Part shown: positions 1 to 60,927 of the stretch, piece after piece | Layout: every line of letters begins with the position of its first letter | Position numbering within the stretch: the stretch's first letter is position 1 | Source: a virus | Taxonomy: Duplodnaviria > Caudoviricetes | DNA length: 60,927 nucleotides | Direction: 5' to 3' (one strand) | Virus record (IMG/VR): IMGVR_UViG_3300017752_004703 | Location: 1 to 60,927 of that record | Program-made: the position numbers and the translations under genes | The notes under the pieces: model-generated | Told to the model about the DNA's origin: nothing | Database searches by the model: none | Seen by the model: only the letters and a program-made list of their open reading frames with translations

Positions 1-1701
1 CCAGAAGATCCTATTTTTGCAGGAAAAGAAATACCAAGTCATACGTACTATAATACAATTATAGAGCATAGATGTATAGAGGCGTTTGATTTCTCGAGAG
101 TAAGTGGAGCTGTTGATTTTGGAGAAGGATGTTTTAGCAGAACATGGGCTGATGGAACTATGACCTTGCCAGAAGTCAATAGCTTGGGAGAAGGTGTATT
201 TTTCGGAGCAAATAGACTTAAAGAAGTAATATTCACAAGCTCTCCAAACTTAACAACATTGGCTGATTCAACATTTTCAAATTTAGCTAATTTGTCTGGT
301 GTTGTTTTCAATACAGAACTTACATCAATAGGTAATAACGTTTTTGAAAATTGTCCATCTCTTCTTGAGTTTGATATCCAATCTACACAGATAGAAAGCT
401 TAGGTGATGCAGTGTTTAAGGACTGCGTTAATTTGACTGATATTGAATTATGCAACGGAAGTATTACTACATTAGGCGATAATGTTTTTGAAAATTGCAC
501 AAGTATTGACAATCTTTATATATGTAACTCAATCACAACAGTAGGAAGTAATTTATTTTTAAATGCAAACATAAACGTATTAGATTACGATGTTAATACT
601 ACCGTTTTAGATCCATTCTTATTTAACGGGGCTACTATAGGCGATTTATCCTTGCCGACAACAACCATAGTAGTTAAAGAAGGTGTATTCCAAAATGCAA
701 TATTTGGACCAGATCCTTTTGATGGGTTGCCTAATGGAGTGGTTACCTTTGAAGATAGTGTGTTTAATCAAACACCTTTAAGTGGTATATTTATTCCTAC
801 ATCACTTAGCGGTTTAGCGAACACTACATTCAAAGACTCACCCAACCTTTCTGGTTTAGACTTTTCTTCGTGTAATTCACTTACTGGAATTGGAAATGAA
901 AACTTCATGAATTGTGATTCTATCACTGGTATTGTTTTACCTAATTCTTTACAGGTTATTGGTGACGGCAACTTCAAAGATAGTAATTTAATAGAAGAAA
1001 TAATTTTCCCATCATCTTTGGAATACATGGGAGACGAAAACTTCAGAAACTCTTCTGGTTTGGCTTATGTAGATTTATCAAATACGAATTTGATAGAAAT
1101 GGGAGATAGAAACTTCATAGAAGATACAAATTTAAAAACTATATTTGCTCTTAATTTGCCAGATAGTTTACAAATAATTGGAGATGAAAACTTTAAAGAA
1201 ATTAATCTTAACACTTTAAAACTGCCTACTGGATTAAAGATATTAGGAGATTCTAATTTTTATGATTCTCAGGGTTCGACTCTTCTCCCTTGGGGTGAGG
1301 GAGACCCTCCTATATTTAGCCTTCCAAGTGGTATTGAGAGTATAGGAAATTCAAACTGGGAAAGATCAGACGCAATACAAAAACTTAAAATAGATGAAGG
1401 TTTTTCTGGTTCGATAGGGGATCTTAACTGGAATTTGTGTAACCAAATGAGTGAGCTTCTAATAAAAACTACAGATTCTAACATGTCCATTGGAAGTGGT
1501 AATTTCACAGACTTAAATTTATTAGCAACAATTCAAATTGATTGTCCAGCATCTTGTTGGCAAGGTTTAGATAATTTTAGAGATTCTAAATCAGACATGA
1601 TAATTTATGTTAATTCAACTTATGCGGCTGGTTATGACGACATCTGGAGTGGAGCTCAAGCAGTGCCAAATGGAGCTACAATAACATCCTACACACCCTA
1701 A
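1..1701 (+). CDS. BspA-type leucine-rich repeat (LRR_5) protein, 5'-truncated
   Basis: The frame is open from base 1 (PEDPIFAGKEIPSH...) into the listed ORF at 160. It has ~23-aa repeats of the type LxxIGxxxFxxCxxL. Confidence 0.85.
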   Translation, partial: PEDPIFAGKEIPSHTYYNTIIEHRCIEAFDFSRVSGAVDFGEGCFSRTWADGTMTLPEVNSLGEGVFFGANRLKEVIFTSSPNLTTLADSTFSNLANLSGVVFNTELTSIGNNVFENCPSLLEFDIQSTQIESLGDAVFKDCVNLTDIELCNGSITTLGDNVFENCTSIDNLYICNSITTVGSNLFLNANINVLDYDVNTTVLDPFLFNGATIGDLSLPTTTIVVKEGVFQNAIFGPDPFDGLPNGVVTFEDSVFNQTPLSGIFIPTSLSGLANTTFKDSPNLSGLDFSSCNSLTGIGNENFMNCDSITGIVLPNSLQVIGDGNFKDSNLIEEIIFPSSLEYMGDENFRNSSGLAYVDLSNTNLIEMGDRNFIEDTNLKTIFALNLPDSLQIIGDENFKEINLNTLKLPTGLKILGDSNFYDSQGSTLLPWGEGDPPIFSLPSGIESIGNSNWERSDAIQKLKIDEGFSGSIGDLNWNLCNQMSELLIKTTDSNMSIGSGNFTDLNLLATIQIDCPASCWQGLDNFRDSKSDMIIYVNSTYAAGYDDIWSGAQAVPNGATITSYTP

Positions 1702-1706
1702 TAAAA

Positions 1707-4700
1707 ATGCCAAGAAACAGAACAATATATCAATCTGAATCAGTTTTTGTCAGTAATGACTTGGATTCTACTGATGTTTGGCAACACGCTGAAGTAGTAA
1801 GAGTACAAGAAGCTAGTTATGGTTTCTCGATGAATAAAACAGATGTCAATCAATATGGAAAAAGTAGTAGAATAGATCATATAAATTTAGAACTGCCTAC
1901 TGTTAATTTTGATATGTCTTACTTATTGGGCAATGGTTACAATGAGTCCGTTTTAGGTTTTGATATTAAAGAAGGTTATCAATTTGCAAAATCTCATTTA
2001 GAAAATAATAGCGGAAGAAATTTCTATATATTAACTTCTGAAGAAGGTCTTGATTCAAAATCTTTGGAGGTCGGAGATCCTTATAATTTAATAGGTATAG
2101 GTAATGCTTTTTTGACGAACTATTCTGTAGATATGTCTGTAGGTTCTTTGGCTAAAGTTGATCTGCAATACGAATGCTCAAATATAAATTCAATTCAAGG
2201 AATCGTAGAAGGCGAAGGTTTTTGGCTTACGCAGTTAAGTGGGGATAGTGCATCTATAAATCTAGATAAAGGAATACCTCATGATAAGAGAATCAAAATT
2301 ATTGCGCCTAAAGGTGATCTAGAAAATATACCTACTGCATTAAGACCTGGCGACATAACAATAAATTTTGAAGGTTTCGATTCTGAAAATTTATCGACCA
2401 TTAGTGGTAATGGTTCTTTCCATTTACAAAGCGCTAATTTATCTATTCCATTGTCTAGATCTGAACTAAAAAGATTAGGATCTAAAGGTGCATATGCAAG
2501 GGTTCTTGATTACCCTACAAAAGCTACTTTAAGCGTTAATTCTATAGTTAGTAATATTGAAGTTGTAGATCTTGCTGAATCTGTAAGAGGTTGTATAAAC
2601 AAATCTTTAAATAATGATATATCTATATTGGCTAAAGACTGTGATAAAGAAAATGCTATTATATGGAGGCTTAAAAATCCTGATTTATTATCAGAAAATT
2701 TCTCTTCTAATATTGGACCAAACAAATCTGTTGATCTTACTTTTGAGGTCGAAATAGGTAATCCAGACGACAACTCCATAGGAATACTTTGTAGTGGAGC
2801 TTCAGATAGAGATAACGAAGAAAGAGAAGATGACAACGATTACTATCCAACCAGAGTCTACGGCTATGATTATTCTGGATCCGCTGCTTATCTGGAGCAG
2901 GGAGTCTTTAGTGGCGAAAGCAACATACTTTTAGACTGGGAAATTGGTGACGTAGTTGACCGATGGAAGTATAACCAATTGATTACACCTACTTTCAATC
3001 CTAGATGGGGAAATTTAGATTTTATAAAAAGAATTGCTCCTGGAGGATCTACTGAATATATTGGCGATCAAGCTTTCACTAATTTAAAAGCAACAGGAGA
3101 ATTATATTTAACAAAAAATCTTACTGGTATTGGAACGAGTGTTTTTGAAAACACAGATATTGATTATCTTGTAGTTGGAGACGGGCTTCCAAAACTTCCT
3201 AGTAGATCTTTTTATAAATGCGATAACTTAAAAACAGTAAATACGGCAGATTCTATAACAGAAATAGGAGATTGGTGTTTTAGAGACAATACAAACTTAA
3301 CCGAATTTTATTTTAGCACAGGTTTAAGCGGCCTTGGACCTTACGCTTTTAACAGCTGCTCTTCTTTAGAAAAAGCAAATCTTTCTGGGTGTGATTCTTT
3401 GCAAGATATAAGTGGAAATACTTTCGAAGGATGCTCTTCTCTAGAAGAAGTAAGTTTGTCGGATTCTGTATTAACATTAGGAGATAATAGTTTTAAAAGT
3501 TGCACTTCATTAACTAATTTTAAATGGAGTTCAGGATTGCAAAGTGTGGGTTACAGATCTTTTCAGGGATGCTCAAGCTTGCTAGATCCTGTTTTTTATG
3601 ATACTTTAGAAATAATTGGAGAAGAAGCTTTTTCAGCTTGTTCATCTTTTGATTCTGTTACTATACCAGGAACAGTAACAGATTTTGGCGCTAACTCATT
3701 TAGAACATGTGGAGTAAAAAGTTTAGTATTAAACGAAGGCTTGTCTGAAATCGCAGAAACAGGTTTTTATAATTGTGCATTTTTAAAGAGTATAAGCTTT
3801 CCCGAAACTTTGTCATATATAAATCGATATTGTTTCAGCTATAACTATAGATTACAAAACCTTAATATACCAGACAATGTTTCTGGAATAGGGAGTCACG
3901 CATTCTATACTTGTTACTCGGCAGCTACTTCTCAGGAGTGTTTAGACGTTGTAAATTTTGGCAGTGGTCTTAAGTTTATTGAGGATCAAGCTTTTTATGG
4001 CAACGAATCACTAAGATCAGCCGATTTGCCAGAAAATATAGAATCAATAGGAGAGCAGTGTTTTAGAAATTGTGGTTTAAGCGGCTTTGTTAATCTCCCC
4101 GATTCTTTAAATTCAATAGGAAACAACGCTTTTGATAGTAATAATTATATTGAAAGTATTAATATAGGTGCTGGATTAACGACTCTTTCCAATAACTGTT
4201 TTGAAGAATGCACAAGCCTTTCAGGTGTGTTTATACCAGATTGGTTCGAAAGTCTTAATTACGGCGTATTTTTACGTTGCTATGATATAACTACAATAAG
4301 CCTGGGTAATGGTATAGAATATATAAATGACTATGCATTTGGTGACTGTAGGTCACTGACAGGTATAGATATTCCTTCTCAAATTACTGGTATTGGAAAT
4401 AACGCTTTTCGAACTGGACTAAATATAACTAACATTGGTTTAGTAGAAGGTTTGGAATATATTGGTAATTATGCTTTTAATAATTGCCGTTCTTTGACTG
4501 GGGTTTCATTCCCAAACACTTTGAGTGGTATTGGATCCAATGCGTTTTCTTCTTGTTTTGATTTAAGTGGTCAAATAATTTATACTCCGAACCTACAATC
4601 CGTAGGTACTTCTGCTTTTGCTAGCACAGATATATATGATATAGTATTTAATGATCACCCATCCTACAATAAAATAGAAGACTCTACATTCTCTAATTGT

Positions 4701-6416
4701 AGCCTTTTAACTGGTCTTAATTTAGTACCAAATATTACAGAAATAGGAAATAGCTCGTTTGCATCTTGCTCAATTTTGAGCGGAATTAACTTTAACGAAA
4801 CTATTACATCCATTGGAACTTCAGCTTTTTCTGATTGTTCAGACTTAAGCGGGGTGAGTTTTCCTGATAGTATCGAGTCTGTAGGCACTTCAGCTTTTTA
4901 TAGTTGTTCTGATTTGAGTTTTATTGATTTTAGCCAAAATAGTAATTATGATACAATAGCATCCTCTTGTTTTCAAAATTGCATATCTTTAACTAATGTT
5001 TTATTACCAAGCAATATAACCAGATTAGACAGCAGCTGTTTTAATGCATGTAATACTTTGGAATATATAGATTTAAATGTTTCTTTGGAATATATAGGAG
5101 ACAGTGCTTTTGAGGGCTGCTCGAAACTAAACAACATAGATCTGCCGAGTAGCTTGCTTACTATAGAAGACGATGCTTTTTTGTTTTGTTATGATTTAGA
5201 ATCTATGAGTGTTTTTCCAGAAAACCTTACTTTTATAGGAGACAATGCTTTCCAGTCTTGTGATTTATCTGGGGTCGAATCAATTTTAACTATACCAGAC
5301 AGTGTAACCTATATGGGACTTGAGGCTTTTAAAGGTAATTTAAATAATTTAAGCGGTGTAGTTCTAGGTTCTGGTTTAACTAATCTTAGGGCTGGCGTTT
5401 TCGAAAGTTGCACTAATCTAAGAGAGATAAATTTAGAAAATATAACATCCATAGAAGGCAGTGCTTTCAAAAGCTGCACAAGTTTAACTGGAGCCATAAT
5501 CCCTCCGACTATGCAGTCTATGGGTGCTAATGCTTTTCAATCCACGGCTATTGAAAATATAATAATACCAGATCCAATAACAGAAACAAGCAGTAGTTTG
5601 TGTTACGGTGCTCAGTATTTAACTGGTATAATTTCAGGATTAAATTTAATTACTATAGGTAACAATTCTTTTTACGGATGTGGCGCTTTAAGTGAATTTT
5701 ATGCAGAAGACAGCTTACGAACAATTAAGACTTCTGCATTTCAAAACTGTTCGTCAATGAGTGGTTTTGATTTAAATCAAATAACAGAACTGCAAAGTTC
5801 TGCATTTAAAAACTGTGACTCTCTACCTGAATTTATAGATATTCCAGATACTGTAACCATCATGGGAGACGCTGTTTTTGAAAACTGTACTAATACTACT
5901 GGTTTTTCTTGGAGTTCTGGTTACCATATAATAGAAGAAAAATCATTTAAAGGATGTAATAATATTCAAACTTTAGAGATACAAAGCCATATAACTGAAA
6001 TACATTCAGAAGCTTTTATGAATTGTACTTCTATAAGCGGAGTTACTTTCCCAGAAGGAATGCAATTTATAGGCGGGACATTGAGAGATTACAATGCTCT
6101 AAATGGAAGTTTTAAAGGTTGTATAGGAATAAGTGGAGAAGTTATACTTCCTGCTTCACTAACAACTTTGGGTCGTTACGCTTTCTACGACAGCAACCTT
6201 ATAAGCACTTTTAAATTTTATAGTACTGATGCTCCTCTTACAAGAGTGGATGCTTTTCCTCTAAAGTTTATCAACGACCCAAGTAATAATCCAATACACG
6301 CTCCTTCTGGATCTGAAGCTAGTTATGCTGGAGAAAGTTATACTCAATCTTCTAGCTCTTTCGGAAATAAAAGACCAGTTAATTGGGATTCTTTAAATAT
6401 AATTTTTGATTTATGA
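1707..6416 (+). CDS. Tail-tube-like N-terminal domain (~365 aa) fused to a long BspA/LRR_5 solenoid
   Basis: The beta-rich N-terminal region has an internal two-fold repeat and is followed by an acidic linker (DRDNEEREDDNDYY) and roughly 45 IGxxAFxxCxxL repeats. The tail-tube assignment is inferred. Confidence 0.7.
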   Translation: MPRNRTIYQSESVFVSNDLDSTDVWQHAEVVRVQEASYGFSMNKTDVNQYGKSSRIDHINLELPTVNFDMSYLLGNGYNESVLGFDIKEGYQFAKSHLENNSGRNFYILTSEEGLDSKSLEVGDPYNLIGIGNAFLTNYSVDMSVGSLAKVDLQYECSNINSIQGIVEGEGFWLTQLSGDSASINLDKGIPHDKRIKIIAPKGDLENIPTALRPGDITINFEGFDSENLSTISGNGSFHLQSANLSIPLSRSELKRLGSKGAYARVLDYPTKATLSVNSIVSNIEVVDLAESVRGCINKSLNNDISILAKDCDKENAIIWRLKNPDLLSENFSSNIGPNKSVDLTFEVEIGNPDDNSIGILCSGASDRDNEEREDDNDYYPTRVYGYDYSGSAAYLEQGVFSGESNILLDWEIGDVVDRWKYNQLITPTFNPRWGNLDFIKRIAPGGSTEYIGDQAFTNLKATGELYLTKNLTGIGTSVFENTDIDYLVVGDGLPKLPSRSFYKCDNLKTVNTADSITEIGDWCFRDNTNLTEFYFSTGLSGLGPYAFNSCSSLEKANLSGCDSLQDISGNTFEGCSSLEEVSLSDSVLTLGDNSFKSCTSLTNFKWSSGLQSVGYRSFQGCSSLLDPVFYDTLEIIGEEAFSACSSFDSVTIPGTVTDFGANSFRTCGVKSLVLNEGLSEIAETGFYNCAFLKSISFPETLSYINRYCFSYNYRLQNLNIPDNVSGIGSHAFYTCYSAATSQECLDVVNFGSGLKFIEDQAFYGNESLRSADLPENIESIGEQCFRNCGLSGFVNLPDSLNSIGNNAFDSNNYIESINIGAGLTTLSNNCFEECTSLSGVFIPDWFESLNYGVFLRCYDITTISLGNGIEYINDYAFGDCRSLTGIDIPSQITGIGNNAFRTGLNITNIGLVEGLEYIGNYAFNNCRSLTGVSFPNTLSGIGSNAFSSCFDLSGQIIYTPNLQSVGTSAFASTDIYDIVFNDHPSYNKIEDSTFSNCSLLTGLNLVPNITEIGNSSFASCSILSGINFNETITSIGTSAFSDCSDLSGVSFPDSIESVGTSAFYSCSDLSFIDFSQNSNYDTIASSCFQNCISLTNVLLPSNITRLDSSCFNACNTLEYIDLNVSLEYIGDSAFEGCSKLNNIDLPSSLLTIEDDAFLFCYDLESMSVFPENLTFIGDNAFQSCDLSGVESILTIPDSVTYMGLEAFKGNLNNLSGVVLGSGLTNLRAGVFESCTNLREINLENITSIEGSAFKSCTSLTGAIIPPTMQSMGANAFQSTAIENIIIPDPITETSSSLCYGAQYLTGIISGLNLITIGNNSFYGCGALSEFYAEDSLRTIKTSAFQNCSSMSGFDLNQITELQSSAFKNCDSLPEFIDIPDTVTIMGDAVFENCTNTTGFSWSSGYHIIEEKSFKGCNNIQTLEIQSHITEIHSEAFMNCTSISGVTFPEGMQFIGGTLRDYNALNGSFKGCIGISGEVILPASLTTLGRYAFYDSNLISTFKFYSTDAPLTRVDAFPLKFINDPSNNPIHAPSGSEASYAGESYTQSSSSFGNKRPVNWDSLNIIFDL

Positions 6417-6586
6417 ATATAAAACCATCACTAAAACAAAACAAGGAAACTGGAATATGGGAAGCTAATTACAAATCTGAATTTGGTCAAGAGTTCAAAA
6501 CCCTAGGCCATTCTGCAGGAGAAGCTATTCAATCATGGTATAAAGCATATGGTAGAAAATTTGGAGTAATAAAAGGCGGCGGATGA
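6413..6586 (+). CDS. Small hypothetical protein (57 aa), not in ORF track
   Basis: ATGA overlap with the upstream stop codon; MNIKPSLKQNKETGIWEANYKSEFGQEFKTLGHSAGEAIQSWYKAYGRKFGVIKGGG*. Confidence 0.6.
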   Translation: MNIKPSLKQNKETGIWEANYKSEFGQEFKTLGHSAGEAIQSWYKAYGRKFGVIKGGG

Positions 6587-6617
6587 TGTGGCTCTAAATA
6601 AAGTCGGTCTGACTTAA

Positions 6618-7007
6618 TTAATCAAAATCCACGTTAATTTGACTATTCTTTTTAGCTACGTCTTTCATTTGGTCCATGTGTTTGGCTCCATTTCTTTTGC
6701 TTGAGTAATCCTTGTAGTAATTCTCTTTTATTGGATCTACGCCTCCATTTTTTTCAGCCCTTTGATAACTTAAATCTTTACTGTAGTCCATCATATCTCC
6801 CATAGAGCCTTTTTTATTAGCTGTTTTGTTTATAAAATCTTTAGAGCTGTGAGGGTCGATCTGAGAGTCTATTGATGCATTTGGTACAGTGAATACTCTT
6901 TTCCATTCAAGCCCATCAGAATCGAAGTATACATGCTTGTCGTTCATTCCCTGGACTTCTTCTCTGTACTCTTCTTGATTGGGGTGTTTGTAAGTATAAA
7001 TAGGCAT
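6618..7007 (-). CDS. FmdB-like (MPxYxY) phage protein lacking the zinc-ribbon cysteines
   Basis: N-terminus MPIYTYKHP...WKRVFTVP; no Cys in the protein; GTGTA motif upstream. Confidence 0.55.
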   Translation of the reverse strand: MPIYTYKHPNQEEYREEVQGMNDKHVYFDSDGLEWKRVFTVPNASIDSQIDPHSSKDFINKTANKKGSMGDMMDYSKDLSYQRAEKNGGVDPIKENYYKDYSSKRNGAKHMDQMKDVAKKNSQINVDFD

Positions 7008-7024
7008 AAACTATAATACACAAA

Positions 7025-7050
7025 CGGGCGTAGTTTTTCAACTACACCCG
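7025..7050 (-). terminator. Intrinsic terminator-like hairpin after hsp20
   Basis: Minus strand reads CGGGTGTAGTT-GAAA-AACTACGCCCG-TTTG: an 11-bp stem with one G-U pair, a GNRA loop and a short U tract. Confidence 0.65.
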
Positions 7051-7078
7051 ATTGATTTATTTTTAATAAGTAAAGATA

Positions 7079-7396
7079 CTAATCAACTTTGATGTCCAAA
7101 GTTTTTTTAATTTCTTTTTTTGGCATTGTAATTGTCAACAAGCCGTCCGACATTTTAGACGAGATATCTTTCAGTGAAACTAAGTTATTAAGAGAAACTC
7201 GACATGGGGGTTTCTTTCTATCGCCTTTTTCTGCTTTAACTGTTAAGATCTGGTCTGAAACTGTAATTTTTAAATCCTTTTTAGAAAATCCAGGAAGTTC
7301 AAATTCCACAGTATAAACGTCACCACTGCTTTTAACCAAGTTTGTATCCTGGTAAGCCCTGTCAATATTCAATAGTTCATTAATGATTGATGTCAT
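7079..7396 (-). CDS. Small heat shock protein (Hsp20/alpha-crystallin)
   Basis: YTVEFELPGFSKKDLKITVSDQILTVKAE...MSDGLLTITMPK and the C-terminal IxV motif (DIKVD). Confidence 0.9.
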   Translation of the reverse strand: MTSIINELLNIDRAYQDTNLVKSSGDVYTVEFELPGFSKKDLKITVSDQILTVKAEKGDRKKPPCRVSLNNLVSLKDISSKMSDGLLTITMPKKEIKKTLDIKVD

Positions 7397-7408
7397 AATA
7401 TGTTCTTA

Positions 7409-7426
7409 TTGCAAGCGTTGTGCCAA
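7409..7426 (-). promoter_or_regulatory. Sigma-54 (-24/-12) promoter upstream of hsp20
   Basis: Minus strand TTGGCACAACGCTTGCAA gives TGGCAC-N5-TTGCA with exact GG-N10-GC spacing, ending about 13 nt before the ATG. Confidence 0.7.
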
Positions 7427-8497
7427 TTAAGAATCGTTGGAAATACAAGACAAAATGCCATCAACTGTTTTTGAATAGGTAAATTTGTCCGATAATTTTT
7501 GTCCCTCTGAGTTAATTTGTCCCACTTTAGCTTCTGCTTTTTCCATAGCACTAACTACATCGTCAGGATTCCAATTATAAAAGATACCTTGATTAAATGG
7601 AGCTCCTTTCATGAAGAACTTACCATCCTGTACATCCATATATCCAGACGACTCAACAAGAATTGAATTATCTTTATTAGCCCAGTCTTTATGAGATGTT
7701 TCGTTAAGAACAATGCTCCATTTACCTAGACATGTAGCATTGAAGGAAGGAAGATTCCACCCTTCACCGCCAGATAGTCCAGTTAAATCAATATCCACAG
7801 CATTAAGGAACTCATTAACTTCTTTATTTGTTTTTAGGTAAGGCAAAAAATTAACATTGTTAATTCTATGACCTCCTAGAGTATTGGCAATAATATGAGA
7901 CATCTCTTCTTCTTTGAAGAAAGGGTTAGTCACACAGCAAGTTAATTGATACTTGTTATTATTACCATATTTTTTAATCCATGTTTGAATTATTTTGGCT
8001 GTATGTTTTCTGTTCTCAAATTTGCCCATTAAACCAAAATGAACAACATCTTCTAAATAGCTTTTGTCTGTTCTTTTAAATTCAGGGTCCAAACCAAGAG
8101 GAACGTATGCACTTTTAAATTGATCAGCAGCATAGCTGGAACTAAAAATTGTTTTAGTTTGAGCATTGCAGAGAGACTTTTCAATATCTGTTGGCTCACT
8201 ACACTCGTAGAATGTATAAAGATATTGGTTTGCGTTTTTTCTGTTTTCAGAACCATTCAAATGCCATACTTTGAGAGATGGAATATCGCTAGAGAGGAAA
8301 TCGAATCTCTTATTTATAGAATCTTGAAAAAACGACCTGTCATCTTCGCTGAGATCATAAGCAGATAAATCGATACTCGATTCATTCATAGGCCAGATAG
8401 CAATATCATGACCTTTACTCCTGAGTTCCTTGATAATGTTTACGGAAACATTACCAAGGCTCAGTGAGTTTAGAGGTGCGTCTACTAAGATTTTCAT
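7427..8497 (-). CDS. GT-B fold glycosyltransferase (GT4-like)
   Basis: GKFENRKH and SGGEGWNLPSFNATCLGK resemble the GT4 E-G-F-G-L-P-x-x-E region. Confidence 0.75.
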   Translation of the reverse strand: MKILVDAPLNSLSLGNVSVNIIKELRSKGHDIAIWPMNESSIDLSAYDLSEDDRSFFQDSINKRFDFLSSDIPSLKVWHLNGSENRKNANQYLYTFYECSEPTDIEKSLCNAQTKTIFSSSYAADQFKSAYVPLGLDPEFKRTDKSYLEDVVHFGLMGKFENRKHTAKIIQTWIKKYGNNNKYQLTCCVTNPFFKEEEMSHIIANTLGGHRINNVNFLPYLKTNKEVNEFLNAVDIDLTGLSGGEGWNLPSFNATCLGKWSIVLNETSHKDWANKDNSILVESSGYMDVQDGKFFMKGAPFNQGIFYNWNPDDVVSAMEKAEAKVGQINSEGQKLSDKFTYSKTVDGILSCISNDS

Positions 8498-8869
8498 TTA
8501 AAATGGGATCTCTTCGTCAACCGAACCTGCGGTCACAGCTTGCTTACTCTCTGCTTTTGGGTCTGAATCATTTGATCCTCCAATAAACTGAAAGGTAGAG
8601 GCTGAAATAAACATCTTGTTGTACTTCTTGCCTTCTGACTCCCAAGAGGAATTTCTTAATTCACCTTGGATAATAATCGGTCTACCTTTGGTAAGGTACT
8701 GATTAGCTGTTTCTGCTTGCTTGTTCCAGAGCTCTGCGTCAATAAAACACGGCTCCTTAGCTCTTTTACCTGAGACGCAAAGTCTGATTTTACAAACCTT
8801 GTTATCTCCTACTTGTCTCATCTCTGGGTCTGATGCCAGATGACCTGCTGCTACTATTGTATTATACAT
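8498..8869 (-). CDS. ssb: Single-stranded DNA-binding protein
   Basis: GHLASDPEMR, WNKQAE..YLTKGRPIIIQGEL and the acidic C-terminal tail DEEIPF. Confidence 0.92.
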   Translation of the reverse strand: MYNTIVAAGHLASDPEMRQVGDNKVCKIRLCVSGKRAKEPCFIDAELWNKQAETANQYLTKGRPIIIQGELRNSSWESEGKKYNKMFISASTFQFIGGSNDSDPKAESKQAVTAGSVDEEIPF

Positions 8870-9434
8870 GATTTTCGTCTAATTTGTTTTTTACTTTTTT
8901 AATAAATCTGTCGTGGATGTTTATGCAACCTTGTATACTAAGATTAAGAATATTTGCGGCTACTTTCCACGGCACTAACTTAGTATTGCTTGTATTGTAT
9001 CTTATGTCAATGATTTTTTTAACTCTTTTATCTTTTTCTTGCTTAAGCATTGAATTAAAGATGTCGAAAGCTTCAATTTTGGAAAGTTTAACAAGGGAAT
9101 CCTCGTCATCAGATAAATCTGTATGTATATTTTCCAAAGGTACATTCTTTTTTTCTTTCCTGTTTATTTCGTTAAGGCACTTCCATTTAGTCTGGTTAGC
9201 CAGAAAAGTAGAGAACTTGCTGTTTTTGCTAGGATCATAATCTAAAGCAGATTTATATATCATATAATCCTTATCATCTATAATAGACTTCTTGTTTATA
9301 TTGATACGATCATTCTTTGAGTATTGATCTACTATGTAGACGTAGATACCAGAATGTCTGTTTATTAATTCAGACAGACTTTTGTCGTCTTTAGATTCTT
9401 GTATTCTTTTTATAAGGGACAGGTCGCTTTCCAT
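8862..9434 (-). CDS. Phage RNA polymerase sigma factor-like protein
   Basis: Region 2-like DLSLIKRIQ..SLSELINRHSG...YDPSKNSKFSTFL and region 4-like helix-turn-helix PWKVAANILNLSIQGCINIH. Confidence 0.75.
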   Translation of the reverse strand: MESDLSLIKRIQESKDDKSLSELINRHSGIYVYIVDQYSKNDRININKKSIIDDKDYMIYKSALDYDPSKNSKFSTFLANQTKWKCLNEINRKEKKNVPLENIHTDLSDDEDSLVKLSKIEAFDIFNSMLKQEKDKRVKKIIDIRYNTSNTKLVPWKVAANILNLSIQGCINIHDRFIKKVKNKLDENHV

Positions 9435-10000
9435 AATTTAAATGTGGCTTCGTTTATTAGTTTATCCATTATTTCAACAGATGTCAATCTTAATATGCTT
9501 TTATCTTCAAAGTTTCCAAATGTGAAATTAAGATCCACATCATCCTTTAAGAGAAGATTATAGGTTTTTTCGTATTCATTTGCGGGCTCTATACCATCTC
9601 TTTCTATAAACACAGAGAGACCTTCGTTTTGTTTAACCCACTTAAGTTCGTTTGGAAACCTCAAGTCTGTAATTATGTTAACAGATTTATCACATAAGTT
9701 TTTTTCAAGTTTGTTTATCCATGTATTATCATCTATAGTTCTCATTACATCTGTGCCCCAGCAAACAAGAAATGGTCTTATGATTTTCTTTTCTTCATCG
9801 TCTTCGGTAAAAGCAGAAATTCCAGTTTGTTCCAAAAGAAAACTGTTTACTGATTCTTTCAACTCATTAGCAAAGGAGACGACTTTTGTTTTTATACCTA
9901 TGCCCTCAAATATATCGGACATATTTTCAGCAAGAGTATCTTTTCCACACCTAGCATTACCAGAAATAGAAATTATTTTGTTATTATACATTGAACTCAT
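9410..10000 (-). CDS. Deoxynucleoside monophosphate kinase-like P-loop kinase
   Basis: ISGNARCGKDT P-loop, SFANELK, RPFLVCWGTDVMR and IITDLRFPNE motifs. Confidence 0.75.
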   Translation of the reverse strand: MSSMYNNKIISISGNARCGKDTLAENMSDIFEGIGIKTKVVSFANELKESVNSFLLEQTGISAFTEDDEEKKIIRPFLVCWGTDVMRTIDDNTWINKLEKNLCDKSVNIITDLRFPNELKWVKQNEGLSVFIERDGIEPANEYEKTYNLLLKDDVDLNFTFGNFEDKSILRLTSVEIMDKLINEATFKLWKATCPL

Positions 10001-10007
10001 TTTTTGA

Positions 10008-10036
10008 ATGATACTGTATCAATAGTACAAAGTCAA
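10008..10036 (-). promoter_or_regulatory. Sigma70-like promoter (near-leaderless)
   Basis: TTGACT-N17-TATCAT, with the ATG 7 nt downstream. Confidence 0.65.
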
Positions 10037-10100
10037 GAAATTTTATTAAAAAACAATGCATTTCCTAAATGCTTTGCTTTGAGATATTTAAATATACTCT

Positions 10101-10124
10101 ACCGTATAGTATATACTTTACGGT
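10101..10124. repeat. Near-perfect 24-bp palindrome in the divergent intergenic region
   Basis: ACCGTA-T-AGTATATACT-T-TACGGT, flanked by further short inverted repeats. Confidence 0.7.
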
Positions 10125-10330
10125 TAGTAAGATATACTAATCGTAAAGTATTTTAAATATCGAGAAGAAATCGACTAACAATAGTCTTCGATTAAGATCG
10201 TAACCAATAACTCTTTCGGAAGTGTTGTTGAATACGTTTTATTATACAAACTCGTTCTAATTTTTTCTACTTTTTTTTTCACTTTCTTAAAACTGAAATT
10301 TCAAATTAAAAAAATAAGTATATTTTCTAG

Positions 10331-10362
10331 TTGACTCATACCAATTTCTAGGTAAAGTGTAA
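10331..10362 (+). promoter_or_regulatory. Putative promoter(s) for the RNR operon
   Basis: TTGACT-N16-TAAAGT overlapping a GTGTAA motif at 10357. Confidence 0.45.
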
Positions 10363-10442
10363 ATTACCACAGCGGGGACAAAAGGGGTTAAAACCAAAAA
10401 CCGACGTATCAATAAAAACAATAAAAACAAAGAAAAACAAAG

Positions 10443-11420
10443 ATGAGCATATTCGAAGAACAGATATCAAGAAAACCAAATAATTACCCGTGGGCAGAAG
10501 AATTTATCGAGGTGATGCATAATGGTTTTTGGACTGATAAAGAATTTAGTTTTTCTTCGGATGTTCAAGATTTCCATATTACTATGGATGATCAACAGCG
10601 AGAGATCGTAATAAGAACTCTTTCAGCTATTGGTCAGATAGAAGTAGCTGTTAAAAAGTTCTGGGCAAAGCTCGGTGATAACTTACCGCACCCTTCCCTT
10701 ACTGACCTTGGTTATGTAATGGCTAATACAGAGGTTATTCACAACAATGCTTATGAAAGACTACTTAAGGTTCTTGGTTTAGAGGACGTATTTGAAGAAA
10801 ATTTAAAGCTCGACTTTATTGAGGGTAGGGTTAACTATTTACGTAAATACAATCATAGATATTACAAAGACAGCAAGAAGCAGTATGTATATTCACTTAT
10901 ATTGTTTACTCTTTTTGTGGAGAATGTATCACTAATGAGTCAATTCTACGTTATTAATTGGTTTTCCAGAAATAAAAACGTACTTAAGGACACGGAGCAA
11001 CAAGTAAGATATACAAGAAATGAAGAAAACATCCATGCTCAAGTAGGAATTAAAATCATAAACACAATAAGAGAAGAACATCCAGATCTTTTTGATGCTG
11101 AACTAGAGGAAAGAATTCTTCAGGAAGCCGAGCAAGCTTATATTGCAGAGGCTAAAATTATTGATTGGATGGTTAATGGTATTAACGAGAAAGGTTTGAG
11201 TGCTCCTGTCCTCAAAGAATTTATTAAAGGTAGAATAAACGAATCCTTAGAACAAATTTCATTTAAAAAGGCTTTTGATGTTGACAATGATCTAATTAAA
11301 GATACAATGTGGTTTGAAGAGGAGTTGATGGGGAACAACTCTACAGATTTCTTCCATTCTCGCCCCGTAGAGTATTCAAAAAAATCACAAACATTTGACC
11401 TAGATAGCGTATTTGCATGA
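10443..11420 (+). CDS. nrdB: Ribonucleotide reductase beta subunit, class Id-like
   Basis: Ferritin-like ligand set E67, E97, H100, E160, E195, H198, plus K71 and Y104. Confidence 0.93.
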   Translation: MSIFEEQISRKPNNYPWAEEFIEVMHNGFWTDKEFSFSSDVQDFHITMDDQQREIVIRTLSAIGQIEVAVKKFWAKLGDNLPHPSLTDLGYVMANTEVIHNNAYERLLKVLGLEDVFEENLKLDFIEGRVNYLRKYNHRYYKDSKKQYVYSLILFTLFVENVSLMSQFYVINWFSRNKNVLKDTEQQVRYTRNEENIHAQVGIKIINTIREEHPDLFDAELEERILQEAEQAYIAEAKIIDWMVNGINEKGLSAPVLKEFIKGRINESLEQISFKKAFDVDNDLIKDTMWFEEELMGNNSTDFFHSRPVEYSKKSQTFDLDSVFA

Positions 11421-13087
11421 AAAAATATTATTGGAACAACGAAACTTCGCAACAGATTTTAAACAGAGGGTACCTTGATGGCGAAAGCCTGATAGGTAGG
11501 GTATTGAGTGTCGGAGAATCTTTTCAGAAAGACTTCGTATCTCGCGCTCCCGCAGAGCATAAAGGCAAATTCTCTGATCTTTGTGAGAAGTTTGAGCATT
11601 ATATGTCTCTTGGTTTTTACTCCTTGTCTAGCCCTGTTTGGGCTAACTATGGCAGAGAAAGAGGATTACCTGTTTCTTGTAATGGAGTTTTTGTTCCAGA
11701 CACAATGGAGGGCATCCTAACTAAGCAGTCAGAAGTAGGAATGCAAACCAAACATGGTGCAGGTACATCTGGTTATTTTGGTGAGCTAAGAGGAAGAGGC
11801 GACAGCATTAGCACTGGAGGCAGCTCTTCTGGGTCTGTTCACTTCATGGAACTCTTTGACAAGGTAACATCTGTTGTCTCACAAAGCAGTGTCCGCAGAG
11901 GTTCTTTTGCTGCTTATCTTCCTGTTGATCATCCAGATATCGAAGAATTTCTTCGCATTAGGTCTGACGGTCACCCTATTCAAGACTTGTCATTTGCTGT
12001 AACAATTACAGACGATTGGATGGAGGGCATGAAGAATGGGGATATTGACAAGCGTAAGATTTGGGCAAAGATTGTTCAGAAGAAATTCGAGTCTGGTTAT
12101 CCTTATCTATTCTTCCAAGACACAGCTAATAAGAATGCTCCTCAAGTATATAAGGACAAGAACATGAAAATTTATGCTTCTAACTTATGTAATGAAATTT
12201 CTTTGCCTTCTTCACCAGCTGAGTCTTTTGTTTGTTGCTTATCTTCTTTAAATCTTGAGAGATGGGACGAGATTGTCGAGACAGACGCTATTGAGACAAT
12301 GGTTTACTTCCTCGATTCTGTTATGGAAGAATATATTGAGAAGACAGAAGACATTCCTTATATGGAATTCGATCATAATTTTGCAAAGCGTCACAGAGCT
12401 TTAGGTATGGGCGTTCTTGGTTGGCATTCATATCTACAGGACAAAATGATTTCTTTTGAAAGCATGGAAGCGAAGCTAAAAAATGCAGAAATATTTAAAA
12501 CAATTAGAGAAAGAGCCGATAAAGCTACAGAAGAATTAGCTAGTGTATTTGGTGAGCCAGAGGTTCTTAAAGGTTATGGTCGCAGAAACACAACCACAAT
12601 GGCTGTTGCACCTACAACTACAAGCTCTTTGATTCTTGGTCAAGTTTCTCAGGGCATTGAACCAACAGTTAATTATTATACAAAGAATTCAGCAAAAGGT
12701 AAATTTACTATTAGAAGCCCACATCTAGAAAGACTTCTTGAATCTAAAGGTAAAAATACAGAATCAGTATGGAAATCCATTCTAATTAAAGACGGCTCTG
12801 TTCAACACTTAGACTTTTTAAACGAACATGAAAAAAATGTATTTAAAACATTCTCAGAGGTTTCTCAAAAAGAAATTGTAATCCAAGCATCTCAAAGGCA
12901 AAGGTATATCGATCAAGGTCAATCTTTAAACCTTATGGTTCACCCAAAAGCTTCCCCTAAGGAGGTTAGTGAACTTATGATACTAGGGTGGGAAATGGGT
13001 CTTAAAGGATTTTACTATCAAAGAAGCACAAATCCAAGCCAAGCTCTAGCTCAATCTATTATGGAATGTACATCTTGTGAAGGTTAA
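11417..13087 (+). CDS. nrdA: Ribonucleotide reductase alpha subunit (short, no ATP-cone)
   Basis: PVSCN, SNLCNEI, APTTTSS, YYQR and C-terminal CTSCEG motifs. Confidence 0.95.
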   Translation: MKKYYWNNETSQQILNRGYLDGESLIGRVLSVGESFQKDFVSRAPAEHKGKFSDLCEKFEHYMSLGFYSLSSPVWANYGRERGLPVSCNGVFVPDTMEGILTKQSEVGMQTKHGAGTSGYFGELRGRGDSISTGGSSSGSVHFMELFDKVTSVVSQSSVRRGSFAAYLPVDHPDIEEFLRIRSDGHPIQDLSFAVTITDDWMEGMKNGDIDKRKIWAKIVQKKFESGYPYLFFQDTANKNAPQVYKDKNMKIYASNLCNEISLPSSPAESFVCCLSSLNLERWDEIVETDAIETMVYFLDSVMEEYIEKTEDIPYMEFDHNFAKRHRALGMGVLGWHSYLQDKMISFESMEAKLKNAEIFKTIRERADKATEELASVFGEPEVLKGYGRRNTTTMAVAPTTTSSLILGQVSQGIEPTVNYYTKNSAKGKFTIRSPHLERLLESKGKNTESVWKSILIKDGSVQHLDFLNEHEKNVFKTFSEVSQKEIVIQASQRQRYIDQGQSLNLMVHPKASPKEVSELMILGWEMGLKGFYYQRSTNPSQALAQSIMECTSCEG

Positions 13088-13110
13088 AATTTCATTTTTT
13101 TAAAATTTTA

Positions 13111-13116
13111 GTGTAA
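13111..13116 (+). promoter_or_regulatory. GTGTA motif (putative phage-specific promoter)
   Basis: GTGTAA starts 18 nt before the ATG at 13129. The same motif precedes starts at 7007(-), 46695(-), 48312 and 56609. Confidence 0.5.
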
Positions 13117-13128
13117 TCAATTAACATA

Positions 13129-14097
13129 ATGGAATACGATTTTTCAGACCAAGCAAAACAGTTTTTAGAGAGCCAGTCAGCAAAAAGATCTGGACCTAAA
13201 AGTTCTTCTCAGACTCCGTCTAAAAAAGACGAGAAAAAAGAAGGATCTAGTAAAAATAAAAAAGGCAGTGCAGGTAAGGACGGTGAAAAAATAACATTTT
13301 CAGACAAAGTCATATCAGCTTTAAGCACTAAGGTCAAAGAGCATAACGAAAAACATTCCAAAAAAGTAACACTAGCCCAGCTAAAGAAAGTATATAGAAG
13401 AGGCGCTGGCGCTTTTAGTTCTAGCCACAGACCAGGAATGACCAGAGGTCAATGGGCAATGGCTAGAGTAAATATGTTTCTTAAAATGACAAGGGGTGGT
13501 AAGGTTAAGAAGTCTTACAAAGCTGCAGACAAGGATGTATCTAAAGGGTCTGAAGATTACTACATTGAAAAAGAAGGAGAGGCTTTCTTCGATTTTGAAG
13601 ATATTGATTTTGACTTGGCTAAAATTGATTTAATAAAAGCTGGCGTTGAAGTATGGGATCAAGATCAGGAAGCAGAAGAACTTGAGTATTCAGAGGCTGA
13701 GAAAAAGACCCTGAACAAACCTTTCAGACTAAAAGGTGAGAAAAAGAAATTTGGTGTTTATGTAAAAAGCCCTAAAACAGGCAATGTTATTGTTGTTAAA
13801 TTTGGAGATCCAAACATGGAAATCAAAAGAGATGACCCTGATCGTCGCCGTAGCTTTAGAGCTAGACACAAGTGCGATACAGCAAAAGACAAAACATCGC
13901 CTCGTTATTGGTCTTGCAAGATGTGGAACAAGAAGCCTGTGAATAAATCTGTTTCTTCAGAAGCTCTTGAGTGGGACGAAGAAGAAGTCTTGAGTGAGTG
14001 GGGTTGGGACGAATCATTAATCATTGAAGACGAAAACTATTTCGAAGGTTATGACCACCTAAAAGATTGCGAGGTAGTTGAAAAAGAGGGTATTTAA
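13129..14097 (+). CDS. Hypothetical protein with two basic viral modules and acidic spacers
   Basis: KKVYRRGAGAFSSSHRPG..QWAMARVN and VKFGDPNM..RRRSFRARHKC..RYWSCKMW modules. Confidence 0.7.
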   Translation: MEYDFSDQAKQFLESQSAKRSGPKSSSQTPSKKDEKKEGSSKNKKGSAGKDGEKITFSDKVISALSTKVKEHNEKHSKKVTLAQLKKVYRRGAGAFSSSHRPGMTRGQWAMARVNMFLKMTRGGKVKKSYKAADKDVSKGSEDYYIEKEGEAFFDFEDIDFDLAKIDLIKAGVEVWDQDQEAEELEYSEAEKKTLNKPFRLKGEKKKFGVYVKSPKTGNVIVVKFGDPNMEIKRDDPDRRRSFRARHKCDTAKDKTSPRYWSCKMWNKKPVNKSVSSEALEWDEEEVLSEWGWDESLIIEDENYFEGYDHLKDCEVVEKEGI

Positions 14098-14110
14098 TTT
14101 ATGATCCTTT

Positions 14111-14869
14111 ATGGATCTAAAACCTAAAGTATCATTCTGCATTATTTCTAATGGTGGTAGACCAGAAGAAACAAGCCTCTGCATAAAGTCTATACACGCC
14201 AACTTTAATGTAAAAGAAAATTACGAAATAGTAATAGTTGGAGACAATATAGATCAGTTTAAAGATCTAGGTGTCAAGCTCATAGAAGACAACGAGTATA
14301 ACAAGTTTCTTGGTGCAAGAAAAAACATAGGCACAAAAAATACAAGTGCAGATATTATTGTCCATTGTGATGATGATATTATTTTTCCCAATGATTGGCT
14401 GTTTAAGCTAGAGGAATACAATAGTAAAAATCCAGATTGGAAAGTTCTTGGTACTAAAATATTTTTACCAGATGGAGGTCGGTACTATGATAGAGCTATT
14501 TACCTGCCTAGACATAAGATGGTTTCTTATGATTTTGATGAAACATTAGATCCTCATACATTGCTTTATCAGTGTGGAGCTTTCTCTGTGTGCAAAAGAT
14601 CCTTGCTAGATGAAGTAGAATGGAGTAACGAAATACCTTTTTATGGTAAACTTAACGGCTTTGATTATAATGAGGATATTGATTTTTCTGTTAAGCTAAA
14701 AGATGCTGATATAAGAATAAGTTTTGATAAAAACAATACTGTTTGGCATTATGATCACAGTTATTTTTTTAAAAATGATTTTGCTTATAAAAAAGATCCT
14801 CAAAACATAAGTGATCACAAGTGTCTCGAATTTTTAATGTTAATTAATTCTTTAAAAAATGGCCAATAA
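14111..14869 (+). CDS. GT-A glycosyltransferase (GT2-like)
   Basis: VSFCII, EIVIVGD, ARKNIG, HCDDD (DxD) and NEDIDFS motifs. Confidence 0.85.
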   Translation: MDLKPKVSFCIISNGGRPEETSLCIKSIHANFNVKENYEIVIVGDNIDQFKDLGVKLIEDNEYNKFLGARKNIGTKNTSADIIVHCDDDIIFPNDWLFKLEEYNSKNPDWKVLGTKIFLPDGGRYYDRAIYLPRHKMVSYDFDETLDPHTLLYQCGAFSVCKRSLLDEVEWSNEIPFYGKLNGFDYNEDIDFSVKLKDADIRISFDKNNTVWHYDHSYFFKNDFAYKKDPQNISDHKCLEFLMLINSLKNGQ

Positions 14870-15491
14870 AAAATTAATATTTGGGTTAGGGACAGGCAGG
14901 TGTGGGACTCACTCTTTAGCTGATTTGTTAAATACACAAAAGAACTTTGAGATTACTCATGAACTGGGCGATAATCCTGTTTTAAATTGGGAATTCAATG
15001 ATGAGTGTCTTGAGTTTTACTTAGATAAAATTATGAATAGAGAATGCGACTATGTTGGTGATGTAGCATTCTATCTACTGCCTTACGTTGAATCTATTAT
15101 TAATAAGTTTCCAGACGCAAAATTTGTATGTCTAAAAAGAGACAAGCAAGAAACCGCTTTTTCCTACGAAAAAAAAACTTTAGGGCGGAATCATTGGCAG
15201 TCTCATAACGCACAGCTTTACCGTTTGTGCCCTTGGGATAAATGTTATCCTAAGTATGACTTGAAAATTAAAAAAATAGAAGCAATAAACTTGTATTATG
15301 ATGATTATTACTCTTTAGTTGATTCTTTGCTTAAAAAATATCCGCTTAATGTGTGTTTGCATCCTATGGATAGCCTTAATCACGAAGAAAAAGTCAGATC
15401 TATTCTTGAATTTGTAGGAGTTCAAGAAAAAAATGCTTTAATAAAATCTAGAGTAAAGATAAAAGCAAGAAACAACTCATTCGAAATATGA
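14859..15491 (+). CDS. Sulfotransferase-like protein
   Basis: FGLGTGRCGTHSL 5'-phosphosulfate-binding loop and AKFVCLKRD..TAFS 3'-phosphate-binding-like motif. Confidence 0.75.
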   Translation: MANKKLIFGLGTGRCGTHSLADLLNTQKNFEITHELGDNPVLNWEFNDECLEFYLDKIMNRECDYVGDVAFYLLPYVESIINKFPDAKFVCLKRDKQETAFSYEKKTLGRNHWQSHNAQLYRLCPWDKCYPKYDLKIKKIEAINLYYDDYYSLVDSLLKKYPLNVCLHPMDSLNHEEKVRSILEFVGVQEKNALIKSRVKIKARNNSFEI

Positions 15492-16150
15492 TACCCAAAA
15501 CAATACATCAGACACACCGTGATGAGAATTTAGATTTTGTAATTGGATCTCAAAAATCTATAAAAGATACAAACCCTGACTGGGATTATAAATTTTGGTC
15601 AGATTCTATTGGTAAAGAATTAGTTTTTGATGTGTTTCCTGAGTTTTCTAAAACCTGGGATTTAATTCCTAATAAAAACATCATTAAGTGGAACTTACTT
15701 AGATTTATGATAATATATTCTGAAGGGGGTTTATATGTTGATAGCGATACTGTTTTCAAAAAGAATATTGACAAAATTATAGATTTGGAATACGATTTCG
15801 TAGGAATTAAAAAACATAAAATTAATAATTGGGTCAAAGATCACTTCTTCGCAGCCAACAAACACTCTGAATTTCTATATAGTTGTATAAAAAAAATAAT
15901 TAACAACATAAAATCGAACAAAACTTTAAATATTTCAGTTCATGATATTTGTGGAGGTCATTTTTTAGATAGAGAATTGACAATATATTCTAAAAATAAC
16001 AACTTAAAATATAAATTATTAAAACCAGAGTTTGTAAGCAATTTAAATTTAGAACACGAAGGTTACATAGACAACAAAGAAGAAAATAAAAGATTCAATT
16101 GGGATAACGTATATGTTGTTCACTTGCTCGACGGATCATGGCTAAAATAA
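15488..16150 (+). CDS. DXD glycosyltransferase (GT32/OCH1-like)
   Basis: IPKTIHQT, NPDWDYKFWSD, LRFMIIYSEGGLYVDSD and C-terminal HLLDGSW. Confidence 0.88.
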   Translation: MIPKTIHQTHRDENLDFVIGSQKSIKDTNPDWDYKFWSDSIGKELVFDVFPEFSKTWDLIPNKNIIKWNLLRFMIIYSEGGLYVDSDTVFKKNIDKIIDLEYDFVGIKKHKINNWVKDHFFAANKHSEFLYSCIKKIINNIKSNKTLNISVHDICGGHFLDRELTIYSKNNNLKYKLLKPEFVSNLNLEHEGYIDNKEENKRFNWDNVYVVHLLDGSWLK

Positions 16151-16154
16151 AATT

Positions 16155-16697
16155 ATGAACGATATATACTTAGAAAAACCTTTCCCAGCTGGGATAAACA
16201 ATACAAGGTGTTTAAATCAAGATGACGCTAAAAGTTTATTATTAGACGTTAAAGAAGTTTTCGATAAAAACGGAATGGAATTCTTCTTGGTTTTTGGAAC
16301 TTTACTTGGGGCTTATAGAGAAAATAATTTCATAAAACACGATACAGATATAGACATAGCTGTTATCGGTGATGGTGCCGAAGACGCAATCGACGAGCTA
16401 ATAAAGAACGGAGGTTTTTTGGATAAAAATATTAAGAGTTTTAAAAATAGAAATTTTTCTTTATTCAGGGATAATATCCTATTAGATATATATCCTTTTG
16501 TCGAAAACGAAGGGAGTTATAGATCTAAGCTTGGCTGGAAAAACAACTACAGGCTTTCTATGGATTATTTCCCGTTGGTAGACATAGAGTTTCTAGGTGA
16601 AAATTTTAAAACTGTTAACAATATCGAAAAATATTTAGAATCAAAATATGGAAAAGACTGGAGAATGCCAAAAAAGTTTGCACATGCACGAACATAA
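16155..16697 (+). CDS. LicD-family phosphotransferase (nucleotidyltransferase fold)
   Basis: FGTLLGAYRENNFIKHDTDIDI, LDIYPF and YLESKYGKDWRMP. Confidence 0.9.
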   Translation: MNDIYLEKPFPAGINNTRCLNQDDAKSLLLDVKEVFDKNGMEFFLVFGTLLGAYRENNFIKHDTDIDIAVIGDGAEDAIDELIKNGGFLDKNIKSFKNRNFSLFRDNILLDIYPFVENEGSYRSKLGWKNNYRLSMDYFPLVDIEFLGENFKTVNNIEKYLESKYGKDWRMPKKFAHART

Positions 16698-17232
16698 AAA
16701 AGAATACTGGGAAAATTACTATGCAAATTGCGACGCTCCTGATAAACCATCAAATTTTGCTGAATTTTGCAATGACTTAATCAAACCAAACTCTTCAGTT
16801 CTTGATGTCGGTTGTGGCAATTGTAGAGATTCTAACTTTTTAAATTTAAAAAGTTCAGTCATAGCTGTGGATTCCTTTTCAAATCAAAACTTTACCAATG
16901 AAGGTGTTTTTTTTATTAAGTCAAAAATACAGGACCTTCAAGATATAAAATGCGATTACATATATAGTCGATTTTTTATTCATGCTATTGAAGACAGTTC
17001 TGAAGACTTTTTTTTAAAATATATAAAAAGAAACTGCAAAAACTTTTTTATAGAAGCTAGGTCTGACAAAGACTCTTTCAATGGAGATCACTTTAGGAGG
17101 TTTGTAAACAAGGATAAAATTAACGATAAGTTAAAATCCCTAGGTTTTAAATTTGATATAATCGAAGAGAAGGGCTTGGCAATTCATAAAAATGAAGATC
17201 CGACTGTAATAAGAATATTTGGAAAAGTATAA
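16684..17232 (+). CDS. Class I SAM-dependent methyltransferase
   Basis: VLDVGCGNCRDS and IYSRFFIHAI; the start is more likely the ATG at 16684 than 16648. Confidence 0.85.
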   Translation: MHEHKKEYWENYYANCDAPDKPSNFAEFCNDLIKPNSSVLDVGCGNCRDSNFLNLKSSVIAVDSFSNQNFTNEGVFFIKSKIQDLQDIKCDYIYSRFFIHAIEDSSEDFFLKYIKRNCKNFFIEARSDKDSFNGDHFRRFVNKDKINDKLKSLGFKFDIIEEKGLAIHKNEDPTVIRIFGKV

Positions 17233-17234
17233 AT

Positions 17235-18278
17235 ATGAAAAAAGTAATAATAACAGGAGTAACAGGTCAGGACGGAAGCCATATGGTGGATTATTTGTTG
17301 AAGCATACCGACATTGACATCATTGCTGGCGTACGTCGACTTAGCGTAAAGAATCACGAAAACATAAAACACCTGTCTGACAACCCAAGGTTTAAGCTAA
17401 TCGATCTTGATATTACAGACCAGTCAAATGTAGATCGTGTTATCTCAGAAGAAAAGCCTGACTACTTTATCAATTTTGCAGCCAACTCTTTTGTCGGCGT
17501 TAGTTGGGATATGCCAGAAAATCACATGAATACAAACTGTATGGCGGTGCTTTATCAGCTTGAGGCTATTCGTAAACACTGCCCAGATTGCAGATACTAT
17601 AATGCTGGCTCCTCAGAGGAGTTCGGGGACGTTGTAACGACCCCTCAAGACGAGACTCACCCACTAAGACCCAGAAGCCCCTACGGAGCTTCTAAGGCTT
17701 CTGCTAGGCATCTGGTAAAAGTGTGGCGTGAAAGTTATAATTTGTATGCTATTCAAGGCTGGTTGTTTAATCATGAAGGAACCAGAAGAGGCGAGGAATT
17801 CCTTACTCGTAAAGTGACTAAGGGTGTCGCTAAAATTGTAGAGCAGATTAGAGACGGTAAAACACCCACGCCGATTGAGCTTGGAAATTTAGAAGCAAAA
17901 AGAGATTGGTCAGATGCTGAAGATTTTGTGGATGGTATTTGGCTTATGCTTAATCAAGACGAACACTCATACGAACATTTGACAGAATATGTCTTAGCCT
18001 CTGGAGAGACACACACTATTCGTGAGTTTGTAGAGGCTGCGTTTGGCTTTGCGGGGTTCGGTGCAGAAGAGTGTCATTGGGACGGTCAAGGTGTTGACCA
18101 AAAATACATGCACGGAGATCAAGTATTAGTAACAATCAACCCAAAATACTATAGACCAGCTGAAGTTAGCTTATTGCTGGGAGACCCTAGTCTTGCAGAA
18201 AGGGAAATGGGTTGGGTAAGAAAAACTGACTTCTATGGTCTAGTAAAAAAGATGGTTGACAAAGATATTAATCTTTGA
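17235..18278 (+). CDS. gmd: GDP-mannose 4,6-dehydratase
   Basis: ITGVTGQDGS, AGSSEEFG, PRSPYGASK, LFNHEGTRRGEEFLTRK, GNLEAKRDW and YYRPAEV. Confidence 0.95.
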   Translation: MKKVIITGVTGQDGSHMVDYLLKHTDIDIIAGVRRLSVKNHENIKHLSDNPRFKLIDLDITDQSNVDRVISEEKPDYFINFAANSFVGVSWDMPENHMNTNCMAVLYQLEAIRKHCPDCRYYNAGSSEEFGDVVTTPQDETHPLRPRSPYGASKASARHLVKVWRESYNLYAIQGWLFNHEGTRRGEEFLTRKVTKGVAKIVEQIRDGKTPTPIELGNLEAKRDWSDAEDFVDGIWLMLNQDEHSYEHLTEYVLASGETHTIREFVEAAFGFAGFGAEECHWDGQGVDQKYMHGDQVLVTINPKYYRPAEVSLLLGDPSLAEREMGWVRKTDFYGLVKKMVDKDINL

Positions 18279-18284
18279 TACCAT
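18256..18284 (+). promoter_or_regulatory. Sigma70-like promoter (near-leaderless)
   Basis: TTGACA-N17-TACCAT, with the ATG at 18291 six nt downstream. Confidence 0.65.
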
Positions 18285-18290
18285 CCACGT

Positions 18291-18749
18291 ATGCCCAGAG
18301 GAAAGAAACAATGTCCCGAATGCTCTCTTGAGTTTGGGGCAAGAAAATCTGTGTGTGATTGCGGTTACATATTTTCTAAGGTGGTTAAAAAAACCACCAA
18401 AAGCAAACCAGAAAAGAAGATAAACAAGAGAGAAATACTTTTTCGCCTTGTGGATAAACCCAAGGAAAACAAAAGGTTTTTCTTCATGAGGGAAATGAAA
18501 TTTCTCAACGACCTTAGTAGTCGTTATTCTCTTGAGTTTCTCGGTGTTGTCACTTTTCCTAAAAAGTTTAAGTCTTTAGCTTACTTGGTGAGCCCTAAAC
18601 TGAAGGGCACTATGGATACAAAATGGAGAGCTTTTAATTACAGGGTTGACAAAAATAAATATCAAGAGTATAATATAGGAGAAAAAACAGGGAAGGACAT
18701 TTCTATTCCCAAAAAAATAAAAACAACAAAAGACTTTTTAAATGAGTGA
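18291..18749 (+). CDS. Hypothetical protein with N-terminal zinc ribbon
   Basis: CPEC...CDCGY motif; basic protein heading the replication operon. Confidence 0.65.
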   Translation: MPRGKKQCPECSLEFGARKSVCDCGYIFSKVVKKTTKSKPEKKINKREILFRLVDKPKENKRFFFMREMKFLNDLSSRYSLEFLGVVTFPKKFKSLAYLVSPKLKGTMDTKWRAFNYRVDKNKYQEYNIGEKTGKDISIPKKIKTTKDFLNE

Positions 18750-19860
18750 TACAAAAAATTCAAATAACCTACTGGAAAGCTTCCTAAAAGCAAACAAAGA
18801 AGACCATTACAACTTCGAAGAAGAAATTGATTACAAGATATCCAGCGGGTCGCTACAGTTCGACTTGCATCTTGGAGGAGGCTTCGGTCCTGGTCTGCAT
18901 AGATTCTGTGGCATGAATGAGGGAGGTAAAACATCAGAAGCTTTAGAGGTTACTAAAAACTTTCTACTTACATTACCTAACTCCAAAGGCGTTTACTTCA
19001 AAGCGGAAGGGCGTTTGTCTCCAGAAATGAAGAGAAGATCTGGTGTCAAGTTTGTTACCAAGACGGAAGACTGGGTCGAGGGTACTTGCTTTGTATTCGA
19101 ATCAAACATTTACGAGACAGTTGTAGATCTGATGAGACAGCTAGTGACAAACAATGACGACAAAACAAAGTATTGTTTTCTTCTGGATTCAGTGGATGGT
19201 CTTATTCTAAAAAACGATGTAGATAAATCTTTTGAGGATTCTTCAAAGGTTGCTGGCGGTGCTGTTGTGGCTGGTACGTTCATGAAAAAAATGTCAATTG
19301 CTCTAGCAAAAAGAGGGCACATGGCAATCTTCATCTCCCAAGTTAGGGCAGACATCAAGCTAGATCCTTATAGTAAAGCACCAATCAGACAAACAAGTGC
19401 TACAGGAGGCAATGCTCTTCTTCACTTCGCTAATTGGATTATTGAGTTTGAAGCAAGATACAATAAAGACATGATTCTTAAGAACCCATCTATTAAAAAA
19501 ATGGATGCTCAAAAGAATCCAGCGGTTGGACACTTTGCAAGTGTGACAATTAAAAAGTCTCCCAATGAAAAAACGAATACGAGATTGACATACCCTGTTC
19601 GTTACGGTAGAACAGATGGCACTTCTATCTGGATTGAGAAAGAGATTGTCGATTTGTTGTTTGCTTGGGAATTTTTAGTTAAAAAAGGTTCATGGATAAA
19701 AACTACAGAAGATTTCGTAGAGCTTCTATCAGAGAACAACCTTGAGTTTCCAGAAAAGATTCAAGGAGAAGCTAATGTATTTAAAGCTATTGAAGATAGC
19801 CGTGAGCTTTCTGAATTTCTTGTTGACTATTTCAAAAAAGCTATAGGTGAATTAACATGA
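18742..19860 (+). CDS. RecA/UvsX-like recombinase
   Basis: SSGSLQFDLHLGGG, Walker A GMNEGGKT, LLDSVDGL, FISQVR and TGGNALLHFA. Confidence 0.9.
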   Translation: MSDTKNSNNLLESFLKANKEDHYNFEEEIDYKISSGSLQFDLHLGGGFGPGLHRFCGMNEGGKTSEALEVTKNFLLTLPNSKGVYFKAEGRLSPEMKRRSGVKFVTKTEDWVEGTCFVFESNIYETVVDLMRQLVTNNDDKTKYCFLLDSVDGLILKNDVDKSFEDSSKVAGGAVVAGTFMKKMSIALAKRGHMAIFISQVRADIKLDPYSKAPIRQTSATGGNALLHFANWIIEFEARYNKDMILKNPSIKKMDAQKNPAVGHFASVTIKKSPNEKTNTRLTYPVRYGRTDGTSIWIEKEIVDLLFAWEFLVKKGSWIKTTEDFVELLSENNLEFPEKIQGEANVFKAIEDSRELSEFLVDYFKKAIGELT

Positions 19861-20264
19861 AATTTTTAGATCCGCTAGGAAAAGAAAGAAACCTAAAAGG
19901 AGCTAAAAAATATTTAATCAATTGGGAAGAAAAAAGCAGAAGCAAATTCCAGAAAAATGTTAAAGATTTCTTAAAAGACAACTGGTTTCATGATATTGTC
20001 TTTGAAGAATTCAGGATTGTTGGTACAAGGTTATCCTTGGACTTCTATAACGCTAATAAAAAAGTGGCAGTAGAGGTCCAAGGAGACCAGCATATTAGGT
20101 ATGTAAAACATTTTCATAAGAATAGATTAAAATACTTAGAACAACTTAAAAGAGATCAAAAGAAGCTTGACTTCTGTCAGATCAATGATATAAAATTAGT
20201 AGAGGTCTACAGTACCGATGAGATAAACGCATCTCTATTTAAAGACCAGGATATATACTTATGA
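19857..20264 (+). CDS. PD-(D/E)XK endonuclease (Vsr/DUF559-like)
   Basis: LSLDFY..VAVEVQGDQH..RDQKKLDFC. Confidence 0.75.
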   Translation: MKFLDPLGKERNLKGAKKYLINWEEKSRSKFQKNVKDFLKDNWFHDIVFEEFRIVGTRLSLDFYNANKKVAVEVQGDQHIRYVKHFHKNRLKYLEQLKRDQKKLDFCQINDIKLVEVYSTDEINASLFKDQDIYL

Positions 20265-20491
20265 ATGTCGACGACAATATGGAATTCGCAATACCAGATA
20301 ACTTTCTAGATAAGCTTTATGAATTGACAGGCTCTGCCGACAAATACAAAGGCTTCTTTCTTGTCTACTCTAACGAGAAAGGCAATCCTATCATTTTTAA
20401 TAAATGTGAATCCCACTTGGTTGAGATGGGACTTATTAAAGCTGTTGAGTCTTATTTAGAAGAACCAAAAACAAACAAACATGATTTATAA
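20261..20491 (+). CDS. Hypothetical protein
   Basis: 76-aa ORF overlapping both neighbours in the operon. Confidence 0.65.
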   Translation: MNVDDNMEFAIPDNFLDKLYELTGSADKYKGFFLVYSNEKGNPIIFNKCESHLVEMGLIKAVESYLEEPKTNKHDL

Positions 20492-21995
20492 TTTAGAATT
20501 AGAGAAACAACTTTTAGCCGCTCTTATCAAAGAGCCTGAACTTTTTTGTGAGATAGCAGATTTCATAGATCATGATGATTTTTATTCTGAAGAGTCTAAT
20601 CTTCATAAGACTATTTTCACAATTATCAAACAAGCGATAGAATCAAGTGAGGATATAGATGAAATTATTATTGCTCAAAGGATAGCTAGCATAGGCTTGT
20701 CTTTCGAAGATAAATTAAATCCATCTGACTACATTAAATCTTTGGCATTGAGAAAGGTTCCAAAAGGAAACCTAATTAAGACAACCAAAGAATTAAAAAA
20801 AGTTTCTGTAAGGAGGGGTATCTATAAAGCCGCTCAAGATATGGCGAAGCAGATGAAAAATGTTTCTCCAGAAACTCCTTATCATGAGATAATAGAGAAA
20901 GCGGATAACATTTATAACTCTAAAATAAATCTTTACGAGATCGGTGAAGATGAGCCTGTCAATATATATGATGAAATGGAATATATGATTGAGGATAGGG
21001 GCAACAATCCTATTGAAGAGTTTGGAATGATGGGTCCGCATAAAAAAGTTAATGATATGTATGGATCTATTTTAAGGCCAGGCAACATTACTGTTGTGGT
21101 CGCTAGATCTGGCGTCGGTAAAACTCAGTTTTGTATGCACTATGCCACTCAAGTTGCTTCGGTCTATAATGTTCCTGTACTGCATTTTGATAATGGAGAG
21201 ATGAGTAAAGAAGAACTTATCATGAGACAGTGCGCTTCTATATCTGGTATATCTTCACACCTTCTAGAGAGTGGTAAATGGAGACAGGCTGGTGAAGAGG
21301 TTGTTACTAAAGTAAGAGAGACTTGGGCTAAAGTTAAAGACTTGCAGTTTTACTATTACAATGTAGGCGGTATGGATGTTGATTCAATGGTTAACACCCT
21401 CAAGAGGTTTTATTATTCCAAGGTGGGAAGAGGAAACTCTATGATTTTTTCCTTTGACTACATTAAAACAACAAGCGAAGCTTCTGATAACAAGAACGAG
21501 TGGCAGATTGTTGGGGAGATGGTTGATAAGTTTAAGAAGTGTGTTCAGAAAGAAATCCTTCATGACGGAGAGCCTGTCATTCCCATGATAACTTCTGTTC
21601 AGTCAAACAGGTACGGAATAACTAATAACAGAAATGCTCAAAACATCGTTGATGATGAAAGTATTGTTTCTCTTTCTGATAGGATTATTCAGTTCTGTTC
21701 TCATATGTTTATTCTTCGGAACAAGACCGCTGATGAAATCGAGGTTGAGGGAGGAAATTTTGGCACCCATAAGTTAATCAATATTAAATCAAGGCATCTT
21801 GGTAAAGATGTTGCTGGCGCTTTAGAGCCTGTACAGATAGGAGATTCCCTCAGAAAGAACTCTGTTAATCTTGAGTTTAAAAATTTCAATATTACGGAGA
21901 GAGGAGACCTGCGAGACATAGCTAGATCAATGGATGGAGGTGGTGAAATAGATGGTTCTGAGGTTGGTTCTTTGCCTGATTTCCAAAATGTCTGA
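20481..21995 (+). CDS. dnaB: Replicative DNA helicase
   Basis: N-terminal ELEKQLLAALI domain, Walker A ARSGVGKT, GEMSKEEL, FDYIK and VQSNR. Confidence 0.9.
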   Translation: MIYNLELEKQLLAALIKEPELFCEIADFIDHDDFYSEESNLHKTIFTIIKQAIESSEDIDEIIIAQRIASIGLSFEDKLNPSDYIKSLALRKVPKGNLIKTTKELKKVSVRRGIYKAAQDMAKQMKNVSPETPYHEIIEKADNIYNSKINLYEIGEDEPVNIYDEMEYMIEDRGNNPIEEFGMMGPHKKVNDMYGSILRPGNITVVVARSGVGKTQFCMHYATQVASVYNVPVLHFDNGEMSKEELIMRQCASISGISSHLLESGKWRQAGEEVVTKVRETWAKVKDLQFYYYNVGGMDVDSMVNTLKRFYYSKVGRGNSMIFSFDYIKTTSEASDNKNEWQIVGEMVDKFKKCVQKEILHDGEPVIPMITSVQSNRYGITNNRNAQNIVDDESIVSLSDRIIQFCSHMFILRNKTADEIEVEGGNFGTHKLINIKSRHLGKDVAGALEPVQIGDSLRKNSVNLEFKNFNITERGDLRDIARSMDGGGEIDGSEVGSLPDFQNV

Positions 21996-23025
21996 TATGC
22001 ACAAACAAATTCTAGAAGATCTCGGTTATAAGCTTATTGATTGCGGTAATCATTGGAGAACTAGTGCTATTTATAGGGATGGTGACAACTCCACGGCAGT
22101 TCAGATATACAAAGACACTGGTGTATGGACTGACTACGTAGCAGAGAGTGGTCACAAGCCCCTTAAACAACTAATACAGCTTACTCTTAGAGGTAATCCT
22201 GGCAAACTAAACTCAGTACTCAAGTCATTAGATTCAGAGCCTGACAGCTTAAAAGAATATAAACCTAATACATTAATTGAAATGGAAAAAATTTACGAAG
22301 ATTCTATTTTGGAAAAATTATTCCCCAACTATAATTTTTACAACAAGAAAAATATATCAGAACAAACACAAAACTTATTTAAGGTCGGTTTAGCTGGTTC
22401 TGGAAACATGTATAGAAGAATGGTTTTCCCTGTCTATAATGAACACTCACAGATAATTGGTTTTTCTGGAAGAAGAGTCGATGATGGCAACTCCGCTAAA
22501 TGGAAACACATTGGAAAGAAAAATAACTGGATTTATCCAGCCTATACTCCCAATGAAGTTACAGTGGATGAATTAATCACTGAGTCAAAAGAAGTTTACC
22601 TAGTAGAAAGCATAGGAGACGCGATGTCTTTATACGATCAGGGAATAAAAAACGTGCTAGTTATATTTGGTTTATCTGTTAGTGCTTCTATAATAAGTTA
22701 TTTATCTGGTAAAGAAATTGACAAGATAATAATAGCTGGCAACAATGATTTTGAATCTGAAATTAATAGAGGCTTATTGGCTTCTATAAAAAACTACTTA
22801 AAGCTTTCTAATTATTTTGATCTAGACATTTTACATATCAAGGTGCCTCCAAAAGGGTTTAATGATTTAGGGGATGCCAATCAACTCGATAAAGATTTAA
22901 AGTCGTGGTCTAAACAAGAGGTTGATTTGAAAAAGCAAAGAAAATTCATATCTGATTTTGTCTCCAAAAATGAAAACAAGTTTTCAAAATCTTATATTAA
23001 AAAAGCAAAAAAAATAAATGAGTGA
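21988..23025 (+). CDS. DNA primase (DnaG-like, TOPRIM)
   Basis: RRMVFPV..IIGFSGR..KWKH and YLVESIGDAMSL; start likely ATG 21988; N-terminal zinc ligands appear degenerate. Confidence 0.85.
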   Translation: MSDMHKQILEDLGYKLIDCGNHWRTSAIYRDGDNSTAVQIYKDTGVWTDYVAESGHKPLKQLIQLTLRGNPGKLNSVLKSLDSEPDSLKEYKPNTLIEMEKIYEDSILEKLFPNYNFYNKKNISEQTQNLFKVGLAGSGNMYRRMVFPVYNEHSQIIGFSGRRVDDGNSAKWKHIGKKNNWIYPAYTPNEVTVDELITESKEVYLVESIGDAMSLYDQGIKNVLVIFGLSVSASIISYLSGKEIDKIIIAGNNDFESEINRGLLASIKNYLKLSNYFDLDILHIKVPPKGFNDLGDANQLDKDLKSWSKQEVDLKKQRKFISDFVSKNENKFSKSYIKKAKKINE

Positions 23026-24043
23026 ACCAATAACAACATTATCGGCAAGTAGAATTAAAACTGCAGAAAGCTGTTCTTGGCTTTACTGGTGCAAGTACAA
23101 GTTAAAACTTCCTGACCGCAGTAACGATGGTGCTAGAAGAGGCTCTATCTGCCACTTAATTTTTGAGCTTCTCGGTGAGCCTAAAAGGAAAAAGTATTTT
23201 GATAAAATCATTAAGACTCTTGATATCTTTAGTGTGCCTTCTATAGAAAGATTGGTGATGAAGCATGCTATCAGAGAGGGTATTGATGACGATGAAAATG
23301 TTAAGATGATGAAGGAGATGACTCTTAATGGTTTAATGTATGATTTCTTTGGCGACACTCATGAAGAACCTACAGAAGAGCATTCAGAAAAAGATTTTCA
23401 TATAGTCGTTAATGACGGCACTGTAAAATATAAAATAAGAGGCTTCATAGATAAACTTTTTCTTTATCAGGATAAAAAATACGCTTTAATCAGAGATTTT
23501 AAAACAAGCAAGGAAACATTTAAAGGTAAGGATGCTAAAGACAATATGCAGGACTTGATGTATAGCTTGGCGGTAAAGCACCTATTCCCAGAGTATGAAA
23601 ACAAACAAAGTGAATTTCTGTTTCTGAAATTTGATTTAATACCAGACGTAAAGAAAAGCGGTATTGTAAGAATGGAGCCTCTAGACGAAGATGATCTTCA
23701 TGGTTTTGAGCACCACTTAACAGAGATCCAAAAATATTTAGATAACTTCACTGAAGAGTCGGCTACGAAAAACATGGCAGCATACAAAGGCTTCCCCGAT
23801 GATGGGTCATTTAGCTGCAAACTTTTATGTGGTTTTGCTAAAGAAAAGGGTCAACTTAAAAAGGATGGTACTCCCATGTGGCACTGTGGCATGAAGTTTG
23901 ATTTCTTTTATTATGATATTAAAGATTCAGATGGTAACTTTTCGCGATCATGCTTTGACGATGAGTTTTCTGAAGACATGGTCCCAGAGGGAGGTTCGTA
24001 CGAAATGAAATATTATGCTGGTTGCCCTGCTCATTGTTCTTGA
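23018..24043 (+). CDS. RecB/Cas4-like PD-(D/E)XK exonuclease
   Basis: LSASRIKTAESC, RGSICH, RGFIDKL..IRDFKTSK, QDLMY and C-terminal cysteines. Confidence 0.85.
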   Translation: MSEPITTLSASRIKTAESCSWLYWCKYKLKLPDRSNDGARRGSICHLIFELLGEPKRKKYFDKIIKTLDIFSVPSIERLVMKHAIREGIDDDENVKMMKEMTLNGLMYDFFGDTHEEPTEEHSEKDFHIVVNDGTVKYKIRGFIDKLFLYQDKKYALIRDFKTSKETFKGKDAKDNMQDLMYSLAVKHLFPEYENKQSEFLFLKFDLIPDVKKSGIVRMEPLDEDDLHGFEHHLTEIQKYLDNFTEESATKNMAAYKGFPDDGSFSCKLLCGFAKEKGQLKKDGTPMWHCGMKFDFFYYDIKDSDGNFSRSCFDDEFSEDMVPEGGSYEMKYYAGCPAHCS

Positions 24044-24068
24044 CATGAATATACTTTTGTGATATCAT
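24040..24068 (+). promoter_or_regulatory. Sigma70-like promoter (near-leaderless)
   Basis: TTGACA-N17-TATCAT, with the ATG at 24076 seven nt downstream. Confidence 0.7.
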
Positions 24069-24075
24069 CATCACA

Positions 24076-24786
24076 ATGAAGCCCATATTCAAATCAACCT
24101 ATTCAATAGGTAAAAGCATACTGACTATTGAAGAAATCATTAATATATGTAAGGACAAAAATTTTAAAAACCTCACTCTTGTTGAGGACAACCTTACTAG
24201 TTTTATGAAGGCGTTTCACGCCTGTCACAAAAACGACATAGATCTTACATATGGTCTTAGGATCACTATGTGCAACTCTTTAGAAAGCAAAGACTCTGAT
24301 CACAAGTCTGTTATATTTGCTTTGGATGACAACGGTTGTAAGTTGATGAATAAAATTTATTCTAAAGCTTTTGTTGATAACGATGGTCGTATCACTTACG
24401 AAGAACTAAAATCTTTTTGGGATAAAGATTCTTTATGCTTTGTCGTCCCTTTTTATGATAGTTTCATCCACCAAAACAATTTATTTCTTAAGAACTGTAT
24501 ACCTCAACTTGAGGGTTTGAATCCTAGGTTTTGGGTTGAGAATAACAACTTACCTTACGATCGCCTTATTTGTCAAAAAGTTCTAGAGTATGCGGAAGAC
24601 TCTTATGATATGAGTCATGTTAAGTCTATATACTATAAGAACAAAGAAGATGTAGAAGCTCTGCAGACTTACAAAATACTTTGCAACCGCAGTTTCGGCA
24701 GACAGGCCACTCTCTCTTGCCCCAACTTAAATCACTTTTCTAGTGATGAGTTTTGCCTTGAATCTTATATAGAAAACACTAAGTAA
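24076..24786 (+). CDS. Stand-alone PHP domain of DNA polymerase III alpha (metal ligands degenerate)
   Basis: FKSTYSIGKSILTIEEII..LTLVEDN..YGLR aligns by eye with the DnaE N-terminus HxHSxYSxxDG..TDH..GxE. Confidence 0.75.
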   Translation: MKPIFKSTYSIGKSILTIEEIINICKDKNFKNLTLVEDNLTSFMKAFHACHKNDIDLTYGLRITMCNSLESKDSDHKSVIFALDDNGCKLMNKIYSKAFVDNDGRITYEELKSFWDKDSLCFVVPFYDSFIHQNNLFLKNCIPQLEGLNPRFWVENNNLPYDRLICQKVLEYAEDSYDMSHVKSIYYKNKEDVEALQTYKILCNRSFGRQATLSCPNLNHFSSDEFCLESYIENTK

Positions 24787-25418
24787 TGAATAACGACTTA
24801 TTAAGATATAACAGAAATCAAAAGTATATAATTTTTGATACAGAGACCGAGGGTTTGAATTTGGTTAAATCGAAACCTTGGCAAGCGGCTTGGATTGTGG
24901 CTGAGGGTAATAAAATCATCAAGAAGTATGACAAACTTATATATTGGGATGATTTAAACGTATCAAAAGACGCTGCAAGGATAACAGGTTTTAGCCAATC
25001 TCACTATGAGAAGAATGCTGAAGACCCCAAGAAGGTTTGGGATGAGTTTTCAAAGTACTTATATGACGACTCTTATAAAATTGTTGGTCAAAACTTATTA
25101 GGTTTTGATATCTACATGATAGATGTTTGGAGAAAACTTATTGGTGAGCCTTTAATGCAGGATTATATAAACAGAATTATTGATACAAAAGCCATAGCTA
25201 CAGCTATTGCTAAAGAGTCTCCTGTACCTAATCATGATTTTATCTATTGGCAGTATAGATGGCTCAACTATAGAGAAAGAGGTTTAAAAACATCCCAATT
25301 AACACTTTTAAAAAAATATGAGATTGACTTTGATGCTAAAAGATTGCATGATGCTCTTTACGATATCGAAATGAACTTCGAAATATTCCACAAACAACTT
25401 TACGATATAGAACTATGA
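24786..25418 (+). CDS. DEDDh 3'-5' exonuclease (DnaQ/epsilon-like)
   Basis: ExoI FDTETEG, ExoII GQNLLGFD and ExoIII HDALYD. Confidence 0.9.
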   Translation: MNNDLLRYNRNQKYIIFDTETEGLNLVKSKPWQAAWIVAEGNKIIKKYDKLIYWDDLNVSKDAARITGFSQSHYEKNAEDPKKVWDEFSKYLYDDSYKIVGQNLLGFDIYMIDVWRKLIGEPLMQDYINRIIDTKAIATAIAKESPVPNHDFIYWQYRWLNYRERGLKTSQLTLLKKYEIDFDAKRLHDALYDIEMNFEIFHKQLYDIEL

Positions 25419-27958
25419 GATACAAAACCCCATTTCCTGTAGGAGTTAAACTCCCAGAGATCAGTGTCCCCGACACAAAGCTGCATGATCTAGAATTAGA
25501 GCCTGGTGCTTCTTCTTTAGATATTCTTAAACAGCTTTGTCGTCAAGGTCTTAGAGATAAAGGTCTTGTTAAAGCTAACAACAGAAAAGATTATTATGAT
25601 CGTACTCAAATGGAGATTGACATCTTGGATGATCTAGGTTTTGTAGATTATATACTACTAAACTGGGACATTATGAATTTCTGCAAAGAGAATAAGATTC
25701 CAACTGGTGCTGGCAGGGGAAGTGCGGCTGGTAGCTTGGTACTTTTTCTTTTAGGTGTAACAAACATTGACCCAATTAAATATGAACTATTCTTCGAAAG
25801 ATTCGTCTCAAAAAGCAGAGCAAGAAAAATATTCCACGATGGTGAAGTACTTCTTGACGGCTCTTTACTTGCTGATATTGATAATGACATCTCTTATGAT
25901 AGGAGGGCTGAAGTTATTAAGTATATTGAAGACAAGTACGAAGGCAAAACTTCCAAAATTCTAACCCTGAATACGCTCAGTTCTAAGCTGTGCATGAAGG
26001 AGTGTGGCAAGATCGTTGGTGAGTTGTCTGAAATGGATGTAAATCAAATCAGTGACACTATACCCAAACACTTTGGAAAGGTGGCGAAGCTAGATGTGGC
26101 TTATGAAGAAAGCGAAGCTTTTAAAGATTTTGCTGACAAGCATGTAAAATCATACAAAATTGCAAAGAAATTAGAAGGTCTAATTAAAAACACTGGGGTT
26201 CACCCTTCTGGCATATCAATCAGTTATTTCAGTCAAGGAGACATCATGCCCTTACAAAAGACTAACGATGGAGCTTTAGTTTCTGGTTATGACATGGATG
26301 ACGTAGCTAGCCTTAGCGTTAAGTTCGATATTCTCGGTCTGAGGACGCTCTCTGTGGTTAATGATACATGTAGTCAAATTGGCATCAAAGCCTCTGAGAT
26401 CGATCCTGGTGACGAAAGCATCTATGCTGCATTAGCTTGTCTTGAACAGCCAAAAGGATTGTTTCAGATTGAAGCTGAAACTAACTTTAAGGTGTGCAGA
26501 CAAATAGCTCCAAAAAGCTTAGAGGAATTATCTGCTGTTGTTGCTATTGCTCGTCCAGGAGCCTTAGACTTTAAAGACAGGTATGCTGACTACGCCAGAA
26601 CTGGAGACTTCCAATCCGTTCATGAGTTCTTTGACGACATACTTAGTTATACTGGTGGTATTCCGCTTTATCAAGAACAGTTGATGAAGATGGCTGTTAA
26701 GGTTGGCTTTAGTTTGGATGAGTCAGAGCAGCTAAGGCGTATTGTTGGCAAGAAGAAAGTTGAAGATATGCCAGCATGGAAGGCTAAAATTGAAGATAAG
26801 ATCAAAGAAAAGAATTTAGATCCTGTTATTGGAGAGGTATTGTGGAAAGTTGCAGAAGATTCTGCTAACTACTCGTTTAACAAATCTCACAGTATATCTT
26901 ATGCTTACTTAGCAGCGATTACTGTCTACCTTAAATTCAATTATCCTCAAGAATTTTTCTTGAGCTTGCTTAAGATGTCTAGATTTGAGCCTAATGCTCA
27001 TGAAGAGATAGCTAAGATTTCTCAAGAGTTATCTTTTTTTGGCATCAAGCTTTTGCCTCCAGACTTAAATCTTTCTGATTTTGATTTTAAAATCGAGGGT
27101 AAGAATATTCGCTATGGACTTAATTCTATTAAAGGTGTTTCTGACAAAGTGATAGAGTCTCTTATAGATTTTAGAGAGTCTAGCTTTGAAAATAAATATG
27201 ATATATTTATTGCAGCAAAGGATTGTGGGGTAAACATTGGCACAATGTCTGCGTTTATCCAAGCTGGATTGCTTGACTCCTTTGTTTCTTCTGATCGTTG
27301 TAGATTGGTTTTAGAGGCTCAGAGTTTTAATATATTAACTGACAGAGAAAAGAGAAACGTAATAGAGCTTGGCCCTAAGTTTAATTTTGATATCTTAAAA
27401 ACAATACACAGTTGTAGGTCTGAAAATACACCTGCTGATGATGGAAGAGTTCTCTTTGCTGATAGAAGATTCAATACCTTCAAGAAAAAGTACGATCCAT
27501 ACAAAAACATATACGAACAAAACTCTAGTCACATAAAGTTTGCTAATTGGTATTTTGAGACAAAGCTACTGGGCTATAGCTATTCATACAATATCAGAGA
27601 GATATTTGTAAGTGGGGACGAGGCTTCTTTTAAAACATCAGAAGAAGTTAGAAACTCAGAAGAAAGAAAACGAGTTAAGTTCGTAGGTGATGTGACTGAA
27701 GTGACCAAAAGAACAAGCAGGAATGGTAATAAATATGCTAGAGTTGAGCTTCAAGACGAACTAGGTACTGTTTGTGGCCTGTTTTTAGACTCAGATAGAG
27801 AAGAAAGGTTGACAGAATACCTAAACTCTGGTAAAAAGTTACCTAAGAAGGGTGACATTGCCATAATAACAGGTAGTGTCGGACAAGACATAGTTTTCGT
27901 TGATAAAATTGAAACTATAGAAGAAAAAATCTATATGAAACTTTCTGAAATAAAATGA
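25415..27958 (+). CDS. dnaE: DNA polymerase III alpha, catalytic core without PHP domain
   Basis: GRGSAAGSL, FERFVS, DIDND, KFDILGL, YQEQLM, YSFNKSH and a C-terminal OB fold. Confidence 0.95.
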   Translation: MRYKTPFPVGVKLPEISVPDTKLHDLELEPGASSLDILKQLCRQGLRDKGLVKANNRKDYYDRTQMEIDILDDLGFVDYILLNWDIMNFCKENKIPTGAGRGSAAGSLVLFLLGVTNIDPIKYELFFERFVSKSRARKIFHDGEVLLDGSLLADIDNDISYDRRAEVIKYIEDKYEGKTSKILTLNTLSSKLCMKECGKIVGELSEMDVNQISDTIPKHFGKVAKLDVAYEESEAFKDFADKHVKSYKIAKKLEGLIKNTGVHPSGISISYFSQGDIMPLQKTNDGALVSGYDMDDVASLSVKFDILGLRTLSVVNDTCSQIGIKASEIDPGDESIYAALACLEQPKGLFQIEAETNFKVCRQIAPKSLEELSAVVAIARPGALDFKDRYADYARTGDFQSVHEFFDDILSYTGGIPLYQEQLMKMAVKVGFSLDESEQLRRIVGKKKVEDMPAWKAKIEDKIKEKNLDPVIGEVLWKVAEDSANYSFNKSHSISYAYLAAITVYLKFNYPQEFFLSLLKMSRFEPNAHEEIAKISQELSFFGIKLLPPDLNLSDFDFKIEGKNIRYGLNSIKGVSDKVIESLIDFRESSFENKYDIFIAAKDCGVNIGTMSAFIQAGLLDSFVSSDRCRLVLEAQSFNILTDREKRNVIELGPKFNFDILKTIHSCRSENTPADDGRVLFADRRFNTFKKKYDPYKNIYEQNSSHIKFANWYFETKLLGYSYSYNIREIFVSGDEASFKTSEEVRNSEERKRVKFVGDVTEVTKRTSRNGNKYARVELQDELGTVCGLFLDSDREERLTEYLNSGKKLPKKGDIAIITGSVGQDIVFVDKIETIEEKIYMKLSEIK

Positions 27959-30408
27959 GTGTATTTAATAACGTGATATTCAAAGAATTTAATTTAACGC
28001 CAAGAGCTAAAAAAGCTTACAAAGATGCTTTTAAACTTTCTAAAGATTTAGAGCATAAAAATGTTAACAATCTCCATGTTTTATATGGGTGTTTGAAAAA
28101 CTCTTGCCCTAAATTTAAAAGTTTTCTCTTAAAGAATGGAGTTGCGATTAAGAAACAAGATGTTTTAGACTGTTTCTCTGAAGCTGAGATAAATTATCAA
28201 GACAAATTTTTTTCCAACGTTAATTCAGACCCTTGGCATAAAGAAGTTTCCGCCACCATAAAAGATGCCAACCAAACATCTTCTAATCTAGAGCAATATT
28301 ATATAGGTATTGAGCATGTCTTCTTGTCTGTTATCGATAACTCTGCTTATATTTTAGAATTATTTGATGACCACATATTAGATTTAGAAATGTTTAAAGA
28401 GGAGATGCATTCTTTTCTTAAAGATGAGGAAGAGACTATCTTGCCTTCTTTTATAGACGATTTTATAAACAACTCTATTTCTTTTTCTGAGGAAACAAAA
28501 GAAGAATCCCAATCTAATGTTTCGCTTTCTGGTTCTTTGCCAGATTTCGCTACTAGTTTGAACGATCTCTATTATGAAGGCAAGCTTCCTGATGTTTATG
28601 GCAGAGATAAAGAAATAGATGTGCTTATCGAAACTATTTCAAAGAAAAACAAATGCAATGCAATTTTAACAGGTTGTGCTGGTGTTGGCAAAACTTCTGT
28701 AGTAGAAGCTTTGGCTTCTAAAATATCCAAACTAGATGTACCTTCCAATTTGATTGGCGTCGAGATACTCAGTGTTGATTTAGGTTCTATATTGGCTGGC
28801 ACTCAATACAGGGGTCAATTTGAGCAAAGATTTAAGGGTATTTTAGACCAAGCTAAAAATAATCCAGGATTGATTCTATTCTTTGATGAAATCCATACTC
28901 TTTTTGGGGCGGGTAGCAATCAGGAGGGTGGCCTTGACGCTGTCAATATGCTAAAACCCTTACTAGCTAGGGGAGATATAAAATGCATAGGATCTACCAC
29001 TAAAGAAGAGTATTTAAAGATATTCAATAAGGATGCCGCAATGAAAAGAAGGTTTTTCGAAATAGAAATAGGTGAGCCTTCTAAAGAAGACACTAAAAAA
29101 ATACTTTATAACTGCAAAAGTAAGTATGAAAAATTTCATAATGTTAAGTTTTCAAAAAACATTGTTGATTACATAGTTGATTCTTCTGATGTTTTACTTA
29201 GCAATAAAAAATTCCCAGACAAAGCTTTTGATATTCTAGATCAGGTAGGTTCTAGGGTTAAACTCAGAAACGCAAAAGACAACAACGAGGCTGTAGAGCC
29301 TCATAAACAATTGGTCAGATCAATGCTGGATGATTCCCTGTCCGAAGATCAATTTAGAGACAAGTTTAAAGACGTAATGAGCAGCTTTCAAGAAATCCTC
29401 GATACGTCAAAAGAAAAACCAATAAAAATCAAAAAAAATGATATTAGTGAAATTATATCTGAACACGGAAATGTTTCTATTGATCAGGTCAAAGATTGTT
29501 CTAGTGGTTTCAAATCTTTTTTTGCTAGGATTTCTAGCGAGGTATTTGGTCAGGATGAAATTTTAACGAACATAGAAAAATCTCTTTCTTGCGCTAAAGC
29601 TGGTTTGGTTGATGACGATAAACCTCTAGCTAGCATGTTCTTCGTTGGTCCTACAAGTGTTGGTAAAACTTACACAGCAAAAAAAATAGCAAAACACTTC
29701 TTCGGTAATGAAAAAGCTATACTTCAAGTAAACATGAGTGAGCTTCAAGACAAAACAGGAATTAGTAAACTTATTGGCTCTAATGCTGGCTATGTAGGCT
29801 ATGAAGAAGGTGGTTTATTAACTAAATTTCTTTCTGAAAACCCTAACTCAGTTATACTTTTTGACGAGGTGGAGAAAGCAAGTCCAGATATTCTCAATAT
29901 ATTGTTGCATATACTTGACGAGGGTTATGTTGAAGACAGTAAACATAATAAGATAAGCTTTGCGAATTCTGTGGTAATACTAACCAGTAATATAGGTCAC
30001 AAAGAAGCTAATAAAACCAGCATGGGTTTTGTTCAAGACGAAGAAGATAAAGAGTCTTCTTATAAAAAATCTATTAATCAATATCTTAAGCCAGAACTTG
30101 TAGCTCGTATTAATGATATATTTGTCTTTGATGATTTGTCAGATAAAGAATTCAAGCTTATTATAAAGCATGAGCTAGATAAAATTAAAAACAAACTACA
30201 TAAAAACAGAAATATAAAGTTTACATTTAAGAAACAAACGATTGAATTTATTTTTGGTATGATTAAACTTAAAAAACTACATGCAAGGGACATAAAAAAA
30301 TTCATTAAAAATGAAGTCCAAGTTCCTGTCTCTAGTTTTATTATTTCTCAAAAAGAAAAGTCAGAAATATCAATAAAAGGTATTGACAATTCTATCAAAG
30401 TGTTTTAA
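27955..30408 (+). CDS. ClpA/ClpC-type AAA+ unfoldase
   Basis: Clp N-domain repeats, GCAGVGKT/FFDEIH, pore loops YRG and GYVG, GPTSVGKT/LFDEVEKA and an SMGF loop. Confidence 0.92.
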   Translation: MSVFNNVIFKEFNLTPRAKKAYKDAFKLSKDLEHKNVNNLHVLYGCLKNSCPKFKSFLLKNGVAIKKQDVLDCFSEAEINYQDKFFSNVNSDPWHKEVSATIKDANQTSSNLEQYYIGIEHVFLSVIDNSAYILELFDDHILDLEMFKEEMHSFLKDEEETILPSFIDDFINNSISFSEETKEESQSNVSLSGSLPDFATSLNDLYYEGKLPDVYGRDKEIDVLIETISKKNKCNAILTGCAGVGKTSVVEALASKISKLDVPSNLIGVEILSVDLGSILAGTQYRGQFEQRFKGILDQAKNNPGLILFFDEIHTLFGAGSNQEGGLDAVNMLKPLLARGDIKCIGSTTKEEYLKIFNKDAAMKRRFFEIEIGEPSKEDTKKILYNCKSKYEKFHNVKFSKNIVDYIVDSSDVLLSNKKFPDKAFDILDQVGSRVKLRNAKDNNEAVEPHKQLVRSMLDDSLSEDQFRDKFKDVMSSFQEILDTSKEKPIKIKKNDISEIISEHGNVSIDQVKDCSSGFKSFFARISSEVFGQDEILTNIEKSLSCAKAGLVDDDKPLASMFFVGPTSVGKTYTAKKIAKHFFGNEKAILQVNMSELQDKTGISKLIGSNAGYVGYEEGGLLTKFLSENPNSVILFDEVEKASPDILNILLHILDEGYVEDSKHNKISFANSVVILTSNIGHKEANKTSMGFVQDEEDKESSYKKSINQYLKPELVARINDIFVFDDLSDKEFKLIIKHELDKIKNKLHKNRNIKFTFKKQTIEFIFGMIKLKKLHARDIKKFIKNEVQVPVSSFIISQKEKSEISIKGIDNSIKVF

Positions 30409-30411
30409 TAT
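30383..30411 (+). promoter_or_regulatory. Sigma70-like promoter
   Basis: TTGACA-N17-TAATAT, with the ATG at 30421. Confidence 0.55.
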
Positions 30412-30420
30412 ACAGGGGAT

Positions 30421-30645
30421 ATGACAAATACAAAACAAAACAAAATCATGAAGGCAATCCGTAACAGCAAAGGTCGTTTCTTCGGTCTTTATACTAAAGC
30501 TGGAGAGGCTCTGAATGCTCAGTTTGTGGCAGAGAGTCCTCAGTATGTGACTGTCTATGATCGTAATGCAAAAAGCAAGCGTAAGTTTGCTAAAACCAGC
30601 TTGAATGGTCTTCGATTGCAAGGCTCTAAAATTGGATCAGTATAG
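30421..30645 (+). CDS. Small basic hypothetical protein (74 aa)
   Basis: Has its own promoter and terminator; short beta-rich sequence. Confidence 0.75.
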   Translation: MTNTKQNKIMKAIRNSKGRFFGLYTKAGEALNAQFVAESPQYVTVYDRNAKSKRKFAKTSLNGLRLQGSKIGSV

Positions 30646-30674
30646 GTTGCTGTTTTTTAAACCTCGAACCAAAG

Positions 30675-30701
30675 ACCTAGGTAGAAATACCTAGGTTTTT
30701 T
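30675..30701 (+). terminator. Intrinsic terminator
   Basis: ACCTAGGTA-GAAA-TACCTAGGT followed by a T run. Confidence 0.8.
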
Positions 30702-30716
30702 ATTATAATAACAGAG

Positions 30717-31790
30717 ATGATACCTAAGGAATTCTATAATAACGGTCTTTTTTGCTCGGAAATAGACAACTATATGACTGACGATAGTAATTTATTTTAT
30801 GTGCTAGCGTCTCAGCTTTTTGAAAAAGAAAAAATAAAAGAATCTATAGTAGATATAAAGCCCAACATAGCAAATTTAGACTTCGATTCCTTTGATGTAT
30901 TTACAAAAGATCATTGTTATACCATCAACGTTTCCTTTGATGATAAAAATTTCTTCTTAAATAATGAGTCTGACTTTTTAAAAAACAATAAGCACGATAT
31001 TTTACCAGAATATGTTGGTTCTGGAATACACAAAATAGGTGAAAATTTAAGCTACTTAATATATAAAAACGACAAGGGTATTTCAATACATGATGTTGGG
31101 GTTTCTTTTATTTTTCTATCAAGGGTTAGGCTTATTGAGTGCTTGCAGTTCTTAAAACCCTTTAATGGCAGTATTTCTTTTGCAGACTATTCTGAGTTTA
31201 TATTTAAACACTTTGATATAAGCGACTCTATACCAGAGATAGCTGAAACTAGTATATATAAAATCCATAAAAAAGAAGATATAGAAAAAATAACTAAACC
31301 AATTAAAGATTACTTTTATTCATCTTTAGATATGGATGTTTTTAAAAGTGACGATTTTTGTCACGGAAACTTAAATATTGATAACATATCCACTAACGGT
31401 GAACTTTTTAAGTTCCACGATTTTCACTGCGGTTTTTCTGGTAATAGGTTTCTTGATTTATGCTTTATGTCTTTGAATTTTTCGTATGATAATTATATGT
31501 TTATTTCTTTAATGAAAGACTATTGTAAAGTAAATAATTTAGACTACGAGAAATCCAAACCCATCTTCAGGTCTTGTTTACTTGCCGCTTGTTGTGTTTT
31601 TATGTATAAAAAGCTAAACGAACTATTGATAGAGCAGTGCTTATTTGAGAACAAAAGAGAGGACAAGATAACCTCTATACTTTACAGCTTCGACAAAGCT
31701 CAATGGTGCTTTAAGAGACTGCCTTTTTATGACTCAATAAGAAAAAACTTTGAAAAGATTTATCAAAGCCCGTCGATGATTTTAGACTAA
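30717..31790 (+). CDS. APH/choline kinase-fold protein, possibly inactive
   Basis: FCHGNLNIDNI...FHDF is a Brenner-like motif with HGN in place of HGD. Confidence 0.6.
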   Translation: MIPKEFYNNGLFCSEIDNYMTDDSNLFYVLASQLFEKEKIKESIVDIKPNIANLDFDSFDVFTKDHCYTINVSFDDKNFFLNNESDFLKNNKHDILPEYVGSGIHKIGENLSYLIYKNDKGISIHDVGVSFIFLSRVRLIECLQFLKPFNGSISFADYSEFIFKHFDISDSIPEIAETSIYKIHKKEDIEKITKPIKDYFYSSLDMDVFKSDDFCHGNLNIDNISTNGELFKFHDFHCGFSGNRFLDLCFMSLNFSYDNYMFISLMKDYCKVNNLDYEKSKPIFRSCLLAACCVFMYKKLNELLIEQCLFENKREDKITSILYSFDKAQWCFKRLPFYDSIRKNFEKIYQSPSMILD

Positions 31791-31845
31791 ACAAATAATT
31801 AGAAAAAACCACCTATTAACTTAGTATAATCTAAAACATAACAAC

Positions 31846-32304
31846 ATGCAATTTTACAAACCAAACTCTCAGAATACAGGAACAGCATTTGGATTCAGAA
31901 TTGGAACACAAGGCAAAACAGATAAGCCTTGTCTTTATATGACTGCGGTCAAACAGTTTTCTTGGGACGCTAGTAAAAGGAGTGGCTCCTTTTCAGGAAA
32001 TGCCAAGAATCCAGATAAATGTGCTATAGTTAAATTTAATGAGTTTGAGATTGGTGGGTTTATTTACGCTATAGAAAACTATGATAAGTTTAGTGCTTTC
32101 CATAGTTTTGATGATAACAAAACAGGGATATCATTAAACCCTTACTCTAAAAAAGATGGTACTAAAGCTTACTCTTTTACTGTGACAAGAAACTCTTCCA
32201 ATAAATTTGGCATGGGTGTTGAAATGTCAGAAGCTTACGCTCTATCTCAATACTTTAAATATGTTCTAAATGAAATATTTAAGTTCAACCCTATTTCAAA
32301 ATAA
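31846..32304 (+). CDS. Putative Whirly/PC4-like ssDNA-binding protein
   Basis: Two repeats of a beta-sheet plus helix, with helices beginning FEIGGFI and SEAYALSQYF; fold inferred by pattern. Confidence 0.5.
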   Translation: MQFYKPNSQNTGTAFGFRIGTQGKTDKPCLYMTAVKQFSWDASKRSGSFSGNAKNPDKCAIVKFNEFEIGGFIYAIENYDKFSAFHSFDDNKTGISLNPYSKKDGTKAYSFTVTRNSSNKFGMGVEMSEAYALSQYFKYVLNEIFKFNPISK

Positions 32305-34163
32305 TGGAAAAGAAAAAAACCATATTGATCCACTCAAATTTTTGCAAAGCATTTACGGGCTTTGGCAAAAATAGTAAAAATATTTTAAAGTATCTTTATA
32401 AAACTGGTAAATATAACATTGTCGAAGCGGCTAACATGAAGAAGGTAGGAGATCCTTCCTTGCAAAAACTACCGTGGAAATGTTTTGGTACTATCCCTAA
32501 CAATGTAGAGGGTCTTCCAGAGGAAAGCAAGCGAGCAGCTGGCTATGGAGGCTTAGAGATAGACAGCATCATCCAAGAGGTCAGACCAGATATTTATCTG
32601 GGGGTAGAAGACATATGGGCTTTTACAGATTTCAACAAAAAACCCTGGTGGGGTAAAGTAACGCCGATGATTTGGACGACGCTGGACAGCTTGCCTATTT
32701 TACCTCAGGCTGTTGATTTTGCGCCCAAACTAAAACACTACTATGTATGGTCTTCTTTTGCGGAAAAAGCTTTTAAGGAATTAGGTTATGATAATGTAAA
32801 GACTCTCAGGGGTTCTCTTGATACTGATACCTTCTTTAGACTTGATAAAGAACGCAGGTCTACATTAAGAAATCAAAACTCAATACAAGATGACGACTTT
32901 ATTATTGGTTTTGTTTTTAGGAATCAGCTAAGAAAATCTGTACCTAATCTTCTGGATGGATTTAAACTTTTTAAAGAAGAAAATAAAAATGCCAAACTTC
33001 TTTTGCATACTAATTGGCTTGAAGGCTGGGACATTACTAGGTTAATTGAAGAAAAAGGCATACTCAACAACGACATCTTAACAACATATTACTGCCCTTC
33101 CTGTAGAGGCTATGAGGTAAAACCTTTTGCTGAAGGCAAGCAAAGATGCAAGCATTGCGGGGAACAAGAGTCAGAAACTACGAGTGTTTCAAAAGGTGTC
33201 TCTGAATCGCAGTTAAATGAAATATATAATTTAATGGATGTTTATTGCCACCCGTTTACTAGCGGGGGTCAAGAAATACCAGTTCAAGAGGCAAAGTTGA
33301 CAGAACTTATAACTTTGGTTACAGACTATTCCTGTGGCGAAGACAGCTGTTCGGAAGAGAGTGGAGGTCTACCCCTAAGTTGGCACGAATACAGGGAACC
33401 TGGTACTCAGTTTATCAAAGCTTCTACTGATGCTGATAGTATAAAGGAAATGCTAGATACTGTTTATAATATGCCTGTCGAAGAAAAAGAGAAGCAACAA
33501 AAAAAGTCTAGGCAATGGGTTATAGATAATTTTTCTGTTGATGTTATTGGTAAAAAGCTAGAAGATATATTTGATTCTATACCTTACTTAGAAGAATCTG
33601 AAGACATTAAAAACTTTCAATACAACGAGTTTTACGAAATGCCTGAAGGTTTATCTAACAAAGAAATAATTATAGATCTTTATAAAAACATTTTAAACGA
33701 CGATGTAGACGAAAGAAATAAAGGCTACAAGATGTGGTATTCAAAATTAATGTATGGCCAAGTAGATCAGAACAGTCTATACCATCATTTTATTAATGTA
33801 GCTAAAAAAGAAAACTTAAAAAAACCTATATCTTTTGAAGACATGCTGTCTAAAGATGACGAAGGCAAAAGAATAGCTATTGTTGCTCCAGGCTCCGCTA
33901 CTGACTTGTTACTTATTAATTCTTTGATTAAAAACCTTCAGAAAAAACATGAAGGACATAATATATACGTGTTCACTAAACCTGAGTTTTTTGAATATGT
34001 AGAGGACAACACTTATATTTACAAGTGCTTGCCTTATTCTAACGTTTTAGATAACCCTATATCTTTAGAGGGTTTTGGTGAGCACAAAGGTTTTTTCGAG
34101 GCGGCTTACTATCCATGCTCTACTACTCAAAACATACCTTGTTACATTCACAACGGAAAATAA
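32304..34163 (+). CDS. GT4-like glycosyltransferase with zinc-finger insert and C-terminal GT9-like half domain
   Basis: TGFG, RNQLRKS, CPSC..CKHC, SGGQEIPVQEAKL, then KRIAIVAPGSATDLLLINSLIKNL. Confidence 0.8.
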   Translation: MEKKKTILIHSNFCKAFTGFGKNSKNILKYLYKTGKYNIVEAANMKKVGDPSLQKLPWKCFGTIPNNVEGLPEESKRAAGYGGLEIDSIIQEVRPDIYLGVEDIWAFTDFNKKPWWGKVTPMIWTTLDSLPILPQAVDFAPKLKHYYVWSSFAEKAFKELGYDNVKTLRGSLDTDTFFRLDKERRSTLRNQNSIQDDDFIIGFVFRNQLRKSVPNLLDGFKLFKEENKNAKLLLHTNWLEGWDITRLIEEKGILNNDILTTYYCPSCRGYEVKPFAEGKQRCKHCGEQESETTSVSKGVSESQLNEIYNLMDVYCHPFTSGGQEIPVQEAKLTELITLVTDYSCGEDSCSEESGGLPLSWHEYREPGTQFIKASTDADSIKEMLDTVYNMPVEEKEKQQKKSRQWVIDNFSVDVIGKKLEDIFDSIPYLEESEDIKNFQYNEFYEMPEGLSNKEIIIDLYKNILNDDVDERNKGYKMWYSKLMYGQVDQNSLYHHFINVAKKENLKKPISFEDMLSKDDEGKRIAIVAPGSATDLLLINSLIKNLQKKHEGHNIYVFTKPEFFEYVEDNTYIYKCLPYSNVLDNPISLEGFGEHKGFFEAAYYPCSTTQNIPCYIHNGK

Positions 34164-34164
34164 A

Positions 34165-35325
34165 ATGCCACACCTATTAAAAGAATACTCTAAAAATCTT
34201 GGAGTCCAACCAGTAATGCCAATGGTCAACAGGCATTTCTATCCTATTGAACCTGATAAGTATATCGTCTTACATAACGAACAAGATATACAATCAAAGA
34301 ACTATAGTTATTACCAAATAGCTATTAGTTTAATTAAGAACGTTCTAAAGGCAAACGATTACAAGGTCGTGGTTATAGGCTCTTCTAAAAACCTTATAGA
34401 AGGAGCGGATTATTATTATCCTGATTTATCTTTTAGAAAGTACTGTTATATAATTTCTAAATCATCAGCGTTTATATCTGTAGATAATGCATTAACTCAG
34501 TATGCAAGCTCCTGCAAAATACCAGTGGTCAATCTTTATGGTAACATATACCCTTCTATAACCACCCCTTATTGGTCCAATAAAAAAAATAAAATAGACC
34601 TTGCTCCTGAATGGGATAAAAAACCCTGCTTGTCAATTATTGATCCCAAGGAGTCAATCAACAATATTAAGCCAGAAGATGTAGCTTCCTCTATACTTAA
34701 AGCTTTGGGGTTTTCTGAAGAAATCAAAGTAACTTTTAAAACTAAAAAGAAAAACAAAGCAAAGCATTTTCAGGTAGATGTAATTCCTACTAAATATATA
34801 AGATCTCCTTTGTTTGATAAAAACATTTTAAATATAAGGCTGGACGAAGGAGTGATGAATGAAGAAGCTCTGTTTCATTATTGCACAAATCACATTTGTA
34901 ATATAGTAACTAAAAACTCTTTGTTGGATATAAAGTCACTGCAAAGAATTTCTAAAAATGTAAAAAGAATAATCTTTAAAGCTTCGGAAGTCCCAGCAAA
35001 AATACCTGATATATACTTTGAAGCCCTTAAAAAGCTAGGTATAGATTTCATGTTTTTAGTAGTCAACGAAGATATACTTGACGAAATGAGGCTTGAGTAT
35101 TTTGACCAAGAAGTTGAGTTTGTACAATCAATAAAAGAAAAACCGTCTGATTTAAACATTTCTGATAAATTTATTTCTTTTAAAACCATCATTGATGGAG
35201 AAAAGTCTTATAAATCTATAGCTCATTGGAAAAAAAACCTTGACTCAGACAACAATATAATCGATAATGCTGATTACTGGGAAGAATTAGATTACTTTTA
35301 TATTTATGAGCAAGAAAACAACTAA
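34165..35325 (+). CDS. GT9-like C-terminal Rossmann domain plus unknown domain
   Basis: YIVLH..KNY, VVVIG and FISVDNALTQYASSCKIPVVNLYG; start likely ATG 34165. Confidence 0.65.
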   Translation: MPHLLKEYSKNLGVQPVMPMVNRHFYPIEPDKYIVLHNEQDIQSKNYSYYQIAISLIKNVLKANDYKVVVIGSSKNLIEGADYYYPDLSFRKYCYIISKSSAFISVDNALTQYASSCKIPVVNLYGNIYPSITTPYWSNKKNKIDLAPEWDKKPCLSIIDPKESINNIKPEDVASSILKALGFSEEIKVTFKTKKKNKAKHFQVDVIPTKYIRSPLFDKNILNIRLDEGVMNEEALFHYCTNHICNIVTKNSLLDIKSLQRISKNVKRIIFKASEVPAKIPDIYFEALKKLGIDFMFLVVNEDILDEMRLEYFDQEVEFVQSIKEKPSDLNISDKFISFKTIIDGEKSYKSIAHWKKNLDSDNNIIDNADYWEELDYFYIYEQENN

Positions 35326-36130
35326 AACAAAAGTCGCAAAAAAAACAACAACCAAGAGAGCCCCAAAAGCAAAAAAGCTTTTCGGTCCAGATCTTTATAA
35401 GAGAGATGAACATGGGCTTCTTGATTGCGTGGACTATATCTTCAATGAAGATGGTTCTGTGAACTGGAGAGCTATGATTAAACCAGAGTTTCTTTATCCG
35501 AATAAAGGATGGTTTGATATGCGGGGTCAACAGGTTCCAAGCTCTACAGAAGGGCTTAGGGACAACCAACTTCTAATTATGCTTGGTGGAATTAAGGACC
35601 TTGCTAAATTGAGGGGTTTCCGTTCTGTAAGATATGATGCGAAAAATATAGAAGAGGGCTATGTTACGGCTTCTTGCGGTATAGAGTGGCTTGGTAATTA
35701 TGAATCCTCTAATAACAATATCTACTACGAAGACTATGCTAATGCATCTCTAGAAAATACAGATGCTTTTTGTGAGAAATTCTTAGAAACTATTGCTTGT
35801 AATAGAGCTTTCGTTCGTTGTGTAAGAAACTTTCTTAATATTCATATTGTTGGTGCAGATGAGATTGATAAGTCTGGCAATAGATCTTCTCAGGATAAAA
35901 GCTCTGCCCCTGCACAATCATCCAGCAATTCTCCTATAACGCCTTCTGAGCTTCTTGAAAAGACCTTGAGGGACAAACATGGGGTAGACTCCTTTGATTC
36001 GTTCAAGGACAAACTGAGAGACTTCTGGAAGGATGGCAAGTATGTTAACGAAGAGGTTAAAAACTGGAGCTCTTTCAAGGATATTCCTGCTAAAGAGTCC
36101 AGGAAGCTAATCGGAATACTATCAAAATGA
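35306..36130 (+). CDS. Putative single-strand annealing protein (Rad52/Sak/Red-beta superfamily-like)
   Basis: GGIKDLA...ANASLEN...LETIACNRAFVRCVRNFLNIHIVGADEI core, then a low-complexity linker and helical C-terminal domain. Confidence 0.5.
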   Translation: MSKKTTKTKVAKKTTTKRAPKAKKLFGPDLYKRDEHGLLDCVDYIFNEDGSVNWRAMIKPEFLYPNKGWFDMRGQQVPSSTEGLRDNQLLIMLGGIKDLAKLRGFRSVRYDAKNIEEGYVTASCGIEWLGNYESSNNNIYYEDYANASLENTDAFCEKFLETIACNRAFVRCVRNFLNIHIVGADEIDKSGNRSSQDKSSAPAQSSSNSPITPSELLEKTLRDKHGVDSFDSFKDKLRDFWKDGKYVNEEVKNWSSFKDIPAKESRKLIGILSK

Positions 36131-36588
36131 TAGAAAGAATATTTACTGGTTCAAGATTCAAGGTATTAATAGATGAAATCTATTCTTTGTTCGAGGAAGA
36201 GAACAAGAACGAAGCCCATCAATGTGGTCTTCTTCACGACAAAGAATCTATAATCAGGAACCTTGGTCATGAAAGCCTTCTTGAGTGGGACGTATTTGTT
36301 TGGGCTAATAAAAATGAGGAAGGAAAGTACGACGCTATGATAATTTTCACTAATGACAAAAATGTAAAATTCAATAAGTTTATATTTTCTGAGTTTGTTT
36401 GGCTTTCAAAAAACCCTAAAGTTGGTTATGAATTATTAAAAACAGCTGTAGCTTACGCCAGAGAGAGAGGTTTTGAATATATATCTATAAGCAGTGTAGA
36501 GAAAACAGAAAAATCAGAAAGAAATGAAAGATTTTATAAAAAGCTAGGCTTCTTAAAAGATACCACAACATATATATCTAAATTATGA
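36127..36588 (+). CDS. GNAT-family acetyltransferase
   Basis: VGYELLKTAVAYARERGF...ERFYKKLGF. Confidence 0.8.
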   Translation: MIERIFTGSRFKVLIDEIYSLFEEENKNEAHQCGLLHDKESIIRNLGHESLLEWDVFVWANKNEEGKYDAMIIFTNDKNVKFNKFIFSEFVWLSKNPKVGYELLKTAVAYARERGFEYISISSVEKTEKSERNERFYKKLGFLKDTTTYISKL

Positions 36589-36752
36589 ATAAACAAGCAT
36601 CAAAAAGAATAAGAAAAATCATTAATCCACAGGACGAGGTGACAAGAAGGGTATACAGAAGAGCTAAAAAGCAATATGTTAAGGTCCCTAAAGCTCTTAG
36701 GGAGGACTTCTTGAAATCTTTAGACTCTATGATTAATGGTGATTCTAATTAG
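36585..36752 (+). CDS. Small basic hypothetical protein (55 aa), not in ORF track
   Basis: ATGA overlap with the GNAT stop; MNKQASKRIRKIINPQDEVTRRVYRRAKKQYVKVPKALREDFLKSLDSMINGDSN*. Confidence 0.6.
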   Translation: MNKQASKRIRKIINPQDEVTRRVYRRAKKQYVKVPKALREDFLKSLDSMINGDSN

Positions 36753-38416
36753 ATCGATGTTTTGTAGTATTTGAAAATGTCAAATTCATTTCCAGATATA
36801 TTACACAAAAGCATTATACCACTGTCCAAGTAAGACAGCTTAAAATCTACAGAGTCATCTTGAGATTTGTTATCTATTATTTTAAACAGAGGGTAACCAA
36901 AGTTTCCAGGTTCTTGTGAGGTTCCTGTCGGTACTATAGTTATCTTTCTAGATTCTACAGAATAAAAATCCTCCTCTTTTCTAAATTCAAAAGTATAATC
37001 AAAAGTTGTATTTGCCCATTTTCCATTTTTGTCTAATATCATTGAGTTATACTCTGGACTGTCATCAGAATATGATTCATATATAGGCTTTACTATTTCA
37101 GGGTTATCCTTATCAACAAAGATTTTATCTAGTACTCCAGATTCATAGTATAATATTGAGTCTATTTTTTGTTCTCTAAATTTAATACTTGCAGAAGACT
37201 CAGAGCTGTCAATTTTAATTTCTGTAGAAGCAATTATGTTATCTGCAGGTTCAATATATTTATCCAAAGATAAAGGTCCAATCATAAATGGCTCACCTTC
37301 GCCTATAAAAGAATAAGGTATAAATTTTAACCAAGTATTTTGGTTGTATTCCATGCCAAAGTCTTCAGTGTAATTTTCGAGCAATGTTTTTTCTTGGACT
37401 TGATTTATTCTTTTTACAAAGTTAAAACCTTCTAAATCTAAACTGTCTCCTTTGTATTCGTACATGTCGACATGAGAATACTGTGTGTATTCTGGGCTAT
37501 TTAGTAATTCGACTTGTAACTGTATTTCTTGTTCTGGTATTTGCCCAGTAAAATAAGGCAAATTAATTATGCCACTGGTTGTTTTAACTGGTTCTTTTAT
37601 ATGGTCTAGTATATAACCGCTACCCATTTCGTCTGAGTATACTCCAAAAGGGTTACTGAAGTCTTTAGATCCAGATGATATTAAAAACGATCCATTGGGG
37701 CTGTAGTCCATTACAACCAATGACCAAGAGCCTTGATTAGAGAAACCTGAGAATTCTGAAGAAAAATTATCGTAGCTTACGTATCCAGATAATTCATTAG
37801 GGTTAAATTCCCATGTTAAAAACCCTTCCCAAGGATAATAAGATCCTTCGTGCAACACTTCTCCAGATGTAATGTATTTAGATACAGTTTGAAAACCATC
37901 GGATTTATACATTTTTCCAGTATATAAATATCCAGATGGCTGAAGATTGCCACTAAAAAACACACCCAAAGATTCATCGTAGTCTGACGATCCTTTACTG
38001 TCTACTGCTTTTATTCCGCTTATTTCTAAGTTATTGGCATACAGAGATATATATCCAGAGGGTGTATAAACACTTGTTTCATCTATAACTGTCCCTATAA
38101 CTCCGAAATCTTTTTTATAGCTTCCAAAGATTGATTCATTATTTTTTTCAGTAAATAACAGCTTATTGTTTTGACCGCTTTGGAAATTTTTTTCTACTAT
38201 GTTCCCATTCTCATCTGTTATATCAAATACTACTCCGTCACAGAAACGGCTTTGTTGTATATTTTCTTTGTTAAACAAAATATCCCCATTTCTGTCCCTT
38301 ATATTAAAGGTTACTTCAACATCTCTTTTTTTATGAATTCCACTTCCAGATCCTAAAGTAGTTAAATCTTGAGAGTCGTAGGTGAAATTTGATTCAAATT
38401 CTTTTATGTCTTTCAT
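36749..38416 (-). CDS. Putative tail/structural protein downstream of gpJ
   Basis: Operon position; acidic, beta-rich and SG-rich sequence. Confidence 0.6.
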   Translation of the reverse strand: MKDIKEFESNFTYDSQDLTTLGSGSGIHKKRDVEVTFNIRDRNGDILFNKENIQQSRFCDGVVFDITDENGNIVEKNFQSGQNNKLLFTEKNNESIFGSYKKDFGVIGTVIDETSVYTPSGYISLYANNLEISGIKAVDSKGSSDYDESLGVFFSGNLQPSGYLYTGKMYKSDGFQTVSKYITSGEVLHEGSYYPWEGFLTWEFNPNELSGYVSYDNFSSEFSGFSNQGSWSLVVMDYSPNGSFLISSGSKDFSNPFGVYSDEMGSGYILDHIKEPVKTTSGIINLPYFTGQIPEQEIQLQVELLNSPEYTQYSHVDMYEYKGDSLDLEGFNFVKRINQVQEKTLLENYTEDFGMEYNQNTWLKFIPYSFIGEGEPFMIGPLSLDKYIEPADNIIASTEIKIDSSESSASIKFREQKIDSILYYESGVLDKIFVDKDNPEIVKPIYESYSDDSPEYNSMILDKNGKWANTTFDYTFEFRKEEDFYSVESRKITIVPTGTSQEPGNFGYPLFKIIDNKSQDDSVDFKLSYLDSGIMLLCNISGNEFDIFKYYKTSI

Positions 38417-38420
38417 TAAA

Positions 38421-41400
38421 TTAATTTATTGTTATTCCATCTAAAACAGCACCATCTATTACGGTGTCTTCTTCAAGAGAGTCTATATTTAAGTTTGTAT
38501 AATATATAGGAGAATCTAAATAATGGCTATAAAAATCATCGTTGTCATACTCAGCCCCAAGCGCTTGTAGGGACAACCTATACTGTCCATTAGCGGTTAT
38601 TTCTTCAAAATCGAAAGTGCTATCTTGTGTATCGTAATATGAATATTCTAGTTCGAACGCAGGTCTAATACCTAATCTATATCCAGTTGCGTTCTTAACA
38701 TTTCTCCAGTCACCTTCTATAGTTATAGTTGTGTTGCCTCCAAGAACTTGTATATTTCTAGCTGTCCATGATACCTTGTCTGGCATAGGTAATGTAAAAT
38801 ATTTAGATTCGTCTACTTCATAATCGCTTGCGTAAGGATCAACATAAACGCTTTGATCTGCATAGTTTGTTTCTTCTATTTCTCTGTACTTGCCGCTTTT
38901 ATACTGAGAGGCTATGACTTGATATGAATGAGAATCCTCTTCCTCAATAGAAGATACTTTGTAAACCCTGTCTACTGTATTTTTTCTTTTAAATCTGTAT
39001 ATAGACCCTTTAGGAATCAATGGTAAAAATATTGAGCTTTCGTCGTTTTGGTCTGCATACAACGTGTAGCCGATACTGTAGTCATCAGCGGCTTGTCCAG
39101 AAGCTATCTTTATATCTTTTATTTGTCTTGTCTCATTTATTTTTATATCAGCATCTATTATTGCCCCTTTTGTTTCCCTGAGGTCAAACCATGAATCGCT
39201 TAAATTGAAGGACTCTGTATCTCTCCCGTCTCCACCTGTTTTAAACTTGTACCAAGGATAATTAAGTTCACTATTGTCAAAATCGGCGAAGTCTTCCACC
39301 CATTCTCCATCTGTTTCGCCGCTGGTGGCTGATATGTATTTATCATAAGTGGGATTATGCGTAAAAGCTTGCCCTGTAGAGAATACCCAACCAGTGTATT
39401 GAGTAGAATACCAAAGGAAGTGTTTTGTTGATCCTAGTTCCCCTGTGTAAAAAGCGTATTCATCTTTTAATACTTTTGTTGATAAGCCTTGAAGCTTTTG
39501 TTCTCTAAATCCTTCTTTATAAGAATCAAATGCATATTCACCTGTCAACCCTTTATTTTTAAAGTTTGAATACTCATTATTTATTTTAAAGAAGTCGTGT
39601 CTTGATCTATCTTGCAATAATATTTCTTCGATATCTTCTATCTGCTGTGAACCAGTTGGGATATAAACAGTCAAATAACCTTCAAAGTTTTCCTCATCGT
39701 AAACATCAGATATTCTTATTGTTTTATCTTCGTTGTTTACCTCTAAAACTCTACCGAAATTGCTTGTTAGCGTTTTAAGTTCATCTTCAATGATAACTAA
39801 ATCTCCAGGTCTTACAAGTATTCCTTCTAGTCCTGTCGAAAACGAAACGTTTTCGTTTTCTTGGGTGGCTTGGTAAAGAAGATGACTTCCATACCTCCTA
39901 GCTTGCGCTCTGTTGGTAACACCAAAAGCATCTATTTTTGTTTTTATTATACCTCTTTCTCTTATATCTTTTTCGTTTTCCAGATATTCAAATTTGGGTT
40001 CGTAGTCATCGTCGGCGTCGATATAAGAAACTTCTACGGCGTTATATTGTTCGTCCTTTAAAAGAGAAGAGTAATTAAAAACGCCTTCTACGACATTACT
40101 ATTGTTAAAAACCATCACTGGTTCTTTTATTCTGTCGTCAGAGAAAGAAACTACTGAATCAGCAAAATAAAACAATCCTTTAAAGTTGCTTGCTATAAGG
40201 TTTAAAGCGTCAAATACTTTTATCTCTCTTTCGAATAAGGTATTACAAGAGTATCTTGGTTGCCTTCCTCCTTTAGGAGAATCAGCCTGAACTATGTTGT
40301 CAGAGACTCCTTCAAAATATCCGTTAACATCGACAGCATCACAGAATCTTGCGATTTTATATAGTTGCCATTTATTTACTTGGTTTTCTTCTATTAAATC
40401 GCCTAAACCTATTTGGTAGTCAGTTAAAAGATCGTAGAGTATCCATGCTGGATTGTCTGACCAACCCAATTTAAAGGTCCCGTCCCAATCCCCATCGTAA
40501 ACTCTTGTTTCCTCTGATTTGCCAGCTGCTTCTAGATCAGTAGCGTTAAGCCAATACCTTTTATCTGTTCCTCCTGGATTTAAAGGGTTGTAATTAGAAG
40601 GAATTTTGATCTTTTTCATTCTAACATCGTATGACCTTGATGGTATTTCTCCGAAAGTTCTCGAATCTACTTTCGTTCCCACTAGAGCAGAGAAAGGATA
40701 ATTCAAGGATCTGGGTACAATTTCAGTAACTTTGCCGAGGTTTACTGTTTTTGATATAAGTGTAGAGTTAGACTCTGTAGATAGTTTGGTTACTCTTACA
40801 TATCTCTCTTTGTAAATTTGTTCAAATCCATATTCTCCTTTACTTACTTCAGGGTCTGGTAATTCAAATGGTTGAACAACAGATCCGCTATACTCAGATT
40901 CAGGACCTGTACTATCTTTGTATAATTGCGTTACATAGCTCAATTGCGATGAGTTATTCATGTTGTCTGGATTACCTATGTCTACTGCCGCTCCTCCTTC
41001 AATCAAAGATATAATTCTAAAAAAACGATCATACACTTTTATAAATTGACCTTTCGTAGTGGAGTTTTGTGGAGATATATAACCAACTTCCACTCTAAAG
41101 TTAACTATAGTAGGAAGCTTAGAGCCTACAACTTTACTTTTGTCCCAGTTTTTTTCGTCAACATGTAAAGTATCCCATAGACCTTCTACATTTAAAGTTA
41201 TATAACAGGATTCAACGTTTGGATTGTAAATAACGTGGGTTATTGGCTGCGCTTTTTCGTTGTAATCTTGTTTGAAACTATTCCATTCTGAAAAATCGAA
41301 ACTTCTAAATCCAAGGTGTTGGGGTGTGGAAGGACGTTTATCACTACTTCCTTCTTCGACGGATACAAGCCAATCTTCTTTTCCAGTCTCTAAATTAATT

Positions 41401-43268
41401 GCCATTTTGGGTATGGTATTTTTAGCTGGAATTCCTTTTCTCCCGTCTTTGTTACTTGTCGAGTTCTGTTCGGAAACGATCAAGGATCTTTGTTTAGGGT
41501 CACCATTTTTATTTAAATAAATGCCGTCTGCCCTAAAATTCTGTAATGCTTGCATCCTTCTATTAAGGTCTACATTAAAAGGTCCTAGCAATCTTTTTTG
41601 TATTTCTCTATCTAAATATATATTTTTGAAAAAACTAAGTGGCTGCTGTTGCCTAGGCCCTGATCCGTCTCGGTATTCTGCTAGTACATTTAAAAAATTG
41701 TATTTTGTTTCCCCTCCTGCCCTTATTCTAGGCATTTTAAAAATACCAAAACTTTTTACTTTCTTATAAAATTCAATCTCAGAATTTAACATACCAAAAC
41801 ATTTTAGTGTGCCTTCTGCTGAGACCTTAGTATTTGAATTTACTGATGACTTAGATATTTCTCCGACTTTGCTTTTAACTTCTACGCTTATAAAATTTAA
41901 ATAAAAACCTTTAATTTGCCCGTTCCATTTGCCTGTATTTGGATCTAAAACAGGAATTAACATATTTATAGAATTCTTATCTCTTGCGTACCAATTATAA
42001 TTTCCGCTATAATCTTCTAGTGTAAAATCAAGTTCGTGTTTTAAAGGTGTCCCATCTAATTCGTTTGTGAATTCATATTCATTATCGGCAGTGTAACCAT
42101 TTAATACATAGCTGGGTTTATATCTAAAAGCGACGAACGGCTTAACTAGATCATCTTGTTTTGTTGCGCTTGAGTTTTGTATTTCAAAGTCAGTAGCTCT
42201 ACCGAATTTACTTTTTACTTGAGTAATAAAGTTGTAAGAGTTGAAAGTATTACCAGAAAGCTCGTAACCATAAGCTTCTAGTTTTACTTTTAAATATTCC
42301 CACTCATATTTATTTGCATTTCTATTGTTAAATATGTCGACAAGGTCGTTCAATCCTTTCCTTGATACAGAGTTGGCTGTTTTTTGAACTCCTGATTCTT
42401 TATAATCTTGTACGCAAGTAGTTTCTGCATAAGAGTAAGGGTTACAAACTCCTTGGGTATACAGGCTCTTGTGATTTCTAAAGACTTCGTTTTCGACATC
42501 GGCCCATGAAGGTGAATATTCAAATATTAAATCGTCACCTACTATACTTTGGTTTATTACGCTTCTGTATACTGTGCTATCGTAATAAAATTTTGAACCT
42601 TGGTATAAAGGCCACTCATATTGACCTCCTTCAGATGCTGGCTTGGTCCACCTTTGGTCGCCGTATTTTTTAACTCCAAGGCTTTTGGTTTTTTCTTTTT
42701 TGCCTTTGTGGTAGTTTACCAAATTAGCTCTTACCCAATAAGACATTGGTTTAGAATTAGAAAAAGATAATCCAGACTTAGATAATATATTTCCTTTAAA
42801 AACGTATGTTTCATATTCTAAAATATTATTATACTTTCCGTATCTGTTTTTGACGACACTCATCGTTGTTTGAAACGCTTTTTGTCTTCTTGGGTTTTCA
42901 AAGTTTAAAGATGTTACTACTGCTATTTCTCTTAATTTACTTATAGCATCCGTTTCTGAATTATGCCCCTCGAAAGCGGCGTCTCCTATTTGTATTTTTT
43001 CTGTTGAAACTGATTGCTCTATTGGTACTCCATTCAAATAAATACCTTGTAGTAACTGACTATTGTCTAGCCTAGAACCAAATCTATTGCAAAGCCCGTC
43101 TATGGGCCCTTGGCACAATAAATCTACAGCTTCTGCGAACTGATAAGAAGCTCCAAGCTTATAAGATCCAACTCTTGGGGGTTGTAATACTGGAGGTTTA
43201 GGTGGGGGCGGTTTTGATCCTCCTTTTTTTGACCCAGCATAAGTAAATTTTTTCTTTAGATGTTTCAT
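38421..43268 (-). CDS. Tail tip / host-specificity protein (lambda gpJ-like)
   Basis: DLLCQGPIDGL, YPFSALVG, WDGTFKLGWSDNPAWILYDLL, FCDA..PRYSCN, AFGVT..QARRYG, RPGDLV and a C-terminal FN3-like domain. Confidence 0.92.
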   Translation of the reverse strand: MKHLKKKFTYAGSKKGGSKPPPPKPPVLQPPRVGSYKLGASYQFAEAVDLLCQGPIDGLCNRFGSRLDNSQLLQGIYLNGVPIEQSVSTEKIQIGDAAFEGHNSETDAISKLREIAVVTSLNFENPRRQKAFQTTMSVVKNRYGKYNNILEYETYVFKGNILSKSGLSFSNSKPMSYWVRANLVNYHKGKKEKTKSLGVKKYGDQRWTKPASEGGQYEWPLYQGSKFYYDSTVYRSVINQSIVGDDLIFEYSPSWADVENEVFRNHKSLYTQGVCNPYSYAETTCVQDYKESGVQKTANSVSRKGLNDLVDIFNNRNANKYEWEYLKVKLEAYGYELSGNTFNSYNFITQVKSKFGRATDFEIQNSSATKQDDLVKPFVAFRYKPSYVLNGYTADNEYEFTNELDGTPLKHELDFTLEDYSGNYNWYARDKNSINMLIPVLDPNTGKWNGQIKGFYLNFISVEVKSKVGEISKSSVNSNTKVSAEGTLKCFGMLNSEIEFYKKVKSFGIFKMPRIRAGGETKYNFLNVLAEYRDGSGPRQQQPLSFFKNIYLDREIQKRLLGPFNVDLNRRMQALQNFRADGIYLNKNGDPKQRSLIVSEQNSTSNKDGRKGIPAKNTIPKMAINLETGKEDWLVSVEEGSSDKRPSTPQHLGFRSFDFSEWNSFKQDYNEKAQPITHVIYNPNVESCYITLNVEGLWDTLHVDEKNWDKSKVVGSKLPTIVNFRVEVGYISPQNSTTKGQFIKVYDRFFRIISLIEGGAAVDIGNPDNMNNSSQLSYVTQLYKDSTGPESEYSGSVVQPFELPDPEVSKGEYGFEQIYKERYVRVTKLSTESNSTLISKTVNLGKVTEIVPRSLNYPFSALVGTKVDSRTFGEIPSRSYDVRMKKIKIPSNYNPLNPGGTDKRYWLNATDLEAAGKSEETRVYDGDWDGTFKLGWSDNPAWILYDLLTDYQIGLGDLIEENQVNKWQLYKIARFCDAVDVNGYFEGVSDNIVQADSPKGGRQPRYSCNTLFEREIKVFDALNLIASNFKGLFYFADSVVSFSDDRIKEPVMVFNNSNVVEGVFNYSSLLKDEQYNAVEVSYIDADDDYEPKFEYLENEKDIRERGIIKTKIDAFGVTNRAQARRYGSHLLYQATQENENVSFSTGLEGILVRPGDLVIIEDELKTLTSNFGRVLEVNNEDKTIRISDVYDEENFEGYLTVYIPTGSQQIEDIEEILLQDRSRHDFFKINNEYSNFKNKGLTGEYAFDSYKEGFREQKLQGLSTKVLKDEYAFYTGELGSTKHFLWYSTQYTGWVFSTGQAFTHNPTYDKYISATSGETDGEWVEDFADFDNSELNYPWYKFKTGGDGRDTESFNLSDSWFDLRETKGAIIDADIKINETRQIKDIKIASGQAADDYSIGYTLYADQNDESSIFLPLIPKGSIYRFKRKNTVDRVYKVSSIEEEDSHSYQVIASQYKSGKYREIEETNYADQSVYVDPYASDYEVDESKYFTLPMPDKVSWTARNIQVLGGNTTITIEGDWRNVKNATGYRLGIRPAFELEYSYYDTQDSTFDFEEITANGQYRLSLQALGAEYDNDDFYSHYLDSPIYYTNLNIDSLEEDTVIDGAVLDGITIN

Positions 43269-43271
43269 TTT

Positions 43272-43928
43272 TTATTGAGGCAATGATACTTCGGATGGGG
43301 ATTCAGATTTAGTATTGTCGTTTCTATATGCGTTACTTTCCATTGCTTGTAGAGGTAATATATTCTGAGGGTATGTCTTAACAGTCCCCTGAACAACTTT
43401 AGAACCTACTCTCATTCTTCCGTAACCAATTGGTACAACAACCCCTTGCGCTGCCGTGTTTGCTCTGTTGGCAAAAGCAAAAGACTTCCCTAATGCTCCT
43501 ACTGTTGATTCTGCGGCTACTGCATCTGGAAATTCTTGTTTAGGAGCTAATAACATAGACAAACCAGCGGAAAGGAAAATACCTCCGAGAACACTTAGTG
43601 CTGTACCGACAGCTCCTGCCACAGCAGCTCCAGCTATCAATCCAGCTACACCTACTACAGCAGCGACAACACCTTGCCCACAAATTATAGGAACAAAGTC
43701 TACCCTTTTAGGTTTTTGATTTTCTATAGAACTAGCGTCTTTAATTGTTTTTCCGTCAATGATCAAGCAGTATTCTAAACCAAGCTCAGATAGAGCATTT
43801 AACTTCTTTAAAAACCCAGACCTATTAGCTTCTATAGCATCAACAAGTGTGTTTATGTTGTCTATATTTAATTTCAATTCTTCACCAAAATCTTCAGCTA
43901 AGATACCGTGTAATTTTATACTAGTCAT
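43272..43928 (-). CDS. Tail assembly protein (lambda gpI-like, ubiquitin-like N-terminus)
   Basis: IKLHGILAEDFG, VDFVPIICGQG, Gly/Ala hydrophobic segment and QGVVVPIGYGRMRVGS. Confidence 0.88.
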   Translation of the reverse strand: MTSIKLHGILAEDFGEELKLNIDNINTLVDAIEANRSGFLKKLNALSELGLEYCLIIDGKTIKDASSIENQKPKRVDFVPIICGQGVVAAVVGVAGLIAGAAVAGAVGTALSVLGGIFLSAGLSMLLAPKQEFPDAVAAESTVGALGKSFAFANRANTAAQGVVVPIGYGRMRVGSKVVQGTVKTYPQNILPLQAMESNAYRNDNTKSESPSEVSLPQ

Positions 43929-44346
43929 TTATCAAAATATTGTTTTTTATTAATTCGTCTTCAAATTTCTCTAACAGTTCTAATTCTGTTTCTGGGTTGT
44001 TTGGTCTGTATATGTAATATTTTTTTGTGTTTAAGGAATAAACAGTAAAAGGTACTCGACTATTCTCAGACATCAAAATATCAAAATCAGATGGCTCCTC
44101 GTCTCCTATAACATGACTATGAAAAATAGTAATTACTTTGTAAGCATCTTTAAATACTAAATATTGCAACGGATCCAAAACAAAATTATGTCTAGGGTCA
44201 GTAGCTATATTCTTTCCTTCTTGAAAAACATATTCTCCGTCACTAAACCCTACCAATCCACATACTTCATTGACAATGGAAAGCTCGCAAAAACTTGCGA
44301 TCTCTTCTAAACATTCTTTTATTGTTTTAAATTTTTTAGTTTTCAT
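43921..44346 (-). CDS. JAB/MPN metalloprotease (gpK-like, no NlpC/P60 domain)
   Basis: EVCGLV and FHSHVIGDEEPSDFD (E...HSH...S..D). Confidence 0.88.
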   Translation of the reverse strand: MKTKKFKTIKECLEEIASFCELSIVNEVCGLVGFSDGEYVFQEGKNIATDPRHNFVLDPLQYLVFKDAYKVITIFHSHVIGDEEPSDFDILMSENSRVPFTVYSLNTKKYYIYRPNNPETELELLEKFEDELIKNNILIND

Positions 44347-44359
44347 TTTTATTTATTAA

Positions 44360-46695
44360 CTAAGAGCTAAATCTATAGCCATCTGTACCAGGAAAACCTC
44401 CAAAAGGTAGCGTTCCGAATTCACCTTCTATAAGTGTTTCTTTCCCTACGTTTGGTGCTCTACCTACTCTATACTGCAAATCGACAAGATCGTAACCATC
44501 TTTTGTAAAAGGGCCTGAGGAATCTCCTCCTCCAAAAGCTGTATTTCGGTCTTTGTAAATTAAATGATTGCCATTGTGATGATCTGTAACATAAAAATCG
44601 CCATCTTGTTCGAATGGTTCTTGCCAAAAATGATAACAATCAGCTAAAACTTCATTGCCTACTCGCCCTTTTTCTTCTTCAACTATGTCCTCCCATCTTT
44701 TAACTATTTCTACTGCGTAAGTAGCTCCTTCCAGAACCGTGTTTTGTTGTGTTTTTAGTGAATTAAGTTGACCGTTAGTCAAGGCTTTTCCCCAGATACC
44801 TACTGAAGCAACTTGCATAGGCTGTTGAGACCACTTTTCTTCGTATGTTGTTGGCTCATCAGTAAATTTACTTATGTCTGTTATATTTAATCCAGAAATA
44901 TCATTGACTGGCATATTTGTAGTTCCCCCAAAGAATACAAATCGATCAGTATCATCTGTAAGCATACGGTCAAGAAAGACTGAGCTTTGAGCTTCTATAA
45001 AAACAGATTCTTTTTCCTCGTCATTGGGGTATGTAACACAAGACCAATTAGCTCTGAATCTCGCTTGACTTTGGGTAGTTCCAGGCGGAGGATATTTATC
45101 TTTCCTCAAGCTAAGTACAAAGTTCTTGCTGTTTTTAACATCGTAACCACCTTCAGGAAGTATAGGTAATCCGTTCCTATTTTTAACCCGAAAATAATCA
45201 TCGTCTGCATTAATTCCAACGAGTTTTATTCTTTGATTTGTTTCTGGGTATACTCCAGAAACTTTAATCGCAGAAAAGGAGTTAAATTCCATATAAGGTT
45301 CTTTTTGTAGACCGAGAACAAATTGACTGTGCGATGTTCCGTAGCCCACAGTTTCTTTTGATGTTTTAAATATAATTTGATCTACATCCTCTTGTCTATC
45401 TTCTTCTTCTACGCCCTGAGGATAAAAATCGTAACGCTGTGGACGGTCTAGAGATTCTATATCCACTAAAAGCGTGAACTCTTTAAAAAGGTCGACAAGA
45501 GCAAATACGGGCGGGGTATTTGAATAGGACCCCCAACCATCTTGTTTATATCTAAAACGGCTTTTGGTTATTTCCGCTACGTCGTTATAATTATTTTTCA
45601 GTTTAAGATATCCTTGATGAACCCCTTCTTCATAACCCTGTAAGTTCCACATTTGCTGTTCGTAGAAATCAGTTTCTAAAAAAACCTTTTGTATTGATGT
45701 TTTTGCAAACCTTGATTTGCATTGGTTTAATTTTTTACCACATCCATCCTTATCCCAATATTCAGGGTTGTCTCTTGGGTCTCTGCCAGGTTTTGCATAT
45801 TTTCTGCATACAAAATAAGTCAAAGAAGATCTAAATACATTCGGATTTCTTACGTCTTGTATTCTGATTCTATCGTTTACAATATAAACTACATGCCCTG
45901 GGTTGTAATCTTTTTGTGAATCATAAAGATCGTTTGCATTAGAAAAAATAAATTCTTCTCCGAAATTTTCCATATTAAGAAAGCTCCTGTCTCGGGACGA
46001 GGCTTTTCTTCTGTTGGAAGCCCAGGGTTGTTTAAGCTCTGTGTTGGATACATCTTCAGTTCCTTTAAAAACATCCTTACCAAAAGTGAAAGGCTTTCCG
46101 TCCTCCCTTTGTACTGGTGCTCCTCTGTAATCGCAACCAGAACCCCTATAGTTCCAAGGGCAATACTTAGCTAGAATCTTTCTATTGGTAAGGTCTCTTG
46201 ATTCTATATCTAACGGTGTCGTTAGCTCCAATTCTACAAACACTTTATTCTCTTGCCTTTTCTGAGATACAAAGTATAAATCGACAGAAATTTCAGCATT
46301 TGAGTCTGATTCTCCCCAAGGGTTTCCGTTTCAAAGTTTTGTTCGTCAAGAAACTTTAAAAAAGTTCTTCGCCTTTCGACTTTGGCGTTTCTGAAATCTT
46401 CGTTATTAGCTAATAAGTTTGTTAGCAATAAGTCTTTATTAGAAATTCTTATTATAGGCCTATTAGGTTTCCCGCTAGAGTTTATTGAAAATCCTTCTAC
46501 CTCCATTGGTATAGGACTATACAACTCTCCCTGCCAGTAAACTCCACCTCCGAATACAGATCCGTTATGTACGTTTAAATAACTCTTTGGTTTGGTCACC
46601 GTGTTTGGATATATTCTGTAAAAATCTATCACAGCTGTAGGCTCCATATCGAAGACAGCTTTCGTTATTTTATCCCTAGACCTTTCTAATGCCAT
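44360..46695 (-). CDS. Minor tail protein (lambda gpL-like) interrupted by a 1-nt frameshift near 46330, with a large C-terminal insertion
   Basis: The N-part reads WQGELYSPIPMEVEGF..RRTFLKFLDEQNF. The shifted frame continues NGNPWGESD..ELTTPLD..CPWNYRGSGC..CGKKLNQCKSRF..PFGGFPG. Confidence 0.85.
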
Positions 46696-46706
46696 ACTAT
46701 ATACCT

Positions 46707-46711
46707 TACAC
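46707..46711 (-). promoter_or_regulatory. GTGTA motif before the tail-tip operon
   Basis: Minus strand reads AAAAATTA-GTGTA-AGGTATATAGT-ATG. Confidence 0.5.
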
Positions 46712-46794
46712 TAATTTTTATATACTACAGTTTAAAAGGCATTTTTAAAAAAAATAAATAGATTTTGTACGTTTTTTACTTACTATAATCTGAA

Positions 46795-46998
46795 ATGAAA
46801 AATATCATCTACAGAGTTAAAGACAAAAAAGGTAAGTACCAGCAGAGTTATTCAGCTTCACTTCCTGATTCGTATTCTTGGGCAAAATCCTGTGCTGACT
46901 TAACCAGAGGCGAGGTTTATGAGGATAAGTTAAATGATTGTGGTCTTACTGAGTCTTCTGTTAAAATTTACCCTAAAAAAAGTAATGGAAATAAGTGA
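46795..46998 (+). CDS. Hypothetical protein
   Basis: 67-aa ORF with TATAAT five nt upstream of the ATG. Confidence 0.65.
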   Translation: MKNIIYRVKDKKGKYQQSYSASLPDSYSWAKSCADLTRGEVYEDKLNDCGLTESSVKIYPKKSNGNK

Positions 46999-47536
46999 TG
47001 TAGACCTTAACTCTGAAGATTTTAAAGAAATTTTAAAGTTATACTTAGTAGAATCTCAGCCTTACAAAGGTTTTTCTGATGATTATTCTAATATGTATAA
47101 AGATGATCGCGTAAAAAACTTTATCAAAAGCGATCTTTCAAGAAGCGATTTCTCTACTTCTTTTGTTTCTAAGCGAGAAGGGCCTCTGTTTTTTCTTTTT
47201 TGTAAAAAAGACATAACAAAAAATAGCTTGCAGATTATATTTCCATTTCCAAACACCAAACTGGTTAATATTACATCCTTTACAAGATGGCCTTTTGCAT
47301 TTTGTCATTTGATGTTAGACCAGCTTGAAAGATCAGGCTTAGATAGAGCTTATGGTACTATAGAGAGAAAAAACAAAAAGTCCAATTACGAGAAAGCATT
47401 AATAAGATTTGGGCACAAAATGTTTGAAATCCAGGATATCGAAGGCGAAAGGTTTAAAAAAGTTGTAATTAAAAAAGAAAACTTAATAGAAGCTCACAAA
47501 AAACTTTCACGTTTATATAAAAAATATGAAAAATGA
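46985..47536 (+). CDS. Hypothetical protein, paralogue of 47533-48075
   Basis: Shared DFK..Y..S.PY, FF.F.KK, FPN and YG.IER..KK.NY motifs; start likely ATG 46985. Confidence 0.7.
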   Translation: MEISDVDLNSEDFKEILKLYLVESQPYKGFSDDYSNMYKDDRVKNFIKSDLSRSDFSTSFVSKREGPLFFLFCKKDITKNSLQIIFPFPNTKLVNITSFTRWPFAFCHLMLDQLERSGLDRAYGTIERKNKKSNYEKALIRFGHKMFEIQDIEGERFKKVVIKKENLIEAHKKLSRLYKKYEK

Positions 47537-48075
47537 AGCACCTGGACTTAATTTTAAAAAAAATAGACTTTGATGACAAAGATTTTAAAAGATTTTTTTC
47601 TTTTTATTATTTAAATTCATTTCCATATGGAGACTCAGCCTCCATGAGGACTATATCTTCTAGAATTAAAGGCTCAGAATCCCTCTTGGATGACTTGAAA
47701 GATAGTGACTTAAGTATTTGCGTTACTGATGAAGATGACTATATGTTCTTCACTTTTTTTAAAAAAGAAAAAGACGGCATAAATCTTAGCTATGGTTTTC
47801 CCAACCAATCAACAAGAAGGCTTGGTACTCTGCATCTTGGTCTTTGTATTTACAAACAAATGCTAGAAGCCTTTGATTTTTTTGGTGTAAATGAAATATA
47901 CGGAGAGATAGAGAGGGTTTTTAAAAAAGCTAACTACAGAAACTGGCTTAAGAGACATCTAAAAGTAAGATATTGCGACAGTCAAGATGGTGGTATAGAT
48001 AGAGTTTACTTTCCAAAAGATGAAATAAAAAAACACTATGAAGAACTGCAAATTAAAAATAATAGGAACAAATAA
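47533..48075 (+). CDS. Hypothetical protein, paralogue of 46985-47536
   Basis: Same motif set; ATGA overlap with the upstream gene. Confidence 0.7.
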   Translation: MKHLDLILKKIDFDDKDFKRFFSFYYLNSFPYGDSASMRTISSRIKGSESLLDDLKDSDLSICVTDEDDYMFFTFFKKEKDGINLSYGFPNQSTRRLGTLHLGLCIYKQMLEAFDFFGVNEIYGEIERVFKKANYRNWLKRHLKVRYCDSQDGGIDRVYFPKDEIKKHYEELQIKNNRNK

Positions 48076-48295
48076 CTCAACAAAGCACCTCGATGGCAAG
48101 ATATTATCTGGTGATTGCGGTTTTTTAATAAAAACTGGCTTCCTAAAAGAATTGGTTCTTGATGATCAGAAGTTCATTTTTGATGTTAAATCTATAGAGC
48201 TTATTGATTTTGATGTTTTCCTCAAAGGTTTTATTTCTGACGAAAACAAAAATGTTGGAAGAGTTGTGATGAAATATTTGCCAAAAATAGATTAG
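48038..48295 (+). CDS. Hypothetical protein
   Basis: 85-aa ORF continuing the operon. Confidence 0.6.
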   Translation: MKNCKLKIIGTNNSTKHLDGKILSGDCGFLIKTGFLKELVLDDQKFIFDVKSIELIDFDVFLKGFISDENKNVGRVVMKYLPKID

Positions 48296-48311
48296 TTGTG
48301 TATGTATTTGT

Positions 48312-48563
48312 ATGTCGACATCAACACAATCTACCCTTTTAAAACAAGTAGGTCACTACGGCGGAGAGCGTCTCGTAGGTGATCAAACAGTGTCTGGCAA
48401 ATTCATGGCTATACATGCTCTGGCTGACACAACAGTACAGGCTGGCACTGAAGGAAGCATAGGCAATTTCGTTGGAGCTACAATCGTCCTTGGTGACGTT
48501 ATCGTGGGACAATGGACAACACTTCATCTCTCAGGAGACGCTATAGTATATTACGCAGACTAA
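48312..48563 (+). CDS. Small beta-rich putative virion protein
   Basis: SGKFMAIHALAD...GDVIVGQWTTLHLSGDAIVY; GTGTA starts 14 nt before the ATG. Confidence 0.65.
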   Translation: MSTSTQSTLLKQVGHYGGERLVGDQTVSGKFMAIHALADTTVQAGTEGSIGNFVGATIVLGDVIVGQWTTLHLSGDAIVYYAD

Positions 48564-48761
48564 ATGAGAACCTTAAGACTACTCGGCAACACAATAAGAA
48601 GACGGTTTGTGGCTGTAGTCTTAGCTGCTGGCTGTTGTCTTGAGTTATGGAAAGATAATGAAGCATGGGATGACGATTGCGCCTGGGCTGATAACTGCGA
48701 CGATACATGGTACACCTTAGAAATCTGGGACAACGATCAAGTTTGGCCTATCTGTGAGTAA
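48564..48761 (+). CDS. Small Trp/Asp/Cys-rich protein
   Basis: Abuts the upstream stop codon; Trp recurs mostly every six residues. Confidence 0.6.
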   Translation: MRTLRLLGNTIRRRFVAVVLAAGCCLELWKDNEAWDDDCAWADNCDDTWYTLEIWDNDQVWPICE

Positions 48762-48789
48762 CTAAAAATTTAAAGAAAATATATAAAAT

Positions 48790-49212
48790 ATGGCACAAAA
48801 CACCTTTATACCCGACGGGTCAAGTACCCATTTAAACGCTAGAAACGTATGGAATGCTAACGGACTGGATGCAGAGGCAAGGCTTTCCTCTCTTGAACTC
48901 GTAGCTCCTCAGGTTGTTGTTTCTTCTGGGGGCGTTTTATCTTTTGACAATTCTCTGGGAGGTAATCTTTCGGTAGAGCTTTTTGAAGATATTACTGATA
49001 TTTCCTTCACAAATGTGAACAACGGAGATTCTGGCTTGATAGAAGTGACGCAAGATGCTCTTGGCTCTTGGACTTGGTCCGCAGGTTCTCATACGGTACT
49101 GTCTGGCGACTTGGCTGACATATTTAACATAACACCAACGACAGGGGTAGCAACAATAGGATGGTATTATAACGATTCAATACTTTATCTGTTTGTTAGT
49201 GAAGCAGTATAA
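48790..49212 (+). CDS. Putative tail fibre/structural protein
   Basis: N-terminus shared with 50058; C-terminal beta domain (FTNVNNGDSGLIEVTQDALGS). Confidence 0.6.
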   Translation: MAQNTFIPDGSSTHLNARNVWNANGLDAEARLSSLELVAPQVVVSSGGVLSFDNSLGGNLSVELFEDITDISFTNVNNGDSGLIEVTQDALGSWTWSAGSHTVLSGDLADIFNITPTTGVATIGWYYNDSILYLFVSEAV

Positions 49213-49226
49213 AAATTTATTATAAA

Positions 49227-49718
49227 ATGAAAACTTATCAATTAATAAACCTTAGCCCACTAAAGCTCCAATACAAAAGCCTTAATGGATTGCCTTCTTC
49301 TTTAACTCGGGAGGCTGACCCTCCTCAAACACCAGAGGGTTATGATTATGTAGAGAACTTACCTATTCCTGAAGAAGAAGCTCCAGAAGGTCAATATTAC
49401 GTTAGAAACCTGACTGTAGAATCTTATGGTTGGAAGCTTGAAGATATTCCAGAGCAAATTATTGATTCTGTAACTAGAATTCAAATGAGAGACACTCTTA
49501 TTCAAGAAGGTTTGTTTGATTCTGTAGAAGTTATTATAGCGGGCATGCCAGAAACAACAGATCAAGAAATCATTGATAAAAAGAAAATGAATGATTGGTG
49601 GAACCATGCTCCTAATTTTAGGCGCGATAATATCCGTATAGCTACAATGCAAGCAGCGTTAGGATTAACAGACGAAGAGGTTGACGATTTATTCTTATCC
49701 GCATCACTAGTAGATTAA
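49227..49718 (+). CDS. Putative tail fibre-associated protein
   Basis: VTRIQMRDTL..WWNHAPNFRRD..ALGLTDEEVDDLF pattern seen in phage fibre-associated proteins. Confidence 0.6.
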   Translation: MKTYQLINLSPLKLQYKSLNGLPSSLTREADPPQTPEGYDYVENLPIPEEEAPEGQYYVRNLTVESYGWKLEDIPEQIIDSVTRIQMRDTLIQEGLFDSVEVIIAGMPETTDQEIIDKKKMNDWWNHAPNFRRDNIRIATMQAALGLTDEEVDDLFLSASLVD

Positions 49719-49720
49719 CA

Positions 49721-50053
49721 ATGAGTTTGCTGAATGAAATATCAAATCCAGATAGCGATTTAAAAAAGAAAGCATCTAGAATTAGATATATAAACCTTAC
49801 AATAATAAAAGAAATAATAAGATTCTGGAACGAAAGCAACGATTCTATATGGAATAGCTCAAACCCTCAACAGGTTCTAGATGAATTAGGAGAAGACGCT
49901 GAAGAAATTTTAGAAATAGACAAAGAAATATTAAATCTACTTTCAAACATACTAGGTGGTCGCCGTCAATCAGAGCTTGATTCAATAATTGCTAAGATAT
50001 CAACTAGACCACAAATATCAACAGATAGCAACGGAAACACAAAAATAATTTAA
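49721..50053 (+). CDS. Hypothetical protein
   Basis: 110-aa helical ORF within the operon. Confidence 0.6.
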   Translation: MSLLNEISNPDSDLKKKASRIRYINLTIIKEIIRFWNESNDSIWNSSNPQQVLDELGEDAEEILEIDKEILNLLSNILGGRRQSELDSIIAKISTRPQISTDSNGNTKII

Positions 50054-50057
50054 AACA

Positions 50058-50762
50058 ATGGCCCAAACACCTTTTAACCCTACCCCTGGAGTATCTACGC
50101 ACGAAGATTGTGTAAATACAATTAATGCAAACGTCACTGACGCAGAGAGTAGGCTCGGATCGCTTGAGTCTGCGCCTCCAGCTCACACTCACACGGCTTC
50201 AGAGATCACAGATATCGCCGCAAACTATGCGCCGATTTCGCATACGCATACAGTCTCTCAGATCACAGATATCGCCGCAAACTATGCGCCGATTTCACAC
50301 GCTCATACGGTTGCAGATGTAAACTCTTCCACAGCTGCAAGTGGTTACGTCATGACAGCTGATGGTGGCGGAAATGCAACTTGGGAAGAAGCACAAGGAG
50401 GCGGATTCAGTCTCGCTACGGTTACTACTCCTACATATACTCAAATACCACAACACACTCATCACCTATATGATGATACAGGTCTTGGTGGTGGAGAAAG
50501 CGGTAGCGGTAGTGGTAGCGGTAGCGGTAGTGGCGGCGCAGAACCTTGTATTGTTGTTGGTCTTCTCGACCCAACATTACATGAAGGTATAACTGTTCAC
50601 AAAAAGATAGGTAACGATTGCGATGTTTTGCTTCTTCCTCCTAGTGGATGTACTATTGACGGTGTTGTAAGTGATGGTTTGGTTAGTGGATACACTCTTA
50701 CCAGCCAGAATGAATCTATTTCAATATTCAGCGATGGTGTATCTGGATATTATATACAATAA
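50058..50762 (+). CDS. Fibre-like protein with HxH tail repeats and a (SG)6 tract
   Basis: HTHTASEITD, HTHTVSQITD and HAHTVADV repeats; GGGESGSGSGSGSGSGG. Confidence 0.75.
   Translation: MAQTPFNPTPGVSTHEDCVNTINANVTDAESRLGSLESAPPAHTHTASEITDIAANYAPISHTHTVSQITDIAANYAPISHAHTVADVNSSTAASGYVMTADGGGNATWEEAQGGGFSLATVTTPTYTQIPQHTHHLYDDTGLGGGESGSGSGSGSGSGGAEPCIVVGLLDPTLHEGITVHKKIGNDCDVLLLPPSGCTIDGVVSDGLVSGYTLTSQNESISIFSDGVSGYYIQ
50203..50296 (+). repeat. In-frame tandem repeat, period 57 bp
   Basis: The 37-bp sequence AGATCACAGATATCGCCGCAAACTATGCGCCGATTTC is exact at 50203 and 50260. Confidence 0.9.
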
Positions 50763-51397
50763 TGAGTCACAGTCCTAAATCTCCACCTTTAGCAAAAGCA
50801 ACCGCTGATCTTCCAGAGGTTGAAGACGGTGTGTTGGCTTATGATACCACACAGGGGAAGCCAGTAGCTAGATTAGCTGGTGCTTGGTCTGAGATCGCTG
50901 GCGAGGTTTTTGGAACACCTACTGTCGTATATGATGATGGTGCTGGTGTTGGTAATACAGACCAAGTCCAAGGTGATATACCCGCTGATTGGAAGAAGCA
51001 GGATTCATCCTTAAAAGGATTGGTTATTGGAACGAGTTGTAAGAGTATTGGAGATAATGCTTTTGCTTCTTGCACTGGCATAGTTGGTTCTTTAGTGATC
51101 CCAGATAGCGTGATAACTATTGGTCAATCTGCTTTTGATGCTTTGTGGGGTTTAACTGGTCCCTTAACTATTGGCTCTGGTGTTGAGGAGGTCGGTGATT
51201 TTGTTTTTTTTGATAGTGATTACACAGAAATTAATTGCTATATTACTAGAGATGTTTTAAACAAAGTAAAGTTCCCTGTTACAATTAACAAAACTATTCA
51301 TGTAAGATCAGACGACGATACATGGACAGCTGGTTCTGGGCAAACTCTAGGCACAACTTCAGTATCAACTGGTATTACCGTAATTAAAGATTTATAA
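50762..51397 (+). CDS. Short BspA/LRR_5 protein, paralogue 1
   Basis: MSH..PP start, DSSLKGLVIGTSC, IGxxAF repeats and TWTAGSGQT..GITVIKDL end. Confidence 0.85.
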   Translation: MSHSPKSPPLAKATADLPEVEDGVLAYDTTQGKPVARLAGAWSEIAGEVFGTPTVVYDDGAGVGNTDQVQGDIPADWKKQDSSLKGLVIGTSCKSIGDNAFASCTGIVGSLVIPDSVITIGQSAFDALWGLTGPLTIGSGVEEVGDFVFFDSDYTEINCYITRDVLNKVKFPVTINKTIHVRSDDDTWTAGSGQTLGTTSVSTGITVIKDL

Positions 51398-51411
51398 TAT
51401 AAAAAAACAAA

Positions 51412-51996
51412 ATGAAATATGCAATAACAGACGAAAGAGGTCACATTTACGAAGTTCAAGATACCGAACCAACCGAAGAGCAGTTGGGTGGTTATCTTAT
51501 TTCTCATGAAATTTCTGATGAAGATGCGGCTACTGTTGAGGCTAGTTCTGAAAGCATGTGGTATATCGGTGGTGTTCTTTACGACTTCGATGAATATATC
51601 TATCGCAGTAAAAGAGACTACATGAACCAGAAGATTGATAGAGACTTCAGTGGAGACATTGATGGTGCTAAGAAGCTTCTTAGAGATCACTTTTCAGAGA
51701 AGAGGTACGATGTAGAAGTTGGCGGTCTTGATATGGGTGGGCTTGCAGTTAGAACTGACAGGCTTACAGTTTCTAGAGTTTATCAGGCAGAATCACTAGC
51801 AATATCTGACCCGACTTTCACTACAGATTGGAAGCTTGGTGATGGATCATTCATTACTATTGACGCTACTTTAATCGGTCAACTTTCGGCAGCAATCACA
51901 GCACACATTCAATCTTCATTTGCTCAAGAGAAAGTGGTAAACGCATCTATCGATTCAGCCACCACTATTGACGAGCTTAAATCTATAGAGTGGTAA
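51412..51996 (+). CDS. Tail fibre assembly-like protein (DUF4376-like)
   Basis: KRYDVEVGG..RTD..WKLGDGSFITID..AHIQSSFAQE..DELKSIEW. Confidence 0.75.
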   Translation: MKYAITDERGHIYEVQDTEPTEEQLGGYLISHEISDEDAATVEASSESMWYIGGVLYDFDEYIYRSKRDYMNQKIDRDFSGDIDGAKKLLRDHFSEKRYDVEVGGLDMGGLAVRTDRLTVSRVYQAESLAISDPTFTTDWKLGDGSFITIDATLIGQLSAAITAHIQSSFAQEKVVNASIDSATTIDELKSIEW

Positions 51997-51997
51997 T

Positions 51998-52804
51998 ATG
52001 AGTCACACCTCAAATAATCCTCCAGTAAAATACGCAGCCTCAGATCTTCCTAATGATCTGGCAGAAGGAACTGTTGCTTATGATACAACCAATCAAAAGA
52101 TGGTTGCTTTTAAGCAGGGTGCTTGGGGAGATTTGGGTGGCGCTGGTGGGATAGGAAGTACAACATATGTTAGAGGTAATGCGGCTGGGGTGATTGACCA
52201 AATCCAAGGTGATATACCAGCAGAATGGAAACGTAACGACAGTTCTTTGCGTGGTTTGGTTATTGGTACTAGCTGTAAAGCAATTGGCAAAAGAGCTTTT
52301 CAGGCTGTTGGTAATTTGACAGGGCGAATTGTAATTCCAGGTAGCGTTAAAACTATTGAGTTTAACGCTTTTAGTGCTGCTGGCATTGATGGACTTCATC
52401 TAGAGCCTGGATTGGAATATATAGGTTCAAATTGTTTTTACTCCAACGGCAATTTAATTAATAATTTAATACTTCCAGATGGATTAAAAGAGATTGCTTC
52501 GATGGCTTTTGCCGCCACTAGTTTTTCGTATCTTAAAATACCACCAAGTGTCAATAAACTGAATTTTTCTGAGCCTGGCTGGTCTGGCGGTGGTTATCAA
52601 GGTTCTTTTGCGTCGATTTATCTTTTAACTAGGGTTGATTGCTATGTCACTAAAAACATCATTGATATGAATGAAGGTAGCTGTTTTGGTGGTTGTGAAA
52701 ACCTCACTGAAATACATGTTCGCTCTACCGACAGCACATGGACAGCTGGTTCTGGTCAAACCGTCGGAGGAAAGACGGGCATCACCGTAATTAAAGATTT
52801 ATAA
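51998..52804 (+). CDS. Short BspA/LRR_5 protein, paralogue 2
   Basis: Same conserved ends as paralogue 1, with a longer LRR core. Confidence 0.85.
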   Translation: MSHTSNNPPVKYAASDLPNDLAEGTVAYDTTNQKMVAFKQGAWGDLGGAGGIGSTTYVRGNAAGVIDQIQGDIPAEWKRNDSSLRGLVIGTSCKAIGKRAFQAVGNLTGRIVIPGSVKTIEFNAFSAAGIDGLHLEPGLEYIGSNCFYSNGNLINNLILPDGLKEIASMAFAATSFSYLKIPPSVNKLNFSEPGWSGGGYQGSFASIYLLTRVDCYVTKNIIDMNEGSCFGGCENLTEIHVRSTDSTWTAGSGQTVGGKTGITVIKDL

Positions 52805-52805
52805 T

Positions 52806-53435
52806 ATGTCGCACACATCTAAATTCCCACCATTAAAATACACTACCGCAACTCTTCCCACAGATTTGCCAGTGGGGACCGTTGCTCTTGACGCCACCAC
52901 AAACGAACACAAATCTTTTAACGGATCATCGTGGGATGCTATAGAAGGGGGTGGTGACATTGGAACTGCAACTATTGTTTTTGATTCTACTGGTCCAGCT
53001 TATGACCAAATCGCAGGAGATATACCAGTTTATTGGAAGAAGCTTGATTCATCCTTAAAAGGATTGGTTATTGGAACAAGTTGTAGGAGTATTGGGAGCT
53101 ATGCTTTTGATAGTTGCCAAGGCTTAACTGGTTCTTTGGCGATTCCAGACAGTGTGATAAGTATTGGGAGGGAGGCTTTTTATAGTTGCATTAACTTAAC
53201 TTCATTAACCATTGGAAATAGTGTTACGAGTATTGGGATTAGTGCTTTTTTTCTTTGCTCTGGCTTAACCAATATTGATTGTTACGTTGAGAAAAGCGTG
53301 TTCAATAATACGTCTGCTCTTAACGATAGTGGCGTCACAACTATTCACGTTCGTTCAACTGACAGCACTTGGACTGCTGGTGCTGGACAAACCATCGGAA
53401 GCAAGACAGGCATCACCGTAATTAAAGATTTATAG
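52806..53435 (+). CDS. Short BspA/LRR_5 protein, paralogue 3
   Basis: Same conserved ends; canonical IPDSVISIGREAFYSCINLTSLTIGNSVTSIG repeats. Confidence 0.85.
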   Translation: MSHTSKFPPLKYTTATLPTDLPVGTVALDATTNEHKSFNGSSWDAIEGGGDIGTATIVFDSTGPAYDQIAGDIPVYWKKLDSSLKGLVIGTSCRSIGSYAFDSCQGLTGSLAIPDSVISIGREAFYSCINLTSLTIGNSVTSIGISAFFLCSGLTNIDCYVEKSVFNNTSALNDSGVTTIHVRSTDSTWTAGAGQTIGSKTGITVIKDL

Positions 53436-53436
53436 G

Positions 53437-53465
53437 TTGAAAAAACCCAATAGTTTCATTATAAT
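53437..53465 (+). promoter_or_regulatory. Sigma70-like promoter (near-leaderless)
   Basis: TTGAAA-N17-TATAAT, with the ATG at 53471 five nt downstream. Confidence 0.65.
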
Positions 53466-53470
53466 GATTG

Positions 53471-55198
53471 ATGAATGAAGCTAAAAAACTACCAGTATTT
53501 TTTCACATTCCTAAGAATGCTGGGACTTACGTTTACAACGTTTCTTTCCGTTTAATTGGCTCGAAACTTGATGTTGGAGGCAAGTTATACAACCTTCAAG
53601 TACAAAAGGGTGACCGTATAGTATATCGTTTGATTTGCTCTGCTAAAAATGGACTAAGCGACAAATATAAACTCATGAACAATGCGGGTTGGGTCGTTGT
53701 CCAGTACGATGATTTGAATTTAGATGATCTTAATCTGTATTTTGTGGAGGTATGTTCTTCTAGTTTTGGTTGTTATAAAGAAGAAGTGTATTGTAACCTT
53801 CCAAATGATACGGAGCCTTATGAATTTCTGATACTAAGAGAGCCCTACAGTAGAATCTTATCTATCTATAGCTATTTAACATCTCCTCAATCATCGCATG
53901 AATTAACGAGCGGTTCTTTTGGAGATAAAACATTTATAGAATATCTCAACTCAGATCAACTTGAGAATTCTTGGTTGATTAAATCTTTCTTGAACATACC
54001 TCATGATACCATAATAAATGAAGATCACTATAGAGCTACCTGTGATATACTTGATGATATGTTTGTTTCTGACATAAGCGATACAGATCTTTGTCTTTCT
54101 AATGTATTTAACAAATGCTATGGTTTTAAGAATATAGATATACCAAACCAAAAGATACACCCTAATAAAACCAGCAAAAAAATAGAACAGCCGTTCAAAA
54201 CCTTGGACAAACCCACGAAGATGCACTTTAGCAATCAAACAAAATGGGACAGTCTTCTTTATGAAAAGTTTGCCAACATGAAAATCATAGATGAAAAACA
54301 AACGAAAGGTAAGGTCATAAATTGCTTTTATGAAGGTTCAAATGGCGGCTTTGGAGATTTCTTAAGGGGTTCTGTCAACTTATTTAACCACTGCATGAGT
54401 AATGGGCGTGATTTTGATATAAATATAAATAAACACCCAATTAAAAAATACTTCAAACCATCAGAAAGTATTCATAAACAATTTGATATAGATGATCTGG
54501 CTTTAAAAGCTGAAGGCATAAAGCACTTCATACACTCTTTAAAAAAACTAACGCAAAACTGTATAATCTCAACCAAACAGGAGGAAACAAAATACATTTT
54601 TTCAAATTATCACCCATGTTTGACAGACAGTAACAATATTATAAACTACCTCAACTCAATGCCGTCGATCAATAACAGGTGCTGTGCTTTTCTTCAAAAA
54701 AGATTGCAATTTACAGATCAAATTAACAGCTCTGTTGGTGATTGCTTGAAACAAGAAGGTTTAAAGCCTGTTGGGTATAACATTATCCATTTTAGATTGG
54801 GAGATCAAAACAGTTTTTCTAATCATGGTAAAAATTTAGAAGAATTACACAAAGAATGTTTTGTTAAATGCTTCCTAAAATCAAATGAGGACGACAAGCC
54901 TATAATAGTTTTATCAGACTCAAACGATCTAAAAAAATACTTAAAAGAAAACAACAAATCATTACCAATTCACATCCTTCATTTACAAAGCAACCATATG
55001 CAAAGCAAGCCTTCTGGGTTTTCTGGCGAGATAAAAACAACTGATGATGGTGTTTTTCACGCTGTTTTTGATATGAAACTAATAACATTAGCAAATTCTG
55101 TGGAGTCTTATAGTGTATATAAACACGGATCTGGCTTTATTTATTGGATTGCTAAGATATTCGGGGTCCCAGTTAAACTAAACTTAATTAATGCTTAA
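53471..55198 (+). CDS. Sulfotransferase fused to a fucosyltransferase-like (NodZ/GT23/GT11-type) domain
   Basis: N-half has FFHIPKNAGT and LREPYSRILSIY; C-half has GGFGDFLRG, IIHFRLGD, VLSDS and GSGF. Confidence 0.75.
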   Translation: MNEAKKLPVFFHIPKNAGTYVYNVSFRLIGSKLDVGGKLYNLQVQKGDRIVYRLICSAKNGLSDKYKLMNNAGWVVVQYDDLNLDDLNLYFVEVCSSSFGCYKEEVYCNLPNDTEPYEFLILREPYSRILSIYSYLTSPQSSHELTSGSFGDKTFIEYLNSDQLENSWLIKSFLNIPHDTIINEDHYRATCDILDDMFVSDISDTDLCLSNVFNKCYGFKNIDIPNQKIHPNKTSKKIEQPFKTLDKPTKMHFSNQTKWDSLLYEKFANMKIIDEKQTKGKVINCFYEGSNGGFGDFLRGSVNLFNHCMSNGRDFDININKHPIKKYFKPSESIHKQFDIDDLALKAEGIKHFIHSLKKLTQNCIISTKQEETKYIFSNYHPCLTDSNNIINYLNSMPSINNRCCAFLQKRLQFTDQINSSVGDCLKQEGLKPVGYNIIHFRLGDQNSFSNHGKNLEELHKECFVKCFLKSNEDDKPIIVLSDSNDLKKYLKENNKSLPIHILHLQSNHMQSKPSGFSGEIKTTDDGVFHAVFDMKLITLANSVESYSVYKHGSGFIYWIAKIFGVPVKLNLINA

Positions 55199-55228
55199 AG
55201 ATATCTACAGTCTAAAAAAATCCCTATC

Positions 55229-55798
55229 ATGAAAAAAGTTTTACTCTATGGAAATTGCCAATTAGCCCAATTGGGTAGGTGTTTTTTTTCACCATATTTT
55301 GAAGTCTTAAAGCCAGATAAATATGGTATTGAGGTTGCTGAAAAATGGCACAATTATGTGTTTTTCCCTAAGTTCGCGCTTAAAAACGAAGGGTTGCAAA
55401 AAGCTTTAAACGATTGCGATTATTTTTTATTTCAACACACACACAATCCCAATTTCACAAGCTCAAAAGAGTTATATGACAAGTGTGAAAAGCCTAAATT
55501 ATGTTTGCCAAATTTTAGATTAACATTGAATGATCCAGAGTTAAATGATAAAGAGATAAAAGAATCCTACAGAAGGAAGGCTATAGCTGAAGATAATTAT
55601 GGGAAAGACGCCTTAGATTTAACTGATTGGATTAAATCAAAGAATGAGAGATGGGGCGAATTCTATCAATTAACTGAAAACCTTACAGCGCATCCTTCTG
55701 GTCTTTATTACAATAAACTATCGAAGGAAATAAATAGAAAGTTAAGCTTAAATTTGGAACCTCTAAACAAAGACCAACTATATCACAGGAAAGGTTAA
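55229..55798 (+). CDS. WcbI-like polysaccharide biosynthesis protein (putative acetyltransferase)
   Basis: LLYGNCQ, CDYFLFQ and C-terminal HPS motifs. Confidence 0.65.
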   Translation: MKKVLLYGNCQLAQLGRCFFSPYFEVLKPDKYGIEVAEKWHNYVFFPKFALKNEGLQKALNDCDYFLFQHTHNPNFTSSKELYDKCEKPKLCLPNFRLTLNDPELNDKEIKESYRRKAIAEDNYGKDALDLTDWIKSKNERWGEFYQLTENLTAHPSGLYYNKLSKEINRKLSLNLEPLNKDQLYHRKG

Positions 55799-55805
55799 TA
55801 AAAAA

Positions 55806-56462
55806 ATGCTAATTTCTCATACACATAAATTCTTAACCATAGATATACCTAAAACTGGCACGAAGACTATAAGAGAAACTCTTGTAGGCTCTTTAGATTT
55901 TGTGGGTAAAGATAAAAACCAACACATTGGCATAAAAAAATGCAAGAATTTTTTTATAGATAACGGGCTTCCATTTGAAGATTATTTCAAGTTCTCTACA
56001 GTCAGAAATCCTTGGGAAAGGTATGTTTCTTTTTGTTCTTATATCTTTGATAGAGTATTGTTTTGCGAAAATCATATGGATTCGCTGGATGAAAAATCAG
56101 AACCATATAAAAGATTAATGAGACAGTATAATTGCTACGTTAATCTTATCGATAAAGCTGGCAAGGAGAGAAAAAATTTAATAAAAAACCTCATAAAAAC
56201 TATACCAACTCAATACGATTTTCTTAAAGAATCAGATGGCTCTGTGCAAATGGATATGATAGCCACTACAGAAAACCTCAATGAAGACATAAAAATTTTT
56301 TGTGAAAAGGTCGGCATAAAAGAAGAGTTAAAAATTCCACACGCCAATAAAAGTTCTAGATCAGAACCTATTAAAAATTATTACACTCAAGAATTAATTG
56401 ACATGGTTGCTGAAAAAGAAAAATGGGTAATAGACGAGTTTGGCTACAATTTTCCAGAATGA
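55806..56462 (+). CDS. Sulfotransferase (Sulfotransfer_2-like)
   Basis: TIDIPKTGTKTI, FSTVRNPWERYVS, ENLNED and FGY. Confidence 0.88.
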   Translation: MLISHTHKFLTIDIPKTGTKTIRETLVGSLDFVGKDKNQHIGIKKCKNFFIDNGLPFEDYFKFSTVRNPWERYVSFCSYIFDRVLFCENHMDSLDEKSEPYKRLMRQYNCYVNLIDKAGKERKNLIKNLIKTIPTQYDFLKESDGSVQMDMIATTENLNEDIKIFCEKVGIKEELKIPHANKSSRSEPIKNYYTQELIDMVAEKEKWVIDEFGYNFPE

Positions 56463-56593
56463 AAAAATTTTCAAAACGGAAATTCCTCCCTTATACACAT
56501 ATAATATTCTCATGTGAAAAATAAATGCAACTTTTTCACTTAAAATGTATACTCAACATTGAGTTAAAATAGTATACATGTTGCTTATGTTTT

Positions 56594-56599
56594 GTGTAA
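56594..56599 (+). promoter_or_regulatory. GTGTA motif before structural operon
   Basis: TTT-GTGTA-ATATACTTAT-ATG. Confidence 0.5.
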
Positions 56600-56608
56600 T
56601 ATACTTAT

Positions 56609-56953
56609 ATGAGTTGTGACAGCAATAAAACCATAACAGAAATCAAAAGAGGCTCTACTTTCGAGCAGACAATTACTTGCTTAGATGAGTCAGATGTAGC
56701 CGTGAACCTTAGTGGTTGGACAGTGGAAAGTGATTTAAAGCAGTCTGCGAGTGAAGATACTTTGCTTTCATTCGCTATCGAAAGCGGTGGTTTTGCTAGT
56801 GGAATTGTTGGAATTTCTGCAACTCCAGCACAAACACTAACCCTTCCTGCTGATTACAACCTTCAATATGATATAAAATTCACTGAGCCTAGCAGCTCGG
56901 TTTATTATACTGAAACATTGTATTTAAAAACCAGCAGACACATCACAGACTAA
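56609..56953 (+). CDS. Putative structural adaptor protein (BppU N-terminal-like)
   Basis: IKRGSTF..VNLSGWT..QTLTL..YDI pattern. Confidence 0.6.
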   Translation: MSCDSNKTITEIKRGSTFEQTITCLDESDVAVNLSGWTVESDLKQSASEDTLLSFAIESGGFASGIVGISATPAQTLTLPADYNLQYDIKFTEPSSSVYYTETLYLKTSRHITD

Positions 56954-58416
56954 TGGCTGATCCTATAACAGTTAAGATAACGAATTTAAACAGCCCAATA
57001 GCCACTGTAAAAGTGTCTAACAAGGTCGCTGAAAGTGCTGTAACCTCTGTTGCTGGTAGAGTCGGTGATATTTTACTAACTCAGGCTGATGTCGCTGGAC
57101 TTGAGAATGTAAATAACACTTCGGATTTAAATAAGCCTGTAAGTACAGCTACTCAAGCAGCAATAGATACTATATCTCTAACTCCTGGGCCCATTGGCGA
57201 AACAGGTCCTATCGGACCTAGTGGAATCCAGGGTCTTATTGGACCTAGCGGAAGTGCAGGTTTAACGGGTCCTAGTGGGATTCAGGGTCCTGTCGGACCT
57301 AGCGGAAGTATAGGCTTAACAGGCCCTAGTGGATTGCAGGGTCTTGTCGGACCTGTTGGTCCTAGCGGAAGTATTGGTTTAACTGGTCCATCTGGTGCAG
57401 ATGCAGTTGTAGACAATACTCCTTATGGTTTATCTTGGAGCGGGGATATTACTCAAGCCGCAACAAGAGACGCTCTTTACGATAAACTAGAAACATTTTC
57501 TTTAAGTGGTCATCAACACGTTGTTGCAGACATAACCGATCTTCTGACTGGAGAAATTTCACTAACCAATAAAACACTAGCAGATTCAAGTAATACAATA
57601 CATGCTGATCAATTGCATTTCAGGGTAAAAGCGGACGAATCCTTGCTTAAAGGACAACCAGTTAAATACGACAGCTTTAACATAGGGGAAAATGCTATCA
57701 ATGTCAGTTTATCCAACCAACTGACAGACGTTACTATAGGTTTAGCAGAAGAGAATATATCTCAAGGATCTTTTGGTAATATAATTACAGCTGGTGTTTT
57801 AGATCATACAGATACGCAGGATTTTAACGAAGGGGAGATACTCTATGTTGATGGTCTTGGTCAGCTTACAGGAGTCGAGCCTACAAGCGGTTACTCTCAA
57901 CCAATAGCTATATGCTTGAAAAGCCAACAAAATAATGGGTCTTTACAAGTCCTAGCGTCTTACCCTAAACAGCCATCTACAGATGTAAGAAACGATTCTA
58001 ACGTTTCTGGGGTAAATGTAACAGAGGCTCTTGATAATTTAAACACATCAATACAAAGCATTAAAGATAGTATTGGATTTGCTTGTAGTGATGAAACATC
58101 TCCATTATCTGTCGGGCAAGCTATAGCTACAGACATGCCTTATGACATGCTTGTAAGCAGAGTCTATACAAGTTTAACTGCTACTGGATCTTTAAGTGCT
58201 ACCACGATAGATATTAAACAAGAAGGCTCTTCCATATTGGATTCAACGCTATCTATAAGTGCTGGAGCTAACAACGCAGAAACCAATGTATTTAGTGGTT
58301 CGGCTTCTACATTCTCTCTATCTAAAGGAGATCTACTTACTGTAGATATAACAGCTATAGATACAGCAGGAACAGATGCGGGATTAAAAGTTTACCTAGA
58401 AGGGGAAATTAATTAA
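56953..58416 (+). CDS. Collagen-like fibre protein
   Basis: VTSVAGRVG and GLENVNNTSDLNKPVSTATQAA fibre motifs, 24 G-X-Y triplets (57187-57402), an HxH repeat and a C-terminal beta domain. Confidence 0.85.
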   Translation: MADPITVKITNLNSPIATVKVSNKVAESAVTSVAGRVGDILLTQADVAGLENVNNTSDLNKPVSTATQAAIDTISLTPGPIGETGPIGPSGIQGLIGPSGSAGLTGPSGIQGPVGPSGSIGLTGPSGLQGLVGPVGPSGSIGLTGPSGADAVVDNTPYGLSWSGDITQAATRDALYDKLETFSLSGHQHVVADITDLLTGEISLTNKTLADSSNTIHADQLHFRVKADESLLKGQPVKYDSFNIGENAINVSLSNQLTDVTIGLAEENISQGSFGNIITAGVLDHTDTQDFNEGEILYVDGLGQLTGVEPTSGYSQPIAICLKSQQNNGSLQVLASYPKQPSTDVRNDSNVSGVNVTEALDNLNTSIQSIKDSIGFACSDETSPLSVGQAIATDMPYDMLVSRVYTSLTATGSLSATTIDIKQEGSSILDSTLSISAGANNAETNVFSGSASTFSLSKGDLLTVDITAIDTAGTDAGLKVYLEGEIN

Positions 58417-58417
58417 A

Positions 58418-58936
58418 ATGAATTTATATACAATATATGACTCCAATAATCAACAAGCTATATCCAAGGATCGACCTTGGCCTACTGCTGACGGAGTTAC
58501 TATACCAGATATGGAAGAGGGTATCTATATACTACTTCAGGTCACAGAAGCTAAACCTTTGCATGATCCTGCTACGCAAAAACTTAAAAGACTCCCTGTT
58601 AGTTATGATATAGCAAACAAAACAGCGACAATAAAAAGCTGGGAGGTTGTTGAATTAACGCAAGAAGAGATTGACGCTAGGCTTCCTGCTCATGTTGACA
58701 TTGGAGGTATTAAGTATGATGTTTCAGAGCAAGCTCAGAATGCCTTTACTCGCATGACTAGTCTGATAGATCATGCAGGGATGGATTTAACGGACGAGGT
58801 TTCTGTTAAAGATATATTTGGTGTTAGTCATGCAATCACCGTCGAGGCGTATAATTCAGACATGATTCAATATGGTCTTTATTGCTATTCCTTGTTTTTT
58901 GTAGAGCCAGAGCCAGTTGATCCAGACATGATTTAA
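58418..58936 (+). CDS. Putative fibre-associated/chaperone protein
   Basis: PLHDPATQKL..WEVVELTQEEI pattern; located between fibre genes. Confidence 0.6.
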   Translation: MNLYTIYDSNNQQAISKDRPWPTADGVTIPDMEEGIYILLQVTEAKPLHDPATQKLKRLPVSYDIANKTATIKSWEVVELTQEEIDARLPAHVDIGGIKYDVSEQAQNAFTRMTSLIDHAGMDLTDEVSVKDIFGVSHAITVEAYNSDMIQYGLYCYSLFFVEPEPVDPDMI

Positions 58937-60927
58937 TGGACATAATCAATCCATATATCCACGGAGGCGAGTCTGTAGCATTTGACGGCTTTGGTAATCG
59001 AAGCCGTAGCTTTAATGGTGTTGATGATTATATTGATTGGGGCGATAGGGATGACTTTAGCTTTGGTGATAGTAGTAATGATTCTCCTTTTTCAATTTCT
59101 ATATGGTGTAAGCCAAATGACTTGTATAAGTTTAGGATGCTTAACAAGTATATAGACCCTACAAATAAAGAATGGCTATTTAATTTTAACACAACCGATC
59201 AAATTACTTTTTTTATATATGATCAAAGGTCTTTTGCTAGAAGGGGTGGTGCTACTCCAGCATTGAGTTCACTGCAGGGAACTTGGATACATTGCGTAGC
59301 CACTTACGATGGCAGGGGTGGGGCAAATGCTCATGAAGGCATTAAGATTTATGTAAATGGTGTTTCTCAAACGATTACCAGTAATAATGCAGGTAATTAT
59401 ACTGCAATGCACAATACAAATTGTGCCATGACTACACATGCAGATACAAATAAATACACGGATGGTAAATTGGCAGACATTAGACTGTATAATTCCGAGC
59501 TATCATCTACAGACATCTCCGACCTATACAACGGAACTAACCTCACTACAAACCTAGTAGGTCACTGGCTCAAGGATACAGATGACGTTTTAGATCATTC
59601 TGTTAATTCTAACAATGGTGAAAACTTCGGTAGTATATTCTCACCCGATAACCCATCACCAGCGGTAGAATTTGGAAGGGCTTCACGTAGCTTTGATGGT
59701 GTTAATGATTATATTGATTTAGGTGATAGTGATGACTTTAGCTTTGGTGATGGAAGTAATGATTCACCATTTTCTGTTAGTGCTTGGATAAAAATGGAGA
59801 ATCATATAAAGTTCCGTGTAATTGGTAAATACAAAGACCAAACACCAGATGAAAGAGAATGGCTTTTTTCTACTGATTCATCGGGAAGGTTGATGATTTT
59901 TCTTTCTGATAATATTAATGGTGGTAGTATAAACAGAAGATATTCTGACACAACCATAATGGCAAGTTACGTTGGACAATGGATACATGTTGTAGCGACT
60001 TATGATGGTAGCGGAAGCGACAGCGGTATTAAATTATATATAAATGCGAGTAGGGTGGATGATATCTCACAGTCATCTGGTAATTACACTTCAATGGTAA
60101 ACACAGGTGAGCCTTGCAAAATTGGCACTACTATAGTTAGCACAGGCGCAAATTACACTGAAGGTAATATTGCAGACGTAAGGATATATAACACTGATAT
60201 ATCTTCCTCAGATGTAACCGATTTATACGCTGGAACTAACGTAACCACTAACCTAGTAGGGCGTTGGATAACAGACAACGATGACGTAGAAGATAAGGCT
60301 GGGATAAATGACGGAACTAACTTCGGATCAACTTACTCGTATGATGCCCCATTTCCAGTCGACAAATTAATAGACACTTACGCAAGTGCTTGTGGTGCTT
60401 ACTCACTCAGAGAGCTAACGACTGCTTGGGCTGGTCAACCAGTTGTAGAAGTAAGAAGAATCTTTGATGGAGCGTATAGTGATTTTACAGCATCGGAAAT
60501 AACCGACGGTACGCTGGCTACTTGGTGTCAAGGTACATCAGCTTTTGTTCGTACTTGGTATGATCAAAGCGGTAATGGTATAGATGTAACACAAACCACA
60601 GAAGCCAACCAACCAAGAATTGCTACCAATGGTGTTGTTGAATCAGATAACGGAAAGCCAGCAATAAATTTTGATACAACTGGGGCAGGGTTTAGTAACA
60701 CTGGAAGCTTTGATTATGAAGGTGGTGTTTCTTGGTATGCAGTCACACATACAACAGTCAATAGTAGCCAAGATCGTGTTTGGTGTGATGATAAAATTGG
60801 CGAGCAAGGGTTTGTTATATTTTATACAAGTGGATTATATTTTTTAAATGATGGTGCTGGCTATATAAACCATACAGCAAGCGGTGCAACTACAAACAAG
60901 CAATTAAGATCGTATAACTTCGATGAG
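58936..60927 (+). CDS. Tandem LamG/concanavalin-like lectin protein, 3'-truncated, not in ORF track
   Basis: TAATG overlap and an open frame of 664 codons to the window end. Two LamG-like units (SFxGVxDYID..WIHxVATYDG..ADxRxYN) are followed by AYSLR..WYDQSGNG. Confidence 0.88.
   Translation, partial: MDIINPYIHGGESVAFDGFGNRSRSFNGVDDYIDWGDRDDFSFGDSSNDSPFSISIWCKPNDLYKFRMLNKYIDPTNKEWLFNFNTTDQITFFIYDQRSFARRGGATPALSSLQGTWIHCVATYDGRGGANAHEGIKIYVNGVSQTITSNNAGNYTAMHNTNCAMTTHADTNKYTDGKLADIRLYNSELSSTDISDLYNGTNLTTNLVGHWLKDTDDVLDHSVNSNNGENFGSIFSPDNPSPAVEFGRASRSFDGVNDYIDLGDSDDFSFGDGSNDSPFSVSAWIKMENHIKFRVIGKYKDQTPDEREWLFSTDSSGRLMIFLSDNINGGSINRRYSDTTIMASYVGQWIHVVATYDGSGSDSGIKLYINASRVDDISQSSGNYTSMVNTGEPCKIGTTIVSTGANYTEGNIADVRIYNTDISSSDVTDLYAGTNVTTNLVGRWITDNDDVEDKAGINDGTNFGSTYSYDAPFPVDKLIDTYASACGAYSLRELTTAWAGQPVVEVRRIFDGAYSDFTASEITDGTLATWCQGTSAFVRTWYDQSGNGIDVTQTTEANQPRIATNGVVESDNGKPAINFDTTGAGFSNTGSFDYEGGVSWYAVTHTTVNSSQDRVWCDDKIGEQGFVIFYTSGLYFLNDGAGYINHTASGATTNKQLRSYNFDE

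Follow-up and report, generated by a model that had tools for sequence, protein, structure and literature searches.

An uncultured marine phage was found to carry a gene in which a predicted tail-tube protein is fused to a very long LRR arm. The gene occupies positions 1707–6416 (+) of the window, the whole 60,927-nucleotide stretch of DNA analysed here, as one uninterrupted frame of 1,569 aa running from an ATG start through the stop codon. The subunits of tail tubes are generally regarded as a passive conduit, bearing no more than a small Ig-like or FN3 knob. Judging from sequence comparison and a predicted fold, a widespread uncultured marine lineage appears here to have turned two tube copies into attachment points for adhesin arms 1,200 to 4,000 residues long. 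We consider it moderately likely that the 1,569-aa protein builds a dedicated trimeric tube ring, most likely near the distal end of the tail, which would display three LRR adhesin arms; the adhesion fibres of this phage are probably attached to a section of the tube itself.

Organization of the fusion gene

The features of the window referred to below are the following.

1–1701 (+): C-terminal 566 aa of a second, giant tube–LRR paralogue (LRR_5, 232 bits), its 5' end cut by the record end
1707–6416 (+): tube–LRR fusion gene (ORF, translation and Pfam)
1707–2321 (+): putative tube subdomain 1 (aa 1–205), with the N-terminal arm, a long loop at 42–64 and a hairpin at 125–166 (structural alignments)
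2322–2810 (+): putative tube subdomain 2 (aa 206–368; structural alignments and hhalign register with subdomain 1)
2811–3047 (+): acidic linker (aa ~366–385) and ~60-aa neck ahead of the first LRR (aa 369–447; sequence)
3048–6212 (+): BspA-type LRR solenoid of at least 43 repeats of ~23 aa (aa 448–1502; Pfam LRR_5 and an HMM of the protein's own repeats)
6213–6416 (+): non-repeat C-terminal tail (aa 1503–1569) and stop codon (own-repeat HMM)
36749–46695 (−): lambda-type tail-tip module with gpL (two ORFs), gpK, gpI, gpJ and a 555-aa unknown (PHROGs and Pfam)

The fusion gene starts 5 nt past the stop codon of the upstream ORF, and a neck resembling the one described here is also present in an orthologue from a related contig (G002). 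The tail-tip module, whose matches include the central tail fibre J (phrog_31, E 7e-117), phrog_32, phrog_30 and phrog_18 as well as Pfam Phage_tail_L and Prok-JAB, identifies the phage as a siphovirus. No cultured relative of it was found, including by tblastn against 50,697 phage records (E ≤ 1e-3).

Fold of the N-terminal domain

The original prediction held that the first ~365 residues contain an internal repeat and a duplicated tube fold like that of T5 pb6, followed by an acidic linker and roughly 45 BspA repeats, and the predicted structure of the N-terminal region agrees with the first part. The AF2 model of aa 1–375 (pLDDT 76, pTM 0.78; 29 residues with pLDDT below 50) matches tail tubes of the PDB in Foldseek at E-values from 3.6e-11, for the T5 tail tube 9iny_A, to 1.7e-7, and its best BFVD matches include proteins labelled tail tube or major tail protein. 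VIA-align gives the highest Z scores with fused-duplicated tubes, namely 8ed0_A of P74-26 (18.9), 9iny_A of T5 pb6 (18.5), 8xan_A of SH-Ab15497 (18.2) and 7qg9_A (18.2), and 9ioz_A scores 16.3; the fused-duplicated tubes, 5ngj_B among them, span model residues 7–368 at Z 16–19. Taken alone, each half of the model matches Hcp or tubes of a single domain at Z 8–10: the tubes of SPP1 (6yeg_A, Z 9.9), lambda (V) and 80alpha align to residues 8 to ~166–206, and the Hcp, T4 and CIS tube proteins to residues ~205–370 (Z 8.5–9.7). The model thus places two tube domains in each chain, as in T5 pb6 (5NGJ, 7QG9_A, 9INY), P74-26 (8ED0) and SH-Ab15497 (8XAN), whose folds it matches at Z 17–19. The internal repeat is clear by structure in the model and weak in sequence: profile–profile comparison of the N half (aa 1–205) with the C half (206–375) gives E/P = 0.023 over 109 columns, pairing 29–157 with 236–348 in exactly the register proposed from four motifs at aa 32, 239, 133 and 324.

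The resemblance is at the level of the fold only, the structural alignments to the pb6, P74-26 and SH-Ab15497 tubes having 8–12% sequence identity. The family profile retrieves no solved tube protein from the PDB at E ≤ 10, aa 1–398 have no Pfam or PHROGs match at E ≤ 0.1, and tblastn against the same phage records gave no match at E ≤ 1e-3. With no sequence link to any solved tube found, the assignment of residues 1–368 as two tandem tail-tube domains of the pb6/P74-26 type depends on a fold prediction of moderate confidence.

A marine family of compact tube proteins

Among phage proteins of marine origin the domain has relatives by sequence. It is 42–53% identical to 36 compact marine phage proteins of ~375 aa (alignment A1), which stop near aa 375 of the query numbering, and it shares 76 invariant alignment columns with these homologues; the full-length match and the invariant residues place it in a marine family of compact tube proteins. 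A protein search with the N-terminal domain returned 1,013 matches of 30–861 aa at E ≤ 1e-3, the best of them complete genes of ~375 aa that reach E 1e-115 (374-aa proteins), and representatives of 50%-identity clusters matched 1,399 times at E ≤ 1e-3 and 499 times at E ≤ 1e-30. Within the family the N-terminal arm (0.89) and two long loops (0.87 and 0.88) are the best-conserved parts, compared with 0.68 overall. In T5 pb6, the N-terminus and the β2–β3 loops are described as making the inter-ring contacts, and their deletion as abolishing tube formation (PMC8718954); by analogy, the conserved loops of the N-terminal domain may be equated with those of pb6.

A search for an unfused paralogue elsewhere in the genome had been suggested as a check. 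This record, which is cut at its start, contains none within its 60.9 kb, the profile search giving a single match, and two unfused compact copies (373–386 aa) lie in tandem in all three related contigs searched. These contigs also carry, each of them, a 281-aa copy resembling T5 p140, a gpM–LRR fusion, a tube–LRR giant of ~4,400 aa and an orthologue of the fusion gene; the T5-type tube gene has been multiplied up to five-fold in this phage lineage, with two copies fused to arms. In one of them (G001) the order is the tape-measure gene (3,351 aa, PhageMin_Tail), the 281-aa protein directly after it, gpM+LRR (615 aa, Phage_min_tail and LRR_5), the giant (4,393 aa) and the orthologue, with the compact copies ~30 kb from the latter on the opposite strand; the tube-profile matches of the other two (G002, G003) follow the same order. 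This arrangement with tape-measure and distal-tail genes is known from the relatives alone, the window being cut just upstream. In Foldseek the 281-aa protein is matched best by 293–298-aa chains from the tip entries of T5 and DT57C (7qg9_G, E 9.4e-9), with pb6 ranking behind them; from its length and the component list of the entry we take chain 7qg9_G to be p140.

The gene upstream of the fusion, also expected to encode a long LRR protein, does so: ORF 1–1701 shares 82% identity with the 566 C-terminal residues of the 4,393-aa product in G001, and in the relatives this giant additionally begins with a divergent tube domain (first ~300 aa, E 1.9e-34 in G001; range 1e-34 to 1e-39) ahead of an LRR region of ~3,900 residues. 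Compact pairs in tandem are found at 15 of 26 loci, 14 of them combining a b-type protein of 382–395 aa with an a-type protein of 373–378 aa, and the remaining one (L034) having a divergent pair of 370+442 aa. Two distant relatives (G004, 121 kb; G005, 97 kb) have a single compact copy each, which fits the compact form as the major tube protein.

A fast-evolving LRR arm on a conserved anchor

The acidic linker was located at about aa 366–385, as predicted, and leads to an arm of BspA-type LRRs. Pfam LRR_5 (PF13306) scores 688.4 bits against a gathering cutoff of 27.7, in 10 stretches of the protein, and an HMM built from 17 of its own repeats detects 43 units between aa 448 and 1502; three gaps between detected repeats could hold two or three more, so that the first estimate of roughly 45 holds. 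The unit is of 23 aa; its F is invariant, and its C and L positions are nearly so. The same HMM detects no repeats beyond aa 1502, and the C-terminal tail is 77–82% identical among close orthologues.

The fusion gene is real, as shown by dN/dS values against an 84%-identical orthologue of 0.09 in the N-terminal domain, which is under strong purifying selection, and 0.31–0.51 elsewhere. In the LRR region the value is 0.31–0.40, the arm evolving about four times faster than the anchor, and among four close orthologues the N-terminal domain is 92–95% identical versus 73–83% for the LRR region. Substitutions in the arm concentrate at repeat positions 8, 10–12, 15–16 and 18–19; framework positions hardly change, whereas others differ in up to 62% of comparisons. 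In other lineages the same anchor, at the same locus, carries different arms, such as LamG+FG-GAP (L012) and further domain sets elsewhere, and in some cases anchor and arm are two genes (528+964 aa in L004; 367+963 aa in L012). A conserved anchor is thus set against a fast-evolving, swappable arm.

A proposed dedicated tube ring displaying LRR arms

On the preferred reading, the fusion gene encodes a paralogue of the T5/P74-26-type tail-tube protein of this phage. Since tubes of this type have two tube domains per chain, three chains would make one pseudo-hexameric ring. The N-terminal 368 residues would form such a ring, stacked in the tail tube most likely at its distal end, beside the p140-like ring and the ring of gpM, the distal tail protein, whose genes adjoin in the relatives. 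The C-terminus of the fold points outward, and the ring would display three LRR solenoids, each roughly 20–25 nm long if ~0.5 nm is assumed per repeat from general LRR geometry. These arms may act as adhesins, equivalent to side fibres, making the first contact with the host surface, and the upstream paralogue of ~4,400 aa would play the same role with much longer arms. In pb6 an outward C-terminal appendage likewise starts at the end of the tube fold, and is described as an Ig-like domain (PMC8718954). Unlike that ~90-aa domain, the appendage here is a solenoid of ~1,200 aa; in addition, the protein has no detectable sequence similarity to pb6, and it is one of several paralogues in the phage, probably not the major one.

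T5 itself has a pb6 paralogue, p140, which is reported to form a single trimeric ring, with the last ring of pb6 on one side and the distal tail protein on the other, and to hold with its C-terminus the collar bearing three side fibres; its gene position was read by the T5 authors as the sign of a baseplate part (PMC10038345). Like p140, the fusion protein is a diverged tube paralogue, and in the relatives the fused genes adjoin those of the tape-measure and distal tail proteins. However, p140 is bare and its fibres are held through a separate collar protein, p132, whereas the arm here is covalent. The better match to p140, in structure and in position, is the 281-aa protein of the relatives, and with the slot by the tape-measure gene taken by this protein the analogy is not one-to-one. 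The fusion protein, with its 1,200-aa arm, is not a bare tip ring of the p140 kind; the 281-aa protein fits instead.

The fusion protein might instead be mixed with the compact tube proteins in the rings of the whole tail, ~500 nm long (estimated from the 3,351-aa tape-measure protein of a relative at ~0.15 nm per residue), giving a bristled tube with weak multivalent adhesion in the manner of SPP1 gp17.1* or lactococcal TpeX. In the fusion, the N-terminal arm and the two long loops show the same degree of conservation as in the unfused copies, an observation equally compatible with co-assembly at any level of the tube, and in the tree one clade of 13 fused forms nests within the unfused type-a clade. 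Mixed tubes also have precedents: SPP1 gp17.1 and gp17.1* are reported at 3:1 (PMC8718954), and in 936-group phages the major tail protein is described as extended with carbohydrate-binding modules, the extensions binding host cells, beside 'evolved Dit' proteins (PMC6669499). Adhesion modules on the tube C-terminus (FN3 in gp17.1*) and on the distal tail protein are features shared with the present phage, the gpM–LRR fusion of the relative paralleling an 'evolved' Dit. However, gp17.1* and TpeX arise by programmed frameshift from a single major tail protein gene and add about 100–300 aa, whereas separate paralogous genes, each in one continuous frame, here add 1,200 to 4,000 aa of LRR. Against co-assembly, moreover, the fusion gene is grouped with the tape-measure, p140-like and gpM genes, far from the compact pair, which in G001 is on the other strand; the query clade lies behind a starred branch of the tree, only ~50% identical to the unfused clades; and the tube domain of the giant is so much more divergent (root branch 2.28) that it is unlikely to share a ring with the compact form. 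On this evidence we regard co-assembly as rather unlikely. A frameshift-extended major tail protein is ruled out by the single 1,569-aa frame, the separate gene and the distant compact copies of G001.

It is improbable that the tube-like domain has been recruited to a role outside the virion, or that the arms attach to surfaces other than the host, for instance to particles, algae or mucus. Nothing direct favours either, though LRRs of the BspA type are general-purpose binders of proteins or glycans and phage Ig-like decorations have been proposed to bind carbohydrates weakly (PMC8718954); the gene lies within a tail gene cluster, its assembly domain is under the purifying selection described above, and the anchor-plus-arm pattern is lineage-wide. 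The two tube-like domains could also form the pseudo-hexameric adaptor ring of a Tal-like baseplate hub, with the LRRs as a central or tip fibre, given that the gene lies downstream of gpM, a frequent place of hub genes, and that the T5 hub pb3 is likewise described as having tube-like domains at its start, which make up the last pseudo-hexameric ring (PMC10038345). This is quite improbable: every match at Z ≥ 16 is to a tube protein or to a chain of the T5/DT57C tip complex (293–298 aa, with the same duplicated tube fold), no hub is among the 50 structural matches listed for the model, the domain shares ~50% identity with compact tube proteins, and a complete gpJ homologue with gpL, gpK and gpI is present in the window. 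That the fusion is itself the major tube protein, with three LRR arms on every ring, is extremely improbable despite its full tube domain with all family-invariant residues, because relatives retain the two compact tandem copies, single-copy relatives have the compact form only, and about 375 copies of a 1,569-aa protein (an estimate) would be of extreme cost.

More tentatively, the dedicated ring may be one instance of a wider scheme, in which the side fibres extend covalently from dedicated tube rings instead of hanging from a collar. The tip would then be a stack of p140-like, gpM–LRR, 1,569-aa tube–LRR and ~4,400-aa tube–LRR rings, each projecting LRR solenoids, and the tube anchor a general docking module whose arms (LRR, LamG/FG-GAP or other adhesins) are exchanged between lineages, and fused to it in some but encoded apart in others. 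Should gene order reflect the position of the rings, this would be a third mode of side-fibre attachment to a siphophage tail, beside the T5 collar and attachment to tip proteins. Our literature search found no published description of such a tube-domain/BspA-LRR fusion, which is a variant within the already known decorated tail proteins; in BspA-type LRR surface proteins the repeats are joined to a bacterial surface anchor, and here to the tube domain of a phage. In marine viromes, host-recognition genes may be predicted by searching for a variable arm behind an N-terminal tube domain, and the arms show that very long LRR solenoids made of a single chain occur in nature.

A predicted tail-tube fold at the base of an LRR arm

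Two adjacent genes lie at the start of the window:
1-1701: LRR_5 protein, open at the record end, with its stop 5 nt before the next start codon
1707-6416, + strand: the 1,569-aa protein analysed here, in a single open frame

The 1,569-aa protein consists of an N-terminal domain (N-domain), an acidic stretch at aa ~366-385, a neck of ~60 aa and, from ~aa 440 onward, an arm of BspA-type LRR (Pfam LRR_5, 688 bits; cutoff 27.7). An HMM trained on 17 repeats taken from the protein itself found 43 units of ~23 aa at aa 448-1502, and three gaps in the array have room for a few further units. Coding selection acts along the whole gene, with a dN/dS of 0.09 to 0.51 by region when compared with the orthologue at locus L003. 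A programmed frameshift as the source of the long form in the window was ruled out, since the frame is continuous, and a 108-aa ORF on the opposite strand (2510-2836) was rejected as a gene, since it overlaps a region of the + frame with a dN/dS of 0.09. The terminator scan found no terminator on the + strand downstream of the gene.

The N-domain was modelled with AF2 from an alignment of 36 homologues (pLDDT 76, pTM 0.78). The first Foldseek match of the model in the PDB was the T5 tail tube (9iny_A, E 3.6e-11), followed by DT57C, T5 tip chains, SH-Ab15497 and P74-26. VIA-align gave Z values of 18.9 for P74-26, 18.5 for T5 9iny_A, 18.2 for 8xan_A and 7qg9_A and 17.1 for 5ngj_B, in matches that span model residues 7-368, then 11.2 for a Haloferax virus tail chain and, below it, 8-10 for single-domain proteins. 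The single-domain tubes of SPP1, lambda (V) and 80alpha superpose on residues 8 to 166-206, and the Hcp, T4 and CIS tubes on residues ~205 to 370; these separate matches to each half argue that both halves are tube domains. Proteins annotated as tail tube or major tail protein are also found among the BFVD matches. According to these predicted models of middling confidence, the N-domain is a duplicated tail-tube fold, and by fold it would be a tube protein of the type of T5 pb6 and P74-26.

By sequence, the N-domain is a member solely of its own uncharacterised marine family. No Pfam or PHROGs match at E<=0.1 was found for aa 1-398, and the family profile A1, built from the protein and its 36 homologues, matched no solved tube protein among the PDB sequences. 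Weak, mutually consistent PDZ matches of A1 positions 187-256 in PDZ-LIM proteins (PDB, E 0.005-0.02) are probably due to chance. The original prediction had recognised an internal repeat in two pairs of motifs, which were located at aa 32 and 239 (first pair) and aa 133 and 324 (second pair); its register agrees exactly with the hhalign alignment of the two half profiles, where P is 0.023 over 109 columns and the duplication is marginal by sequence. The prediction of a two-copy complex of the N-domain with A1 (score 0.00, mark 0.42) is silent either way on pairing.

Compact and decorated members of the family

A word-seeded search with aa 1-400 yielded, at E<=1e-3, 1,013 proteins of 30-861 aa, the best 120 of which are mostly complete genes of 367-396 aa from marine metagenomes (42-54% identity). 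The same search yielded 24 proteins of 862-2,746 aa, including the protein itself; in the precomputed Pfam column, LRR_5 is present in 21 of the 24, further accessions appear for some, and two lack any domain. An exhaustive profile search covering 1.84 billion cluster representatives gave 1,399 matches at E<=1e-3 and 499 at E<=1e-30, and the 150 representatives listed were re-scored locally for form.

Forms of the 150 listed representatives
Compact form: 90
C-terminal extension of at least 80 aa: 24
Internal insertion of at least 80 aa: 28
Extension and insertion together: 3
Fragments: 5

The compact, unfused protein of ~375 aa is the usual form of the family. Of the 150 best representatives, 31 (within P0192-P0287) have internal insertions of 80-400 aa, which in 3 of them accompany a C-terminal extension and in the other 28 occur alone. 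The same sites are used repeatedly, following profile positions ~16-22, ~126-135, ~170-197 and ~218-226, so decoration at loops is also tolerated by the tube domain. Among cultured phages, no match to the N-domain was found by sequence.

Paralogues and gene order in related contigs

The window record is a 60.9-kb fragment, 41% complete according to CheckV, and has a single copy of the tube domain. The family profile found several copies in all three related IMG/VR contigs searched, each with two tandem compact genes (373-386 aa), an orthologue of the 1,569-aa protein and, upstream of the latter, a giant paralogue whose N-terminus is a divergent copy of the domain (E 1.9e-34 to 3.3e-39). The neighbouring genes that speak for the tip-ring reading given below come from these relatives and not from the truncated window record. 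In G001, a 98.5-kb contig whose orthologue is 94% identical in the N-domain, the following genes lie on one strand.

Gene order in the related contig G001 (genes 1-3 at L007:2201-14988)
1: tape-measure protein, 3,351 aa, PhageMin_Tail
2: protein with a predicted duplicated tube fold, 281 aa
3: fusion of lambda gpM (Phage_min_tail) and LRR_5, 615 aa, 8 LRR units
4: giant, a single frame of 4,393 aa, LRR units found from aa 418 to 4,277
5: orthologue of the 1,569-aa protein

The product of window ORF 1-1701 shares 82% identity with the final 566 aa of the G001 giant. The length of the tape-measure protein implies a very long tail. In the model of the 281-aa protein (pLDDT 72, 25 homologues), the best Foldseek matches are tip-entry chains of 293-298 aa from T5 and DT57C (7qg9_G, E 9.4e-9), which come ahead of pb6, and by this model the protein is a fifth duplicated tube fold in the set. 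We take 7qg9_G to be p140, the pb6 paralogue, on its chain length and on the components that the T5 paper names for the entry. The profile of the 281-aa family found nothing meaningful among PDB sequences (best E 0.9), and for two proteins of 325 and 264 aa upstream of the relative's tape-measure gene the ESM Atlas gave unnamed viral clusters only.

The compact pair of G001 is located ~30 kb away on the other strand, near weak portal and capsid matches, and PHROGs gave no usable names for the neighbours of these unfused copies. A tandem pair of b-type and a-type compact genes was found in 14 of the 26 loci scanned, with a more divergent pair in L034. A single compact copy was found in G004 and in G005, which are more distant relatives.

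A conserved anchor and a variable arm

Among four close orthologues, identity is 92-95% in the N-domain, 73-83% in the LRR region and 69-80% in its last 400 aa; against the L003 orthologue, dN/dS is 0.09 in the N-domain and 0.31-0.40 in the LRR thirds. Within the repeats, compared over 32 of the 43 units (those without gaps), changes occurred in 0-11% of comparisons at framework positions 2, 3, 6, 9, 14, 17, 20 and 22, and in 28-62% at positions 8, 10-12, 15-16 and 18-19.

A tree of the N-domain (75 rows, giants as outgroup) included the protein itself, all 36 proteins of at least 480 aa among P0002-P0144, two compact proteins of G001, two giant N-domains and every third compact protein of at least 340 aa (34 rows), leaving out the remaining compact proteins and those below 340 aa. 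Fused forms occupy at least four separate places: a clade of 16 rows containing the protein, all fused (support 100), a clade of 5 rows, a clade of 13 rows that lies within the compact type-a proteins, and a single row, P0069, next to a compact protein. P0023 and P0024 have very long branches and their placement is unreliable.

At the syntenic locus L012 the LRR is replaced, in a tube fusion of 1,089 aa, by Laminin_G_3 and FG-GAP_2, and upstream lie a gpM of 311 aa without a fusion partner, a tube copy of 367 aa that is likewise unfused and has diverged, and, as a gene of its own, an arm protein of 963 aa. This arm protein carries an LRR stub and FG-GAP, and the locus (L012:3-12003) also contains an LRR protein. 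In contig G002 the orthologue is split into two genes with an ATGA overlap (L004:9989-14466), one of 528 aa, with the tube domain and a short LRR stub, and one of 964 aa, with LRR. The split is probably real, because the short form is common to five distinct proteins of 496-528 aa (P0025-P0029). Arms that are fused, split and exchanged on a constant anchor are the usual pattern of host-recognition modules.

A possible dedicated ring near the tail tip

Mean conservation in the family is 0.89 in the N-terminal arm and 0.87 and 0.88 in the long loops 42-64 and 248-270, against 0.68 overall, and all 76 invariant residues are kept by the protein. From this conservation we conclude that its N-domain has remained competent for assembly as a tube subunit. 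In T5 pb6, contacts between rings are made by the N-terminus and both beta2-beta3 loops, without which no tube forms (PMC8718954); the long loops of the N-domain may be their counterparts. With two tube domains per chain, three chains would form a ring, as in T5 and P74-26, and three arms per ring would emerge from the outward-facing C-terminus.

A precedent for a ring dedicated to a tube paralogue is T5 p140: a single ring of three p140 chains separates the distal tail protein from the last pb6 ring, and it anchors the side fibres through a collar (PMC10038345). We somewhat favour, at slightly better than even chances, dedicated rings near the tail tip that would display LRR adhesins, because the fused genes adjoin the tape-measure, p140-like and gpM genes and because the domain of the giant is very divergent; assembly, copy number, position and binding are all inferred. 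The main rival, co-assembly of the fused paralogue along the tube, has precedents in SPP1 gp17.1* and lactococcal TpeX (PMC8718954, PMC6669499). The stacking elements are equally conserved and so do not separate the two readings. We rate co-assembly as the less likely of the two. Minor alternatives are that the protein acts like a hub, that it is the major tube protein, or that it lies outside the virion or binds something other than the host.

Tube proteins with decorations and 'evolved' distal tail proteins are already known. Their added modules are of the Ig, FN3 or CBM kind, amount to about 100-300 aa and often arise by frameshift, whereas here the LRR parts measure 1,200 and ~4,000 aa and belong to separate paralogues. 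Searches of open-access full text and bioRxiv gave no account of a tube protein fused to LRR.

Other genes of the window

Further genes were identified in the remainder of the window:
25415-30408, + strand: DnaE-like DNA polymerase (phrog_405, E 6.8e-160) and an adjoining protease homologue
36749-46695, - strand: lambda-type tip module gpL-gpK-gpI-gpJ
46234-46695, - strand: gpL part 1, 153 aa, Phage_tail_L profile positions 15-92
44360-46243, - strand: gpL part 2, 627 aa, GTG start, residues 3-53 matching Phage_tail_L positions 120-171
56953-60927, + strand: 487-aa protein with collagen repeats and a cement-like domain, and a 'virion structural protein' with Laminin_G_3, open at the record end

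The lambda gpL homologue thus extends over two overlapping ORFs (44360-46695, - strand), which could reflect a genuine split or a frameshift, the latter being either programmed or an error of the assembly; in part 2, the Phage_tail_L match is followed by ~570 aa of unknown sequence. The DnaE-like polymerase has at most 28.4% identity to cultured phages among the tblastn matches listed, and it adjoins an 817-aa homologue of ATP-dependent proteases (phrog_4871, E 2.8e-190). The collagen-repeat and Laminin_G_3 proteins are candidates for further fibre or decoration genes.

An AGGA, GGAG or GAGG core was present within -20 to -5 of 3 of the 40 + strand gene starts of the window, and the GC content of the window is 31-42%. 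The few cores and the low GC hint at a host, possibly one of the Flavobacteriia, that can dispense with Shine-Dalgarno pairing, as Bacteroidota do.
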